IMG/VR virus record: IMGVR_UViG_3300030372_001947
Coordinates: 1 to 48,666 of that record
Length of the DNA stretch: 48,666 nt
Origin: a virus
Lineage: Duplodnaviria; Caudoviricetes
Reading direction: 5' to 3' (one strand)
Shown: positions 1 through 48,666 of the stretch, in pieces
Layout: each line of letters opens with the position of its first letter
Numbering within the stretch: the stretch's first letter is position 1
The notes under the pieces: generated by a model
Told to the model about the DNA's origin: nothing
What the model saw: only the letters and a program-made list of their open reading frames with translations
The model's database searches: none
Position numbers and translations under genes: made by a program

Positions 1-3000
1 AAAGTACCACCTATTGCCTTTAAAGCACCTTTACCGGGGAATGTATTGATTGCTGCTCCTAATACACTTGCCAACTCTTCACCGTTTTGACATCTTGTTC
101 CGTCTACAACTATGTATTCCATATCTACATCACTAGCGGTTAGAGCAGTTGAGTCATAAGAACTACCATCAGCGGCACCACTGTAAAGTAATTTAGTAGC
201 CAAAGGTGCTGCTACTCTGAATGCACTTGGGTTTAATTCTATTCCAGTAATACCCGCTTTAGCAACACGACTATTATCTGTAGGATGTGGAGGGTTTGCT
301 GTTATCTGATTATCTAACCAAGAACCACCGGGGTGATATCCACCGTCCATATGGAAACATAAATCCGCATTAGTTCTCATACCACTTGGTCCCATAAATA
401 TAGCATGTCTGCTTGGTTGTGCTGCACGGAAATCCTCAAAGACATCAGCACCTGATACAGCACTCTTGGATGCTTTAAACGCTAATGTAAACACATCCCC
501 ATACATATTACCTGATTCAGGTCTTTGTAGTAGAGTCTGAGACAATGGTTTACCAACAGGCGGCTCCCAATTGATAGTTTGTCTATAGTGGAAAGCATGC
601 CTTGTTGTTTGATAATCAGATGTTTTAGGCATGAAATGCCCTTTTTCATTGTCAATATGATTAGGGAATATAGGAGTACCACTATTGGCTGGCACACTAG
701 ACCAAGTATTACCAGTGGTAATTGCTTTACCGGGGTGAGGCTCTAATGTGTTATCAGGAGTAGCGTCTTCTTGTGAAAACGGGAATGCTTGCCCCGGTCC
801 GAATACAATATATGTTGTTTTATTATCAGTACCGTCTCTATGGTCTTGATATCTAGCAGTAGGGTGAGCGAATCTCAATAAGAAAGGCATTGGTTTTTGA
901 ACATGAACACCACTACTGTATGGTGTTTTATTAGGATGGGCATTGTTAATAGTACCCACTCCTCTATCTAAATCAGACGTTAGTACATTATCACGATTAA
1001 AAGTAGGTGACATTAAACTACCACGATGCTGATTTAAAAGAGCAGTACCGGGGAAGAAAGCCATAATAGCATTACAATCCACCATACCGAATGCTGTAGA
1101 GATTTCATTAGCATGTTGTACACCACTACAACCCGTAGGACCAGCGGCATAATGATGAGTATATGTTGATGAATAATCGTTATTAGTTCCGTCATTAATA
1201 TCTATAGTGACACCACTAAAACCACCACCGAAGAATAAAGGAACCCAGTGGTCTGTACTATCTCTACCACCATTGAATAATACTAATGGCTCAGAATGAA
1301 CACTACCTATAGACCTAAATCCTGCAAACAATTTACTTCGTTTTAAATCTCCATATTTCTGCACGACAGCATCTTTGTTACTATCGGCGCTAGGCCAGTC
1401 ATCACTAACAGTGTCTAAAATTGTTCTAAAAGTAGTAGTAGACGTTGCATTAGGAGTAACAGTAGTGTCATCGACTCCTTGTCTACCTGTCACTAATTTA
1501 GATTCTCCTTGGTAGTACATTGTTTCTATAGTACCGAAAGAAAGGACTCTCGCTTTGTTACTCGCCCCACTAGCGTTGTGAGCGTTAATATCAGCGGGTG
1601 TAGCGTCTTCACCAGCAGGTTTAGCAAACAAATACATGTTACCTGTTGTTAAACGTATATCTTCAGTAGCGCCACTTAAATGTATATCTTCTTTCTCAAT
1701 AATCATCGTAGGATTATTGATACAAGGTAAAATATGGTCTCCACTGTGTGATAAAAATCTTGAACCTATCAAATTACTTCTCCATGTTTCGGTGTCGATA
1801 GGTATATTTTTCGAGTCTACAATTACAGGAGTGGCCGTATTAGTGTTTGAACCTTTACCCTTGGTTTGAATTTGCATCATAGTGTACGGTATATACCCAC
1901 ATGCTACGTTAGCACCAGCATCTATGAAACTATCATGTGTTGCTTTATCCTGACCTAAACCGTTACCACCAACTAAAATTTCTCCATTTTGTATTTTTAA
2001 AACATCTAATTCACCATATTCGATATGTGCTGATTGTATAGCCATATCTCTGTGTATACTCGCACTAAAATATTTAGAAATAGGTTCTATTTTTTTAGTT
2101 ATATCATAAGCACGTATCCGAATAGAATCGGGCTTAACACCCCATTCTGCAAAAGTTCTTCCATCAGCAGCGTACATTTGCGTACAATCAAATGGGACAC
2201 CATCCTCTATATTCGGGTTGATTAAATTAATGGCAGCAGTGGTTACAGAGGTTATTAACTCGTCTGTAACTAAAGTTGTCCAGTTAGCGGTTGGTGTAAT
2301 CAATGCTGTGATTGTTACACTAGCACTACCAAAATTAGTGCTGTTTTGACAGGTATCAAATTCCGCACCCTCTACCCCATATAATTCAAAAGCACCATCA
2401 CTTACGCTTCTTGAAGTATAAGAATACATGTTACCATAATTACCTAACGCACCTGTATCATTGAATGGGTCACTAATTTGTATAACACCGTCTGTTAAAG
2501 GAAAGCCCATATAACCAGCGATATCGAAATGACCTAATGCTGAAGTATAAGGAGCAGTGGGTGTAATAGTTATTTTTTTATTTGTTTTATCATAAACCGC
2601 TGTACAATTATAAGCAGCGCTCGGAGTAGGCACACCTCTCCATTTATTACCTTTCCATGCTGCTAACGTAACCCCACTAGTAGGGTCTGCTGGAAAACCT
2701 CTACCTGTGGCATCACCCACACCATGCATGTGAGCACCAATTGTAAATCCACCTTCACTTACATCTCTATCATCGAAGAATATTGCTATTTCTTGATTTA
2801 TAGTATCAGGTAATTCAGTATTATCTAAAGCGAAAGAAGTGTTTATCTTTTTGTAAATATATCTAATTCCATATCCTTCACCTCTATGATTTGTTAATCT
2901 TAAACCATATATCGGAGTGTTACCCACTTCGGCCCTAGCAATTTGTGTAAAAGGAACATGTTGAGTGTATTGAGTTTCCACAGCACTAGTACCCGAGTTA

Positions 3001-6000
3001 ATTTGAGCGGCGCTCAAAGTGGATGTATTAAGAACATCTCCGTATCTATATTGAAATCTACCATCCCCGTTTCTACCAAAGCCCCATTTACCAGCATCGG
3101 GTGCAAAACCGGGGACACCAGCAGCAACTAATCCACCGAAGTTTACTCTACCTAGAGCATTAGTACCTGTTCTCAATCCTTTAACTAAAGAAGTAACAAA
3201 ACCTTCTGCTTCTAATGATTCTGTGTTTACTGTGTTATGTGACATTCCTGAACCACTTGTCATGGAAATCGCCCTTAAAACAGGATTAGAAAATGTACCA
3301 TAACTACTGGCTGGTGGTGAAAACTCACCAGTGGATTTTATTTCTTGAATTGATTCATCAGGTAATGTATACTGTTGTAAAGATGTTATAGGTGCAAAAG
3401 GTCTTCCGTGTTTATTAAGCGGCATCGGTGCAGGATGCATATTCTCACCGCTCATCTCATCAGGTTGACACCAAAATGTTCTGAATCTACCACCGTGTCC
3501 TATTAAGAATTCAGGTTCATAGGGGGCTTGTCCTGTGCTGTTATCTAACCAAACACAGAAATTACGACCAGTTGCACCGGGCACTGTGCTATGTATAATG
3601 ATAGAATGACCTGTATTACCATTAGCATCTTGTACGACTCTACCTAAATGTGCTCTTAGATACCCCATATGAGTCCCTTTATCATGACTATTGAATGCTT
3701 TATCTGTATCCCACCATACAGCGGGGTCAAAAGTAGAACCTGTAGCAGCGAAGTCAGCACTAGTATGAATATTAGCAGCATCCTCTTGAGTGCTACCGGG
3801 ATACTGAGTGTTAGGCCTTCTAATATGAGTTCTACCATTGGGTGCGGCTGCTTGGTTAATTAGCCTAACAGTTTCTCTCGCTGCTGCTTCAACGTCTGTA
3901 ACACCATCTCTTAAAGCAACTTCACCAAGGTCTATTGTTAGTCTACGAGTGAAATCCATATCCGTCCAGTGTTTTAGATGTCTCAACCTTGTTTCCGTAG
4001 AGTTAGTTAAATCTAAAGAAGAAGACCTTATTCCCTTTAAAGACAAGAAAGCGGGTATAACTCTTGTTCCATCAGGTGTATCAAATAAAGTAGAGGGGTC
4101 TCTGATATTACATCCCTCTTGGCTTTCTCTTGCTCTCATTAAAGCGTATGTGAAATAATCACTGGTAGAGCGGAATTTTCTCGAATAAAAGTGTTTTTCA
4201 TTAGCCCAATAAGGAATACACGTTGCCTCTTCTGTTCTAGGTAAAACACTATCTCCTAACGCTCTACCTCCGAAAGGTCCACCTGTATACAAACCAGTAT
4301 GCACAATATGACCGTGTGCCTTTCCGTACAAAACAGATTGACTAGTTTCCGCTAAAGAGTTAGATGTTAATGTAGCGGGTAAACTTCCCGTAACTGGTGA
4401 TAATAAATCACTTGTCATGTGATTTGCTATATCATGAGAATAAGCACTTTCAATGAAATAAGATTGCTGAGTTGGTCTCATGTATTTATTTTGTGTAGGG
4501 AATCCATTAGCAACATCTATTTGTGTGATAAAAGGATGTGCACTACCACCATTGTAAGTTAAACTATATTTACCTAAATCAATTTTATTAGCGATAAATC
4601 CTGTTAAACCACTACCAGTTGAATTCCATGATGAGTCTGTGTTAAATCTAGTATCATCGAGAATTAATGTAACTCTTTTAATATCAGTGCCTACTTTAAT
4701 CGCTTGACCAACAGATAATTCTTGTGTGAAAAGCGTACCAGTACCCAACACAGGACCAAAAGAGCCTGAAAATGTTTGTAATGTTCCAGTAATCGGAACA
4801 TCGAATTCAGTAGAATTAGCAGCGCCGATGTGTCTTTGCCATCCTATTTCTGTGACTTTAGCGCTAGTTTGTACTTGCATATGTAAATCTTGGAATGCGA
4901 TAAATTCACGGTCATGCGCCACATCATAGAGTAGAACACGAGCATGCCCTTCTGTTGCTAAATACGGGTCAACAAATGCGACCACTGGTGGATTGTCTAA
5001 CCCTAAACTAGCATAATTTAATTCTATTGTTTTATTGACATGTTGTGCATAATTTTCTGCTGTCTCTAAACAAGTATTACCGATTAAGAAGTTTTCTAGT
5101 GGTATACTACTTCTAGGCTCATCGGATAAAGCACCCTCACCACCATTGAAGGCGTTATATACTAAGCCTTCGTTTAACACACCTCTACTTTTAGCAAACA
5201 TTCCCTCTGTCGCATGAGGATTGTTGTAAACCATATTAGCCCATATTGTGTCTCCATGTCTCAAACCACCAGCGGCGTAAGGATATAACCAAGTTCTATT
5301 GAGTATGGCTTCGTCATCATTTGGAATTAAATCATGACATCCTACTCTTAAGTAATATTCAGTATCTGTAGAAGTATTAACATTGTTTACATCTAGTTGA
5401 TTAATGTAAGTGTTGAGAGTAGTCCTAGTAGCAGAAGGGATGTCTGCTGCAAAATTGATAGTGGTATAGGCTTGACCATCAACAAAACCTTCACTAATAC
5501 CACCAGTATTGGTAGTAGAAACCTGACCTAAGTAATACACTTTGGTAGCAACACTTGATGGACTAGCGGAGGCGTTATTAAAATCTTCAATATACACATG
5601 GTCTCCCGGTCTTACAGATAAACCGATATTATTCGCTTGTAAGGAATAATTAGTATCTGCTGTGGGAACACCATCTGTACCAGCACTTGCCACCCTTATA
5701 GATGTATTAGAGGGTATAGTGCTTGAACCACCAGCGGCCAAAACCCATGGTGACCTATCAAACGCTGGTCTAAATGTGTGAGATAAATTTGTTGTATCTT
5801 CTAAAGCAGTTAGCGCTTCACCTGCATCGGTTGTTTTACTTGTGTAAGTATTAAATCCACGTTGTTTTAATGTTATAGTTTCTCCTACAATATAATCTGC
5901 ATGAGTTGGATTAAGTAAATTAGGTAGCGTAGTTTCGTTTAAGCCTTGAACTAAGATTTGATTTTTATTAGTTTGAGGTGCTTCAACGCTAGTAGTGTAA

Positions 6001-9000
6001 TGATTGAACACACCATGTGAACCCCAGTAAATAAATTCTGTTTCAGTGCCAGCGTTAGGTAAAGTCACGGTTGCTTGATAGTGATAGTCGCCCATTTCGT
6101 AAGTTACATTATTAGTATCTCCATCTGCTAAATTAGTTACATTAGGAAATAAATCTACATCTTCTTCACTCAATGTAATCATAAATAAACCAGTATATGT
6201 ATTAGGAGCAGTTGCACTAGTGGTGGGTATTATAACGGGAGTGACATCTAAAATAGTACCCTGTGCCCTTTTATTTCTTACTCTAGGTGCATGAGGATTA
6301 GTAGAAGGTCCCGCTTTAAATTCAACAGCGCTCACATATTGTCTTAGTCCATAATCTATATTACCACCTTGTGTTTTTACACTAGACTGGTCAAAATAAT
6401 ATTCACTTCTTCTTTCGAAATCAGATGACGGTGTCATTCTATCGGAAGATATTGGTTTCAAACCTTCAGATGTATAACCATCTCCTATCATTAAAGACAT
6501 TCCTACTTCATGATTTTTTATAAAATTCTTACTACGTGCCCAAGCATCGTTTGCATCGTCTTCTATCTTAAGATACCCATCTGTAGCGGGTGCGTTAATG
6601 TAAATCACCCAATCTCCTGAAGGTAAGTAAGCACGTCTATAATTAACTACATTATCGACATTAGCGTAATCGGCTTGGGTGGTAATTGCTGCTGGAAATA
6701 TCTCAGGTTTATCTACATACAAACGATAATCACCGCTTGCATCTACCTTCATTCTTCTAACTATCTTAGCCTTTTTCGCTTGGCTACCTGCTTTAAGACT
6801 TTCACTATAACCAAATGCCGAAAAAGCATTACGGTCAGCAGGTGCAAATTCAGGATATCTTCTACCAACAGGGCTTGGATTCCAACTATGTGCTGTCATA
6901 GTTGTGTCTAAATGTAATTTTAAAGAATTATCAGGACCCGGTAAAATACCAGTAATACTGTCCTCAAAGAATTGTTCGTTGAATAAAGGTATCTCGACTA
7001 AAGCACGAGTAGATGCATATTGAGTTCCAAGTTGATAATCATGAGAAACTGTGTCCATGGATTGAAACATTCTGTCGTTGACAGTAGTTCCATCCATAGC
7101 CATGTTTTCTATGTAAAAATGCCCATCACCTAATATGGTTTCACTTAGTGAAAACACTTCAAATATAGGGTTGGTTAGAGATGCGGAAGTAGCCTCGGGA
7201 ACTAAACCAGTTGCTTGTATCCATGTTCTAAAATCACCAACTGGTGCGCCGCTACCTAAAACGAAATCACCATCACGTTGTGAATCATCAGTGTCTGTAA
7301 AGAAGAATGCAACGCCGTTTTTAGAAGTATACTTAGCATAAGCGCCGTCAGCGAGATATATTTTACCTTTCTTAGGGAATGGATAAGTACCCCAAGACGC
7401 TATGTCTGTTGATTGATTATTAAGAGGAGTGACCTCTATGTATTGAATTCTCGATGCTTTAGTACCATTACCGTCTACTCTAACTTTACTAGCAGCACAA
7501 GAGTGCCCTCTTCTAGTAGAGAATGGTAATCTCGAAAGAGGGCTAGGGTCGAATGTGGGTTTAGTGTCATAAGCACCTTGACCGGGTCCTCCTAATGTGA
7601 CAGATACGATAGGAGCATTAGGGTCTATTTCCTTAACAACATGTGAATCAGGACTACCTGAACCAATAGCATTTACATTCCTACTTAAAGCAGCATCGTT
7701 TATACCCACACAATTAATCACAGTGTTTCTAGTTCCATCTTCGTTTTCTATTTCCTCTACACTTCTCAACTTAGCACGACTCATCAACATCATTATACTT
7801 AGAATATTATTGTCTGTATTTCTATCAGCGGTTGTTCGTAAGTGCTGTAATTGCATAGTTCTAGTTCTATCTGAAGGTTGAACATAAAATCTGTAAATAG
7901 AATAACCTGTGAAAACAGCATGATTATCTATGATATCAAAGACTTCGTGTATAGGACTAGAAGAAGATGTAACTCCTATATCGAATTGTCCATCACTAGG
8001 AGAAGAATAATTAGTAAATGGTGCCACACGAGCGAATTTAGAGTCAGATAAACTTACATTAGAATTTACATTAGTGTCTATTAATAATTTATTAAATACA
8101 GATTTATGTGTGGTTTTTGTTGTTTGAGATGATGTTATGTTTTGAGGAGGAGTTCGACCTTCGTTAGATATACTAGTGTAATTCTGAGGGGTAAATACCT
8201 CATTTATTTCATCATCACTTTCATGCCCTTCGCTTGTATCGCCCACTAAACTATGAGTGAAGGCTTTCTCTCCCAAGTTACCGACTTTTTCGGTCCCTGT
8301 TTCTATAAAACCACCGGGGGAGTATAAAGTAGTGTCTTTAGAGGCATCCGCTAAATCTGCTACTATAACGTCCATTACATAAGTAGAACCTGTGAGAAGA
8401 TGTCCTGCGTCAGGAACTGTCTTTTCCACCATCAACATAGGTGTAGTTTTGTGCAACACAGCATCATCAGCAATAACAGTTAATGTACCGCCACCAATGG
8501 TAATAGATGTTGCACTACCTATAGCGGTCACGATTCCAATTAAGACACCAGTGCTTGTGTATACTTCATCTCCAACAGAAAATCTCAATCTTGCATCTGT
8601 CCCGTCTACTGTTATGGCCGATGTAGTGCCAGCGGAATAACCCCCGCCATTATTTATTAAAACACCAGTAGCGAAACCACCCATACTCAATCCTGTAAAG
8701 TCTAAAGCATTGTAATGAATTTCTACATAAGGCGCTAAATCATGAGTCGCTAAAGTGGGCACTGATAAAACAGCCACTCTGCTTTCACTGGATGGACGAA
8801 GATGATGTTTTCTTAAATTATCATCTATATCATTTAATCTTTCAGGAACAGGACCTTTTAACATAAAAGGAAAGGGGTCAAATGTTTTCAAAGCAGTAGC
8901 ATTTTTAGCACCTGTACCACCGATTGCTATCAATTTACGAGAGGTTGTTGTTAAACCATTATCTACTGCTTGAAAAGCCATAGAAGAGTTTACAACATTT

Positions 9001-10811
9001 GTAGCGGAAAATTGTGCTATTTCTCTATAATAATCTACTTTACTATTTATAGGGAATTGACTACCTATTCCCTTAGATGCCTCGTCATAAACTAAATTTA
9101 GAATATCAGCATTACCTAATTGTTGGTCTAAATTTTCCTCATTAGCACGAGGAGTCATACGGAGGTATTCATGACCATTGATATGATTGAGAGTATGCCT
9201 CCCTGAGTGCCCTGTAGAAAAAGAGTCAAATAAATTAGTAGGCCAGTAAACAGCAAATGGGTTATTGGTATCATATTCAAAACCCTGTTTAGTAATATTA
9301 GAACCTATGCCCGGAGACATACCTGTGCTCCTGTGTGTTTCAATAGACATACGACTAGAGAAAGCAAGACCGTGTTGATTGTTTTCAGTATCATCTAAAA
9401 TCATTTGACCTGTTCTATCTATTAATTGTGTAGATAAATGAGGCGGTTGAAAGGGCTGACCTGTTCTATTATCTATTAATAAATCACCACTAATTACTAC
9501 AAAATATAAGTCACCAACGGCCGCTGTTCTCGTAAAATTAGTAACACCGTGTAAAGCACCACGTAATCCGTTTCCTTTCCTAGATGTATTACCCGTGGGT
9601 TTATTGAACGGTAAACTCATATTTACACCCTGACCACCTATGGGAAATTCTAAATGTATACTAGATATCAATAACTGTCCCGTGGTGATATTAATACGAT
9701 GTAATCTAACTCTTTCAGGTGGAGACTTATTGGGTTTTTTAGTCGTTTGATGTATAGCACCGGGATTAATCAATAAGTTATACGGTACGTGTTCCACTTC
9801 ATGAGTAGTTTTACTACCCGGTGTCGTTTGAAAATCAACAACTTTGTATTTACCCGAAGAGTATGGTGACACTGTTAAATCGAGGTAAGTATCTGTCACC
9901 GTTTTACCCGCTAATTGATTTGCTAAAGTTTGAGCATTAGCGCTAGATATAGTTATAGTTGAAAGAGTTTTCTCATTAGTAGTCATTCCATCATCTGTGT
10001 AGGAAGATGAACCAAAGGCCCCAACACTACTAAAACTATACTCTCCTGTGATGGGCGCTATTGGCTCTTCAAATCTAAATAACGCTAGAGAATTATTGTT
10101 TACCAACGGTGGGTTTCTAGTTATCATTTCAGGATTAAAATTGGATGATATATGGATGCTTTCAATCACACCTCTAAACTGACCTCCTTTGCCACCAATA
10201 TACACATGTTCATCGGACTCTGTAATAGAATATTTTAGAGGTAATTTTTGTTGAGCCATTATTTCATTATTAACGTATAATCTAGCAGCACCTGATTCTA
10301 AAGTAGCGACTATATGAAAAAGAGGTCTTTGATTTAAATTTAAACTTGTAGCGTCATTTTTAGTGGGGTCGAATCTATTGTAAGAGTCGTCCACACCATC
10401 AAATGTATTGGGTGGATATACAGTTCCGTCATAACCGTTAGATGTCAATACAGCAGTGGTGAGATTAACCACCATTGGTCCTGTTTCTGCGTTTATGTTT
10501 ATACTAAATCTCGCTGGACCCGGTGTATCCACAGTGCCCATAGAAAGAGAAAATTGATTATCTTTAGAAACAATCACTCCCCCACAATCAGGAACAACCC
10601 AAGCCTCAATCGCTATCTTACTAGTTAATTTACCACCGATGACCGACACACCACGACTTCCTTGTGAAGAAGACGAAATAATATCAGAAGATTGATAGTC
10701 ACCATCGGCATTTTTTCTACCCACTTTTGTAAACAAACCTTGTGGAATAACCACACTATCAGAAACACCATCAAACTTTAAAGCGTGATTACTTTCTAAT
10801 ATTATGGGCAT
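1..10811 (-). CDS. Giant (>3600 aa, truncated by window edge) virion protein with N-terminal LamG/concanavalin-A-like domain; probable tail fibre/receptor-binding adhesin
   Basis: Not in ORF track, consistent with no stop inside the window. ATG at 10811 preceded by AGAGATGA. Manual translation MPIILESNHALKFDGVSDSVVIP...IAIEAWVVP...FHIVATL...ARLYVNNE...HVYIGG...FRGVIESIHIS shows LamG hallmarks. The same frame is open at spot checks near 8700, 7440, 2520 and 60. Lies downstream of tape measure and distal tail genes. Confidence 0.85.
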   Translation of the reverse strand, partial: MPIILESNHALKFDGVSDSVVIPQGLFTKVGRKNADGDYQSSDIISSSSQGSRGVSVIGGKLTSKIAIEAWVVPDCGGVIVSKDNQFSLSMGTVDTPGPARFSININAETGPMVVNLTTAVLTSNGYDGTVYPPNTFDGVDDSYNRFDPTKNDATSLNLNQRPLFHIVATLESGAARLYVNNEIMAQQKLPLKYSITESDEHVYIGGKGGQFRGVIESIHISSNFNPEMITRNPPLVNNNSLALFRFEEPIAPITGEYSFSSVGAFGSSSYTDDGMTTNEKTLSTITISSANAQTLANQLAGKTVTDTYLDLTVSPYSSGKYKVVDFQTTPGSKTTHEVEHVPYNLLINPGAIHQTTKKPNKSPPERVRLHRINITTGQLLISSIHLEFPIGGQGVNMSLPFNKPTGNTSRKGNGLRGALHGVTNFTRTAAVGDLYFVVISGDLLIDNRTGQPFQPPHLSTQLIDRTGQMILDDTENNQHGLAFSSRMSIETHRSTGMSPGIGSNITKQGFEYDTNNPFAVYWPTNLFDSFSTGHSGRHTLNHINGHEYLRMTPRANEENLDQQLGNADILNLVYDEASKGIGSQFPINSKVDYYREIAQFSATNVVNSSMAFQAVDNGLTTTSRKLIAIGGTGAKNATALKTFDPFPFMLKGPVPERLNDIDDNLRKHHLRPSSESRVAVLSVPTLATHDLAPYVEIHYNALDFTGLSMGGFATGVLINNGGGYSAGTTSAITVDGTDARLRFSVGDEVYTSTGVLIGIVTAIGSATSITIGGGTLTVIADDAVLHKTTPMLMVEKTVPDAGHLLTGSTYVMDVIVADLADASKDTTLYSPGGFIETGTEKVGNLGEKAFTHSLVGDTSEGHESDDEINEVFTPQNYTSISNEGRTPPQNITSSQTTKTTHKSVFNKLLIDTNVNSNVSLSDSKFARVAPFTNYSSPSDGQFDIGVTSSSSPIHEVFDIIDNHAVFTGYSIYRFYVQPSDRTRTMQLQHLRTTADRNTDNNILSIMMLMSRAKLRSVEEIENEDGTRNTVINCVGINDAALSRNVNAIGSGSPDSHVVKEIDPNAPIVSVTLGGPGQGAYDTKPTFDPSPLSRLPFSTRRGHSCAASKVRVDGNGTKASRIQYIEVTPLNNQSTDIASWGTYPFPKKGKIYLADGAYAKYTSKNGVAFFFTDTDDSQRDGDFVLGSGAPVGDFRTWIQATGLVPEATSASLTNPIFEVFSLSETILGDGHFYIENMAMDGTTVNDRMFQSMDTVSHDYQLGTQYASTRALVEIPLFNEQFFEDSITGILPGPDNSLKLHLDTTMTAHSWNPSPVGRRYPEFAPADRNAFSAFGYSESLKAGSQAKKAKIVRRMKVDASGDYRLYVDKPEIFPAAITTQADYANVDNVVNYRRAYLPSGDWVIYINAPATDGYLKIEDDANDAWARSKNFIKNHEVGMSLMIGDGYTSEGLKPISSDRMTPSSDFERRSEYYFDQSSVKTQGGNIDYGLRQYVSAVEFKAGPSTNPHAPRVRNKRAQGTILDVTPVIIPTTSATAPNTYTGLFMITLSEEDVDLFPNVTNLADGDTNNVTYEMGDYHYQATVTLPNAGTETEFIYWGSHGVFNHYTTSVEAPQTNKNQILVQGLNETTLPNLLNPTHADYIVGETITLKQRGFNTYTSKTTDAGEALTALEDTTNLSHTFRPAFDRSPWVLAAGGSSTIPSNTSIRVASAGTDGVPTADTNYSLQANNIGLSVRPGDHVYIEDFNNASASPSSVATKVYYLGQVSTTNTGGISEGFVDGQAYTTINFAADIPSATRTTLNTYINQLDVNNVNTSTDTEYYLRVGCHDLIPNDDEAILNRTWLYPYAAGGLRHGDTIWANMVYNNPHATEGMFAKSRGVLNEGLVYNAFNGGEGALSDEPRSSIPLENFLIGNTCLETAENYAQHVNKTIELNYASLGLDNPPVVAFVDPYLATEGHARVLLYDVAHDREFIAFQDLHMQVQTSAKVTEIGWQRHIGAANSTEFDVPITGTLQTFSGSFGPVLGTGTLFTQELSVGQAIKVGTDIKRVTLILDDTRFNTDSSWNSTGSGLTGFIANKIDLGKYSLTYNGGSAHPFITQIDVANGFPTQNKYMRPTQQSYFIESAYSHDIANHMTSDLLSPVTGSLPATLTSNSLAETSQSVLYGKAHGHIVHTGLYTGGPFGGRALGDSVLPRTEEATCIPYWANEKHFYSRKFRSTSDYFTYALMRARESQEGCNIRDPSTLFDTPDGTRVIPAFLSLKGIRSSSLDLTNSTETRLRHLKHWTDMDFTRRLTIDLGEVALRDGVTDVEAAARETVRLINQAAAPNGRTHIRRPNTQYPGSTQEDAANIHTSADFAATGSTFDPAVWWDTDKAFNSHDKGTHMGYLRAHLGRVVQDANGNTGHSIIIHSTVPGATGRNFCVWLDNSTGQAPYEPEFLIGHGGRFRTFWCQPDEMSGENMHPAPMPLNKHGRPFAPITSLQQYTLPDESIQEIKSTGEFSPPASSYGTFSNPVLRAISMTSGSGMSHNTVNTESLEAEGFVTSLVKGLRTGTNALGRVNFGGLVAAGVPGFAPDAGKWGFGRNGDGRFQYRYGDVLNTSTLSAAQINSGTSAVETQYTQHVPFTQIARAEVGNTPIYGLRLTNHRGEGYGIRYIYKKINTSFALDNTELPDTINQEIAIFFDDRDVSEGGFTIGAHMHGVGDATGRGFPADPTSGVTLAAWKGNKWRGVPTPSAAYNCTAVYDKTNKKITITPTAPYTSALGHFDIAGYMGFPLTDGVIQISDPFNDTGALGNYGNMYSYTSRSVSDGAFELYGVEGAEFDTCQNSTNFGSASVTITALITPTANWTTLVTDELITSVTTAAINLINPNIEDGVPFDCTQMYAADGRTFAEWGVKPDSIRIRAYDITKKIEPISKYFSASIHRDMAIQSAHIEYGELDVLKIQNGEILVGGNGLGQDKATHDSFIDAGANVACGYIPYTMMQIQTKGKGSNTNTATPVIVDSKNIPIDTETWRSNLIGSRFLSHSGDHILPCINNPTMIIEKEDIHLSGATEDIRLTTGNMYLFAKPAGEDATPADINAHNASGASNKARVLSFGTIETMYYQGESKLVTGRQGVDDTTVTPNATSTTTFRTILDTVSDDWPSADSNKDAVVQKYGDLKRSKLFAGFRSIGSVHSEPLVLFNGGRDSTDHWVPLFFGGGFSGVTIDINDGTNNDYSSTYTHHYAAGPTGCSGVQHANEISTAFGMVDCNAIMAFFPGTALLNQHRGSLMSPTFNRDNVLTSDLDRGVGTINNAHPNKTPYSSGVHVQKPMPFLLRFAHPTARYQDHRDGTDNKTTYIVFGPGQAFPFSQEDATPDNTLEPHPGKAITTGNTWSSVPANSGTPIFPNHIDNEKGHFMPKTSDYQTTRHAFHYRQTINWEPPVGKPLSQTLLQRPESGNMYGDVFTLAFKASKSAVSGADVFEDFRAAQPSRHAIFMGPSGMRTNADLCFHMDGGYHPGGSWLDNQITANPPHPTDNSRVAKAGITGIELNPSAFRVAAPLATKLLYSGAADGSSYDSTALTASDVDMEYIVVDGTRCQNGEELASVLGAAINTFPGKGALKAIGGT

Positions 10812-10823
10812 TAAATCATCTCT

Positions 10824-12056
10824 TTAACTTATTATCATATCTATTGGTGTGAATATCATTTGAAAAGTATAAACACTGTCACCAGCATCATAACCAATGT
10901 CGAATTTACTAATTGTTCCCTGTATACCAGTGGTGTTATTCATAGTGCTAAAATTTACACCCGCTGATTGCTCATTCTCATCTGAGCCTTTTTGTTTCTT
11001 GGTTAGACCAACACCGGTTCTAATTAAGAAGTTACGTACTGTATACTTGTCACCATTTGTTGCTTGAATAGTAGAATTGTATGGTATTTGAAGACCTATA
11101 GGGTAATCATCACCTAACGAAAAAAAAGTCTGAATAATCCCTGAACCTGCTATACCCCCGGCGGCGGCGAGGGCGGCGGTGGCACCAATGGTTACTGGAG
11201 TTGCAGCCAATGCACCTATTACTAATCCCGCCCCTGCTGCTGTGCCTATTCCTCTAGCCAAATCTCCTCTTGTTGTGTTATGTAAAATACCGTATAAATC
11301 TTGGACTTTATCACCAGCAGATTTTGCCTCTACTCTGCCAGCATTTACACCACCCATAAACGGTTCACTATAAGGAGTATAGTAAGTCGTGGGATTAAAT
11401 CTAAAATTATTTTCACTACTCATGGCCCCTGCTGTATTTTGAGTAATCGTTACTTTACTATTACCATAAGTGGGGCCATGAAAAGACTCAACAGCAGACG
11501 CTGAAAATGGAGTGCCACTAAAAGTACCTATTGCTTGAACTAAACCTGATGCCAACTGAGCACTAGTGGCTATAACACCTGTTGATGTATTTTTAACTAA
11601 CACTGTCGCTGTGGTGCTACCCGAAGTAGCACCTGTACCCACTGTACCTGATGATGCTTCTGTAAAAGTCACAACATATTCAGTGCCTGTTGTATTTTGC
11701 ATAGTAAGAGTTTTTCCTATTATATCCTTTATATCATCATGGTCATCGATATTAGTAGGAGTGGGGTCCGCAAAATGTTTAGTACTGATGTTAAATTCCA
11801 CTAAGGCACTAGCAGGAACAGCGGAGGAAGTTCTAGGGTTATCATCATCATCTGTAAATATACCGTCTATGATAATTGTAGAACTAACTAAATTTAAATC
11901 TACACCAAATCTTTTACCACCTGTGAATGGTATAGTTGCCCCTCCTACTCCCCTATCTACACTCATAGCCATAGAAACAGCAGTCAACTCAATTGCTGTT
12001 TTTTGGTCATCATCTAAAATTAATCTAATTGGTGTTCCGAATCCTGCCATTATCAA
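10824..12056 (-). CDS. Putative distal tail/baseplate hub protein with inserted beta-rich domain and Gly/Ala hydrophobic segment
   Basis: 410-aa ORF directly after the tape measure. Beta-rich termini (IQGTISKFDIGYDAGDSVYTFQMIF) resemble the Dit/tube fold. Function inferred from position. Confidence 0.5.
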   Translation of the reverse strand: MIMAGFGTPIRLILDDDQKTAIELTAVSMAMSVDRGVGGATIPFTGGKRFGVDLNLVSSTIIIDGIFTDDDDNPRTSSAVPASALVEFNISTKHFADPTPTNIDDHDDIKDIIGKTLTMQNTTGTEYVVTFTEASSGTVGTGATSGSTTATVLVKNTSTGVIATSAQLASGLVQAIGTFSGTPFSASAVESFHGPTYGNSKVTITQNTAGAMSSENNFRFNPTTYYTPYSEPFMGGVNAGRVEAKSAGDKVQDLYGILHNTTRGDLARGIGTAAGAGLVIGALAATPVTIGATAALAAAGGIAGSGIIQTFFSLGDDYPIGLQIPYNSTIQATNGDKYTVRNFLIRTGVGLTKKQKGSDENEQSAGVNFSTMNNTTGIQGTISKFDIGYDAGDSVYTFQMIFTPIDMIIS

Positions 12057-13213
12057 TACCTCCCTTGTCTAGTTGTGCCGCCTATGTTACGAGATACCTC
12101 GTTTTGAATTAGATTACCGATTCTTCTAGCGAAGTTTCTTTTATCAGAGCGGTCTGAAAAACCACTCATGTTGATATTAATATTGAAGGTTTGTCCCATT
12201 CCTTTTGAGTTAGGTCCTGATAACGGTATAACCGCCTCAGGTCCAGCCTCACCAATCATAGCAAGAGTAGGCCCTGTTACGATACCACCTTTTGCTAACA
12301 TGGGAATCTGCCAACCCGTTAGGTCCATACCAATTGTATATTCAGTCCCAGTAATAGGATTTGTTAAAGTTTTAGTGAAATTTATAGCAGCGAAAAGAGA
12401 ATTAATAGCGCTAATTAAAAAGTTAATAGGGGTTTTAAGAATATTACCTAGAGTTTCACCCACACCTTCGAAAAGATTTACGATACTTCGACCCACTGAT
12501 GCAAAAGTGCCCTTCGGGTCATTAACTATCTTTTTAATAAACTTCCAAGCCTTACTACTGAGTTTTATACCAAGGTCCATGAAGTCACTAATTGAAATGC
12601 TAAACAATCCTTGGAATAAATCTGCTATAAATTTAAATGGTTGAGGTAATACACCAATCATTAAATCTATTCTTTCACCTAAACTAAATTGTGCAAATGC
12701 CCCTTTACCTCTTATGAAATCCATAGTTGTTACTAACCAGTCGGGTAAGTCGAATGCGAAATCTAATCTCTCAGATAAAGTGAGACCAGCAAAAGCGCCT
12801 TCTCCTTTAAATAAATCCAATACACCTTGAATCGCATCAGGTAATTCTATATCAGGGATTGTGAAAATAGTGCCCCAATCAATATCAAAATCAAAAAGTG
12901 CTAAAAAGCCATTCCACCCTGCCGATATTAAATCCAAGGCCGCCTGAAATTGTGTTTTGATAAATTCCCAAGCGGCACCAAAACCATCCATTATAGCACC
13001 AGCGATTTCACCAATAGTTTCAGTAAAAGCGCTAAATTTTTCTTTAAAACCCTCCCATTTATCTTTTACGAACTGTATTGCTTTGCCTATAAATTCACCT
13101 ATAGCCTTACCAACCTTCGACACTACTTGAGTTAATGCTTTGAATGCTGATGACAAAGCACTAGTCATTTGTCCTGCGCTGGACAGAGCACCAATTACAC
13201 CTGCTACTGCCAT
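12053..13213 (-). CDS. Tape measure protein (short, 386 aa)
   Basis: Amphipathic helices with periodic W/F; C-terminal LAKGGIVTGPTLAMIGEAGPEAVIPL motif typical of TMP C-termini; follows the tail chaperone pair. Confidence 0.8.
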   Translation of the reverse strand: MAVAGVIGALSSAGQMTSALSSAFKALTQVVSKVGKAIGEFIGKAIQFVKDKWEGFKEKFSAFTETIGEIAGAIMDGFGAAWEFIKTQFQAALDLISAGWNGFLALFDFDIDWGTIFTIPDIELPDAIQGVLDLFKGEGAFAGLTLSERLDFAFDLPDWLVTTMDFIRGKGAFAQFSLGERIDLMIGVLPQPFKFIADLFQGLFSISISDFMDLGIKLSSKAWKFIKKIVNDPKGTFASVGRSIVNLFEGVGETLGNILKTPINFLISAINSLFAAINFTKTLTNPITGTEYTIGMDLTGWQIPMLAKGGIVTGPTLAMIGEAGPEAVIPLSGPNSKGMGQTFNININMSGFSDRSDKRNFARRIGNLIQNEVSRNIGGTTRQGRY

Positions 13214-13494
13214 TAGAACTCCTCATTCTGTAACCAGTTATAATCTAATGGTACGGTTTCGTTCCCACCGCTTTTATTTTTCTGTTTTTGAACATCTCTC
13301 TCTTTCTTTTCTTGGTTGTTTCCAACAAGAGTCCATGCTAAAGATTGTTGAAAAGTTTCGGGTGTCATCTCTTGTACTTCCTTTAATGATATGTTGAAAT
13401 GTTTTGCCACCATGTAACTCCATAATTGTAATTGTATCTCTATGTCCTGCGGGGTTGCGACAACGTTGCGATGTAGAAAATCTTCTATCATCAC
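13213..13494 (-). CDS. Tail assembly chaperone, C-terminal (gpT-like) segment, probably expressed by -1 frameshift
   Basis: 93 aa with a VAKHFNISLKEVQEMT motif; lies in the -1 frame relative to the upstream chaperone, open through the G7 run; directly precedes the TMP. Confidence 0.65.
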   Translation of the reverse strand: MMIEDFLHRNVVATPQDIEIQLQLWSYMVAKHFNISLKEVQEMTPETFQQSLAWTLVGNNQEKKERDVQKQKNKSGGNETVPLDYNWLQNEEF

Positions 13495-13871
13495 TTGCTG
13501 TCGCTCATAAACCCCCCCTGCATCGCCTTCGCAAGTTCATCAGGGCTAGGTAATAATTTTGATATGGATTCTCCTGCGAATCCTTTTAAATTTAATAATT
13601 CATCTTTTGTTAACAGAGGGTCTGTTTTTGTAATCCAAGTGTTAAAAGCAAAACGCCAATATCCTTCGAGATTTAAACTGACATTACCATCGGCACCCAC
13701 ATTAAACATTTCTTGTGCTGCCTTTTGTATGTCGAGGAAGGATGTATCTTTTATCCACACATCCATCACTAAACTATCGTCTTCAGGGTCTACCCTGACC
13801 GTGTGTTTAGTATCGTTATTCTTTCTTAATATCCTGTTCTTGTCCGTTAATATCGTTGTTGTCATCTTCAT
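13491..13871 (-). CDS. Tail assembly chaperone (gpG-like)
   Basis: 126 aa between tail tube and TMP, ending at a slippery sequence. AGGTGA RBS suggests the true start is the second ATG (13865). Confidence 0.65.
   Translation of the reverse strand: MKMTTTILTDKNRILRKNNDTKHTVRVDPEDDSLVMDVWIKDTSFLDIQKAAQEMFNVGADGNVSLNLEGYWRFAFNTWITKTDPLLTKDELLNLKGFAGESISKLLPSPDELAKAMQGGFMSDSK
13512..13518 (-). other. Programmed -1 frameshift slippery heptamer G GGG GGG
   Basis: Minus strand reads ATG CAG GGG GGG TTT ATG. A -1 slip gives GGG GGG GTT TAT GAG CGA CAG CAA GTG ATG, in frame with 13213..13494. Confidence 0.6.
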
Positions 13872-14364
13872 TCACCTTGGTTACAGCCGATTCTTCATCG
13901 GGGGTATCCAGCGGTTCTTCGACAGCCGATTCTTCATCGGGGGCCGGTGTCTCCGCTACTGACTCTGATATGCCTTCGTCATCACGCTTTAGTCTTAGCG
14001 CTAATTCTGACTTTGTACCACTAGTGGGTAATCCACGAGTTTTACATTCTTCTTTTAATTCTTTTAATGTCATAGAATCATATGTTAAATCTGTAGGAAA
14101 TTCTTCACTATCAGGTATGTCCTCAGGAGTTTCTATAACTTCTTCAACTACTTCTTCAACTACTTCTTCAACTACTTCTTCAACTACTTCTTCAACAGGT
14201 TTTAGTTTAGCAAGCACTCTTTCTTCAATAACTTTACGATTTCTATCATCTACGATATAAGGTAAATCTTCTAATGTTAATGTCACATCAACTTGTGATG
14301 CGAACCATAAAGCGTAATCTTTTGTGCTTAGTCTGCGATGTTTATTTACATTTATTCTACTCAT
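13816..14364 (-). CDS. Acidic SAP-domain protein
   Basis: YDSMTLKELKEECKTRGLPTSGTKSELALRLK matches the SAP consensus; flanked by Glu-rich repeats; AGGTGA RBS. Confidence 0.8.
   Translation of the reverse strand: MSRINVNKHRRLSTKDYALWFASQVDVTLTLEDLPYIVDDRNRKVIEERVLAKLKPVEEVVEEVVEEVVEEVVEEVIETPEDIPDSEEFPTDLTYDSMTLKELKEECKTRGLPTSGTKSELALRLKRDDEGISESVAETPAPDEESAVEEPLDTPDEESAVTKVNEDDNNDINGQEQDIKKE
13883..13943. repeat. 22-nt direct repeat ACAGCCGATTCTTCATCGGGGG x2 (PDEESAV)
   Basis: Copies at 13883-13904 and 13922-13943, coding. Confidence 0.85.
14138..14196. repeat. 12-nt tandem repeat (ACTTCTTCAACT) x ~5 encoding VEEV repeats
   Basis: Directly visible and in frame within the SAP protein. Confidence 0.9.
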
Positions 14365-14372
14365 TTAATCAC

Positions 14373-16589
14373 CTAACAATGGAATAGTGTATCTGTTGAA
14401 ATTACTTTAATTCCTTTTGGTAAAATCTTTAATGGACTTCGTATAGGTCCTTTATCTTCAGGAATTTGTAATGGTGCTTCTGTGATAACATAATCATCAA
14501 TTTGAATATCTAATGTTTCACGAGTAGCCGCCGTTCCTGATTTAGTGAATGATAATCTAATTTGGTCTCCTAATGTTACAGATGAATCGTGTCCTACTGC
14601 TCTACGCATTTTATGATAGAATAATGGGTCATCAACTATGATTTCCATATCCAATGAGTACTCTGTTTTACCTTCAACCGATAATGATGGATTTCTACTA
14701 CCAGTAAAAGGAACTTGGTCTGTTGCCGCATCTACTGTGTTAGTACCATTGATTGTGTAATATTGGGTAACTCCTGTACTACCTGATAAATTAAAAGATA
14801 CCACTTGTGCGACATTAACTCCACCTAAAGTAATTTGACCATTGTAAAACATATATGGTTTTTGAGTGCCTACGGCGACACCTGCTTCTTTACGTTTAAC
14901 AGCCGTATTTGCCGTGTCTTCAAACATACGATGAGGATTATATCTATCCGCTGAAGTCTTAGAAAAAGTCAGTGTTCCGTTAGTAACACTACCACCAGTT
15001 GTTGATTCACTTAATTCAAACGTAGTTGAGTTAGTTATAGATGCGATGTAAGCATTCGCTGGTATACCTGTGCCGCTTACTGCTAAACCTTTAACGATAT
15101 TAGCGTTAGCATTGTGTGTTATAGTAGGGTCGTTATTATAATCACAAGTGCTATCAGTAAAACTACTTGTAGTTACTAATCTACCTGTATCTGTATAACA
15201 GAAAGCCGCATCGTAATTTACAGTTAATCTCAAAGCAGCATCTGTGTCTGTTGTTAAATTAAAGTCTTTTACTTTACATCCTCTGAATACACGAGTGAGT
15301 TGTTTAGAATCAGAAGTTCCTCCATCTACCACATCTAAATCACCACCGTCCACATCTGTTCTTCTAATACTTACTTCGATAGCAAAAGATGGAACAGTAC
15401 TTCTTGAATATAATAGTCGAGTTACCCCATTGGTTAAAGCACCAGTGCTCGCTCTATCAGGACTACCGAGTGTACTATCTTCTCTAAATCTAACAAATTC
15501 TATTGGTGTGTTATCGGCATGAGAGAAGCATAAAGCATCGTCTAACCAAATATAGGTGTGTGAACCATTATGTTTAAAAGCAGCAATTCTTCTTATTTCA
15601 CCTTTTTGAGTAGCATCAATATATTTAGTGGCGGGGTCAGATGCATCTGAATGACCAAATCTACTTGCTGTGGCGTCTGATGAACCTTTATAGGAAATAA
15701 TATCAACTGCGTCTGTATCATTAATAACCACATAATCTCCCACTGTTACTGCGGTGGAACTACCTCCTGTAAAAGTAGGTGCGTTAGTACCTGATGTTTC
15801 ATCTACAACTATGTAAGTAGCACCCGCTGAAGTAGCACCATCTAAAAGATAATCACTTTCAGTGCATGTGCTGTCATATTCACTACCTATATCAACTGCC
15901 TCCATACCTAGACAATAATATAACCATCTAGGATTGTGCATATTAACTTCAAAAGACCCACCTTCATTGGTAAATCTACCCGGTGCTTGTACAGCAATAT
16001 CTCTCCCTAAACCAACTACATGATATCTTTTCAAATCTACTTTAGTTTCAGGTAATGTTAAAGCGGATGTTAAACCTAAAAATTGGTCTGTAAGAGCGCT
16101 TTCTGAATTAATTGCTGAATTACCTTTATGAGTATTATTTGTATCAAATGTAGGACAACCAAATCCGTGAATAATTAAAGCATCTCCTGCTCCAAGGTCA
16201 GTACCACTACCTCCCGCTGACACTGTACCTTCAGCCTCTTTTAATGCAGGTGTGACAGTGATTTCATCCCCTTCATGGTCTATTATAGTGTAAATTCTAC
16301 CCGTGGTATTTGAATCATCGTCTGTGAAATTACCACCTGTACCACATCTAATAGATAATTTACAACCTATTAACATACCAGCAGGTAAATTTATAACTCC
16401 ATCGGTCACAGGACCTGTAGAAAATCCACCAAATAATCTTATTATACTATTGTTGTCTGCTGAATTCAACGTTTCATGTTCAAAACTAAAAGTTCCTTGG
16501 TCATTTGCGAATCCATCTATTAATACTATTCCTGTCTCGTGGCCGAATGAAACATCGGCTAAATCTCCCTTATATACTGTACTTGGCAT
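14373..16589 (-). CDS. Major tail (tube) protein with inserted beta-domains
   Basis: 738 aa. Tube-like segments (GGSFEVNMHNPRWLYYCLG; FYNGQITLGG...VVSFNLS; YSLDMEIIVDD...LDIQIDDYVITEAP). Lies between a terminator-like gene and the chaperones. Confidence 0.7.
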   Translation of the reverse strand: MPSTVYKGDLADVSFGHETGIVLIDGFANDQGTFSFEHETLNSADNNSIIRLFGGFSTGPVTDGVINLPAGMLIGCKLSIRCGTGGNFTDDDSNTTGRIYTIIDHEGDEITVTPALKEAEGTVSAGGSGTDLGAGDALIIHGFGCPTFDTNNTHKGNSAINSESALTDQFLGLTSALTLPETKVDLKRYHVVGLGRDIAVQAPGRFTNEGGSFEVNMHNPRWLYYCLGMEAVDIGSEYDSTCTESDYLLDGATSAGATYIVVDETSGTNAPTFTGGSSTAVTVGDYVVINDTDAVDIISYKGSSDATASRFGHSDASDPATKYIDATQKGEIRRIAAFKHNGSHTYIWLDDALCFSHADNTPIEFVRFREDSTLGSPDRASTGALTNGVTRLLYSRSTVPSFAIEVSIRRTDVDGGDLDVVDGGTSDSKQLTRVFRGCKVKDFNLTTDTDAALRLTVNYDAAFCYTDTGRLVTTSSFTDSTCDYNNDPTITHNANANIVKGLAVSGTGIPANAYIASITNSTTFELSESTTGGSVTNGTLTFSKTSADRYNPHRMFEDTANTAVKRKEAGVAVGTQKPYMFYNGQITLGGVNVAQVVSFNLSGSTGVTQYYTINGTNTVDAATDQVPFTGSRNPSLSVEGKTEYSLDMEIIVDDPLFYHKMRRAVGHDSSVTLGDQIRLSFTKSGTAATRETLDIQIDDYVITEAPLQIPEDKGPIRSPLKILPKGIKVISTDTLFHC

Positions 16590-16600
16590 GTCGGCTCACC

Positions 16601-17047
16601 TCATGGGATTAGTTCTGCGAATATAACAACCTCTATCTGAAATGTCATTCTAAATAACCTTTTAGTTCGGTCAGATAGGTCTGTTCTAGTTTTGAAAACT
16701 AATCTATCGAAATTCGTACCATCACCTTTTCGCTTCACATGAATAAGTCTCCTTATCTCATTTTCCATCTTTTTTAGATGTTCACGGGTTTTTGCTGTAC
16801 GACAATCGACTGTAATATTTAATCTAGTAGTTACAAAATCATAGAGTAACTCAGGTGTTTCTTCATTATGTGCTGTTTCAAAGACTAAAATAAAATCATG
16901 TCTTGATAAATCTAGCCTCTTTCCTCTCTCGGGTCCCACGGATGCTATGTCTTGGATAATGGGTTTTATGTTGTTTGTGTTACCTCTATTCCAATCCGAT
17001 AAGACTGATATTACGGAATCTATACCTTCTGAAAACGTTGCTACCAT
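16601..17047 (-). CDS. Putative tail terminator/completion protein
   Basis: 148 aa alpha/beta protein (RLNITVDCRT...RMTFQIEV) immediately upstream of the tail tube; AGGTGA RBS. Confidence 0.55.
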   Translation of the reverse strand: MVATFSEGIDSVISVLSDWNRGNTNNIKPIIQDIASVGPERGKRLDLSRHDFILVFETAHNEETPELLYDFVTTRLNITVDCRTAKTREHLKKMENEIRRLIHVKRKGDGTNFDRLVFKTRTDLSDRTKRLFRMTFQIEVVIFAELIP

Positions 17048-17055
17048 AATATCAC

Positions 17056-17427
17056 CTACATGAATGCACTAATGGGGAGATTCATTTTGTCATACCTAGT
17101 CATATCAGGTATAATAACTCCCCCCGAGAATTTTAATTTTTGTTCTATTAATAGAGGAGATTCACGTAACATACGTGCGTCTACTCTTTGAAAGACAGAA
17201 TCTATCTCTCCCTCTGATGGTGAGCCGTTGCCCTTTGTGTATCTATAACCATCTTGAGTTTCTTCTATCCCATTGAATCTTAATTCTTCTCTCTCCACTT
17301 TCTCTCTATATGAAGGAGGACTGCTTTTAACAGCCTCTTGGATTTTCTCTTGATTTTTTGGCTTCTTGTACTCTTCAATGATTTCGTTCATCAATTCATC
17401 GAATTCTGTTAGTACCATTTCAATCAC
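17056..17427 (-). CDS. Hypothetical protein in neck module
   Basis: 123-aa ORF translationally coupled to the adaptor gene. Confidence 0.6.
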   Translation of the reverse strand: MIEMVLTEFDELMNEIIEEYKKPKNQEKIQEAVKSSPPSYREKVEREELRFNGIEETQDGYRYTKGNGSPSEGEIDSVFQRVDARMLRESPLLIEQKLKFSGGVIIPDMTRYDKMNLPISAFM

Positions 17428-18998
17428 TCAAATATTACCATTTCTATATACCGAGGTAATAATCGGTCAACTTCGGATTGTAAAAGTTGTATTTTAGATG
17501 TTAAATCAACATTCTGTGTTCCTTCGGGAATCAGGACACTACGGTCATCTGACATCAATAAATCGATACAAGTCATCTTAGTGGCGATTTCTTCTATTGC
17601 TTTATCTAAATATCTTTCACCATATACATACGCTACTTTTACAGCATTCCATTCAAAGAAAGGATATGAATTGTTGAAGTATACTATACCTACTTCGTGG
17701 TCTAACCACCAGTCTTTCAGACGAGCATTGTCTCCACTTGCGCTACCGCCTTGTAAATCAACTTGTAAAGTTTCTTGAGTTATAGTCCCACCAATGTCGG
17801 ATAAACCACTACCAACTACAATGGCACATCCTGTGAATGATGTGTCAGTTACACCTGTGTATCTAAACACATCTCCACTAGTATCTACACAGACACCGGC
17901 CTTAGCGAAACCACTTGTGGAAGTAACATTAATAGTTGTAGATGCAAGGCTACTAAATGTTGTGCTGTGCGATGATGTTTGAGATATACCGATGCTACTA
18001 TCAGTAGTAACTATAGAACATGTTTCTCCCGCTTTGACTGCTCTCATACTACTAATTTTCACTATACCAGTTCCGTAATCAGAGTTAGCACTTGCTAAGA
18101 ATTCATTATTGACGGCAACATTCGAAGTTGAGCCCTCTAAGGTAAACGTGGGAGAAAACTCCACTGCCGCCTTACTTACTCTATCTTCTTTGTTGACAAG
18201 GTCAGCAAGATTTTGAGCAGTTGTAGTAGCATCAAAATCTGCTCTCCATTGTGTAGTACTCGTGCCCGCTGTGAGTACACCAGCACTTCCATTTCCCGGT
18301 GATACAACTATAGAACCACTGATTGCTCTTACATCTTCGGGTATTGATATACGTGCTTCAGCACCACATATCTCTCTATAATCGTCTCCTTGCCATAATT
18401 CTATACGCAACATTTGCTGAACGTTCCTAAACAATAGGGGGGTAGTACCCACATAATCAGTATAATATCGCCTTCTATATGGCTTATATGTATCGAAGTT
18501 AATATATTCTGCTTGCACTATGTATGGTCTCCAAGCGTTGTGTGTAATATTGTCTATACGGTCCTGTATTTCTTTAATACGGGTTTCTACCTTACTTTTC
18601 GTTAAACCTCTAGTTCTACCATTAGTAAATGAGGCTGTATTTTGAACATATGTATTATCCGCTGCTTGAAAATCAGTAACATTGGATATATTATCACCAG
18701 TGAAATATAAAGCAACACCATTAGAGCCTCCTTCAGCAACTGCTGTAATTGTCTTCTCTACTCCCATCGCTTGAGCATCACTATAGATAAGAAGAACATC
18801 TCCTACACTAAATCCTATATCACGATAGTCTGCACCTGTAACATATACTCTATCTGCTTCAGTATCAGCACTAACCAATACTGCTTCACTAGGGCCAATA
18901 TTGAGATAATCTGCTACCTTTTGAGCACTAGTGTATACTATTTCATTAGGATACAAAGGTCTTGTTTCTCCTTCACCCGGACTAAATACTATTGGCAT
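17424..18998 (-). CDS. Head-tail adaptor (gp15/gp6-like) with inserted beta-domains
   Basis: N-terminal YTSAQKVADYL, central IKEIQDRIDNITHNAW and C-terminal VKVAYVYG...AIEEIATKMTCIDLL...LLPRY are typical adaptor elements; located after the capsid genes. Confidence 0.7.
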   Translation of the reverse strand: MPIVFSPGEGETRPLYPNEIVYTSAQKVADYLNIGPSEAVLVSADTEADRVYVTGADYRDIGFSVGDVLLIYSDAQAMGVEKTITAVAEGGSNGVALYFTGDNISNVTDFQAADNTYVQNTASFTNGRTRGLTKSKVETRIKEIQDRIDNITHNAWRPYIVQAEYINFDTYKPYRRRYYTDYVGTTPLLFRNVQQMLRIELWQGDDYREICGAEARISIPEDVRAISGSIVVSPGNGSAGVLTAGTSTTQWRADFDATTTAQNLADLVNKEDRVSKAAVEFSPTFTLEGSTSNVAVNNEFLASANSDYGTGIVKISSMRAVKAGETCSIVTTDSSIGISQTSSHSTTFSSLASTTINVTSTSGFAKAGVCVDTSGDVFRYTGVTDTSFTGCAIVVGSGLSDIGGTITQETLQVDLQGGSASGDNARLKDWWLDHEVGIVYFNNSYPFFEWNAVKVAYVYGERYLDKAIEEIATKMTCIDLLMSDDRSVLIPEGTQNVDLTSKIQLLQSEVDRLLPRYIEMVIFE

Positions 18999-18999
18999 A

Positions 19000-19299
19000 T
19001 CAATCCCTATTCTCCTCGTCTCTGTGTCCTAGATTATATTCCATCGGTTTATTACAAGCACCGCAGTTCTCCACCCATAAAAAGTGGAGCATACCACAGT
19101 GTTTACAACGTGTGCCAGCACCTATGTTTAAAACATCTCCCGCTGAGGAGTTACGATTACGTTGCTCATTGGTTATACCAGCAAGAGGTTTTTCTGTGTT
19201 TAAAACAGAAGATACATCATATTGAATATCACTACGTATACTTTGTTTCTGAAACCTTTCTATGTCTTCAGCATCAATTGTTCGAAAGTCGAGCGCCAT
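19000..19299 (-). CDS. Small zinc-ribbon protein
   Basis: CKHC...CGAC motif; GAGGGGA RBS-like sequence upstream. Confidence 0.7.
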   Translation of the reverse strand: MALDFRTIDAEDIERFQKQSIRSDIQYDVSSVLNTEKPLAGITNEQRNRNSSAGDVLNIGAGTRCKHCGMLHFLWVENCGACNKPMEYNLGHRDEENRD

Positions 19300-19317
19300 T
19301 CATTCCCCTCACTCTCA

Positions 19318-19491
19318 TTAACTCGTTGTAACAAAGATAAATACATTACCTAGAATCATATGTGGGTCACAAGATACACATGTGTTAGATGCAATAGCGC
19401 TGCTAATAGCAGTTTCTATCGCTGTGATGTCACTATCTGCACTAAACAACTTAGGTTGATAGGGTCCAAGTATTGTAACTGATTTAGCCAT
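19318..19491 (-). CDS. Small 57-aa protein missed by the ORF track (MAKSVTILGPYQPKLF...GNVFIFVTTS)
   Basis: Fills the gap between neighbours; ATG preceded by GGAGCGTGA; TAA at 19318-19320. Confidence 0.75.
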   Translation of the reverse strand: MAKSVTILGPYQPKLFSADSDITAIETAISSAIASNTCVSCDPHMILGNVFIFVTTS

Positions 19492-19508
19492 TTAGGTCAC
19501 GCTCCTGA

Positions 19509-19787
19509 TTAGCGCTTACCTAATGCCCACCATGAACCAGTATTATTGGCTACACAATCAACTGTAATTGTACCGGGTGTTGCGTCCGCTACGATTGCGA
19601 ATGCACCATCTACTCCACCACCAGTTACATCTGCATATGTGTCGCCCATGACTCCACAAGCAAGTATTTCTGATAAACCAGTTACGATAGGTCCTGTGTT
19701 TACGCTTGCTGCGTTCCAATCTCCGGTAACCATCATCAGGTCACCTAATACGTGCGTTCTTGTGTCTGTTGTACTGCTAAATGCCAT
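19509..19787 (-). CDS. Small beta-rich virion protein (possible decoration/head fibre)
   Basis: 92 aa, G/T/A/V-rich; GGAGATGA RBS; post-MCP position. Confidence 0.55.
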   Translation of the reverse strand: MAFSSTTDTRTHVLGDLMMVTGDWNAASVNTGPIVTGLSEILACGVMGDTYADVTGGGVDGAFAIVADATPGTITVDCVANNTGSWWALGKR

Positions 19788-19789
19788 TA

Positions 19790-20188
19790 TTATTCATCTC
19801 CTTTTTCTTGTTCTTTTGAGTCTGCTATGAGTTCGTCAGTCTCTGCGACACCATCGGGACTCATAACTGTTGCTACTAATTCTAGTAATTTAGATTTAGT
19901 TGCATAACCATTCGGTTTTATATCATACTTGGCTAACCAAGCAAGAATATCTTTTCTTGACCATCCTTCGTCAGGAATTCCGTCATTACCTAAATCTTTA
20001 GTTTCTGTTGGTTTTTCGTATCCCTCAATGGTGAAATTGTCTCCTAGTCTATGACCCCATTGGTCAACCCATGCTGTAGTGACTTCCCTTTTTTCTCCCC
20101 TGATAAATTCAGGATGAGAAGGGTCTATGCATCTAACTGAGTATGACTTACCCCTGTAAGTTACTGTGGGCACAAAGAGCCACCTCAA
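19790..20188 (-). CDS. Protein with C-terminal SAP/HeH-like helix-extension-helix
   Basis: PDEGWSRKDILAWLAKYDIKPNGYATKSKLLELV. True start is probably the GTG of VPTVTY after a GAGGTGG RBS. Confidence 0.6.
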   Translation of the reverse strand: MRWLFVPTVTYRGKSYSVRCIDPSHPEFIRGEKREVTTAWVDQWGHRLGDNFTIEGYEKPTETKDLGNDGIPDEGWSRKDILAWLAKYDIKPNGYATKSKLLELVATVMSPDGVAETDELIADSKEQEKGDE

Positions 20189-20589
20189 CTGTAGAATACC
20201 AGCACTTGTCCGCTAGTTACTGAACCAGTTGCTTCTAGTGTGATGACTTTTCCGCTGAAAGAAAGACCTGCGGTCTGACCGTTGTTAGCAGTAAAGGTCG
20301 TCATAAACGCTCCTGTGATTGCACTGATGCCACCTGCAAGCGTTACTGTGTTGCTGTCTGCGATTGCTCCTAGAGTTAGGATAGCCATTTTGGGTGCCGG
20401 GTCATACCCGTTTGCACCATCGCTGTTGGAAGCATTGAATGTTCCCGGACCACCGCCCGGATAAGTTACGTCTGCTGCTCCATCTAAATATTCAGTTGTG
20501 TCTTGTGAACCCGCTCTGAGTTCCCAAGCGCCTGTTACTGCGGCTGTCAATGAGCCGCCTGCTGCTGTTGCTGTTAATTGTTCTGCCAT
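20185..20589 (-). CDS. Putative capsid decoration/cement protein
   Basis: 134 aa A/G/T-rich, directly after MCP, with a nearly identical translation-initiation region. Confidence 0.55.
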   Translation of the reverse strand: MAEQLTATAAGGSLTAAVTGAWELRAGSQDTTEYLDGAADVTYPGGGPGTFNASNSDGANGYDPAPKMAILTLGAIADSNTVTLAGGISAITGAFMTTFTANNGQTAGLSFSGKVITLEATGSVTSGQVLVFYS

Positions 20590-20624
20590 ATTTTTTCATC
20601 TCCTTTATTTTTTCTCCATTTTAT

Positions 20625-21791
20625 TCATTTCAAAGAACGGATTTGTCCTTGTGCTCCAAAGAAAGTTGTCCATACTTCTCCCATTGTTCTGTAAAGTCCT
20701 TCTTGACCTAGTCTGTTAATTGCGAATGGGTCACCAGTTTCAATTCCGCTTTCAAAGTATTGTGTTGGAATTGCTGTGCTGAAGTACATGTAATCTGTGT
20801 CTAATAAGTACATTCTACTTAGAGTATCTTTTTGTACATCCTTGGAAGGAATGATTGGTACTCCGTTATATGTAGCAACGATAAATCCTGCTTCAATACC
20901 CGGTACACCCTTTACTCCATTGTATGTAGGTGTTACTCTCTTTTCTTCCATAAATCTTTGTTGGGATTGTAGTAATTGTTGTAATCTCATTAAAGTGTCA
21001 TATCCTGTTAAGATAACTTTTGGATTACCTCCACGTTCCCAAACTCTTTGGAATAAATCATCTAAGTGGTCTAATGAAAGAACTCTATCAGTTGCTGTAT
21101 TACTTACAACATTATTACTCAATTCTGCATTTGACCAAGAGTTTGCACTTCTGCTAATACTGTAGATATCTAAGTCTGTATCAGCACTTAAATCACTGTG
21201 GAGATTATCCATACCAGTTTTTGCATTAGCGTCAGCAAGGAATGCTGCTGTGATTCTGTCAAGTGATTCATAGTTGTTACCTGCTGGTGTATCTGTATCT
21301 GTTAATAACATTTTGTTAATCATTTCTGCGTGGTGTTTACCCATTTCTTCTTTTAATACTGAACGGATGTCTCCCATACCATCATCCTTATCAGCAAGGA
21401 AGATTGCAGTTTCTGACATATCAAATGTGTGAGCAATTGTTTTTGGTTTTGCTGCTACATGTTGGAAAGTTGGTTTCACTGTTTCAGGTAGTGTTGCGTT
21501 TTCTGCTACTCCACCATGTAATGTACCTGCATTAGGTTTTGCAGTGATTACTCTCCATCCACTTCTATCCCAAGGTTTCTTAGGTAGAATGCTGAATGCA
21601 TTAAATTCTTGGTTTAATTGAGACCACACTTTTCGTCCATAAATTGCTTGGTATGTACCAGCAGTTGTAGACATCATTGGTGAGTCTGCTTTTAACAACT
21701 CGCTACCAGTGTATGTGTAGCCCATTGCATTTCCAGCGCCATAATAATAACGCTCCATATCTGTTACTGTTCTTACGTAATTTCTTGCCAT
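20625..21791 (-). CDS. Major capsid protein (HK97 fold)
   Basis: 388 aa from MARNY (ORF track starts at 21800, inside the RBS). Motifs GGVAENATLPET, RGGNPKVILTG, ATYNGVPIIPS, YLLDTDYM, GLYRTMGE. Directly after the prohead protease. Resembles halovirus/magrovirus MCPs from recall. Confidence 0.92.
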   Translation of the reverse strand: MARNYVRTVTDMERYYYGAGNAMGYTYTGSELLKADSPMMSTTAGTYQAIYGRKVWSQLNQEFNAFSILPKKPWDRSGWRVITAKPNAGTLHGGVAENATLPETVKPTFQHVAAKPKTIAHTFDMSETAIFLADKDDGMGDIRSVLKEEMGKHHAEMINKMLLTDTDTPAGNNYESLDRITAAFLADANAKTGMDNLHSDLSADTDLDIYSISRSANSWSNAELSNNVVSNTATDRVLSLDHLDDLFQRVWERGGNPKVILTGYDTLMRLQQLLQSQQRFMEEKRVTPTYNGVKGVPGIEAGFIVATYNGVPIIPSKDVQKDTLSRMYLLDTDYMYFSTAIPTQYFESGIETGDPFAINRLGQEGLYRTMGEVWTTFFGAQGQIRSLK

Positions 21792-21811
21792 ATTTTTCAT
21801 CTCCTTTATTT
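21786..21811 (-). promoter_or_regulatory. Duplicated translation initiation region AAATAAAGGAGATGAAAAA(A)TATGGCA (second copy 20584-20610)
   Basis: Near-identical 26/27-nt sequences upstream of MCP and the next gene. GGAGATGA has one mismatch to the archaeal SD GGAGGTGA. Confidence 0.75.
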
Positions 21812-21814
21812 AAT

Positions 21815-23248
21815 TTAATCTCCTCTAAAAACACTACCTGCTAATTGGTGTACTTCTTCCCAAGACATGTTTGCCATATCAGGTGTTGATGGTACTACAA
21901 CATCGCTTGTAGGTACTCCTACTGATTTTTGGAGTGTTACACTTTCATCAGAACCAATGTTATCGATTCTTTCTGATAATGAACTAATTGCTTTTTGAAT
22001 TTCACCAAGTGGTCCACGAGCATCGAATGCTGCTGCTTCTGCTTGTTGATATTCTTGTGTGATTTCTTGGTGGTATCTACCTTCGAATTGTTTTTCTAAT
22101 GTAGCACGGAATTCCTCTTCTCTTTTTGCTGCTTTGTAAACTTCATATGCATTCTCTATTTGAGAACCGTCTACATCACTTGGTACTAAGAATTGTGATT
22201 TTTCTACTGCTCCATCTTTTTTACCTTTTCCACTGTTTAATTTACCAACAGCGTTTACTGAAGGGTTACCACCTTCTTGAACACGTCCGGGTGCTTGTCC
22301 AGCGAAGTAACTTCCTCCATCTCCAATTGATTCAGGAGAAGACCCTAAATTTGCTTTAGCAAGGTCATCAAAGTGGTTTCTTGCACCATCTATGTCTACT
22401 CCTGCTCCTTTTAGAGTGTTTTCCATCCAGTCAAGATATTCGGATGTGATAACGTCAGAATATTCATCAGATTTCTTTTTGTCATCTTTATTCTTTTTAT
22501 CATCGTCCATAGCATGAACACCTTTGTCCATTTTATCGTCTGTTGTTTCTGTTGTTTCTGTTTCTTCGCCTTCTTTCTTGCCTTTCTTTTTATCCATTTG
22601 GTGCCTTTTCAAGCCCTCGGGGATTTCTCCTTTTTCCATGGAGTCTAATCGACCTTCAAGACGACTTAATACGTCTGTCATTTGTTCCATTACATCATCA
22701 GTCATTTTTTTCACCTTATTGTTTTTTTTATCTTCTTTTAGTATTCTAAATGTTGCTTCGGGATTTATCCCTTTTTCGCAGATTGTGATTTCGTGAAGTT
22801 CGAGTTTGCTTATTTCTTGGTAATCTCCGTGTTTTGCATCACTTTTTCTTACCCGCTTGAATGCTTGTCCTCCTATGCTGAATCCTCTTAGACTTCCTTT
22901 TCTGATTTCTGCTGCGACTTCTCTAGCCTTTTCAATATCAGTTCTAAGATTAACAACGACAAACATTCCTGCGTCATCAACTTCGCTCTTCCATAACCTC
23001 CCTTCACTATCTGTATAACTTGGAATCACTTCACCGACTTGTATATTTGAATGCGCTAGTTGCACGTTTCGGTATTTTGGTTCCTCCATGTATTTTTTGA
23101 ATGCTTCTTTTAACGCTTTGCGGGTTATCATATCTCCTTGTTTATCTACTAACTCCACTGAGGCATATCCTGCGACAATGAGGTCATTACTAGATTTAAG
23201 CAATTGGATATTGCTATCTGCACTGGTTTGTCGAAGCACACTAGTCAC
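21815..23248 (-). CDS. HK97-type prohead protease fused to scaffolding domain
   Basis: IVAGYASVELVDKQGD, QLAHS (His), RGFSIGG (Ser), LELHEITICEKGINPEA, then a charged coiled-coil scaffold. Start is likely GTG at 23239 after AGGTGA. Confidence 0.92.
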   Translation of the reverse strand: MTSVLRQTSADSNIQLLKSSNDLIVAGYASVELVDKQGDMITRKALKEAFKKYMEEPKYRNVQLAHSNIQVGEVIPSYTDSEGRLWKSEVDDAGMFVVVNLRTDIEKAREVAAEIRKGSLRGFSIGGQAFKRVRKSDAKHGDYQEISKLELHEITICEKGINPEATFRILKEDKKNNKVKKMTDDVMEQMTDVLSRLEGRLDSMEKGEIPEGLKRHQMDKKKGKKEGEETETTETTDDKMDKGVHAMDDDKKNKDDKKKSDEYSDVITSEYLDWMENTLKGAGVDIDGARNHFDDLAKANLGSSPESIGDGGSYFAGQAPGRVQEGGNPSVNAVGKLNSGKGKKDGAVEKSQFLVPSDVDGSQIENAYEVYKAAKREEEFRATLEKQFEGRYHQEITQEYQQAEAAAFDARGPLGEIQKAISSLSERIDNIGSDESVTLQKSVGVPTSDVVVPSTPDMANMSWEEVHQLAGSVFRGD

Positions 23249-23265
23249 CTGTTCGCTTGTTTACC

Positions 23266-23280
23266 TATATTAATAAAGCG
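23266..23280 (-). promoter_or_regulatory. Putative archaeal TATA box (CGCTTTATTAATATA) for the protease-capsid operon
   Basis: TTTATTAA about 30-35 nt upstream of the likely start codon, in a short intergenic gap. Confidence 0.45.
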
Positions 23281-23307
23281 GCATTGACTCTCCTTTTATT
23301 TTTATTC

Positions 23308-26300
23308 CTAAACGCTAGACTGCTCTGCATTTTTATCTTTCTTTTTCTTATTTTTCATATGAGGGTACTCTTTCTCGGGGTCTTCGGTTGGGCGGTCTAA
23401 CATGTCCCAGTCAGGCATACTTTGTTCTGCGGTGAGTTCCGTGGGGCCTCTAGGGGACTCTATTTGTGCCCCCACATCTATACCTAACCCACGGGCACCT
23501 GTGGTATTGAACATCTGTTCTTTTTCAACTCTATCGAATAAATCAACTATTTTTTCTAAAGCCTTAACCATAGTTTTTAGTTTCTCTTCATCTTTAGGTT
23601 TCATAACATTATCTTCGGCATCGGCGTCTATGATACCCGCTGAGTTATCTTCTGACTGTTTTCTATTCTTTTCCTCTGCCATAGAGCGTGGCTTACTGGT
23701 TACTCCTTTTCTTAATAAAGCAACAGCGGTTGACCACACGGGTCTAAGACTTTCTGCTAATCTCATAGAATAGTTATTTTTCTTTAAATCGCCTAAAGCG
23801 GAACGAGGAGAATGAATCCATGTACCCGATTGTACCTCGTCCATTTTATACACAACATCATCTATTTCATTAAATGAAATTTTAAGTTTATTACCATCTA
23901 TTTCTAAGTCGTAAGGAACTTGTATGACTGGGTGTGATTTAGCGAGTAATCCTAAAGTTTCTAAACTAGCAGGACTTTCAATATCACTTTCTCCTTTAAT
24001 TTTAGACATAGTAACATCATAAATTACTCGACCATTTTTCTTTTTCTCTTTAACACCTGATACAGATACAGATATTATATCCCCCTCTTGGAAAGGTTTA
24101 GGACTTTTTACAGTACCCACATCAAGATAAAAATCATCTTCATATTCTACACCTCTGTTTCCGAGATTATCTTCATCAACGGGTCCCGCTCCTAATCTAT
24201 AAGTGTAAGGTCCTTTACCTCTAACATCTAATATAATGAAAGATATATCTTTATTTTTTCTCAGTAAGAACCATTTAGGGTGTCTTCTTTCTCCTTTCAT
24301 GTAAGTAGATTTAATATCTCTAAGTAATAATTGAGGATATGTTTTTTGTAAATCTGTAACAATTAAATCTAAACCTTCCTCGTCTGTAATACGGGTATTA
24401 TGTGGACCGGGGACTAATACATGCTCATGACTATCGAATTGTCCCCTTAAAATTTTAAGCCTTTCAGACGTAGCCATATCAGCAACCGTTGTACCATCAT
24501 ATTCTATGATATCAAAAATATGTATTTCATCTTTAGTTTTGATAGCGTCCACGATATAATTTCTTTCACATAGTGCTTTTAGTTGTTTGATATCCTCGCC
24601 CGATAAAGATACATCATTCCCGTTTTCATCATGAGCAGAGATTTTGTATCTTTTCTTTTCTATTAACATTCTTTGACCATCATAATAATGGGTTACCACC
24701 CATCCTCCGCTAAAACCTCTTAAGCACTCAAAATCTTTTGTTGTAAAGATTCTATGCATAGGTAATATAGGTGGAGGCTTTGTTTTATCTGTTTTTAACA
24801 AAGCATCAGGGTTCATCATCACCATTAATGTTTCACTGGGGTCGCTAGTTGATATGTCAGTTGAAATGCTTCCAGTACTACTATCAACTCCGATATCATG
24901 CCTAGATTCACCCATAACATCAGGTCCATAATAATTAGTTGTAATTATGGGTGCTTCGAAACCTGATGATAAAAATTGATTTACTGCGTCTTTTCCAAAT
25001 ACATCTTCCATTTGTTCTTGAGAAGGAGTATGTAAAAACTGCTCAAACTGTTGAGTGCCCACCACTGGTTTACCCCCACTGAATTCAAATCCTATAGTGG
25101 GAACTCTACCACCATATCCCGTATTCATCATACCACCATTATAGTAAGCCCCCACGGTGGCACTAGAGTCTGCTCTATTGGCGGGCCCTATTGGTACATT
25201 ATCCATAAATTTGGGTTTATTTACCATCGAGCCTTCCATCACAACGTTATCTGTCTCAGTAACCGCATCAGGATTCAATACAACCATACCGTGTGCGTGC
25301 GCTTTTGCCTGTTTAATAGGTGTTTTAATTTCACCCTTTTCTCCTGTGCCTTTTATTTTATCCCTAGCAAATGTGTTTTCGTCAAAACCATGAAAAGATA
25401 AACCGTAAGGCTCAAACTGATTTTTAACAGCATTACGTAAAAAATGTGGAATCATAGAAATATCTTTGAAATATTTACTTTGAGCAAACCCACCTTTGCT
25501 ACTTTTTCTGTTCATGAATCTTCTTCTTTCATCCTCATCCATGCCTTCTAACTGCTCTTTTCTCTTTTCATCAAATTTATCGTATAAACCATCTATATGT
25601 TCATGATGATTTTCAATTTCGGTATATTCAGAAAAATTTTGTCTAGGATGTATAGGTAACCCCGTGCTCATAATTTGAGCATTAGTTAAAACTCTGAATG
25701 GTCTATCAGAATATTTGTCTGCTAATTCTCTGATATGCTTGATATGAATATTATCGTTAGGTAAATTAAGAGCAGAAAGAATGGTTTCAACACCCTCATT
25801 ACTACTAACAGAATCGGGGTCTATTTCTACACCCATGTGTTGTAACACTTTTTGTAATGTGTGATGAGGATTGACGCCTTCTAAACCTTCAGATATACTT
25901 TTATCCCTTTCTTTATAATCACCATTATAACCATATGTGGTGAGTTTATGATAATCATGTGGTAATATCTTCAATCCACGGTTAGCATCGTAAAATAATC
26001 TAGCAACATTATCACTAAATTTTTGAGGATTATCGGGGTTAAAAGCATCAGGGTCTTTTTCTAATGCTAAAGGCGCTAGTAGTTTAGCCATTTCTGTTAT
26101 AGCATTTAAATCTGCAATTTCTGCCTTTTCGATTTCACGTTGCATTCGATGTTCTTTAGCACTATCGGGTTGAAGAGATTGAATTTCTTTTAATTGTTTT
26201 TTCTGTTCAAGGTATTCTAATTCTTCTTTGAATTTCTTTAATTCTTCTTCTGATAATTTTTCACCCACCACTGTGTTACCACTAGGAAGGGCTGTATCAG

Positions 26301-28869
26301 GCTTTTTACCATTGTTAATTATTTCGTCTAAAACTGTCATTCTTTCTATTTCAGCATCAGTAAATCCGACCTCTCTCCTTTTACTTCTTTCAGCAGTTCC
26401 TTTTGTACCAGCAGTATGACCTTGTCCTAATCTATATTCTAAGACACTATCCCCATGTGCTAAATTATCGGGATGCTTATCATAATCACTGTATTTTAAA
26501 TATTTTTTAGAAAATGGTTTATGGGGAGGATGATGTCTACCAAGAGTGGTTATTCTTCTAAAAGCAATTCTTGCTTTATTTTCAGTGTTAGCAAGTGGCC
26601 TTCCTTTACTCCCTATTGCGGTTAAAGGGTTTGTGCTGAAATAGGTTCCAACTGTATTGCCATCAATACCCCTCCGTACGGCTCCTCTTTTATCTTTGAC
26701 ACCAGTAAAATTTTGAAAATCACCATCACCCCAGTTAGCAACCTTGTTCGACCAACGTGGGAATTTAGAGGTCATACCATGTGTTGTGTTGTTCTTTAAA
26801 GTTCGAGGTCTACCTGTCGCTTTACCATTTACTAAATCTACAGGACTAGAGTGATTATATTGAGATATTATACTTTTAGGGTTGGAATATCTTAGAATAT
26901 CACCTTTTGTTTGTTCTTCGGGTATTACGTGTCCGAACAAACCAATTGTTTCGGGGTTACCTTCAAACATCCCTCTTGGGTCATCGGCGTTAACTCTACC
27001 TAGAATACTAAAACCATCTTTATTTTTAGGTAAAGTATCATGCCAATTTTTTAAACCATTAGCCCAATTTCTACCATGCCCCCCTAAAAAATGATGAGCA
27101 TTTTCGAAAGCCTCTCCTAAACCAACTCTTTGACCGTCTTTAATTCTCCAAAGATGTTTTTCATCATCAGGTATATCTTCTTCCTTAGGTCCATTAGAAC
27201 CACCGAATATTTGATTGTGAGCATTTCTAATCGGTTTAGCCATACCCAAAGAGCCCGCTTTCTTACTAGCAGAATCAAGTATCTCTTTCAAATGTTCTTG
27301 ACTCAATAAAGGCTCTTTAAAATTAGTGAATAAGTCGTGTTCGCCCAATACATCGTTTGTCTCAGAGTCATAACCTAAAAATCTTTTAAAATCATCTATA
27401 CTCAATTGATTATTATTACTATCAGAATCTTTATCTCTAAAACTCGTAGGTCCACCGTATTTTTTTACTGAACTTTTATCCATAGCAGGTAAATGTTCTA
27501 GGCCATGTTCCTGTTTTAAATCTCTTAATTCTTTTTCAGCGTCATATTCCTCGTTGGGGGATAATGATTTACTTTTTAGTTGCTCTTCCAAATTTTTAAT
27601 TCTTTTACTGTGGTCTTTAAATCCCAGTAATTGATTAGTTTTACCTAATAAATTAGCATACTCGGGGTGTTCCATTATAACATCTTTTAAAACATACCGA
27701 GTGTGAGCATCCATCCCACCTTCTACATCTTTATCTATATCCTCAACTGTGGTGTTCATATTAGGGCCGTGTTTACCTTCATCTCTTGTATAATGATTCT
27801 TAATCGCTTGAAGCCTCATTTTTGTATCGTTTTTAATCCTACCTATATTGACACGCTCTCCGTTAGATAATTTAATAATCTGAGCCTCGTTAGAATCACT
27901 ACCTTTTTCATGTAGGTGTTTATGAATTTCATATCTTTCTTTAGGGTCTCTAAATTCTAAACCGTGTAAATAGTCTTCGAAGCCTAATCCCTTTTTAACA
28001 GGTTTTTTTTGATAATATTCAGGCGGAAAATCTCCACCACCCTCTAGTGCTAATTCTACTTTTTCTTTATCAGAGAGAGTTTCTAAAGGGTCGATTTGAA
28101 AATGAGTTTCATCTGATTCCCATTCATTTATACGGGTGTGGTCAAAATGTGCCTTTCTTAATTCTAAATCTTGTATATCCTCGTTTGAATATTTTTCTTT
28201 TATCTCTTCTACTTGTTCTTTGTTATCAGGATTTTCTTTCCAATTGTTAAAATGTTGATTGTATATTTCATGTAAAGATTTACCTATTTTACCCGAGTAA
28301 GGATATTTTTTTACTTTATTAATTGTAAATATACCTGTGTAAAAAGGGTTTTGTTTATTGGTATGATGATTTTCATGGTTTTTTTCTATTTCAGCATATT
28401 CCTCCGCTAAACTTTTTTCACCCGGTGAGCGGGGTAAATAAAAACTATACAACATTTCATCTCTAGCGGTTCTACCCGTTACTATATTTTTAATCAATAA
28501 AGGGTCATGTAATTCATGCCAATTATTAGCATCATTATAATGACCACCCTCTACATTTTCAAAAGAAGGTTTACTACCGCTCATTTCGTGTATTTTTCTT
28601 TCTATTCCTCTACCATCCCATACTTGATTAGGAGCAATTCGTAATTCATCTCCTGCTTCAAAATCTGCTTTAGATTTAGAAACTGCTTTACAAACTAAAT
28701 CTTCCCAAGTGTTATCAAAATTACCATAGCCTTGTCTTTCTAGGTTTTCTAATGCTAAGTTATAATATGCTACATTATTTTCAAAATCTAATCCATCGTA
28801 AATAGATTTTATTAAATCATACCTGTGTCTTTTATAGACATCTATAGCATCTTCTCGCATTTTATTCAC
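23308..28869 (-). CDS. 1853-aa putative internal head protein with C-terminal degenerate ATP-dependent DNA ligase fold (adenylation + OB domains)
   Basis: C-terminal GWVVTHYYDGQRMLI (motif I lacking Lys), YIVDAI, IHIFDII, SERLKIL, LLLRDIKSTYMKGERRHPKW, DISFIIL...YRLG...LDVGTV. N-terminal ~1350 aa unrecognised. Confidence 0.75.
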   Translation of the reverse strand: MNKMREDAIDVYKRHRYDLIKSIYDGLDFENNVAYYNLALENLERQGYGNFDNTWEDLVCKAVSKSKADFEAGDELRIAPNQVWDGRGIERKIHEMSGSKPSFENVEGGHYNDANNWHELHDPLLIKNIVTGRTARDEMLYSFYLPRSPGEKSLAEEYAEIEKNHENHHTNKQNPFYTGIFTINKVKKYPYSGKIGKSLHEIYNQHFNNWKENPDNKEQVEEIKEKYSNEDIQDLELRKAHFDHTRINEWESDETHFQIDPLETLSDKEKVELALEGGGDFPPEYYQKKPVKKGLGFEDYLHGLEFRDPKERYEIHKHLHEKGSDSNEAQIIKLSNGERVNIGRIKNDTKMRLQAIKNHYTRDEGKHGPNMNTTVEDIDKDVEGGMDAHTRYVLKDVIMEHPEYANLLGKTNQLLGFKDHSKRIKNLEEQLKSKSLSPNEEYDAEKELRDLKQEHGLEHLPAMDKSSVKKYGGPTSFRDKDSDSNNNQLSIDDFKRFLGYDSETNDVLGEHDLFTNFKEPLLSQEHLKEILDSASKKAGSLGMAKPIRNAHNQIFGGSNGPKEEDIPDDEKHLWRIKDGQRVGLGEAFENAHHFLGGHGRNWANGLKNWHDTLPKNKDGFSILGRVNADDPRGMFEGNPETIGLFGHVIPEEQTKGDILRYSNPKSIISQYNHSSPVDLVNGKATGRPRTLKNNTTHGMTSKFPRWSNKVANWGDGDFQNFTGVKDKRGAVRRGIDGNTVGTYFSTNPLTAIGSKGRPLANTENKARIAFRRITTLGRHHPPHKPFSKKYLKYSDYDKHPDNLAHGDSVLEYRLGQGHTAGTKGTAERSKRREVGFTDAEIERMTVLDEIINNGKKPDTALPSGNTVVGEKLSEEELKKFKEELEYLEQKKQLKEIQSLQPDSAKEHRMQREIEKAEIADLNAITEMAKLLAPLALEKDPDAFNPDNPQKFSDNVARLFYDANRGLKILPHDYHKLTTYGYNGDYKERDKSISEGLEGVNPHHTLQKVLQHMGVEIDPDSVSSNEGVETILSALNLPNDNIHIKHIRELADKYSDRPFRVLTNAQIMSTGLPIHPRQNFSEYTEIENHHEHIDGLYDKFDEKRKEQLEGMDEDERRRFMNRKSSKGGFAQSKYFKDISMIPHFLRNAVKNQFEPYGLSFHGFDENTFARDKIKGTGEKGEIKTPIKQAKAHAHGMVVLNPDAVTETDNVVMEGSMVNKPKFMDNVPIGPANRADSSATVGAYYNGGMMNTGYGGRVPTIGFEFSGGKPVVGTQQFEQFLHTPSQEQMEDVFGKDAVNQFLSSGFEAPIITTNYYGPDVMGESRHDIGVDSSTGSISTDISTSDPSETLMVMMNPDALLKTDKTKPPPILPMHRIFTTKDFECLRGFSGGWVVTHYYDGQRMLIEKKRYKISAHDENGNDVSLSGEDIKQLKALCERNYIVDAIKTKDEIHIFDIIEYDGTTVADMATSERLKILRGQFDSHEHVLVPGPHNTRITDEEGLDLIVTDLQKTYPQLLLRDIKSTYMKGERRHPKWFLLRKNKDISFIILDVRGKGPYTYRLGAGPVDEDNLGNRGVEYEDDFYLDVGTVKSPKPFQEGDIISVSVSGVKEKKKNGRVIYDVTMSKIKGESDIESPASLETLGLLAKSHPVIQVPYDLEIDGNKLKISFNEIDDVVYKMDEVQSGTWIHSPRSALGDLKKNNYSMRLAESLRPVWSTAVALLRKGVTSKPRSMAEEKNRKQSEDNSAGIIDADAEDNVMKPKDEEKLKTMVKALEKIVDLFDRVEKEQMFNTTGARGLGIDVGAQIESPRGPTELTAEQSMPDWDMLDRPTEDPEKEYPHMKNKKKKDKNAEQSSV

Positions 28870-28871
28870 CC

Positions 28872-29477
28872 CTAATAAGGTGAATTATCTGACTTACTAA
28901 TTTTACCTTCTACATCTAACCTATCTGCACCGCCACCTTCGTGTGGATTCATTTGTGATGCTAAAGTTTGTAAATTTACAGATGAAGACGAGGCACCTTT
29001 ATTAGCAACGTCTTGGCTATCTAATAAATGTTGATTTGTTGTATAATAAGCACTTCTTGTTTGTCCACCTGATTCTACTACAAACATATTTTCTTGAGGA
29101 TTTGTGTTGTAGGATGTAGTATATTCAGGTTGTGCTTTTTCCATTTTACCACTGTACATCTTACAGCCCATTTTCATGCATCCCATTTTATTCATTCCTT
29201 CTCCACACTCAGGACATTTTTTTGCCTTCTCTATTCTTCCACCACAGTGACAATGCATTTTGTTTACTTTACAAGATGGGCACTTCTTGCTACCTTCTCC
29301 CTTTTCTTTCAAGTCTTTTTTACCCCTACCATCAGCAGCGAAAGCGGGAACTTGCTTTCCTTCGTGTTCAACCATTTCTAATTTCTTTTCGATTGTATCG
29401 ATACGTTCAATCATAAATTGTGCTTTGTTCATTAGGTCTAGTGCTTCTTTACTTATTGGTGATGATATTGGTTTCAT
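28872..29477 (-). CDS. Hypothetical head-module protein with Cys-rich repeats
   Basis: KKCPSC...HCHC and KKCPEC...C...C units each closed by EKA; GKQVPAFAADG motif. Confidence 0.7.
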   Translation of the reverse strand: MKPISSPISKEALDLMNKAQFMIERIDTIEKKLEMVEHEGKQVPAFAADGRGKKDLKEKGEGSKKCPSCKVNKMHCHCGGRIEKAKKCPECGEGMNKMGCMKMGCKMYSGKMEKAQPEYTTSYNTNPQENMFVVESGGQTRSAYYTTNQHLLDSQDVANKGASSSSVNLQTLASQMNPHEGGGADRLDVEGKISKSDNSPY

Positions 29478-29806
29478 GCTTTTACCTCCTCTGTGGATTT
29501 GGCTTGTTCAGCCATTTCGTGTATTTCTTCCCAACTCATAAGATGAATTTCTTCATTCGAATAACTCGGTTGTCCTTTAATTAATAAGTCCTCTTCTCCT
29601 CTAAAAGCATCGTTAGAAACATCTTCACTGAGAGGTGTAACCGCCGATACGAATCCTGCTTTACGTAGTAAAGTAGCAGGGTTGTTAATCATAGAACGTA
29701 ATTTTTGATTTTCATTTTTTATTACTTGTAAGTCAGAATCCATAGATTCCATTTTTGAAATTAATGTGTTCATTAGACGCTCCGTAACAGATGTGTCTTC
29801 ACTCAT
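29474..29806 (-). CDS. Coiled-coil protein with scaffold-like C-terminal motif
   Basis: Coiled coil, then MSWEEIH matching the scaffold C-terminal MSWEEVH; AGGTGA RBS. Confidence 0.75.
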   Translation of the reverse strand: MSEDTSVTERLMNTLISKMESMDSDLQVIKNENQKLRSMINNPATLLRKAGFVSAVTPLSEDVSNDAFRGEEDLLIKGQPSYSNEEIHLMSWEEIHEMAEQAKSTEEVKA

Positions 29807-29814
29807 TGAATCAC

Positions 29815-30198
29815 CTAGTTAGAATAACGACCAAAAGTACCACTGTGTTTTCTCATTCCACCGCCTGTTCTAGCAGGAATGATGACACCGGGTAAAACAC
29901 GGTCTCTTTGAGCAGAGTCAAATTTAGCACCAGTTTCATTCATTTTTCGTAATACAACACCATTTACATGACTTTGATGTGCATGTGTTACTTGTTCTTC
30001 TGCTTTTTTAATAGCAATAAAAATATCATCAGAAAGGAATTCTGCAAACTTTTTAATTTCGTTCAAATGTTGCTGTGCAACCATGACATCATCGTTTTCT
30101 AATGCCTTTGTAAATTCCTCTGTATGTACCCCTAATTTACGGGCCATAGGATGCATTTTTTGTAAGTCCATTTGTCTCACCTTATAACTCCCAAGCAT
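29815..30198 (-). CDS. Hypothetical protein (head module)
   Basis: 127-aa ORF; AGGTGA precedes internal MDLQK, the likely true start. Confidence 0.7.
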   Translation of the reverse strand: MLGSYKVRQMDLQKMHPMARKLGVHTEEFTKALENDDVMVAQQHLNEIKKFAEFLSDDIFIAIKKAEEQVTHAHQSHVNGVVLRKMNETGAKFDSAQRDRVLPGVIIPARTGGGMRKHSGTFGRYSN

Positions 30199-30214
30199 AT
30201 CGCTCTAATTATAG

Positions 30215-31963
30215 TTACGCACCTCGTAACCTTCTTGAATCCATCAATGCTTGTGAATTTTGTTGCGGTATCGTGGGTGGCAAACCTCTTTGTTGAACGT
30301 TAGAAATAGGAGAACCTATACCACCCGTACTTCTTTGTTGTGGCCTTGCTGGACTTCTTGGAGTTCTAATTCCTTGACCTTCTCCGCCCGGTTGCGAAGG
30401 AGGCATCGCTCCCATACCCATACCCATACCCGGTGGAACTGCACTTCTACCACCCGGTGCATTCGGAGGCATACCGCCTCCCATAGGCATACCACCTCTC
30501 ATGGGCATTTGCGGTTGTGCTTGTGGTTGTTGCGCTTGCTCATCTATTTTTTTGTAAGTAAACCTGACATCTCTTTCGCCTTCTTCCATTAATTCAGGTT
30601 TATACCCAAGCATTTGCATTCTTTGTGCTAAGTTAACTTCCATTTCATCACGGCGCAGTCTTGTAATTTCATCTTCTTCTTCGTTTGGATACAATGTAAT
30701 TTTCCAATCACTAATACCCATTTCTCTTAAAAGACGAGGGAATAAAACTTCAGTGTAAACTTTCTGTCCGAACTCAACCGCTCTATTGGTCACAAGAATT
30801 TGTAAACCTTCATTATTTAACCCACCCGATTTACCATTATCAATCATAAAGATAGATGATACACCAAAGAATGCTGCTATTCTATTTCTTATTTCATCAC
30901 GAACAGCGATATATTGCATTTCTTCGAGAGTATCCATAAATTTAATCCAATTAACTCCTCCACGGCCAGTTTGACTTTCAATACCAACTTTAGGAATATA
31001 ATGCGGGTCTCTTTCAAGTTTTTCATCAACACCCTTCCAAAAAGATTTCATTGATTCTAAATTATCAGTGGTTACTGAAATTATACCTTTGGGACTTCTA
31101 CGTTTTTGATATGCTGTGTACATATAATTATCCATAGCAGTTAACGTCATGGCTTGTCTCCATAATGTATTGACGGGGCTTTTACCATACAATTTACTTG
31201 GATTATATTTAGAAATATGTAAAACTTCTCCTTTTGTGAAATATTGATTTTTACCCGAACCAGCCATATTAACATAATGAGCATCTACCATTTCTGCCCC
31301 ACAAGTAGGACAAGCGTTATCTTGACCGGGATAAGCCACTTGGTCTCTATGTAATCTACAGATTCGATATCTTCCACCTCTAACTCCACGTTTATCGGCA
31401 ATAATACGCATAAATATAGGGTCTCCCCTAACTATTTCCTTGATACGATAAAATTGAATTTCTCCTGTTTCTTCGTCTACATAATACTCCTTGATTAATA
31501 TTAAGAAAGCATCGTCTACAATGTTCAAATCTCTTTCTATTTCATATAATACTTGTAAAAAGGATTGTTCCATAGAATTTTCTTGATTTAATAACCACTT
31601 ACCATATATTACATCGTCTACTTTGGGCTCTCTTACTTCCCCACCACATGAAGGGCACTCCTCTACATCGTGTTGAAACTCTTCTTCACATTCAACACAT
31701 TTTTTTCGGAATTTCTTTTCCCAATAATAACCACGTCTAAATATTTCTTGGTTTAATTTAGATGTAACAGTTCTGAGGATTAAATTTTCATGTGTGACTG
31801 CATACAATGCTGGTAATGTAATACCTTGTGCTAAAACAGGCTCTTGAATACCAGTGGTATACAAAGGCATTTGAGGCTGTGGAGTTGTTCTTCTTCTAAA
31901 TGGACTAGCCAATGCTGATAAGAATCTACTAATCCTACTTTCCCCTGCATCGTCTTCAGCCAT
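30215..31963 (-). CDS. Portal protein with inserted zinc ribbons and P/G/M/Q-rich C-tail
   Basis: IERDLNIVDDAFL, FTKGEVLHISKYNPSKLYGKSP, PKGII, EMQYIAVRDEIRNRIAAFFGVS; lies between TerL and the protease. Confidence 0.9.
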   Translation of the reverse strand: MAEDDAGESRISRFLSALASPFRRRTTPQPQMPLYTTGIQEPVLAQGITLPALYAVTHENLILRTVTSKLNQEIFRRGYYWEKKFRKKCVECEEEFQHDVEECPSCGGEVREPKVDDVIYGKWLLNQENSMEQSFLQVLYEIERDLNIVDDAFLILIKEYYVDEETGEIQFYRIKEIVRGDPIFMRIIADKRGVRGGRYRICRLHRDQVAYPGQDNACPTCGAEMVDAHYVNMAGSGKNQYFTKGEVLHISKYNPSKLYGKSPVNTLWRQAMTLTAMDNYMYTAYQKRRSPKGIISVTTDNLESMKSFWKGVDEKLERDPHYIPKVGIESQTGRGGVNWIKFMDTLEEMQYIAVRDEIRNRIAAFFGVSSIFMIDNGKSGGLNNEGLQILVTNRAVEFGQKVYTEVLFPRLLREMGISDWKITLYPNEEEDEITRLRRDEMEVNLAQRMQMLGYKPELMEEGERDVRFTYKKIDEQAQQPQAQPQMPMRGGMPMGGGMPPNAPGGRSAVPPGMGMGMGAMPPSQPGGEGQGIRTPRSPARPQQRSTGGIGSPISNVQQRGLPPTIPQQNSQALMDSRRLRGA

Positions 31964-33186
31964 TATAATCCCTCTCTATATTTACCTATAGTATCTTCGT
32001 CAATACCCCACCCTTCTAATAACTCACGAGATTTCTTAGCATCATCTTTCCAATTTTCGAATCTTACTAATCTTTTTATTTCTTGTTTTCTCACAGGGTC
32101 TTTTTCATCTAAATACGCTAAAACACATTTTGCTTGCATTGATTTCATTTTTAAATGAGGTGATACACCATTCAATAGTTTTCTTAAATCGTTTTTTGAA
32201 TAAAATTGAAGCCTATGTTGACTTCTTTGAGATTCCTTGTATACTTTATTATCTAATTGTAAAACACCACATTCTAAATGTTTATACAAATCTTCACAAT
32301 GAATTTTACCTCTAGCACCAGTGGCAATCATACCAGCCCGAGGTTCTCCTCTTTCTGTTATGGTGATGTAACCATCAGCATCTAAAAAACCAGCACTGTA
32401 AGCCCAAACATCTTTCATGATTAATCCTTGAGTAGAAATCAAAACATATGTACCTCTTTCCGCACCTTTGATGATATCTAATTCTTCACCATACATATTT
32501 AGAAGAGCAGTTAACTTTCTATCTGTAAATGATTTTTTCAGTAGACCAGCATCATGTAAATTTACTCTCATGTCAGATGGTCTCATAGGACCTTTTTGTT
32601 TTAGTTCGTTCACTACAAACTCTAAATAATTTAATTCCGCTTTAGTGAGTTTATCTATTTGATTTAATGTAGTAGACCACATTTTTCTAGCAGCAGACCT
32701 ATTACCCATAGCAGTAGCCCAAGCCTGTTCCTCTTCTTTACCCCACACATCTTCATGTTGGTCTAGCATCTTTAAGGTACGTTCTGCATCCTTCCACAAA
32801 TTACACGCCTGAAGTAAAGATATTTGTCTAGTATCTCCAAATTTTCTCAGACTTTTGAGTTTTTTATCGCTTAAACCTAATTGTTTCATAACATCGTGCA
32901 AGTCTTTTCCCCAAGATAAATTATGTAAAGTCATTTCTGTTTCTAAAGATTTAATTGCTCTAATATCTTTTATAAAACTGTCAATTTCACTTTTATCATC
33001 TTTATTATGCCTTCTCGCTTTTCTAAATCTTTTAACGAAGACATCAGCGGAACAACCTAAAGTTGTTTCAAACCAACCATCACCGTTAATAGGAAATTGA
33101 TATTTGACCACTTCCTCTTCTTCTAAAGATACACTATCCTCTTTGACAATCTCAAAATCATCATCAAGAATAGCAGAGGCCCACAT
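31963..33186 (-). CDS. LAGLIDADG endonuclease-domain protein with N-terminal helical and winged-helix-like regions
   Basis: AYSAGFLDADGYITI motif followed by the typical beta-strands and LRKLLNGVSPHLKMK; preceded by a wHTH-like ELKQKGPMRPSDM...RGTYVL. Confidence 0.8.
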   Translation of the reverse strand: MWASAILDDDFEIVKEDSVSLEEEEVVKYQFPINGDGWFETTLGCSADVFVKRFRKARRHNKDDKSEIDSFIKDIRAIKSLETEMTLHNLSWGKDLHDVMKQLGLSDKKLKSLRKFGDTRQISLLQACNLWKDAERTLKMLDQHEDVWGKEEEQAWATAMGNRSAARKMWSTTLNQIDKLTKAELNYLEFVVNELKQKGPMRPSDMRVNLHDAGLLKKSFTDRKLTALLNMYGEELDIIKGAERGTYVLISTQGLIMKDVWAYSAGFLDADGYITITERGEPRAGMIATGARGKIHCEDLYKHLECGVLQLDNKVYKESQRSQHRLQFYSKNDLRKLLNGVSPHLKMKSMQAKCVLAYLDEKDPVRKQEIKRLVRFENWKDDAKKSRELLEGWGIDEDTIGKYREGL

Positions 33187-33187
33187 A

Positions 33188-33757
33188 TTAGTACCCCTTA
33201 TCTACTCTTACTTTTCCCCTTCTCTTTTTATCAAGGAAGAAACTTGTGGGGTCTTCTTCTCTTAACTGTCGAAGCATATCTTGCCCACGAGTATTAAATT
33301 GAGCAACTTTTTGTTTTCCATGATGTAATGCATTCAATGCTTGAAGAAATGCTCTACGTTGGTCACTTCCACCAACATTAGCACTAAACTTAGAAGGGAA
33401 TCGCTTGGCCTCAATGTAATCAGGAGACTGTCTTCCTTCATCATACAATAAATTTGCATATTCACCTTTGCCCTCGGGTGTTAAAATATTTGATGCCGCT
33501 GTTCCGTATCTATCAATTACGGATTGCTCGTATGCTGGCCCTCTTTGCATAGCAGATGCTACATCGGCAAATCTACGTGCATTAACAGAGTCTCCTGCTC
33601 CTCTCATACTTTCAGATTCTTGTAACAAATCTTCTACGCTTGCTTTCTTTTTAGTATCAGGGTCAGAAACTTTAGTTGGAGTTTTTCCACCTTTCTTTCC
33701 AACTGATATTATTAACACCATTCCGTGTTTCTTTCCGCCTAGTTTTTTTTCTTTCAT
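33188..33757 (-). CDS. Hypothetical basic protein
   Basis: ORF track starts at 33799; ATGA overlap with the TerL stop suggests the start is 33757 (MKEKKL). Confidence 0.65.
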   Translation of the reverse strand: MKEKKLGGKKHGMVLIISVGKKGGKTPTKVSDPDTKKKASVEDLLQESESMRGAGDSVNARRFADVASAMQRGPAYEQSVIDRYGTAASNILTPEGKGEYANLLYDEGRQSPDYIEAKRFPSKFSANVGGSDQRRAFLQALNALHHGKQKVAQFNTRGQDMLRQLREEDPTSFFLDKKRRGKVRVDKGY

Positions 33758-35244
33758 GGTATCATCCATCCTCCGCCTTTGCCCGTTCCCGATATCCATC
33801 CATCGAAACCCGGTAAATAATCATCTAGTAACATAACAGACCCTCTAAACTCTTTTGTACCCCAATTAGCAAGCGCCAAAGACATAGCCAAGTCATCATG
33901 AGTTCCCACGCTTTCCAACCTTCCATTTTTTTGCATTCCGAATCTGTTTAACTCCATTTCTAACTTATGTGTAAACTCACGGCTCCTCTCATCTCCATAC
34001 GGAGTTTTGATTTGCCCCTGCTCGAAGGCCATGAGTAAACTCATAAAGAGGCTTTCCTTTCGAGTGCGTGTGGTCATAAATGTTCTAATTGGAATATCTT
34101 GTCTAATATCTTGAAGTTCCATCGCAAACATTCTTTGAAAATTATTACCTTCTAATTCTATTAAATCGGGTTGAAATCTATTATTTAACAATATTATTTT
34201 CTTTTTCTGAGCCATTGAAGACATACCTCTTTCATGCACTATCCCTATAATTTGTTTAACATCATCATCAGGAGGAGTACGAAGAACTGTCATCGCAGTA
34301 AAGTCAGCATTTTTATCAGATGCAATAGCAGTATCCCATCCTATGAAATGATGACCAAATACTCCCGCTGGTTCACCTTCTTCATCGAATTCTGTTTCAG
34401 CCCTATCTAGTAAAACTAAATCTTTATCTCTTGCATTTTCAAGAACATTCATAGGAAACATACTCGCTACATCATGAATTGGTTCACATAAATATTCACG
34501 AGCAAATTGTATGGCTGGCATAGCATTTCGTCTTTGGTCTAGTGCTTCTAAGTCCCAACGCTCAGGCCACAACGCTTCACCTTTGTCGTTTATAGCAGGA
34601 TATGTTTCAACAAGAAAAGCATCTTTTTGTTCAAGTTCTGCGTATAAATCATTATAAGAAAACGGAGTTCCTACCATCATCAATCTTGCTGTGTGGTGGA
34701 GTACTGGTAATAAAACAGCATAAAACCAATCTGCTGCTCTTTGTAATTCAGAAGATGTATTACCCCAAAGAATATCGTCACATACTACTACATCGGGATG
34801 GAAACCACGAGTAGCCCCACCTACCGATTTAGCCATCATACGACTACCATTTGTAAATTCAAAATATGATTTAGCCCAAGGTTTTCCTCCTGTGGGTTTT
34901 AGATGTCTTAAACAAGGAGCCATATCTATACAGTTACGAATAAAACGCATATGTTCTAGTGTCTGTTCAAGACTGTGACTGAAAATCATGATGTGTGTTT
35001 TCGGATTAAAAGCAGCAATCCATAATGCATACGACATAAATAATGTAGACTTACCGTGGTCACGAGATGCTTTAACACAATAATATCTTTCATTTGTTAA
35101 ACCTTCATCCCATTTTTTATGATGGTCAGAATAATGAAAACCCAATACAGTTTCAAAGAAATACTTGAAAGAACGCTCGGACATTTTAGTGTCCATCTCT
35201 ATGAGAAGTTCCTGCATTTGCTGTTTATCTTGCATATTAACCAC
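33754..35244 (-). CDS. terL: Terminase large subunit
   Basis: Walker A ASRDHGKST, Walker B VVVCDD, coupling motif VGTP, RNase H-like IGWDTA...ADFTA...THDDLAMSLA. Confidence 0.95.
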   Translation of the reverse strand: MVNMQDKQQMQELLIEMDTKMSERSFKYFFETVLGFHYSDHHKKWDEGLTNERYYCVKASRDHGKSTLFMSYALWIAAFNPKTHIMIFSHSLEQTLEHMRFIRNCIDMAPCLRHLKPTGGKPWAKSYFEFTNGSRMMAKSVGGATRGFHPDVVVCDDILWGNTSSELQRAADWFYAVLLPVLHHTARLMMVGTPFSYNDLYAELEQKDAFLVETYPAINDKGEALWPERWDLEALDQRRNAMPAIQFAREYLCEPIHDVASMFPMNVLENARDKDLVLLDRAETEFDEEGEPAGVFGHHFIGWDTAIASDKNADFTAMTVLRTPPDDDVKQIIGIVHERGMSSMAQKKKIILLNNRFQPDLIELEGNNFQRMFAMELQDIRQDIPIRTFMTTRTRKESLFMSLLMAFEQGQIKTPYGDERSREFTHKLEMELNRFGMQKNGRLESVGTHDDLAMSLALANWGTKEFRGSVMLLDDYLPGFDGWISGTGKGGGWMIP

Positions 35245-36304
35245 CTTGGATTACATGTTGATTCGTCTGTTTAAATTGATTTATTGCCTCATTATCATCA
35301 TCATCAATATTAGTCATAGATTGTTTAGGTGGTTGATTATTAATATTAGGTTGAGGTCCAATAGCGCTTCCTAATACTGCTGCTGTTTTTTCCTCTAATC
35401 GATTCAGATTAGGAGGAGGAGTAGCAGGGCCAGTGGGTATAGTAGGTGGTGGAGGAGGGTTATTTACACCAAGAAAAGCATCTGAAAAACCGCCTTGTGG
35501 TTTATACATTCTCGCTTGAACTTGTTCGTTATAAGGATTTACTTTACCAAACAAAGGTCTTCCATCACTAGTATATTGAATTGTATTTTCTTCATTCCAT
35601 TTGGCTTGATTTTCAAGTGCTTGTCTTAACATCTCTTGTTGCATTTCTATTGTTGGTGGTGAAAAAGGCATAGGTGCGGATGTAGGTTGCTCTATTGTGG
35701 GTTGTGCCATAGGTTCCGCTATTGTGGGTTGTGGCTTAGCCTCGGGCTCCGCCCCCGCTAAAGCAACATCTCTACCAAATCGACTACCTATACCAGTACC
35801 TGTTTTTACCGCAACAGGAGCAAGAGTTTGTGCAGCAGTATAACCTTGTAAACCAGCAGTACCTAAAGCAGAAAAAGCATCAGTACCACTAGCGGTTGCT
35901 CTTTGTAAAGCAGTTAAACCTCTTACTGTTCCATATAATTTAGATGCTATATCTGCTGCTCTACCTAAACCCCCGCCGTATTTACGAGCAAGATTATAAA
36001 TTTGTTCACGAGTAACACCACGAGGTAATTCTGCACCTACAGTGGGTGTTACACCAAAAGCCGCTGCCTCTTCCATGCTACGAGGTTTAAATTTAGCCTC
36101 TTTAAATCCACGAGCAGGTTCACCCGATATAGTGCTTTGAACAGTGCTTCTTCTTGCTAAATCTTCGTCTATCTCACCTAAAGGTCTACTATCAAAAAAT
36201 TTATTGCTCGAACCAAACCTTATTGGAACTTGAACTCCTGTGTCCCCAATAGTTTGATAACCAACAATCTCTTCTTGTTTTTTAATCACTCCTACATAAC
36301 TCAA
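35237..36304 (-). CDS. Hypothetical A/G- and P/Q-rich protein (possible internal/ejection protein)
   Basis: 355 aa with a Gly/Ala amphipathic core and Pro-rich tail; coupled to TerL. Confidence 0.65.
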   Translation of the reverse strand: MSYVGVIKKQEEIVGYQTIGDTGVQVPIRFGSSNKFFDSRPLGEIDEDLARRSTVQSTISGEPARGFKEAKFKPRSMEEAAAFGVTPTVGAELPRGVTREQIYNLARKYGGGLGRAADIASKLYGTVRGLTALQRATASGTDAFSALGTAGLQGYTAAQTLAPVAVKTGTGIGSRFGRDVALAGAEPEAKPQPTIAEPMAQPTIEQPTSAPMPFSPPTIEMQQEMLRQALENQAKWNEENTIQYTSDGRPLFGKVNPYNEQVQARMYKPQGGFSDAFLGVNNPPPPPTIPTGPATPPPNLNRLEEKTAAVLGSAIGPQPNINNQPPKQSMTNIDDDDNEAINQFKQTNQHVIQGG

Positions 36305-38668
36305 TTAAACACCCCCAATACTAACTTTGATTACCTTTACGACTGTGGGAGAAACATTTAATCTCTTTGCTATACGTTCCCAATCACCCATTGAGTGAGC
36401 GATTGTTTTCACATCAACTGGTGTTAGGTCTACACTTTTAGCAAGATGTCTAATACCAAATTCATCAGCAATATTTACTGGTCTTGGTAAAGCATGTTTC
36501 ATTACAGTGTCATCAGCAAAAGCATCGTCCATTTGCATATCTTCCATGGCTTTAGTAATTCTATCCGTAATTGATAGATTTTTGTCTTGTGACTTCATAT
36601 ATTGAGATAAAAATGTTTGGCCGGGGTCTCCCATGGCTTGTTGATATCTTTGTTCATCAAAACTCAAAGGACCTTCGGGTTGTAATCTTACAGGTAAATT
36701 TGCTTGTTGTGCTATACTTCTGAAAGATTGAGGTGACGCTTGACCTAAATGCCTTCTAGCAGCCACTAACTCAGGACTTTGTTGTAATGGAAATTGAACT
36801 TGTGGGGGTACACTAGGTGCAGGTGCTGGTGCAGCCATTGGTGTAATAGGTGGTGCAACCTTGACTCCCGGTTGTGCCGTAGGCATAGGAGGGTCTATTT
36901 TTGGAGGTGGACCCGGTGGCACTTTTTGCGCTTGAGCCTCAGTCGGTGGCGGTGGGGCCTCGAAATCAGTAGCGTATGATACATGTGGTGGAAGATTTGG
37001 TTTATTTTCAAACAAACCCATGTCTGTAACCTTTCTACTCGCTAAGTGTTGAGTAGGCATTTCATCAGGATGTATCAAATCTCTTTTAACTTTCATACCT
37101 TCGTGAGAGCCAGCAATTATATCCGCTATACCCTCTAAACCCTTTCTTCTACTATCCACAGTATCCAAAGAATCGACATTGTAACCTAATTGAGCATACA
37201 AAGATGGGTCTTCAGGTTCATAATGTCTTAGATTACTCGGACCCTTTTCAGAGTGTCCCGATACATTGGCTAAAGCATAAATTGATTTTGCTCTAGGGTG
37301 AACACCTTCTGAAGTTAATGTTTTTTGATAATTTGGATTACCTTTACCCCCTTTAAGATGATTTATGAAACCATCATGATTAAGAGTTGCATTTGAATCA
37401 AAATGGTCAATTAAATGTTGAATTGTTTTTTCACCCCTTTGGTTTTTTCTCAAACGACTAAATAATACCTTAAATCCATCAGTTTGTCTTAAATCCTCCA
37501 TTAAATCGTCTAAATAACCAGTAGGCTCGTGCATTAATTCATCAAGTGACCTTTCTTGATAATCACCTGTTGCAGTACGAACAGGTAAAGTTATTTTTCC
37601 AAAATTTTCAGATATACCTTTTTGTTTCAAAGAATTAATAGCATTTCTGAATAAATTTTTTGCTTTTTGTGTGCCCGCATTTGTTGTTTTATTACCATGT
37701 AAATGAAATATATCAGGCAAGTGATGTGCTATTTCATAAGAAAATATATCAATAGGAATAGCACCAGTACTATATCCTTCGGGAACTGTTTCCATAAAAC
37801 TATCAGGTAAATTTCCCTGTTGTAATTGGTCTCCACCTGTTCCTGAAAGTCTCATCACATTAGGTGAAAGTTGTACTCTACTAGGATGTGAATCGATTGT
37901 AGCCCATTTGTCATGTATATACCCTTTACTTCCAAATATAGCATCTATATTTTCTTGACCGAATTCTCCTCCTAATTTATTTAACAACATATTTCTTAGA
38001 GCCAAGTGAATAGGATTTGAATAAGATTCTATAAATGTACCCAATGTCTGAGGATTACTATTTGTGAATTGAGTTATGAGTTTATCCTCGTTATCTCTTA
38101 CATTTTGATTTATTGAGTTTTTTCCTTTAAAGGAACTAACATGATTTGTTCTCCATTCATCACTTTCAATATGAGGTAACATATCAGATTTACCAGCATT
38201 TTTTCTAGCCTTATTTGTTTCATCAATAGCCATATTAAGTATGTCAATTGGATTTAACCTTATACCCAAACTACTACTATGTTTACCAAGAATACCTGCT
38301 CTATCTAATGCATCTCCTAAATCTTTAATCACGCCATCCATTCCATGATAATGATTTCTTTCTGTTCCATCGTTATTCATTCCTGTGTTGTAAGCCAATT
38401 CACCGTGCCTTCCTATTTTGAATTTACCGGGGATTAAATTACCAACACCTGCGTGTCCTGATGGATGTGGGTCTGCTGTCCCACCATGAGCATATGCAGG
38501 TGCGTCAATTTTACCACCAGTTTTAGGATTAACACCTGCGCCTACCGCTTCAGGTGGAAATGATGAATACATTGTACTTTGTAATTCTTGACCGGGTTGA
38601 GCGTGCCAACCGACCACGCCGTGACCCTTTAAAATAATTGGATTACTTTTTACAAAAATGTAACTCAA
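36305..38668 (-). CDS. Hypothetical 787-aa protein with Pro-rich linker and C-terminal HTH-like segment
   Basis: Long ORF; C-terminal DWERIAKRLNVSPTVVKVIK; several hydrophobic-x-K-S/G/A sites. Confidence 0.7.
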   Translation of the reverse strand: MSYIFVKSNPIILKGHGVVGWHAQPGQELQSTMYSSFPPEAVGAGVNPKTGGKIDAPAYAHGGTADPHPSGHAGVGNLIPGKFKIGRHGELAYNTGMNNDGTERNHYHGMDGVIKDLGDALDRAGILGKHSSSLGIRLNPIDILNMAIDETNKARKNAGKSDMLPHIESDEWRTNHVSSFKGKNSINQNVRDNEDKLITQFTNSNPQTLGTFIESYSNPIHLALRNMLLNKLGGEFGQENIDAIFGSKGYIHDKWATIDSHPSRVQLSPNVMRLSGTGGDQLQQGNLPDSFMETVPEGYSTGAIPIDIFSYEIAHHLPDIFHLHGNKTTNAGTQKAKNLFRNAINSLKQKGISENFGKITLPVRTATGDYQERSLDELMHEPTGYLDDLMEDLRQTDGFKVLFSRLRKNQRGEKTIQHLIDHFDSNATLNHDGFINHLKGGKGNPNYQKTLTSEGVHPRAKSIYALANVSGHSEKGPSNLRHYEPEDPSLYAQLGYNVDSLDTVDSRRKGLEGIADIIAGSHEGMKVKRDLIHPDEMPTQHLASRKVTDMGLFENKPNLPPHVSYATDFEAPPPPTEAQAQKVPPGPPPKIDPPMPTAQPGVKVAPPITPMAAPAPAPSVPPQVQFPLQQSPELVAARRHLGQASPQSFRSIAQQANLPVRLQPEGPLSFDEQRYQQAMGDPGQTFLSQYMKSQDKNLSITDRITKAMEDMQMDDAFADDTVMKHALPRPVNIADEFGIRHLAKSVDLTPVDVKTIAHSMGDWERIAKRLNVSPTVVKVIKVSIGGV

Positions 38669-39822
38669 GCCGTTCCACCTCGCACATGACTGGGTTTGAA
38701 TGCAAAGTTACGTGCATCTTCACTTTCAGTTGGACCCGTTGGTTTGGTAGTTTTATCTGAAGGACCAGTGTTGTGCTTAGGTAAAGAAGACGCTCCGCCT
38801 GAAACATCTTTTTCAGCCATCTTCTTCTTTTCATTCCTTTTATCTCTTAACAGATTACGCATTTCACGCATTATGTTTCTTAATTCAGCCAATTGATATT
38901 TATTAACTGCTTTCAATAATGAATCCTCAGGTAATGAATCCTCACTCATAGTTACCATACTAGGCATTTTAGGACGAGTCAAAGATGGTGTTCTCATCTT
39001 AGGAGGAACAATTGGTGGAGCACGAACTGGATGTAAACGTGGTTTTCTAGGTGTTAAACTAGGAGCACCCATTGGGGCAGAATATTGGTCAGAGCGAGTT
39101 CTAAGTCTAGGACCAGCAACTCTTATATTACCAAGATGTTTTTTACGCTGTTTTATTTGAGCAAGTTGTCTTTTATATCTACGCATGTCTGCTTGACTCA
39201 TAGGTTGTTTTACAGCAAGACCTCTATGTGAATATTCAACAGATGTATCATCACCGAAAGCCATCGGTCCAGTTGGATTTTCTCTTCTTACATATTTTGC
39301 TCTTCTATTACTTTGCTGTGCTTCATTACCGAAACCACCTTTAGGTTGTTTGAAAGGTTTAGTGGATGTTTCCCACGCTCTTTTTTGTCTTTTTAATAAA
39401 TCAGACCAAGCATTTTCCATTGGCTCGGACATCTGCATCATTTGTCCACCAGCAGCACCGGGGCCTTTTGCTTGATTAGCAAGACTTGTGAGAAAGCCAC
39501 CTATATCAGGTGAACCAGTTTGCGCTGTTATTTCTCTTTCAGCGTCTCTTTTGTCTGAATCATCTTCGTTCATTTCTTCTTCTTCAGTAGTAGTTGAAGG
39601 GGCTATATGATGAGGTTTGATTTTGATATGTTTGATTTTTTTGTGAGCCTTTTCTTCTTTTTCTTTTTTGGCTTGTTTTTTATCCATTCTTTTATCTTTA
39701 TTATAACCATCTTCAGGTCCGTATGTATCTTCTTCGTGATTATTACGAAACATGTAAGAGGACTCCGACCTCGGATTATAGATTCTAGTATCAGAACCCC
39801 TCCCCATCATTCCCTCAGTCAT
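38665..39822 (-). CDS. Hypothetical basic/disordered protein with AWSDLLK tag
   Basis: 385 aa, K/R/P-rich low complexity. Confidence 0.7.
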   Translation of the reverse strand: MTEGMMGRGSDTRIYNPRSESSYMFRNNHEEDTYGPEDGYNKDKRMDKKQAKKEKEEKAHKKIKHIKIKPHHIAPSTTTEEEEMNEDDSDKRDAEREITAQTGSPDIGGFLTSLANQAKGPGAAGGQMMQMSEPMENAWSDLLKRQKRAWETSTKPFKQPKGGFGNEAQQSNRRAKYVRRENPTGPMAFGDDTSVEYSHRGLAVKQPMSQADMRRYKRQLAQIKQRKKHLGNIRVAGPRLRTRSDQYSAPMGAPSLTPRKPRLHPVRAPPIVPPKMRTPSLTRPKMPSMVTMSEDSLPEDSLLKAVNKYQLAELRNIMREMRNLLRDKRNEKKKMAEKDVSGGASSLPKHNTGPSDKTTKPTGPTESEDARNFAFKPSHVRGGTA

Positions 39823-40219
39823 CTATACCACTCACCATAATATTTTCGAATATACATCTTAGCGTTGATGCTACGTCTCTATAGAAATTGCTGACTCTAG
39901 GGTTATTTAAAAACGCACGCTGCATATTATCAACCACTAAATCATATTCTTCTAGTAAACCGTTTAATAATTTAACAGCAGGGAAGAAATCTTGAGGCTC
40001 ATCATTATTGTACACAGTATCAAAAGATTTTATCATAGCAGGAAACAAATCTATAGGCGTGACATTTATGTCACCGTAGTGTTCGAACCTTTCTGTTAAT
40101 TTAATACAATAATCGAGGAAAGTAGGAACATCTCTCTCAGTCATTATCCTACCTAAATTTACATAACGATAACCCGGATGGGTTACTTGTAATAGGTCAG
40201 GAACTGGCACTGCTAACAT
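39815..40219 (-). CDS. Hypothetical helical protein
   Basis: 134 aa; TAATG coupling with the upstream gene and AGGTGA RBS. Confidence 0.7.
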   Translation of the reverse strand: MLAVPVPDLLQVTHPGYRYVNLGRIMTERDVPTFLDYCIKLTERFEHYGDINVTPIDLFPAMIKSFDTVYNNDEPQDFFPAVKLLNGLLEEYDLVVDNMQRAFLNNPRVSNFYRDVASTLRCIFENIMVSGIDD

Positions 40220-40899
40220 TACATATCACCTGCTTGGTCTATCAATTGGCTACGAATTCTCGCCCATGTATCAGGACTTTCTTTACCCAACTCAACTTTA
40301 AGAATGTTGATTGTGTTATGAATTTCGCCATTTTCACTCGTTGCTCCCCAATTTTCTTGCATTTTAATTAAATCTTTTATTGACTCTCTGACTTCTTTGT
40401 GCAAAGACACTGCATCTTTGACGAAACCGTCTTCGTGTATACTCCCATCATGGAGCAATTCGGACAACTTGTCGTTGAGTTTTTCGACATTATTTCGAAG
40501 TACATTTAATTCTCCTCCAACGGCGAGACTGGTCTCCGCTATAGCACTGCGTTGCACTAGGGGTTGAAAATGGTTTTTCATATGATGGTACACAGTGGTC
40601 TCAGCGAGTTCTAACTCTTTTGCTATATTTTCGGACTCACTACCATCTTGAAAATATCTAGTTTCAAACTCTGCTCTTTGCGGATGAGTGCAAATTTTAC
40701 ACTGTGGATTAGCAGCCATATGATACTGACCCATATGGTTTCTAAAATGCCTGTCAGAAGTATTTAACCTCCAACCCATTTCTTTATCTAATTCTTTAGG
40801 AGACATAGTACCGTTTAATAAAGCCTCTTCTAAATCATCTCTACTAGGGTGCTGACAGAAAGGACAAGACCTTTTGGTGACTCTATTATCTTCTCCCAT
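40219..40899 (-). CDS. Putative terminase small subunit (tandem Zn-HTH domains + coiled coil)
   Basis: Two repeats CxxC-x-HP-x-R...HTH...H-xxx-H (CPFC...HFRNH; CKIC...HMKNH), then a coiled coil. First gene of the operon leading to TerL. Confidence 0.55.
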   Translation of the reverse strand: MGEDNRVTKRSCPFCQHPSRDDLEEALLNGTMSPKELDKEMGWRLNTSDRHFRNHMGQYHMAANPQCKICTHPQRAEFETRYFQDGSESENIAKELELAETTVYHHMKNHFQPLVQRSAIAETSLAVGGELNVLRNNVEKLNDKLSELLHDGSIHEDGFVKDAVSLHKEVRESIKDLIKMQENWGATSENGEIHNTINILKVELGKESPDTWARIRSQLIDQAGDM

Positions 40900-40959
40900 T
40901 GTGCACGCTTAAAGCAACATCACAGATAACTCTAACTGTATAAACTTGTTGCGTATTAT
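40900..40959. promoter_or_regulatory. Divergent intergenic promoter region
   Basis: 60-bp gap between divergent genes, with TATAAA/TTTATA near 40939-40944 and TTTAAG near 40908-40913. Confidence 0.4.
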
Positions 40960-41265
40960 ATGTTCCGTAGAATGAAGCGAGTTCCACGGCAAAATATATC
41001 TACCAAAATAAAAGAGGTTAAGAAAGCAACTAAAGACATAATTAACAAAAGTAGAGTAACGGAGAGTCAATACAAAAATAGATTGAAAACATGTAATGAT
41101 TGTATTTATCTAATGAGGTCTACTAATATGTGTAGAGTTTGTGGGTGTTTCATGAAAATAAAAGCAGCCTTACCATCTTCTGTTTGTCCTCTTGGTAAAT
41201 GGTCACTTAGAGATTCGAGTGTAAATCCCACCCAACATGACGATGGATGCGAAAATTCCGATTAA
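40960..41265 (+). CDS. Cys-rich small protein (DUF6171-like by recalled pattern)
   Basis: RLKTCNDC...CRVCGCFMKIKA...CPLGKW; the only convincing plus-strand gene. Confidence 0.75.
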   Translation: MFRRMKRVPRQNISTKIKEVKKATKDIINKSRVTESQYKNRLKTCNDCIYLMRSTNMCRVCGCFMKIKAALPSSVCPLGKWSLRDSSVNPTQHDDGCENSD

Positions 41266-41460
41266 AAATATACTTACTTCGTTTGTACTCAATTGAGAGC
41301 CTTTGAAAACTAGTATGAAAAATAAAGTAACTATAATGCTCAGAAATTGCACCATAATCATGTCAGTGATTACTGACCTTTTTGGCGCAAACATATTTAC
41401 GCTCGCTACACTAAATCCACGTAATGCATTGTTCATAGGGTCCGTTGGTTGTCTCATCAT
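41203..41460 (-). CDS. Small two-TM membrane protein (holin-like topology)
   Basis: Hydrophobic helices MIMVQFLSIIVTLFFILVF and VSIFLIGIFASIVMLGGIY. Confidence 0.75.
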   Translation of the reverse strand: MMRQPTDPMNNALRGFSVASVNMFAPKRSVITDMIMVQFLSIIVTLFFILVFKGSQLSTNEVSIFLIGIFASIVMLGGIYTRISK

Positions 41461-41470
41461 ATTATCACTT

Positions 41471-42148
41471 TCACTTATTAGTCGGTAGTCCTATTAATCC
41501 ACGAGCGACACTACCAATTCCTCCGCCCACTTTATTCATCATCCCTTCGTCTTGTAAAGCAGCAGACAAAGCACCACCCATCATTGATTGTTGAGCCATA
41601 GCCATGATTTGCTGTCTTTGCATTTCGGCTTGTTGAACACTTTGTTGACTTTGCGCCACCATATTAGTTAATATCATACTAACGTTTTCCGCACTCAAAG
41701 TTTGTAATTCTGTGGGTAAAGAGGTAGCGTCTAGTTTCATAGCACCTTCATCTTCATTCATAACAAAAGTTGCATTCTTTAAAATATTAATTAAACTTAA
41801 ACTAGTAGCGGTAGCGACTAAATCTATAATTGAGCCAAGACCACCTTCTGCTATAAAACGATGTATAGGATTTTGTGATTGTAAAAGAGATGCCATGATT
41901 TCCATTTCAGACGGAGGCGCTATTTGCCCGTTCTGCATCATCATTTGCTGTTGTTGGTTCATTCCCATTCCTCCCATCATGCCGCCCATAAAAGGATTAG
42001 GTTGTTGTTGTTGGGGTATAAATTGCGCTGATGCTAAACCTACCCCTAAATTATTTCCATATTGATTATTTGTAGGAGCACCACTCATTGAAAGATTCAA
42101 TGCACCATTATTTTGTTGAGATTTATTAAAACCGAACATACGTATCAC
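41471..42148 (-). CDS. Q/M/G/N-rich low-complexity protein with amphipathic helices
   Basis: QQQQPNPFMGGMMGGMGMNQQQQ; C-terminal VGGGIGSVARGLIGL. Confidence 0.75.
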   Translation of the reverse strand: MIRMFGFNKSQQNNGALNLSMSGAPTNNQYGNNLGVGLASAQFIPQQQQPNPFMGGMMGGMGMNQQQQMMMQNGQIAPPSEMEIMASLLQSQNPIHRFIAEGGLGSIIDLVATATSLSLINILKNATFVMNEDEGAMKLDATSLPTELQTLSAENVSMILTNMVAQSQQSVQQAEMQRQQIMAMAQQSMMGGALSAALQDEGMMNKVGGGIGSVARGLIGLPTNK

Positions 42149-43098
42149 ATTCCCGGACGAAGGCCCTCCCCATCAATGTTTTGCTGGTTACGTTGTATTT
42201 TTAATGATTCTTGTGCGAGTAAATCTTCAAAAGCCTGTGTGGGTTGATTCATTTGCATTAATTCTTGTTGAAATATACGCAAATCAAATACAACCATCGT
42301 AACATCATTTTGACCAGTTAAGGGGTTAGCATAATGTAAAACATTGATACCCTTTGTTTTTCCAGCATCTCTTTCTAACTCAGCGAAAAAAGGCTCATAC
42401 TTTTTTAGCATTTCAGGGGTAGGGTCTTTTTTCTTGAAAGATGCGACTGGCACAGTGACTATTGAAACTCCACGTTTTACTTTGTCACGAAGACGACTTG
42501 GATTCATTTCATTTTGTTTGTCTTCCTCTGCTTCCCATTTACATAATAAATGATACAAGTGAAGATGTTCAGGACAATATGTTCCTCTCATTTTTTTACC
42601 ACTTGTAACTTTATCACGAGCGATAAAAGCCTCGGGTTGACCAGTAACAGGGTTTTCCCAATACATTTCCCATAAAGAGCGGCCAGTTTCTTCATCACTG
42701 ATTCTCATGTAAAGATTATCATGTTTAATAAGTTCAGCAACATTAGCGCCGTCTACAACACAAGTTCCAGTGTCTTTATTATAACGATATTTTCTACCAA
42801 ATAACCACCTTAAAGGATTAAATATTGAGCGTTTCGCTGGTTGTAAAAGTTTGTATGCCTGTTTAATATCTCTTTTACGGGCTTTTCTTGGGTCAGGATG
42901 GGTGCTTGGGTAAAAATTTACTTTAGGTACATCTATATTTTGAGTAGCGGCTAAATCCTGCATTCCTTGTTGTGCCGCCATCATTTCTTGTAACGCAGCA
43001 TGGGTAAGTTGTTGATTACCTTGTGATGCAAGATTGGTTATGTGTGCCTCGTTTACCGTGTATAACGGTTGTGAGGCAGTAGGTTGAAACATCATCAT
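42145..43098 (-). CDS. Hypothetical protein with Q-rich N-terminus and possible metal-binding CPEH motif
   Basis: 317 aa; amphipathic SIFNPLRWLFGRKY; TCVVD...YCPEHLH; GGAGATGA RBS. Confidence 0.75.
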   Translation of the reverse strand: MMMFQPTASQPLYTVNEAHITNLASQGNQQLTHAALQEMMAAQQGMQDLAATQNIDVPKVNFYPSTHPDPRKARKRDIKQAYKLLQPAKRSIFNPLRWLFGRKYRYNKDTGTCVVDGANVAELIKHDNLYMRISDEETGRSLWEMYWENPVTGQPEAFIARDKVTSGKKMRGTYCPEHLHLYHLLCKWEAEEDKQNEMNPSRLRDKVKRGVSIVTVPVASFKKKDPTPEMLKKYEPFFAELERDAGKTKGINVLHYANPLTGQNDVTMVVFDLRIFQQELMQMNQPTQAFEDLLAQESLKIQRNQQNIDGEGLRPGM

Positions 43099-43289
43099 TT
43101 CTTTTCATCTCCTTGTACGGGTCTAAGCATTACTACCATATCACCGTTTTCCACTTTAAATTTCCAAGAAACTTTATCTCCTGCATCTAAATTATAATGG
43201 TCTACAATCCACATAGGAATTGTAGTTCTAAGGCTACGACTACCTCCACCTGTAGATACTAAAACAGTGGATGTATTCTTTGTGCCCAT
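43095..43289 (-). CDS. AbrB/MazE/SpoVT-family DNA-binding protein
   Basis: SLRTTIPMWIVDHYNLDAGDKVSW matches the archaeal-type swapped-hairpin consensus. Confidence 0.85.
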   Translation of the reverse strand: MGTKNTSTVLVSTGGGSRSLRTTIPMWIVDHYNLDAGDKVSWKFKVENGDMVVMLRPVQGDEKK

Positions 43290-43335
43290 GTCTATCCCAC
43301 ATATATTTTATTCAAAAGGTTATTGTTAAGGTCAT

Positions 43336-44058
43336 TCATGTGGTCAAGAGGTCTAACATGCATTGTTCTACGTTCCATCCTATGCGTGTAGCCATAAAAG
43401 AGCGTTTTGTGGGAATGCCCGCTTTTTGTAATCTTATGAGGTCATCCCTGAAGGGGTCGAAAATTTTATGCTCTCCTATTCTACCATCATGCCATAATTT
43501 AGATGCGGTTTCATCAAAGAATCTATCCGCCTTATTAGCAATCAACATTACAATTCTAGGTCTGTATTTTCTACCTTTAAACCTAGACCACATAGAACGA
43601 TAACGATAATTTCTATTTATGAGGCAATCCACTAAATAACGAAATCCAGCAAGTTGTTGTACACCTGAGTCTCCACCTTTAAACGCTCTATCATCAAATA
43701 CGTAAACCACCGCCTCAACTCCTCTAGTCACCATATCTTCTATCCAAAGATTCCAAAATCTTTCTTGACCGCCTAAATCAGCAGAATATACAACTCTTTT
43801 TTCCCCTCTCCAACTAACACGCTTTCTAGTGGGTTTAGGCATTTTATACTTACCTATTTTTAGAATACGAGAATGAGTGGTTCTATCTTCTTCGGGTATA
43901 TCTTCCATTTCACCCGGTGTAGTCATATATCTATCCAGTGTAGTTTTACCAACCATGGGTGCCCCATAAACACCTACTTTACGGGGCTTGTAGGAATTGA
44001 ATAAATGCTGTCCCCACATCGCTGCTCCAACGAGAGCAGTACTTGCTGGTTCTACCAT
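43336..44058 (-). CDS. Ras-superfamily small GTPase, Arf/Arl-like
   Basis: G1 GAPMVGKTT, G3 DLGGQERFWNLW, strand EAVVYVFDD, G4 IANKAD, G5-like FMAT, terminal GWNVEQCMLDLL; N-terminal hydrophobic helix. Confidence 0.9.
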   Translation of the reverse strand: MVEPASTALVGAAMWGQHLFNSYKPRKVGVYGAPMVGKTTLDRYMTTPGEMEDIPEEDRTTHSRILKIGKYKMPKPTRKRVSWRGEKRVVYSADLGGQERFWNLWIEDMVTRGVEAVVYVFDDRAFKGGDSGVQQLAGFRYLVDCLINRNYRYRSMWSRFKGRKYRPRIVMLIANKADRFFDETASKLWHDGRIGEHKIFDPFRDDLIRLQKAGIPTKRSFMATRIGWNVEQCMLDLLTT

Positions 44059-44061
44059 GTT

Positions 44062-44328
44062 CTAATTCCACCAAATTAACCAATCAATTAAACCCTCTAA
44101 CTTTTTAATTACCCAGTTTACAGTATTTTCATATAAACTAAAATCTTGATTATGAAACTCATAACCACTAATTATTAATGTGGATATAATAGAAAACACA
44201 ATTGCTTTAAACCAACCCCAAGTTCTTTCATATGTAGTGTCTACAGTGTTGGCTAGATGTATGGCTCTAAGTGTTCCTTCTGTGGCATTATCAGAAGGTG
44301 TTTTAAAAATACGACCCATTACACTCAC
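44062..44328 (-). CDS. Small membrane protein (one TM + C-terminal amphipathic helix)
   Basis: WGWFKAIVFSIISTLIISGY; VNWVIKKLEGLIDWLIWWN. Confidence 0.75.
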   Translation of the reverse strand: MSVMGRIFKTPSDNATEGTLRAIHLANTVDTTYERTWGWFKAIVFSIISTLIISGYEFHNQDFSLYENTVNWVIKKLEGLIDWLIWWN

Positions 44329-44942
44329 TCCCCTGTATTATCAGGAGAGGATGTTTTTTTATTATATCTTTTATCTATAGTTCCATCTTTTTTTAAACGA
44401 GTATTTTCTTCTACGCCTAGAGATAGAGGTTGTCTTATATTAGCAGAATGAGAAGGTAAGTTGGGAGGTTCGTTATAATATTGAGAAACTAAAGAAGGAG
44501 GGCCACCTGATACTCCCCAAGAAGGAGGCATTTGACCGGGGTTTTGTTCCATCCATCTCAATTCTTGTTCTAATTGAGCCTCTTTCATCCTTAATTCCAT
44601 TTCACCTCTCCTTTTATCAAAATTTTCTTGCATGATTCTGTATTGATATTGGCGGTTTCTATCCAAGTTAGTCGTTCTAACTCTTTCTTGCATTCCTTGT
44701 TCGAAAAACATTTTAAACACATAATATGCTATTCCTTGTACAAAAAAAGCAGCCATGGCGTATGTAAAACCATTTAACCAAGGTGTGTCATTTATTAACC
44801 ATATATCGGCATCAAATACTCCAATGGCTACTCCCACTAGAGCACTTTGTGCTAATATTAATCCCATTAATCTTATTTCTGCATCGTGTTGTTCTTGACC
44901 TTCCATTAGGACCACTGATGTGTCCACTAGAGAGGTCAACAT
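44325..44942 (-). CDS. Two-TM membrane protein with cytoplasmic coiled coil
   Basis: LMGLILAQSALVGVAIGVF and FTYAMAAFFVQGIAYYVF, then a coiled coil, a Pro-rich linker and KKDGTIDKRY. Start is probably MEGQEQ (44903). Confidence 0.8.
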   Translation of the reverse strand: MLTSLVDTSVVLMEGQEQHDAEIRLMGLILAQSALVGVAIGVFDADIWLINDTPWLNGFTYAMAAFFVQGIAYYVFKMFFEQGMQERVRTTNLDRNRQYQYRIMQENFDKRRGEMELRMKEAQLEQELRWMEQNPGQMPPSWGVSGGPPSLVSQYYNEPPNLPSHSANIRQPLSLGVEENTRLKKDGTIDKRYNKKTSSPDNTGE

Positions 44943-44952
44943 AAAGGTTATG
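44938..44952 (-). promoter_or_regulatory. Putative BRE/TATA element CATAACCTTTATG; related ATAACCTTTTG upstream of the AbrB gene (~43313-43323)
   Basis: Shared ATAACCTTT roughly 25-45 nt before the likely start codons of two genes in the GTPase cluster. Confidence 0.35.
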
Positions 44953-44953
44953 C

Positions 44954-45754
44954 TCAGAAAGGTATAGAGATATTTTTCAACTTATTTATATCAATATTGG
45001 TTTCTATACCACGTTTATGTGCCCAATCTACTAGATTTTCGGTAGACAAGTTACCTTTGGTGTTAGGCATAAAAGGACAACCACCTAACCCGTGAATACT
45101 AGAATCAAACTCTCTCACTCCTTTTTCGTAGGCTATCTCGACTTTATCCAATAAATCTTCACCATGTAAATGTAAACTGATATTATAATCTTTAACTAAA
45201 TCTAAAATTTTGGCTAAAGTATTGATGTCAGCAGAGCCGATGGTATCACAAAGAACAATAGTATCTCCTAATCGACTAGCCTGTTCTACAGCATTAATCA
45301 CCATATCATTACTAGGAATACCTAAATAAGGACAACCGAAGATAGTAGAAATATAAACTCTAACATTTTCTTTCGGAGTGTCTTTTAACATTTCTTTGAA
45401 TTCATCAATAATCTCTTCCATGTTTTTACCAAGGTTTCTTTGATTGAATTCATTAGAGCAAGAGAAAAATATATTAACCTTCTTTATACCAAGTTCTTTT
45501 GCTTTTTCAAAACCGTGTTTATTGGGTATTAAAACAGAGAATTCACAAGATAGTTCGTTTAATTGTTGATACACTTTATCTGAATCAGCCATATTAGGTA
45601 CTCTTTTGGGATGAACAAAAGCACCAAATTCTATGTGATTTATACCAGCATCGTTTAATTGTCTGATTAAATCAACTCTTTCTTCTACTGATAGTTTGAT
45701 AGAATGACCTTGTAATCCATCTCTAGGTCCGACTTCATGTATCAGCATGGACAA
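44954..45754 (-). CDS. hmgL: Hydroxymethylglutaryl-CoA lyase (DRE-TIM metallolyase), auxiliary metabolic gene
   Basis: IHEVGPRDGLQ, AFVHPKRVPNMAD, LCDTIG, HLH metal motif, GLGGCPF catalytic Cys loop, GNLSTE. Confidence 0.92.
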   Translation of the reverse strand: MSMLIHEVGPRDGLQGHSIKLSVEERVDLIRQLNDAGINHIEFGAFVHPKRVPNMADSDKVYQQLNELSCEFSVLIPNKHGFEKAKELGIKKVNIFFSCSNEFNQRNLGKNMEEIIDEFKEMLKDTPKENVRVYISTIFGCPYLGIPSNDMVINAVEQASRLGDTIVLCDTIGSADINTLAKILDLVKDYNISLHLHGEDLLDKVEIAYEKGVREFDSSIHGLGGCPFMPNTKGNLSTENLVDWAHKRGIETNIDINKLKNISIPF

Positions 45755-45771
45755 GGAGGAAAGGGATGAGA

Positions 45772-45877
45772 ATATAAAATTTATATTGTTAAGTTAATTA
45801 ATTGTATAGTTTTAATTATTTATATTATTATACAAAATAGTATATTGTACATACTATTATACTTACAATCTTTACAA
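45772..45877. promoter_or_regulatory. Very AT-rich intergenic region with inverted repeat AATAGTAT-N7-ATACTATT (45836-45858)
   Basis: Longest non-coding stretch in the window; inverted repeat read directly. Confidence 0.5.
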
Positions 45878-46948
45878 CTATATGAAAAATTCATGAGCGA
45901 TATATGGCTCTTCTTCCTCTTCATCTTCCTCTTTTATCTTTCTCTCTAGTGCATTGACTATTTTTTCATCTTGTTCATCCATAGGACCACTTAGTAAATT
46001 TTGAAGTAATTCGATATCTTCTTTCATCCCTTTTGCTATCTGTCTAAGTGTTCCTTTGTCTTTGAAATGCCTCGCTCTATTTTCATGTTCAGACTCAACT
46101 GTTAGTTTACCACCTTCAGTGTGACTGATATCTTTACCCGAGTGGTCTCCATACATTCCCCTTCTTCTTCTTTCTCGATTCAACTCTTCTCTATACTTTA
46201 CTCTTTCAGGGGTTGACTCGTATTTTTTATCGTATTCTAGTTTATGTCTTTTAGCCTCAGGGGAAACTCTTTCTTTTTTAATCATTTTAACCATCACATT
46301 AGGTACACTTTGTCTGCTTTCTTGAATAAGTTCAGGATTCATTTGCGCCTGTCTTACTTTAACAGGGGTATTCATGTATTGCTCAAGTCTTAAATTATGT
46401 CTAGTCATTTTACCCTTTGGTAAATCAACCACTTGACCTTTATGACCTGTTCTCGGTGGACTCATCTCGAAGGCATCGGGCACTTGTCTTATCCTACCAT
46501 GTAATGTTCTCATAAGATTAGATAATAATTTTTGATTATACATTTCTTCATTGGTTCTTCTAGGAGTATAATAAGATAGGGGTACTGAATAACCATCATC
46601 TTCTTGAAAATTACTTACAAAATTAGTAGTGTCCTCTTGAGATAAAGGGAAAGGTAACTCCCCTCCTTGGTATGAAGGAGGATTTGTTTGAATTTCAGAA
46701 GTGGGGTTAGTTAATTCACCAGTTAAATAAGGTGTCATTAAATCACCCATTGTGGCATTAGGATTATTTTGTACATATTGTTGAAGATTATCATAATTTA
46801 ATTCAACAGGTAAATGTTCCATTATGTCTCCTCGGAAAGATAAACTTGATTTCAACAAACTAAACCAAGCCTTACTCATAGCGTCACCCTTTTCAAGTGT
46901 TTCATCCTCTTCTGCATTATAAACCCAAGCCCCGCTCTCATAGGTCAT
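45878..46948 (-). CDS. Tagged protein with HNH-like domain near the C-terminus
   Basis: N-terminal AMSKAWFSLLKS. EYDKKY...NRERRRRG...GKDISH...LTVESEHENRAR resembles short phage HNH-type modules. Confidence 0.6.
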   Translation of the reverse strand: MTYESGAWVYNAEEDETLEKGDAMSKAWFSLLKSSLSFRGDIMEHLPVELNYDNLQQYVQNNPNATMGDLMTPYLTGELTNPTSEIQTNPPSYQGGELPFPLSQEDTTNFVSNFQEDDGYSVPLSYYTPRRTNEEMYNQKLLSNLMRTLHGRIRQVPDAFEMSPPRTGHKGQVVDLPKGKMTRHNLRLEQYMNTPVKVRQAQMNPELIQESRQSVPNVMVKMIKKERVSPEAKRHKLEYDKKYESTPERVKYREELNRERRRRGMYGDHSGKDISHTEGGKLTVESEHENRARHFKDKGTLRQIAKGMKEDIELLQNLLSGPMDEQDEKIVNALERKIKEEDEEEEEPYIAHEFFI

Positions 46949-46952
46949 ATAA

Positions 46953-47408
46953 CTAACCTCTTTTTTCTTGATTTTTTATAGATGTTTTATCTTCGGTGAT
47001 AGGGCCACCTGCCGCCCAAGTGTAACAAGTTCTATCTTTATGACACTTAAAATCGTGCATCCAACAATAACCTAAATCTCCTTCTAACGGCATACAATCT
47101 TTCATTCTAGGACTGATATCGAATGCAATACAATTACTACAATTAGAATTTTTAGCAACTTCGGGAGTAGTATTCCAATGTTTAGCCGCTCTAACCCAGT
47201 AACTTTCATCACTCAAGTTAAGAGGTCCATATTGAATATGCTTCGAATGTATGGCTTCATTTCTGTTTTTAGTATTTAATTCTAAATCTCTTGTCGCCAT
47301 AGGACAACTTTCTTTTTGTTTAAAAATCAAAAAAGCCCTGTCAAGAGGCGACATTTCCTCTCTTAAATGATACCATACTTCTCCGAATGATGCCATTAAC
47401 AATTCCAC
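46953..47408 (-). CDS. Cys-rich protein (CxxC...C...C..W, HiPIP-like spacing)
   Basis: CSNCIAF...GYCWMHDFKCHKDRTCYTW. Start is likely MASFGEVW, coupled to the upstream TAA. Confidence 0.65.
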   Translation of the reverse strand: MELLMASFGEVWYHLREEMSPLDRAFLIFKQKESCPMATRDLELNTKNRNEAIHSKHIQYGPLNLSDESYWVRAAKHWNTTPEVAKNSNCSNCIAFDISPRMKDCMPLEGDLGYCWMHDFKCHKDRTCYTWAAGGPITEDKTSIKNQEKRG

Positions 47409-47974
47409 CTCTTAAGTGCCGCACCTTTAGGTGTTAATTTACCTTTTTTACTAGTAGGCCCCTTAACACCTGTCATTCTAGCGCAAAATGATTTTCTACG
47501 TTTTGCTTTTTTTGAGCCTGCTTTGAGTTTACTAGGTTTAGTAGTGACTGGTGGTTTTAGGTTAGCACCAGTTTCTCTTTTTGCTTTCGCTCTACCTTTG
47601 GCACTCAATCCACCTTTACGATGATGTTTACTTGGGTTATACCCGTGAAAAGGTTTTGATTTCTTTTTTGCTTTCAATAATTCCCAAGCCGCCTCGAATG
47701 CATCTGATTTTTCTACTCTTTGATACATTGGTTTCACACCTTTTCCTCTTGGTACATGTTGCTTTCCTTTTTTGTGCCCTTGTCTTTTCTTTTTATTTTC
47801 ACTCGCTTTTTGTGAGGCAGTCATACTATCTGCGACTGATTTAGGAGCGTATCGACCTCTTTGTGAACGAGGTTTCTTCATTTCTTTTTTGTCGTCTCCA
47901 ACAAATTCCCATTTTTGTTTAGTCCACTCTGTTAAAGATTGTTGGTTTTTATCCTTAGTCACGATACCCTCCAC
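47396..47974 (-). CDS. Two-domain basic protein (DUF5872-like C-half + DUF6321-like, by recalled pattern)
   Basis: SLTEWTKQKW...GRYAPK...KGKQHV; linker DAFEAAWELLKA; KGGLSAKGRA...RRKSFCARM...ALKRWNC. Confidence 0.65.
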   Translation of the reverse strand: MEGIVTKDKNQQSLTEWTKQKWEFVGDDKKEMKKPRSQRGRYAPKSVADSMTASQKASENKKKRQGHKKGKQHVPRGKGVKPMYQRVEKSDAFEAAWELLKAKKKSKPFHGYNPSKHHRKGGLSAKGRAKAKRETGANLKPPVTTKPSKLKAGSKKAKRRKSFCARMTGVKGPTSKKGKLTPKGAALKRWNC

Positions 47975-48560
47975 CTTTCTTTTTGTATCTCATAGCAAGT
48001 AATTGTGCTTTTCGAGCAGACCATTGACCCGGCTTACCACCTTTACTACCTGCTTTTATTCTGTTGAATAATCTTTTACGCATTCCCGGTTTTGTATAAT
48101 TACCAGCAGCGTTTACTTTTTTACTTAGGATTTCTCTATTTTTCTCTTTTAACTCATTCCACGCTTTATTCATAGCATCGTTATCGTACATATTTATCAC
48201 ATCTTTACTTTTTTGAGCGTCTCCACGTATACCAGCATTTAACATACTTCTTGCTCTATCTTCTCTACTTTGAGTTCTTTGTTGAGCCATGGCTTGTTGT
48301 TGTTGAGCCATTTGTGCTGCCGTAGTAGCACCTTGGAGTTTAGTATTTTTTTCTTCTTTATTACCAGTGATAGCATCTCCGACTTTACCACCTGTTTTTC
48401 GACCTAATATACTACCTAATATACCACCAGCAACTGTTCCAATCGGTCCAAACTTTGAACCCATCCGTGCTCCTCGTACAGCACCTCCTACGGTGCCGCC
48501 TATTTCACCAACTTTTTCTCCTGTTTCTCCTTTGAGAACTAAAACATTAGAATCAGGCAC
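47955..48560 (-). CDS. Glycine-zipper protein fused to basic GQWSARKAQ domain (DUF5872-like N-half)
   Basis: GGTVGGAVRG...GPIGTVAGGILGSILG; DAMNKAWNELKE; NYTKPGMRKRL...GGKPGQWSARKAQLLAMRYKKKGGGY; AGGTGA RBS. Confidence 0.7.
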   Translation of the reverse strand: MPDSNVLVLKGETGEKVGEIGGTVGGAVRGARMGSKFGPIGTVAGGILGSILGRKTGGKVGDAITGNKEEKNTKLQGATTAAQMAQQQQAMAQQRTQSREDRARSMLNAGIRGDAQKSKDVINMYDNDAMNKAWNELKEKNREILSKKVNAAGNYTKPGMRKRLFNRIKAGSKGGKPGQWSARKAQLLAMRYKKKGGGYRD

Positions 48561-48573
48561 ATCAACTCACCTA

Positions 48574-48666
48574 TCATGCTGCTATACCCATACCCGCACC
48601 CTCTTTGTCTTCTTCATCATCATCTTGATTTTTCATACGAGGCATTGGTTGATTGACTTTAACAGG
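48574..48666 (-). CDS. 3' end of a gene truncated by the window edge (...PRMKNQDDDEEDKEGAGMGIAA*)
   Basis: Open frame from the edge to TGA at 48574, followed by the next gene's RBS. Confidence 0.6.
   Translation of the reverse strand, partial: PVKVNQPMPRMKNQDDDEEDKEGAGMGIAA

Follow-up and report, generated by a model that had tools for sequence, protein, structure and literature searches.

In Haloferax and other archaea, the ArvABC (OapABC) operon is described, in the accessible part of the report, as a vesiculation operon with a membrane-remodelling role, in which the Arf-like GTPase ArvA has an amphipathic helix at its N-terminus and a zinc-ribbon partner was proposed as its GAP (PMC10927574). 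In Asgard archaea, ArfR proteins such as GerdArfR1 (PDB 8OUM/8OUN) provide a further comparison (bioRxiv 10.1101/2024.02.28.582541, in part), and Atabeyarchaeia were reported to have an integrated mobile-like region that carries two Arf-like GTPases (bioRxiv 10.1101/2024.03.22.586370, in part). For virus release, PVAP, the protein of the pyramids of STIV, SIRV2, and SIFV, is a precedent for an egress protein common to unrelated virion types; the same source, in the part available, gives no known machinery for the release of tailed archaeal viruses and treats their escape from wall-less hosts as an open question (PMC10791045). Magroviruses are abundant in the ocean.

We analyzed a window of 48,666 nucleotides (IMG/VR record IMGVR_UViG_3300030372_001947), which resembles Magrovirales (e.g., Aoguangviridae) in having a Druskaviridae-related head-tail module and, like YSH_150918, a gene for HMG-CoA lyase, whereas the profile given in the same paper names no GTPase (PMC10768690). 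All seven co-oriented ORFs that a preliminary description had listed, the GTPase gene among them, were found on the minus strand (Table 1), and the gaps between them (-4, 3, 46, -4, -4, and 10 bases) amount to operon-like packing. The conserved unit is five of these genes, encoding a 2-TM coiled-coil protein, a 1-TM protein, the GTPase, a Cys/His protein, and a Q/M-rich protein; this cassette was not named in the literature searched.

Table 1. Cassette genes and context genes in the window (positions are those of the window)
Feature	Position	Strand	Family match
Core gene 1: 205 aa, 2 predicted membrane helices and a charged helical stretch (predicted coiled coil)	44325..44942	-	
Core gene 2: 88 aa, conserved soluble N-terminus and 1 predicted membrane helix	44062..44328	-	
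Core gene 3: 240-aa Ras-superfamily small GTPase, Arf/Sar/SR-beta-leaning, N-terminal helix, basic insertion at ~149-168	43336..44058	-	
AbrB/MazE-type DNA-binding protein, 64 aa, accessory	43095..43289	-	Pfam PF04014, E 1.1e-5
Core gene 4: 317-aa soluble orphan, C-x2-[D/C]...C-x2-H motif (predicted metal site)	42145..43098	-	
Core gene 5: 225-aa Q/M-rich protein, conserved core ending in T-x-EN, one mildly hydrophobic stretch	41471..42148	-	
Sixth gene: 85 aa, 2 predicted membrane helices	41203..41460	-	
HMG-CoA lyase-like gene; context, outside the cassette	44954..45754	-	Pfam HMGL-like, E 6.7e-30
Terminase large subunit, head-tail module; context	33754..35244	-	
Portal, same head-tail module as the terminase	30215-31963		
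Protease, same head-tail module as the terminase	21815-23248		
HK97-type capsid, same head-tail module as the terminase	20625-21800		

Compared by description, the cassette and ArvABC share a small GTPase with an N-terminal helix, a fixed operon, and a Cys-containing partner, but the viral cassette has integral membrane partners and is not chromosomal. PVAP is likewise a small membrane protein with helical tails that is common to differing morphologies; it is, however, a single 10-kDa protein for which the accessible part of the source describes no nucleotide switch, and whereas PVAP is an egress device, the same role for the cassette is a proposal (PMC10791045). No cassette protein matched PVAP in sequence. 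The Rab and Ran proteins of giant viruses are also small GTPases in viruses, but none is closely related (at most 19% identity); both these and the Atabeyarchaeia GTPases resemble named eukaryotic-type GTPases, and the available parts of their descriptions contain no conserved membrane cassette.

The grouping of the neighbors with the GTPase was upheld across five lineages, in all of which the cassette order is kept at GTPase identities of ~35-60%. One of these lineages is magrovirus "group D", an unexplained element without head-tail genes. All five genes share one strand and keep their order in 78 of 81 lineage-1 loci, in 69 of 80 lineage-2 loci (initially counted as 82, two of which were later moved to lineage 1b), and in 5/5 group D loci, and every miss in these three sets falls within 880 bases of a locus end; the cassette is also conserved in lineages 1b and 4. 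It was found in every record covering the region. When long contigs were picked by their capsid protein, the GTPase was present in 10 of 14, and the other four end before the cassette stretch or lack it. Core genes 1 and 2 are present in 78 and 80 of the 80 close loci, respectively, and profile matches between lineage 1 and group D, and between lineage 2 and group D, fall on the positional diagonal. The cassette occupies four settings, i.e., upstream of the terminase block, between the capsid gene and the neck/tail genes, next to a thermosome, and, in lineage 4, next to glycosyltransferases, so it moves as a unit.

In tailed members, the cassette sits among or just upstream of morphogenesis genes. 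Its placement just before the packaging genes did not hold, given that the terminase gene of the window is ~6 kb further on and the lineage-2 cassette follows the capsid gene. The AbrB-type gene, which had been counted among the members, proved to be lineage-specific: it was found only in the window's lineage (79/80 close loci there), with no match in lineage 1b (0/15), lineage 2, or group D loci. The sixth gene occurs in lineages 1, 1b, and 4, whereas the loci of lineage 2 and group D yielded no such gene.

The reading of core gene 3 as a complete Ras-superfamily GTPase was confirmed by the nucleotide-binding motifs and by the modeled G-domain fold (pLDDT 86.6). The window protein contains GAPMVGKTT, a conserved R59-T60, DLGGQERFWNLW, EAVVYVFD, and NKAD; among 156 distinct relatives examined, NKxD is present in all and DxGG in 155, and the P-loop is conserved. 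Members of this superfamily bind and hydrolyze GTP. The "catalytic Gln" (position 98) stood only in part: of 155 distinct relatives scored for this motif, 116 have Q but 39 have D, E, or H. The N-terminal hydrophobic helix is predicted at residues 4-23 (pLDDT 60-75 for residues 1-20), but it is not transmembrane, and in the window protein its amphipathicity is modest, with an uncontrolled moment of 0.45 versus lineage medians of 0.55-0.69.

Resemblance to Arf/Arl was found to be real but loose. By VIA Z score, the folds closest to the model were an Arf6 fusion (17.3), Arf6 (17.0; rmsd 2.6 over 162 residues), Sar1 (16.6), and SR-beta (16.1), and the top profile match was 8OUN (E 2e-7), followed by Arl8, but Foldseek ranked Rabs first, above Arfs. 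The protein shares with the Arf family (Arf6, Arl8, Arl2, Sar1, SR-beta, and ArfR) the G-domain fold, the N-terminal helix, and a DxGG...W switch II whose Trp never varies; it differs in its identity (at most 20% in structural alignments), two large insertions, the variable catalytic Gln, the lack of Gly2, and being virus-encoded with four orphan partners. The Arf switch II signature is wDvGGqxxxRxxW. Its GG and final Trp are present in 155/155 relatives, and its leading Trp is missing from all relatives read; three residues before the final Trp, the Arg position keeps R/K in 15/15 lineage-1b proteins, as in Arf, and holds Trp in the window's lineage (71/71). The existence of this signature is documented in the available part of PMC6724607. 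In Arf proteins, an interswitch toggle is coupled to release of the helix; in the viral protein an insertion sets T60 and D94 34 residues apart (24 in lineage 2). Residue 2 of the viral GTPase is mostly Val, with no Gly2 for myristoylation; ArfR and Arl8 also have no such signal, and hence its lack leaves the viral protein compatible with the wider Arf family. Judged from sequence and model, the protein is likely a very divergent Arf-like GTPase, with membership in the Arf family itself only a candidate assignment.

MglA and Rup GTPases have a roadblock (MglB) or ubiquitin-like partner and a PGQ-type switch II. The exclusion of this group in the preliminary description was sustained, with no roadblock family among the neighbors and a GGx switch II in the viral protein, as was that of ROCO proteins, in which a COR domain follows Roc: a Roc match was sub-threshold (E 0.007), the ORF has a length of 240 aa, and COR was not matched by any neighbor. 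Recent capture from a host was not borne out. The GTPase profile matched 1 of 251 Poseidoniales genomes, on a virus-like contig, and in a quick-search tree whose outgroups were Thermoplasmatota only, without Arf, Rab, or Asgard references, the viral rows formed one clade separate from 24 Thermoplasmatota GTPases, with PGQ-type host GTPases in the outgroup. By these comparisons of sequence, the GTPase is its own virus-borne family. An Arf-like switch carried by viruses, without a close cellular relative, bears on the spread of membrane-remodelling GTPases beyond Asgard archaea and eukaryotes.

Of the partners, none resembled a holin, PVAP, a GAP, or a GEF. Hydropathy peaks number two in the 205-aa protein (2.18 and 1.45, at 25 and 62), one in the 88-aa protein (1.5), and two in the 85-aa protein (2.74 and 2.3). 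Core gene 1, without a Pfam or PHROG family, matched the group D gene at the same position (profile P 96%, E 1.6e-9) and lineage 4 (E ~1e-15), and core gene 2 matched its positional counterpart in group D (P 83%, E 9.4e-6); when lineages 1 and 2 were compared directly by profile, neither membrane protein gave a significant match (P under 1%). Two proteins had been called Q/M-rich, which suits the 225-aa protein (12% Q, 11% M) but not the 317-aa protein (8% Q), most of which is a conserved domain with the Cys/His motif. In the latter, core gene 4, C113 and C175 are invariant and H178 is near-invariant, the motif taking the forms CVVDG/CVICG and GTYCxxH; the second Cys/His pair is absent in lineage 4, and the motif is not universal. 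Core gene 4 has no family in Pfam, PDB, or Atlas, matches group D (P 100%) and lineage 2 (P 71%) by profile, and is a candidate for regulating the GTPase or acting as its effector. Core gene 5, linked between lineages by profiles at P 31-96%, is a candidate scaffold.

Group D was reported to have PolB, a thermosome, a resolvase, RNA polymerase subunit A, and no head-tail block (PMC5434244, in part). All four genes are present in the group D record G001 (110 kb, rated 79% complete), in which neither a terminase nor a match to the window-type capsid was found. The GTPase is present in 4/4 group D records and the window-type capsid protein in 0/4, which points to a capsid-independent role; the cassette thus looks capsid-independent and host-facing. 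Group D has a candidate FtsK-type packaging ATPase with HerA and FtsK profile matches and a match to a PHROG labeled terminase; neither of the two sequences read contains the expected arginine finger, and the putative ATPase/capsid block is conserved in three records. For the candidate capsid (model pLDDT 37.6), the six top-ranked of 48,161 chains all belong to jelly-roll capsid or scaffold proteins (Orf virus, P23-77 VP16, PBCV-1, EhV-201, P23-77 VP17, and HCIV-1), at Z 3.1-3.9, and Foldseek and sequence searches gave no match, a weak signal of a jelly-roll capsid. Group D is likely a tailless element and may have an internal membrane. Its reported enrichment in cellular rather than virion fractions fits a non-lytic element, and lysis less well (PMC10160649, in part). 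Through the cassette, this element is connected with the host-facing machinery of the other lineages, which is a lead on its nature. Among tailed relatives, the haloviruses HCTV-1, HCTV-5, and HVTV-1 have capsid proteins 34-35% identical to that of the window; in lytic HCTV-1 (34%), neither the GTPase nor the Cys/His protein had a match, so related tailed viruses leave the cell without the cassette.

Our preferred reading, held tentatively from sequence and models, is that the cassette might be a GTP-timed host-membrane switch that triggers virus release late in infection. Action on the host membrane is likely, because the cassette is common to tailed viruses and a likely tailless element. The 2-TM and 1-TM proteins would build up in the cytoplasmic membrane, where the GTP-bound GTPase would dock via its N-terminal helix and basic insertion; the Cys/His protein would set the timing as a GAP or effector, and the Q/M-rich protein would gather the parts into a patch. 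Upon the nucleotide switch, the membrane proteins would oligomerize and open or deform the envelope, and particles of either capsid type would leave. The cassette would be a candidate exit route from the cell for these viruses and offers five small, expressible genes to test. A bolder version, which we regard as doubtful, has a GTP-timed egress machine moving between two realms, tailed HK97 magroviruses and group D, the latter being a large jelly-roll virus that has no tail and encodes an RNA polymerase subunit of its own, in the same marine archaeal hosts. In that version, the cassette would supply the release step that is missing for these tailed archaeal viruses, and its Arf-like membrane switch, made by a virus, would work with a GAP or effector of a new fold.

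A reading of the cassette as the viral equivalent of ArvABC, forming or budding membrane vesicles (for non-lytic release, decoys, or internal-membrane supply) instead of opening the cell, is rather unlikely. The GTPase and Cys/His partner match the outline of ArvA, and the cell-fraction enrichment and possible internal membrane of group D agree with this; however, the scanned cassette proteins gave no Pfam match to ArvB (DUF2073) or ArvC (DUF2072), ArvABC as described in the accessible text is without integral membrane partners (PMC10927574), and a lytic lifestyle is predicted for tailed HK97 particles of ~100 kb (PMC10768690). None of 61 Poseidoniales genomes gave a match to the ArvB family, so no host vesiculation operon to borrow was found.

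A role in tethering a replication or assembly site to the membrane, with the Q/M-rich protein as scaffold and the GTPase controlling assembly or hand-over to packaging, is improbable. It would suit the low-complexity Q/M/N/P tails of core gene 5, seen in every lineage, the adjoining morphogenesis or chaperonin genes, and the near-complete replisome that these viruses encode, but the elements sharing the cassette have apparently different capsid and packaging systems, which makes a portal- or terminase-specific contact unlikely, and the core genes matched no nucleic-acid-binding family. Equally improbable is a takeover of the host envelope without virus release, by division block, superinfection exclusion, or surface remodelling. 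Small membrane proteins like those of the cassette are typical of exclusion systems, the elements sharing it are unrelated and presumably have the same hosts, and the lineage-4 glycosyltransferase neighbors and the AbrB regulator inserted in lineage 1 also agree; against it, GTPase conservation across the 80 close loci (66-98% identity) is close to that of the terminase (~71-96%), and presence in every covering record is unusual for exclusion genes. Linkage merely by descent in a conserved late region, with a non-membrane GTPase role, e.g., in translation or protein folding, is very improbable: in lineage 1, synteny extends equally to the genes downstream of the cassette, translation-factor G domains score Z 13-15.6 against the model, and the GTPase is very basic (42 K+R versus 28 D+E), but the five-gene order survives the four settings while the flanks change, and the profile matches of lineages 1 and 2 to group D keep to the diagonal.

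Holins are poorly conserved. As had been observed before, no holin/endolysin cassette was recognized in the window: no holin family was matched among 30 window proteins (Pfam) or 41 (PHROGs), and the 85-aa and 88-aa proteins are holin-like in size and hydropathy but without such a match. PHROG matches of the protein at 47955-48560 to endolysin/tail-lysin lie over a Gly-rich stretch and were read as compositional. The HMG-CoA lyase-like gene next to the cassette varies in position and is present in 30 of the 80 close loci.

The complete Ras-superfamily GTPase claimed in the preliminary description was borne out by a 240-aa ORF that carries a P-loop, R59-T60, DLGGQ and NKAD. Its structural model (pLDDT 86.6, from a 41-sequence alignment) shows a G domain that contains insertions, preceded by an N-terminal helix (4-23). 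The top VIA ranks for this model went to an Arf6 fusion (Z 17.3) and Arf6 (17.0; rmsd 2.6 over 162), together with Sar1 (16.6), SR-beta (16.1) and an Asgard Rag (15.7), and a profile search placed PDB 8OUN first (E 2e-7) and Arl8 next, after RecA P-loop noise. Foldseek, in contrast, put Rabs on top and GerdArfR1 fifteenth, with near-tied E-values. The Arf/Arl resemblance proposed earlier is favored by the first two rankings and not by the third; on all three, sequence and modeled fold place the protein in the Ras superfamily, apparently leaning towards its Arf side, which falls short of proving Arf membership. Switch II was compared against the Arf signature letters. The switch II Trp was present in all 155 distinct GTPase relatives read, whereas the catalytic Gln seen in the window proved less general, 116 of the 155 having Q and the others E (20), D (15) or H (4). 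Some family members are named "GTPase SAR1 family protein" by JGI automatic annotation. Assignments of the GTPase as a ROCO protein or as MglA were both rejected.

Sequence searches indicate that this is a virus-borne family. Among 1.84 billion representatives, 74 matches were found, with identity down to 28%, and the top Atlas clusters were 100% viral, followed by clusters of bacterial GTPases with partial Arf labels. Of 251 Poseidoniales genomes, a single one was hit by the GTPase profile, on a virus-like 106-kb contig, and 39 family rows formed one clade separate from 24 Thermoplasmatota GTPases in a quick tree whose outgroups were Thermoplasmatota only, without Arf references, whose midpoint root serves drawing only and in which long branches meet. 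A recent capture of a host housekeeping gene was rejected on these two results. The ArvB family was found in 0/61 Poseidoniales genomes in a search whose positive controls matched. Some Thermoplasmatota genomes of non-Poseidoniales size carried up to 14 Ras-like small GTPases, and at least one match occurred in 57 of 121 sampled genomes (L202-L231). When two lineage representatives were compared with 50,697 phage records by tblastn, no match was seen at E 1; viral-contig scans using P0127 and P0194 gave none, and a genome-contig scan gave 4 matches with a single pattern and thus low sensitivity. Two cassette-bearing contigs of 8-9 kb (L165, L166) in assemblies labeled Maricaulis and Parvibaculum are probably misbinned viral contigs.

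The neighbors of the GTPase were found to be conserved with it, as an ordered cassette of five genes (2-TM coiled coil, 1-TM, GTPase, Cys/His and Q/M-rich proteins) that recurs in lineages 1 (the window's own), 1b, 2 and 4 and in magrovirus group D. In lineage 1 the ordered set occupies 78 of 81 loci, the three misses having at most 419 bases upstream; this synteny is by itself weak support for a unit because the entire late region is syntenic there. Lineage 1b retains genes 2-5 in 15/15 loci and the 2-TM coiled-coil gene in 13/15 (one truncated, one undetected). Lineage 2 comprises 375 IMG/VR matches with a GTPase identity of about 37%; among the best 80 of the 375, the ordered set was present in 69, the remainder lying near locus ends. 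All five group D loci have it, adjoining a thermosome gene, and three of them share the same cassette proteins. In lineage 4 (10 of 11 loci analyzed; one 24-residue match omitted), the same order is kept with an extra acidic gene ahead of the GTPase, and the cassette adjoins glycosyltransferases. In profile-profile comparisons of lineage 1 with group D and of lineage 2 with group D, all five best matches were positional (E <=5e-3); lineage 1 against lineage 2 gave no significant match for the two membrane genes. Family, PDB and Atlas searches with the Cys/His protein gave nothing usable. Two parts of the preliminary description had to be dropped. The AbrB regulator, listed there within the cluster, occurs in lineage 1 only (0/15 loci in lineage 1b) and was rejected as a core part, and the placement just before the packaging genes is not general, since lineage 2 has the cassette flanked by the capsid gene on one side and neck/tail genes on the other. 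The 85-aa 2-TM gene is confined to lineages 1, 1b and 4. A fourth, unclassified cassette-bearing element was seen on metagenome contigs of at most 81 kb (L327-L336), where the inserted acidic gene encodes 256-260 aa. Next to the cassette there are a pair of glycosyltransferase genes, genes for a TFIIB-like protein and a resolvase, and others for small basic membrane proteins.

All long ORFs of the window lie on the minus strand. It encodes a terminase, portal, prohead protease and HK97-type capsid protein (Pfam, PHROGs), the last with 34-35% identity to its counterparts in haloviruses HCTV-1, HCTV-5 and HVTV-1. An HMG-CoA lyase-like gene adjoins the cassette, and a cassette relative resides on a 106-kb contig of a Poseidoniales single-cell assembly. 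On these grounds the window is a piece of a tailed virus of the magrovirus type, for which we infer the host link. The classified magrovirus YSH_150918 also has an HMG-CoA lyase gene, which has been noted for Aoguangviridae (PMC10768690). A bacterial promoter/terminator scan of the window stayed at chance level (22 versus 21.6 expected), with bacterial models that are ill-suited to archaea.

A sample not chosen by the GTPase was obtained from 80 loci picked by capsid protein, of which the 14 on contigs >50 kb were used. The GTPase was present on 10 of these 14. In three of the others, the sequence upstream of the capsid gene spans only 13-16 kb, versus the ~21 kb required in the window layout. 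The fourth (G367; L324, L325), rated 100% complete, has one end within the HMG-CoA lyase gene, where it begins, and the other at the start of the terminase, and therefore lacks exactly the cassette stretch; its record ends rule it out as a complete genome without the cassette, and its rating exaggerates completeness. Halovirus HCTV-1 had no GTPase match.

The 110-kb group D record (G001) carries PolB, RNA polymerase subunit A, thermosome and resolvase genes, the four that define magrovirus group D in the relevant part of PMC5434244; passages of that paper and of PMC10160649 leave the nature of the group open. G001 gave neither a terminase nor a window-type capsid match. Group D has a block in which an FtsK/HerA-type ATPase gene is joined by one for a basic repeat protein and by three to four conserved orphan genes. 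The most conserved orphan was modeled poorly (pLDDT 37.6), and each of its six best matches among 48,161 chains was a jelly-roll capsid or scaffold protein, with Z values of 3.1-3.9, under the usual noise level; PDB sequence searches and Foldseek returned no match for this capsid candidate. As a lead rather than proof, this raises the possibility that group D is a large virus without a tail that encodes an RNA polymerase subunit of its own. Whichever it is, the cassette accompanies a detectable head-tail module in some elements and occurs in others that show none.

Features in the window and in group D records
Feature	Location	Strand	Remark
HMG-CoA lyase-like auxiliary gene	44954-45754	-	flanks cassette
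ORF of at least 3603 aa	3-10811	-	no PHROG match; likely tail or adhesin protein, judged from position
1853-aa protein	23308-28869	-	flanked by the portal and prohead protease genes; residues 1437-1533 match ATP-dependent DNA ligase below threshold
226-aa double helix-turn-helix protein	40219-40899	-	kept in 80/80 close loci and lineage 1b; possibly small terminase subunit
Cys-rich DUF6171 gene	40960-41265	+	opposite strand, overlaps cassette end; in 54/80 close loci
Group D ATPase block	L186:3747-12133 (G001); L241:9195-17773; L242		kept in three records, all with GTPase
Group D 247-aa protein	L188:6878-7621	-	one membrane helix and coiled coil; Pfam match to the v-SNARE N-terminal family below threshold (E 8e-4), probably compositional

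The fold and the concept of a membrane-remodeling small GTPase (Arf, ArfR, ArvA) are already known, and GTPases also occur in giant viruses and, according to part of a preprint, in an Asgard mobile region (bioRxiv 10.1101/2024.03.22.586370). In the literature searched we found no description of the viral family, of its four orphan partners or of its spread over these elements; annotation tables may list the gene. No paper pairing magroviruses with a GTPase was found, "GTP" and "magrovir-" co-occurring in one text; "GTP" is absent from the main text of PMC11706807, PMC5434244, PMC10160649 and PMC5332604, and GTPase terms are absent from the supplements of two of these four (for PMC11706807, from part of the supplement).

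Several features together point to an action on the host membrane: the genes are inherited jointly, two of the products are predicted membrane proteins, the Arf-like switch has a helix and a basic insertion, and the cassette lies in late regions and appears to be independent of capsid type; here, beyond gene content and fold, we infer. The cassette would then be a GTP-timed switch for virus release, a tentative reading to which we give somewhat less than an even chance and each step of which reaches past gene content and fold. Release is needed by all such elements and its genes are described as unknown in the pertinent section of PMC10791045, which also presents PVAP as a precedent for an egress protein common to differing virion types. 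Release by lysis has against it that group D is enriched in cell fractions (in part of PMC10160649), that HCTV-1 is without the cassette and that the cassette contains no recognizable pore, GAP or GEF family. Vesiculation or budding is rather unlikely; membership of the cassette in ArvABC was rejected. Anchoring of virion assembly and takeover of the envelope are both doubtful, to an equal degree, and a role away from membranes is highly improbable.
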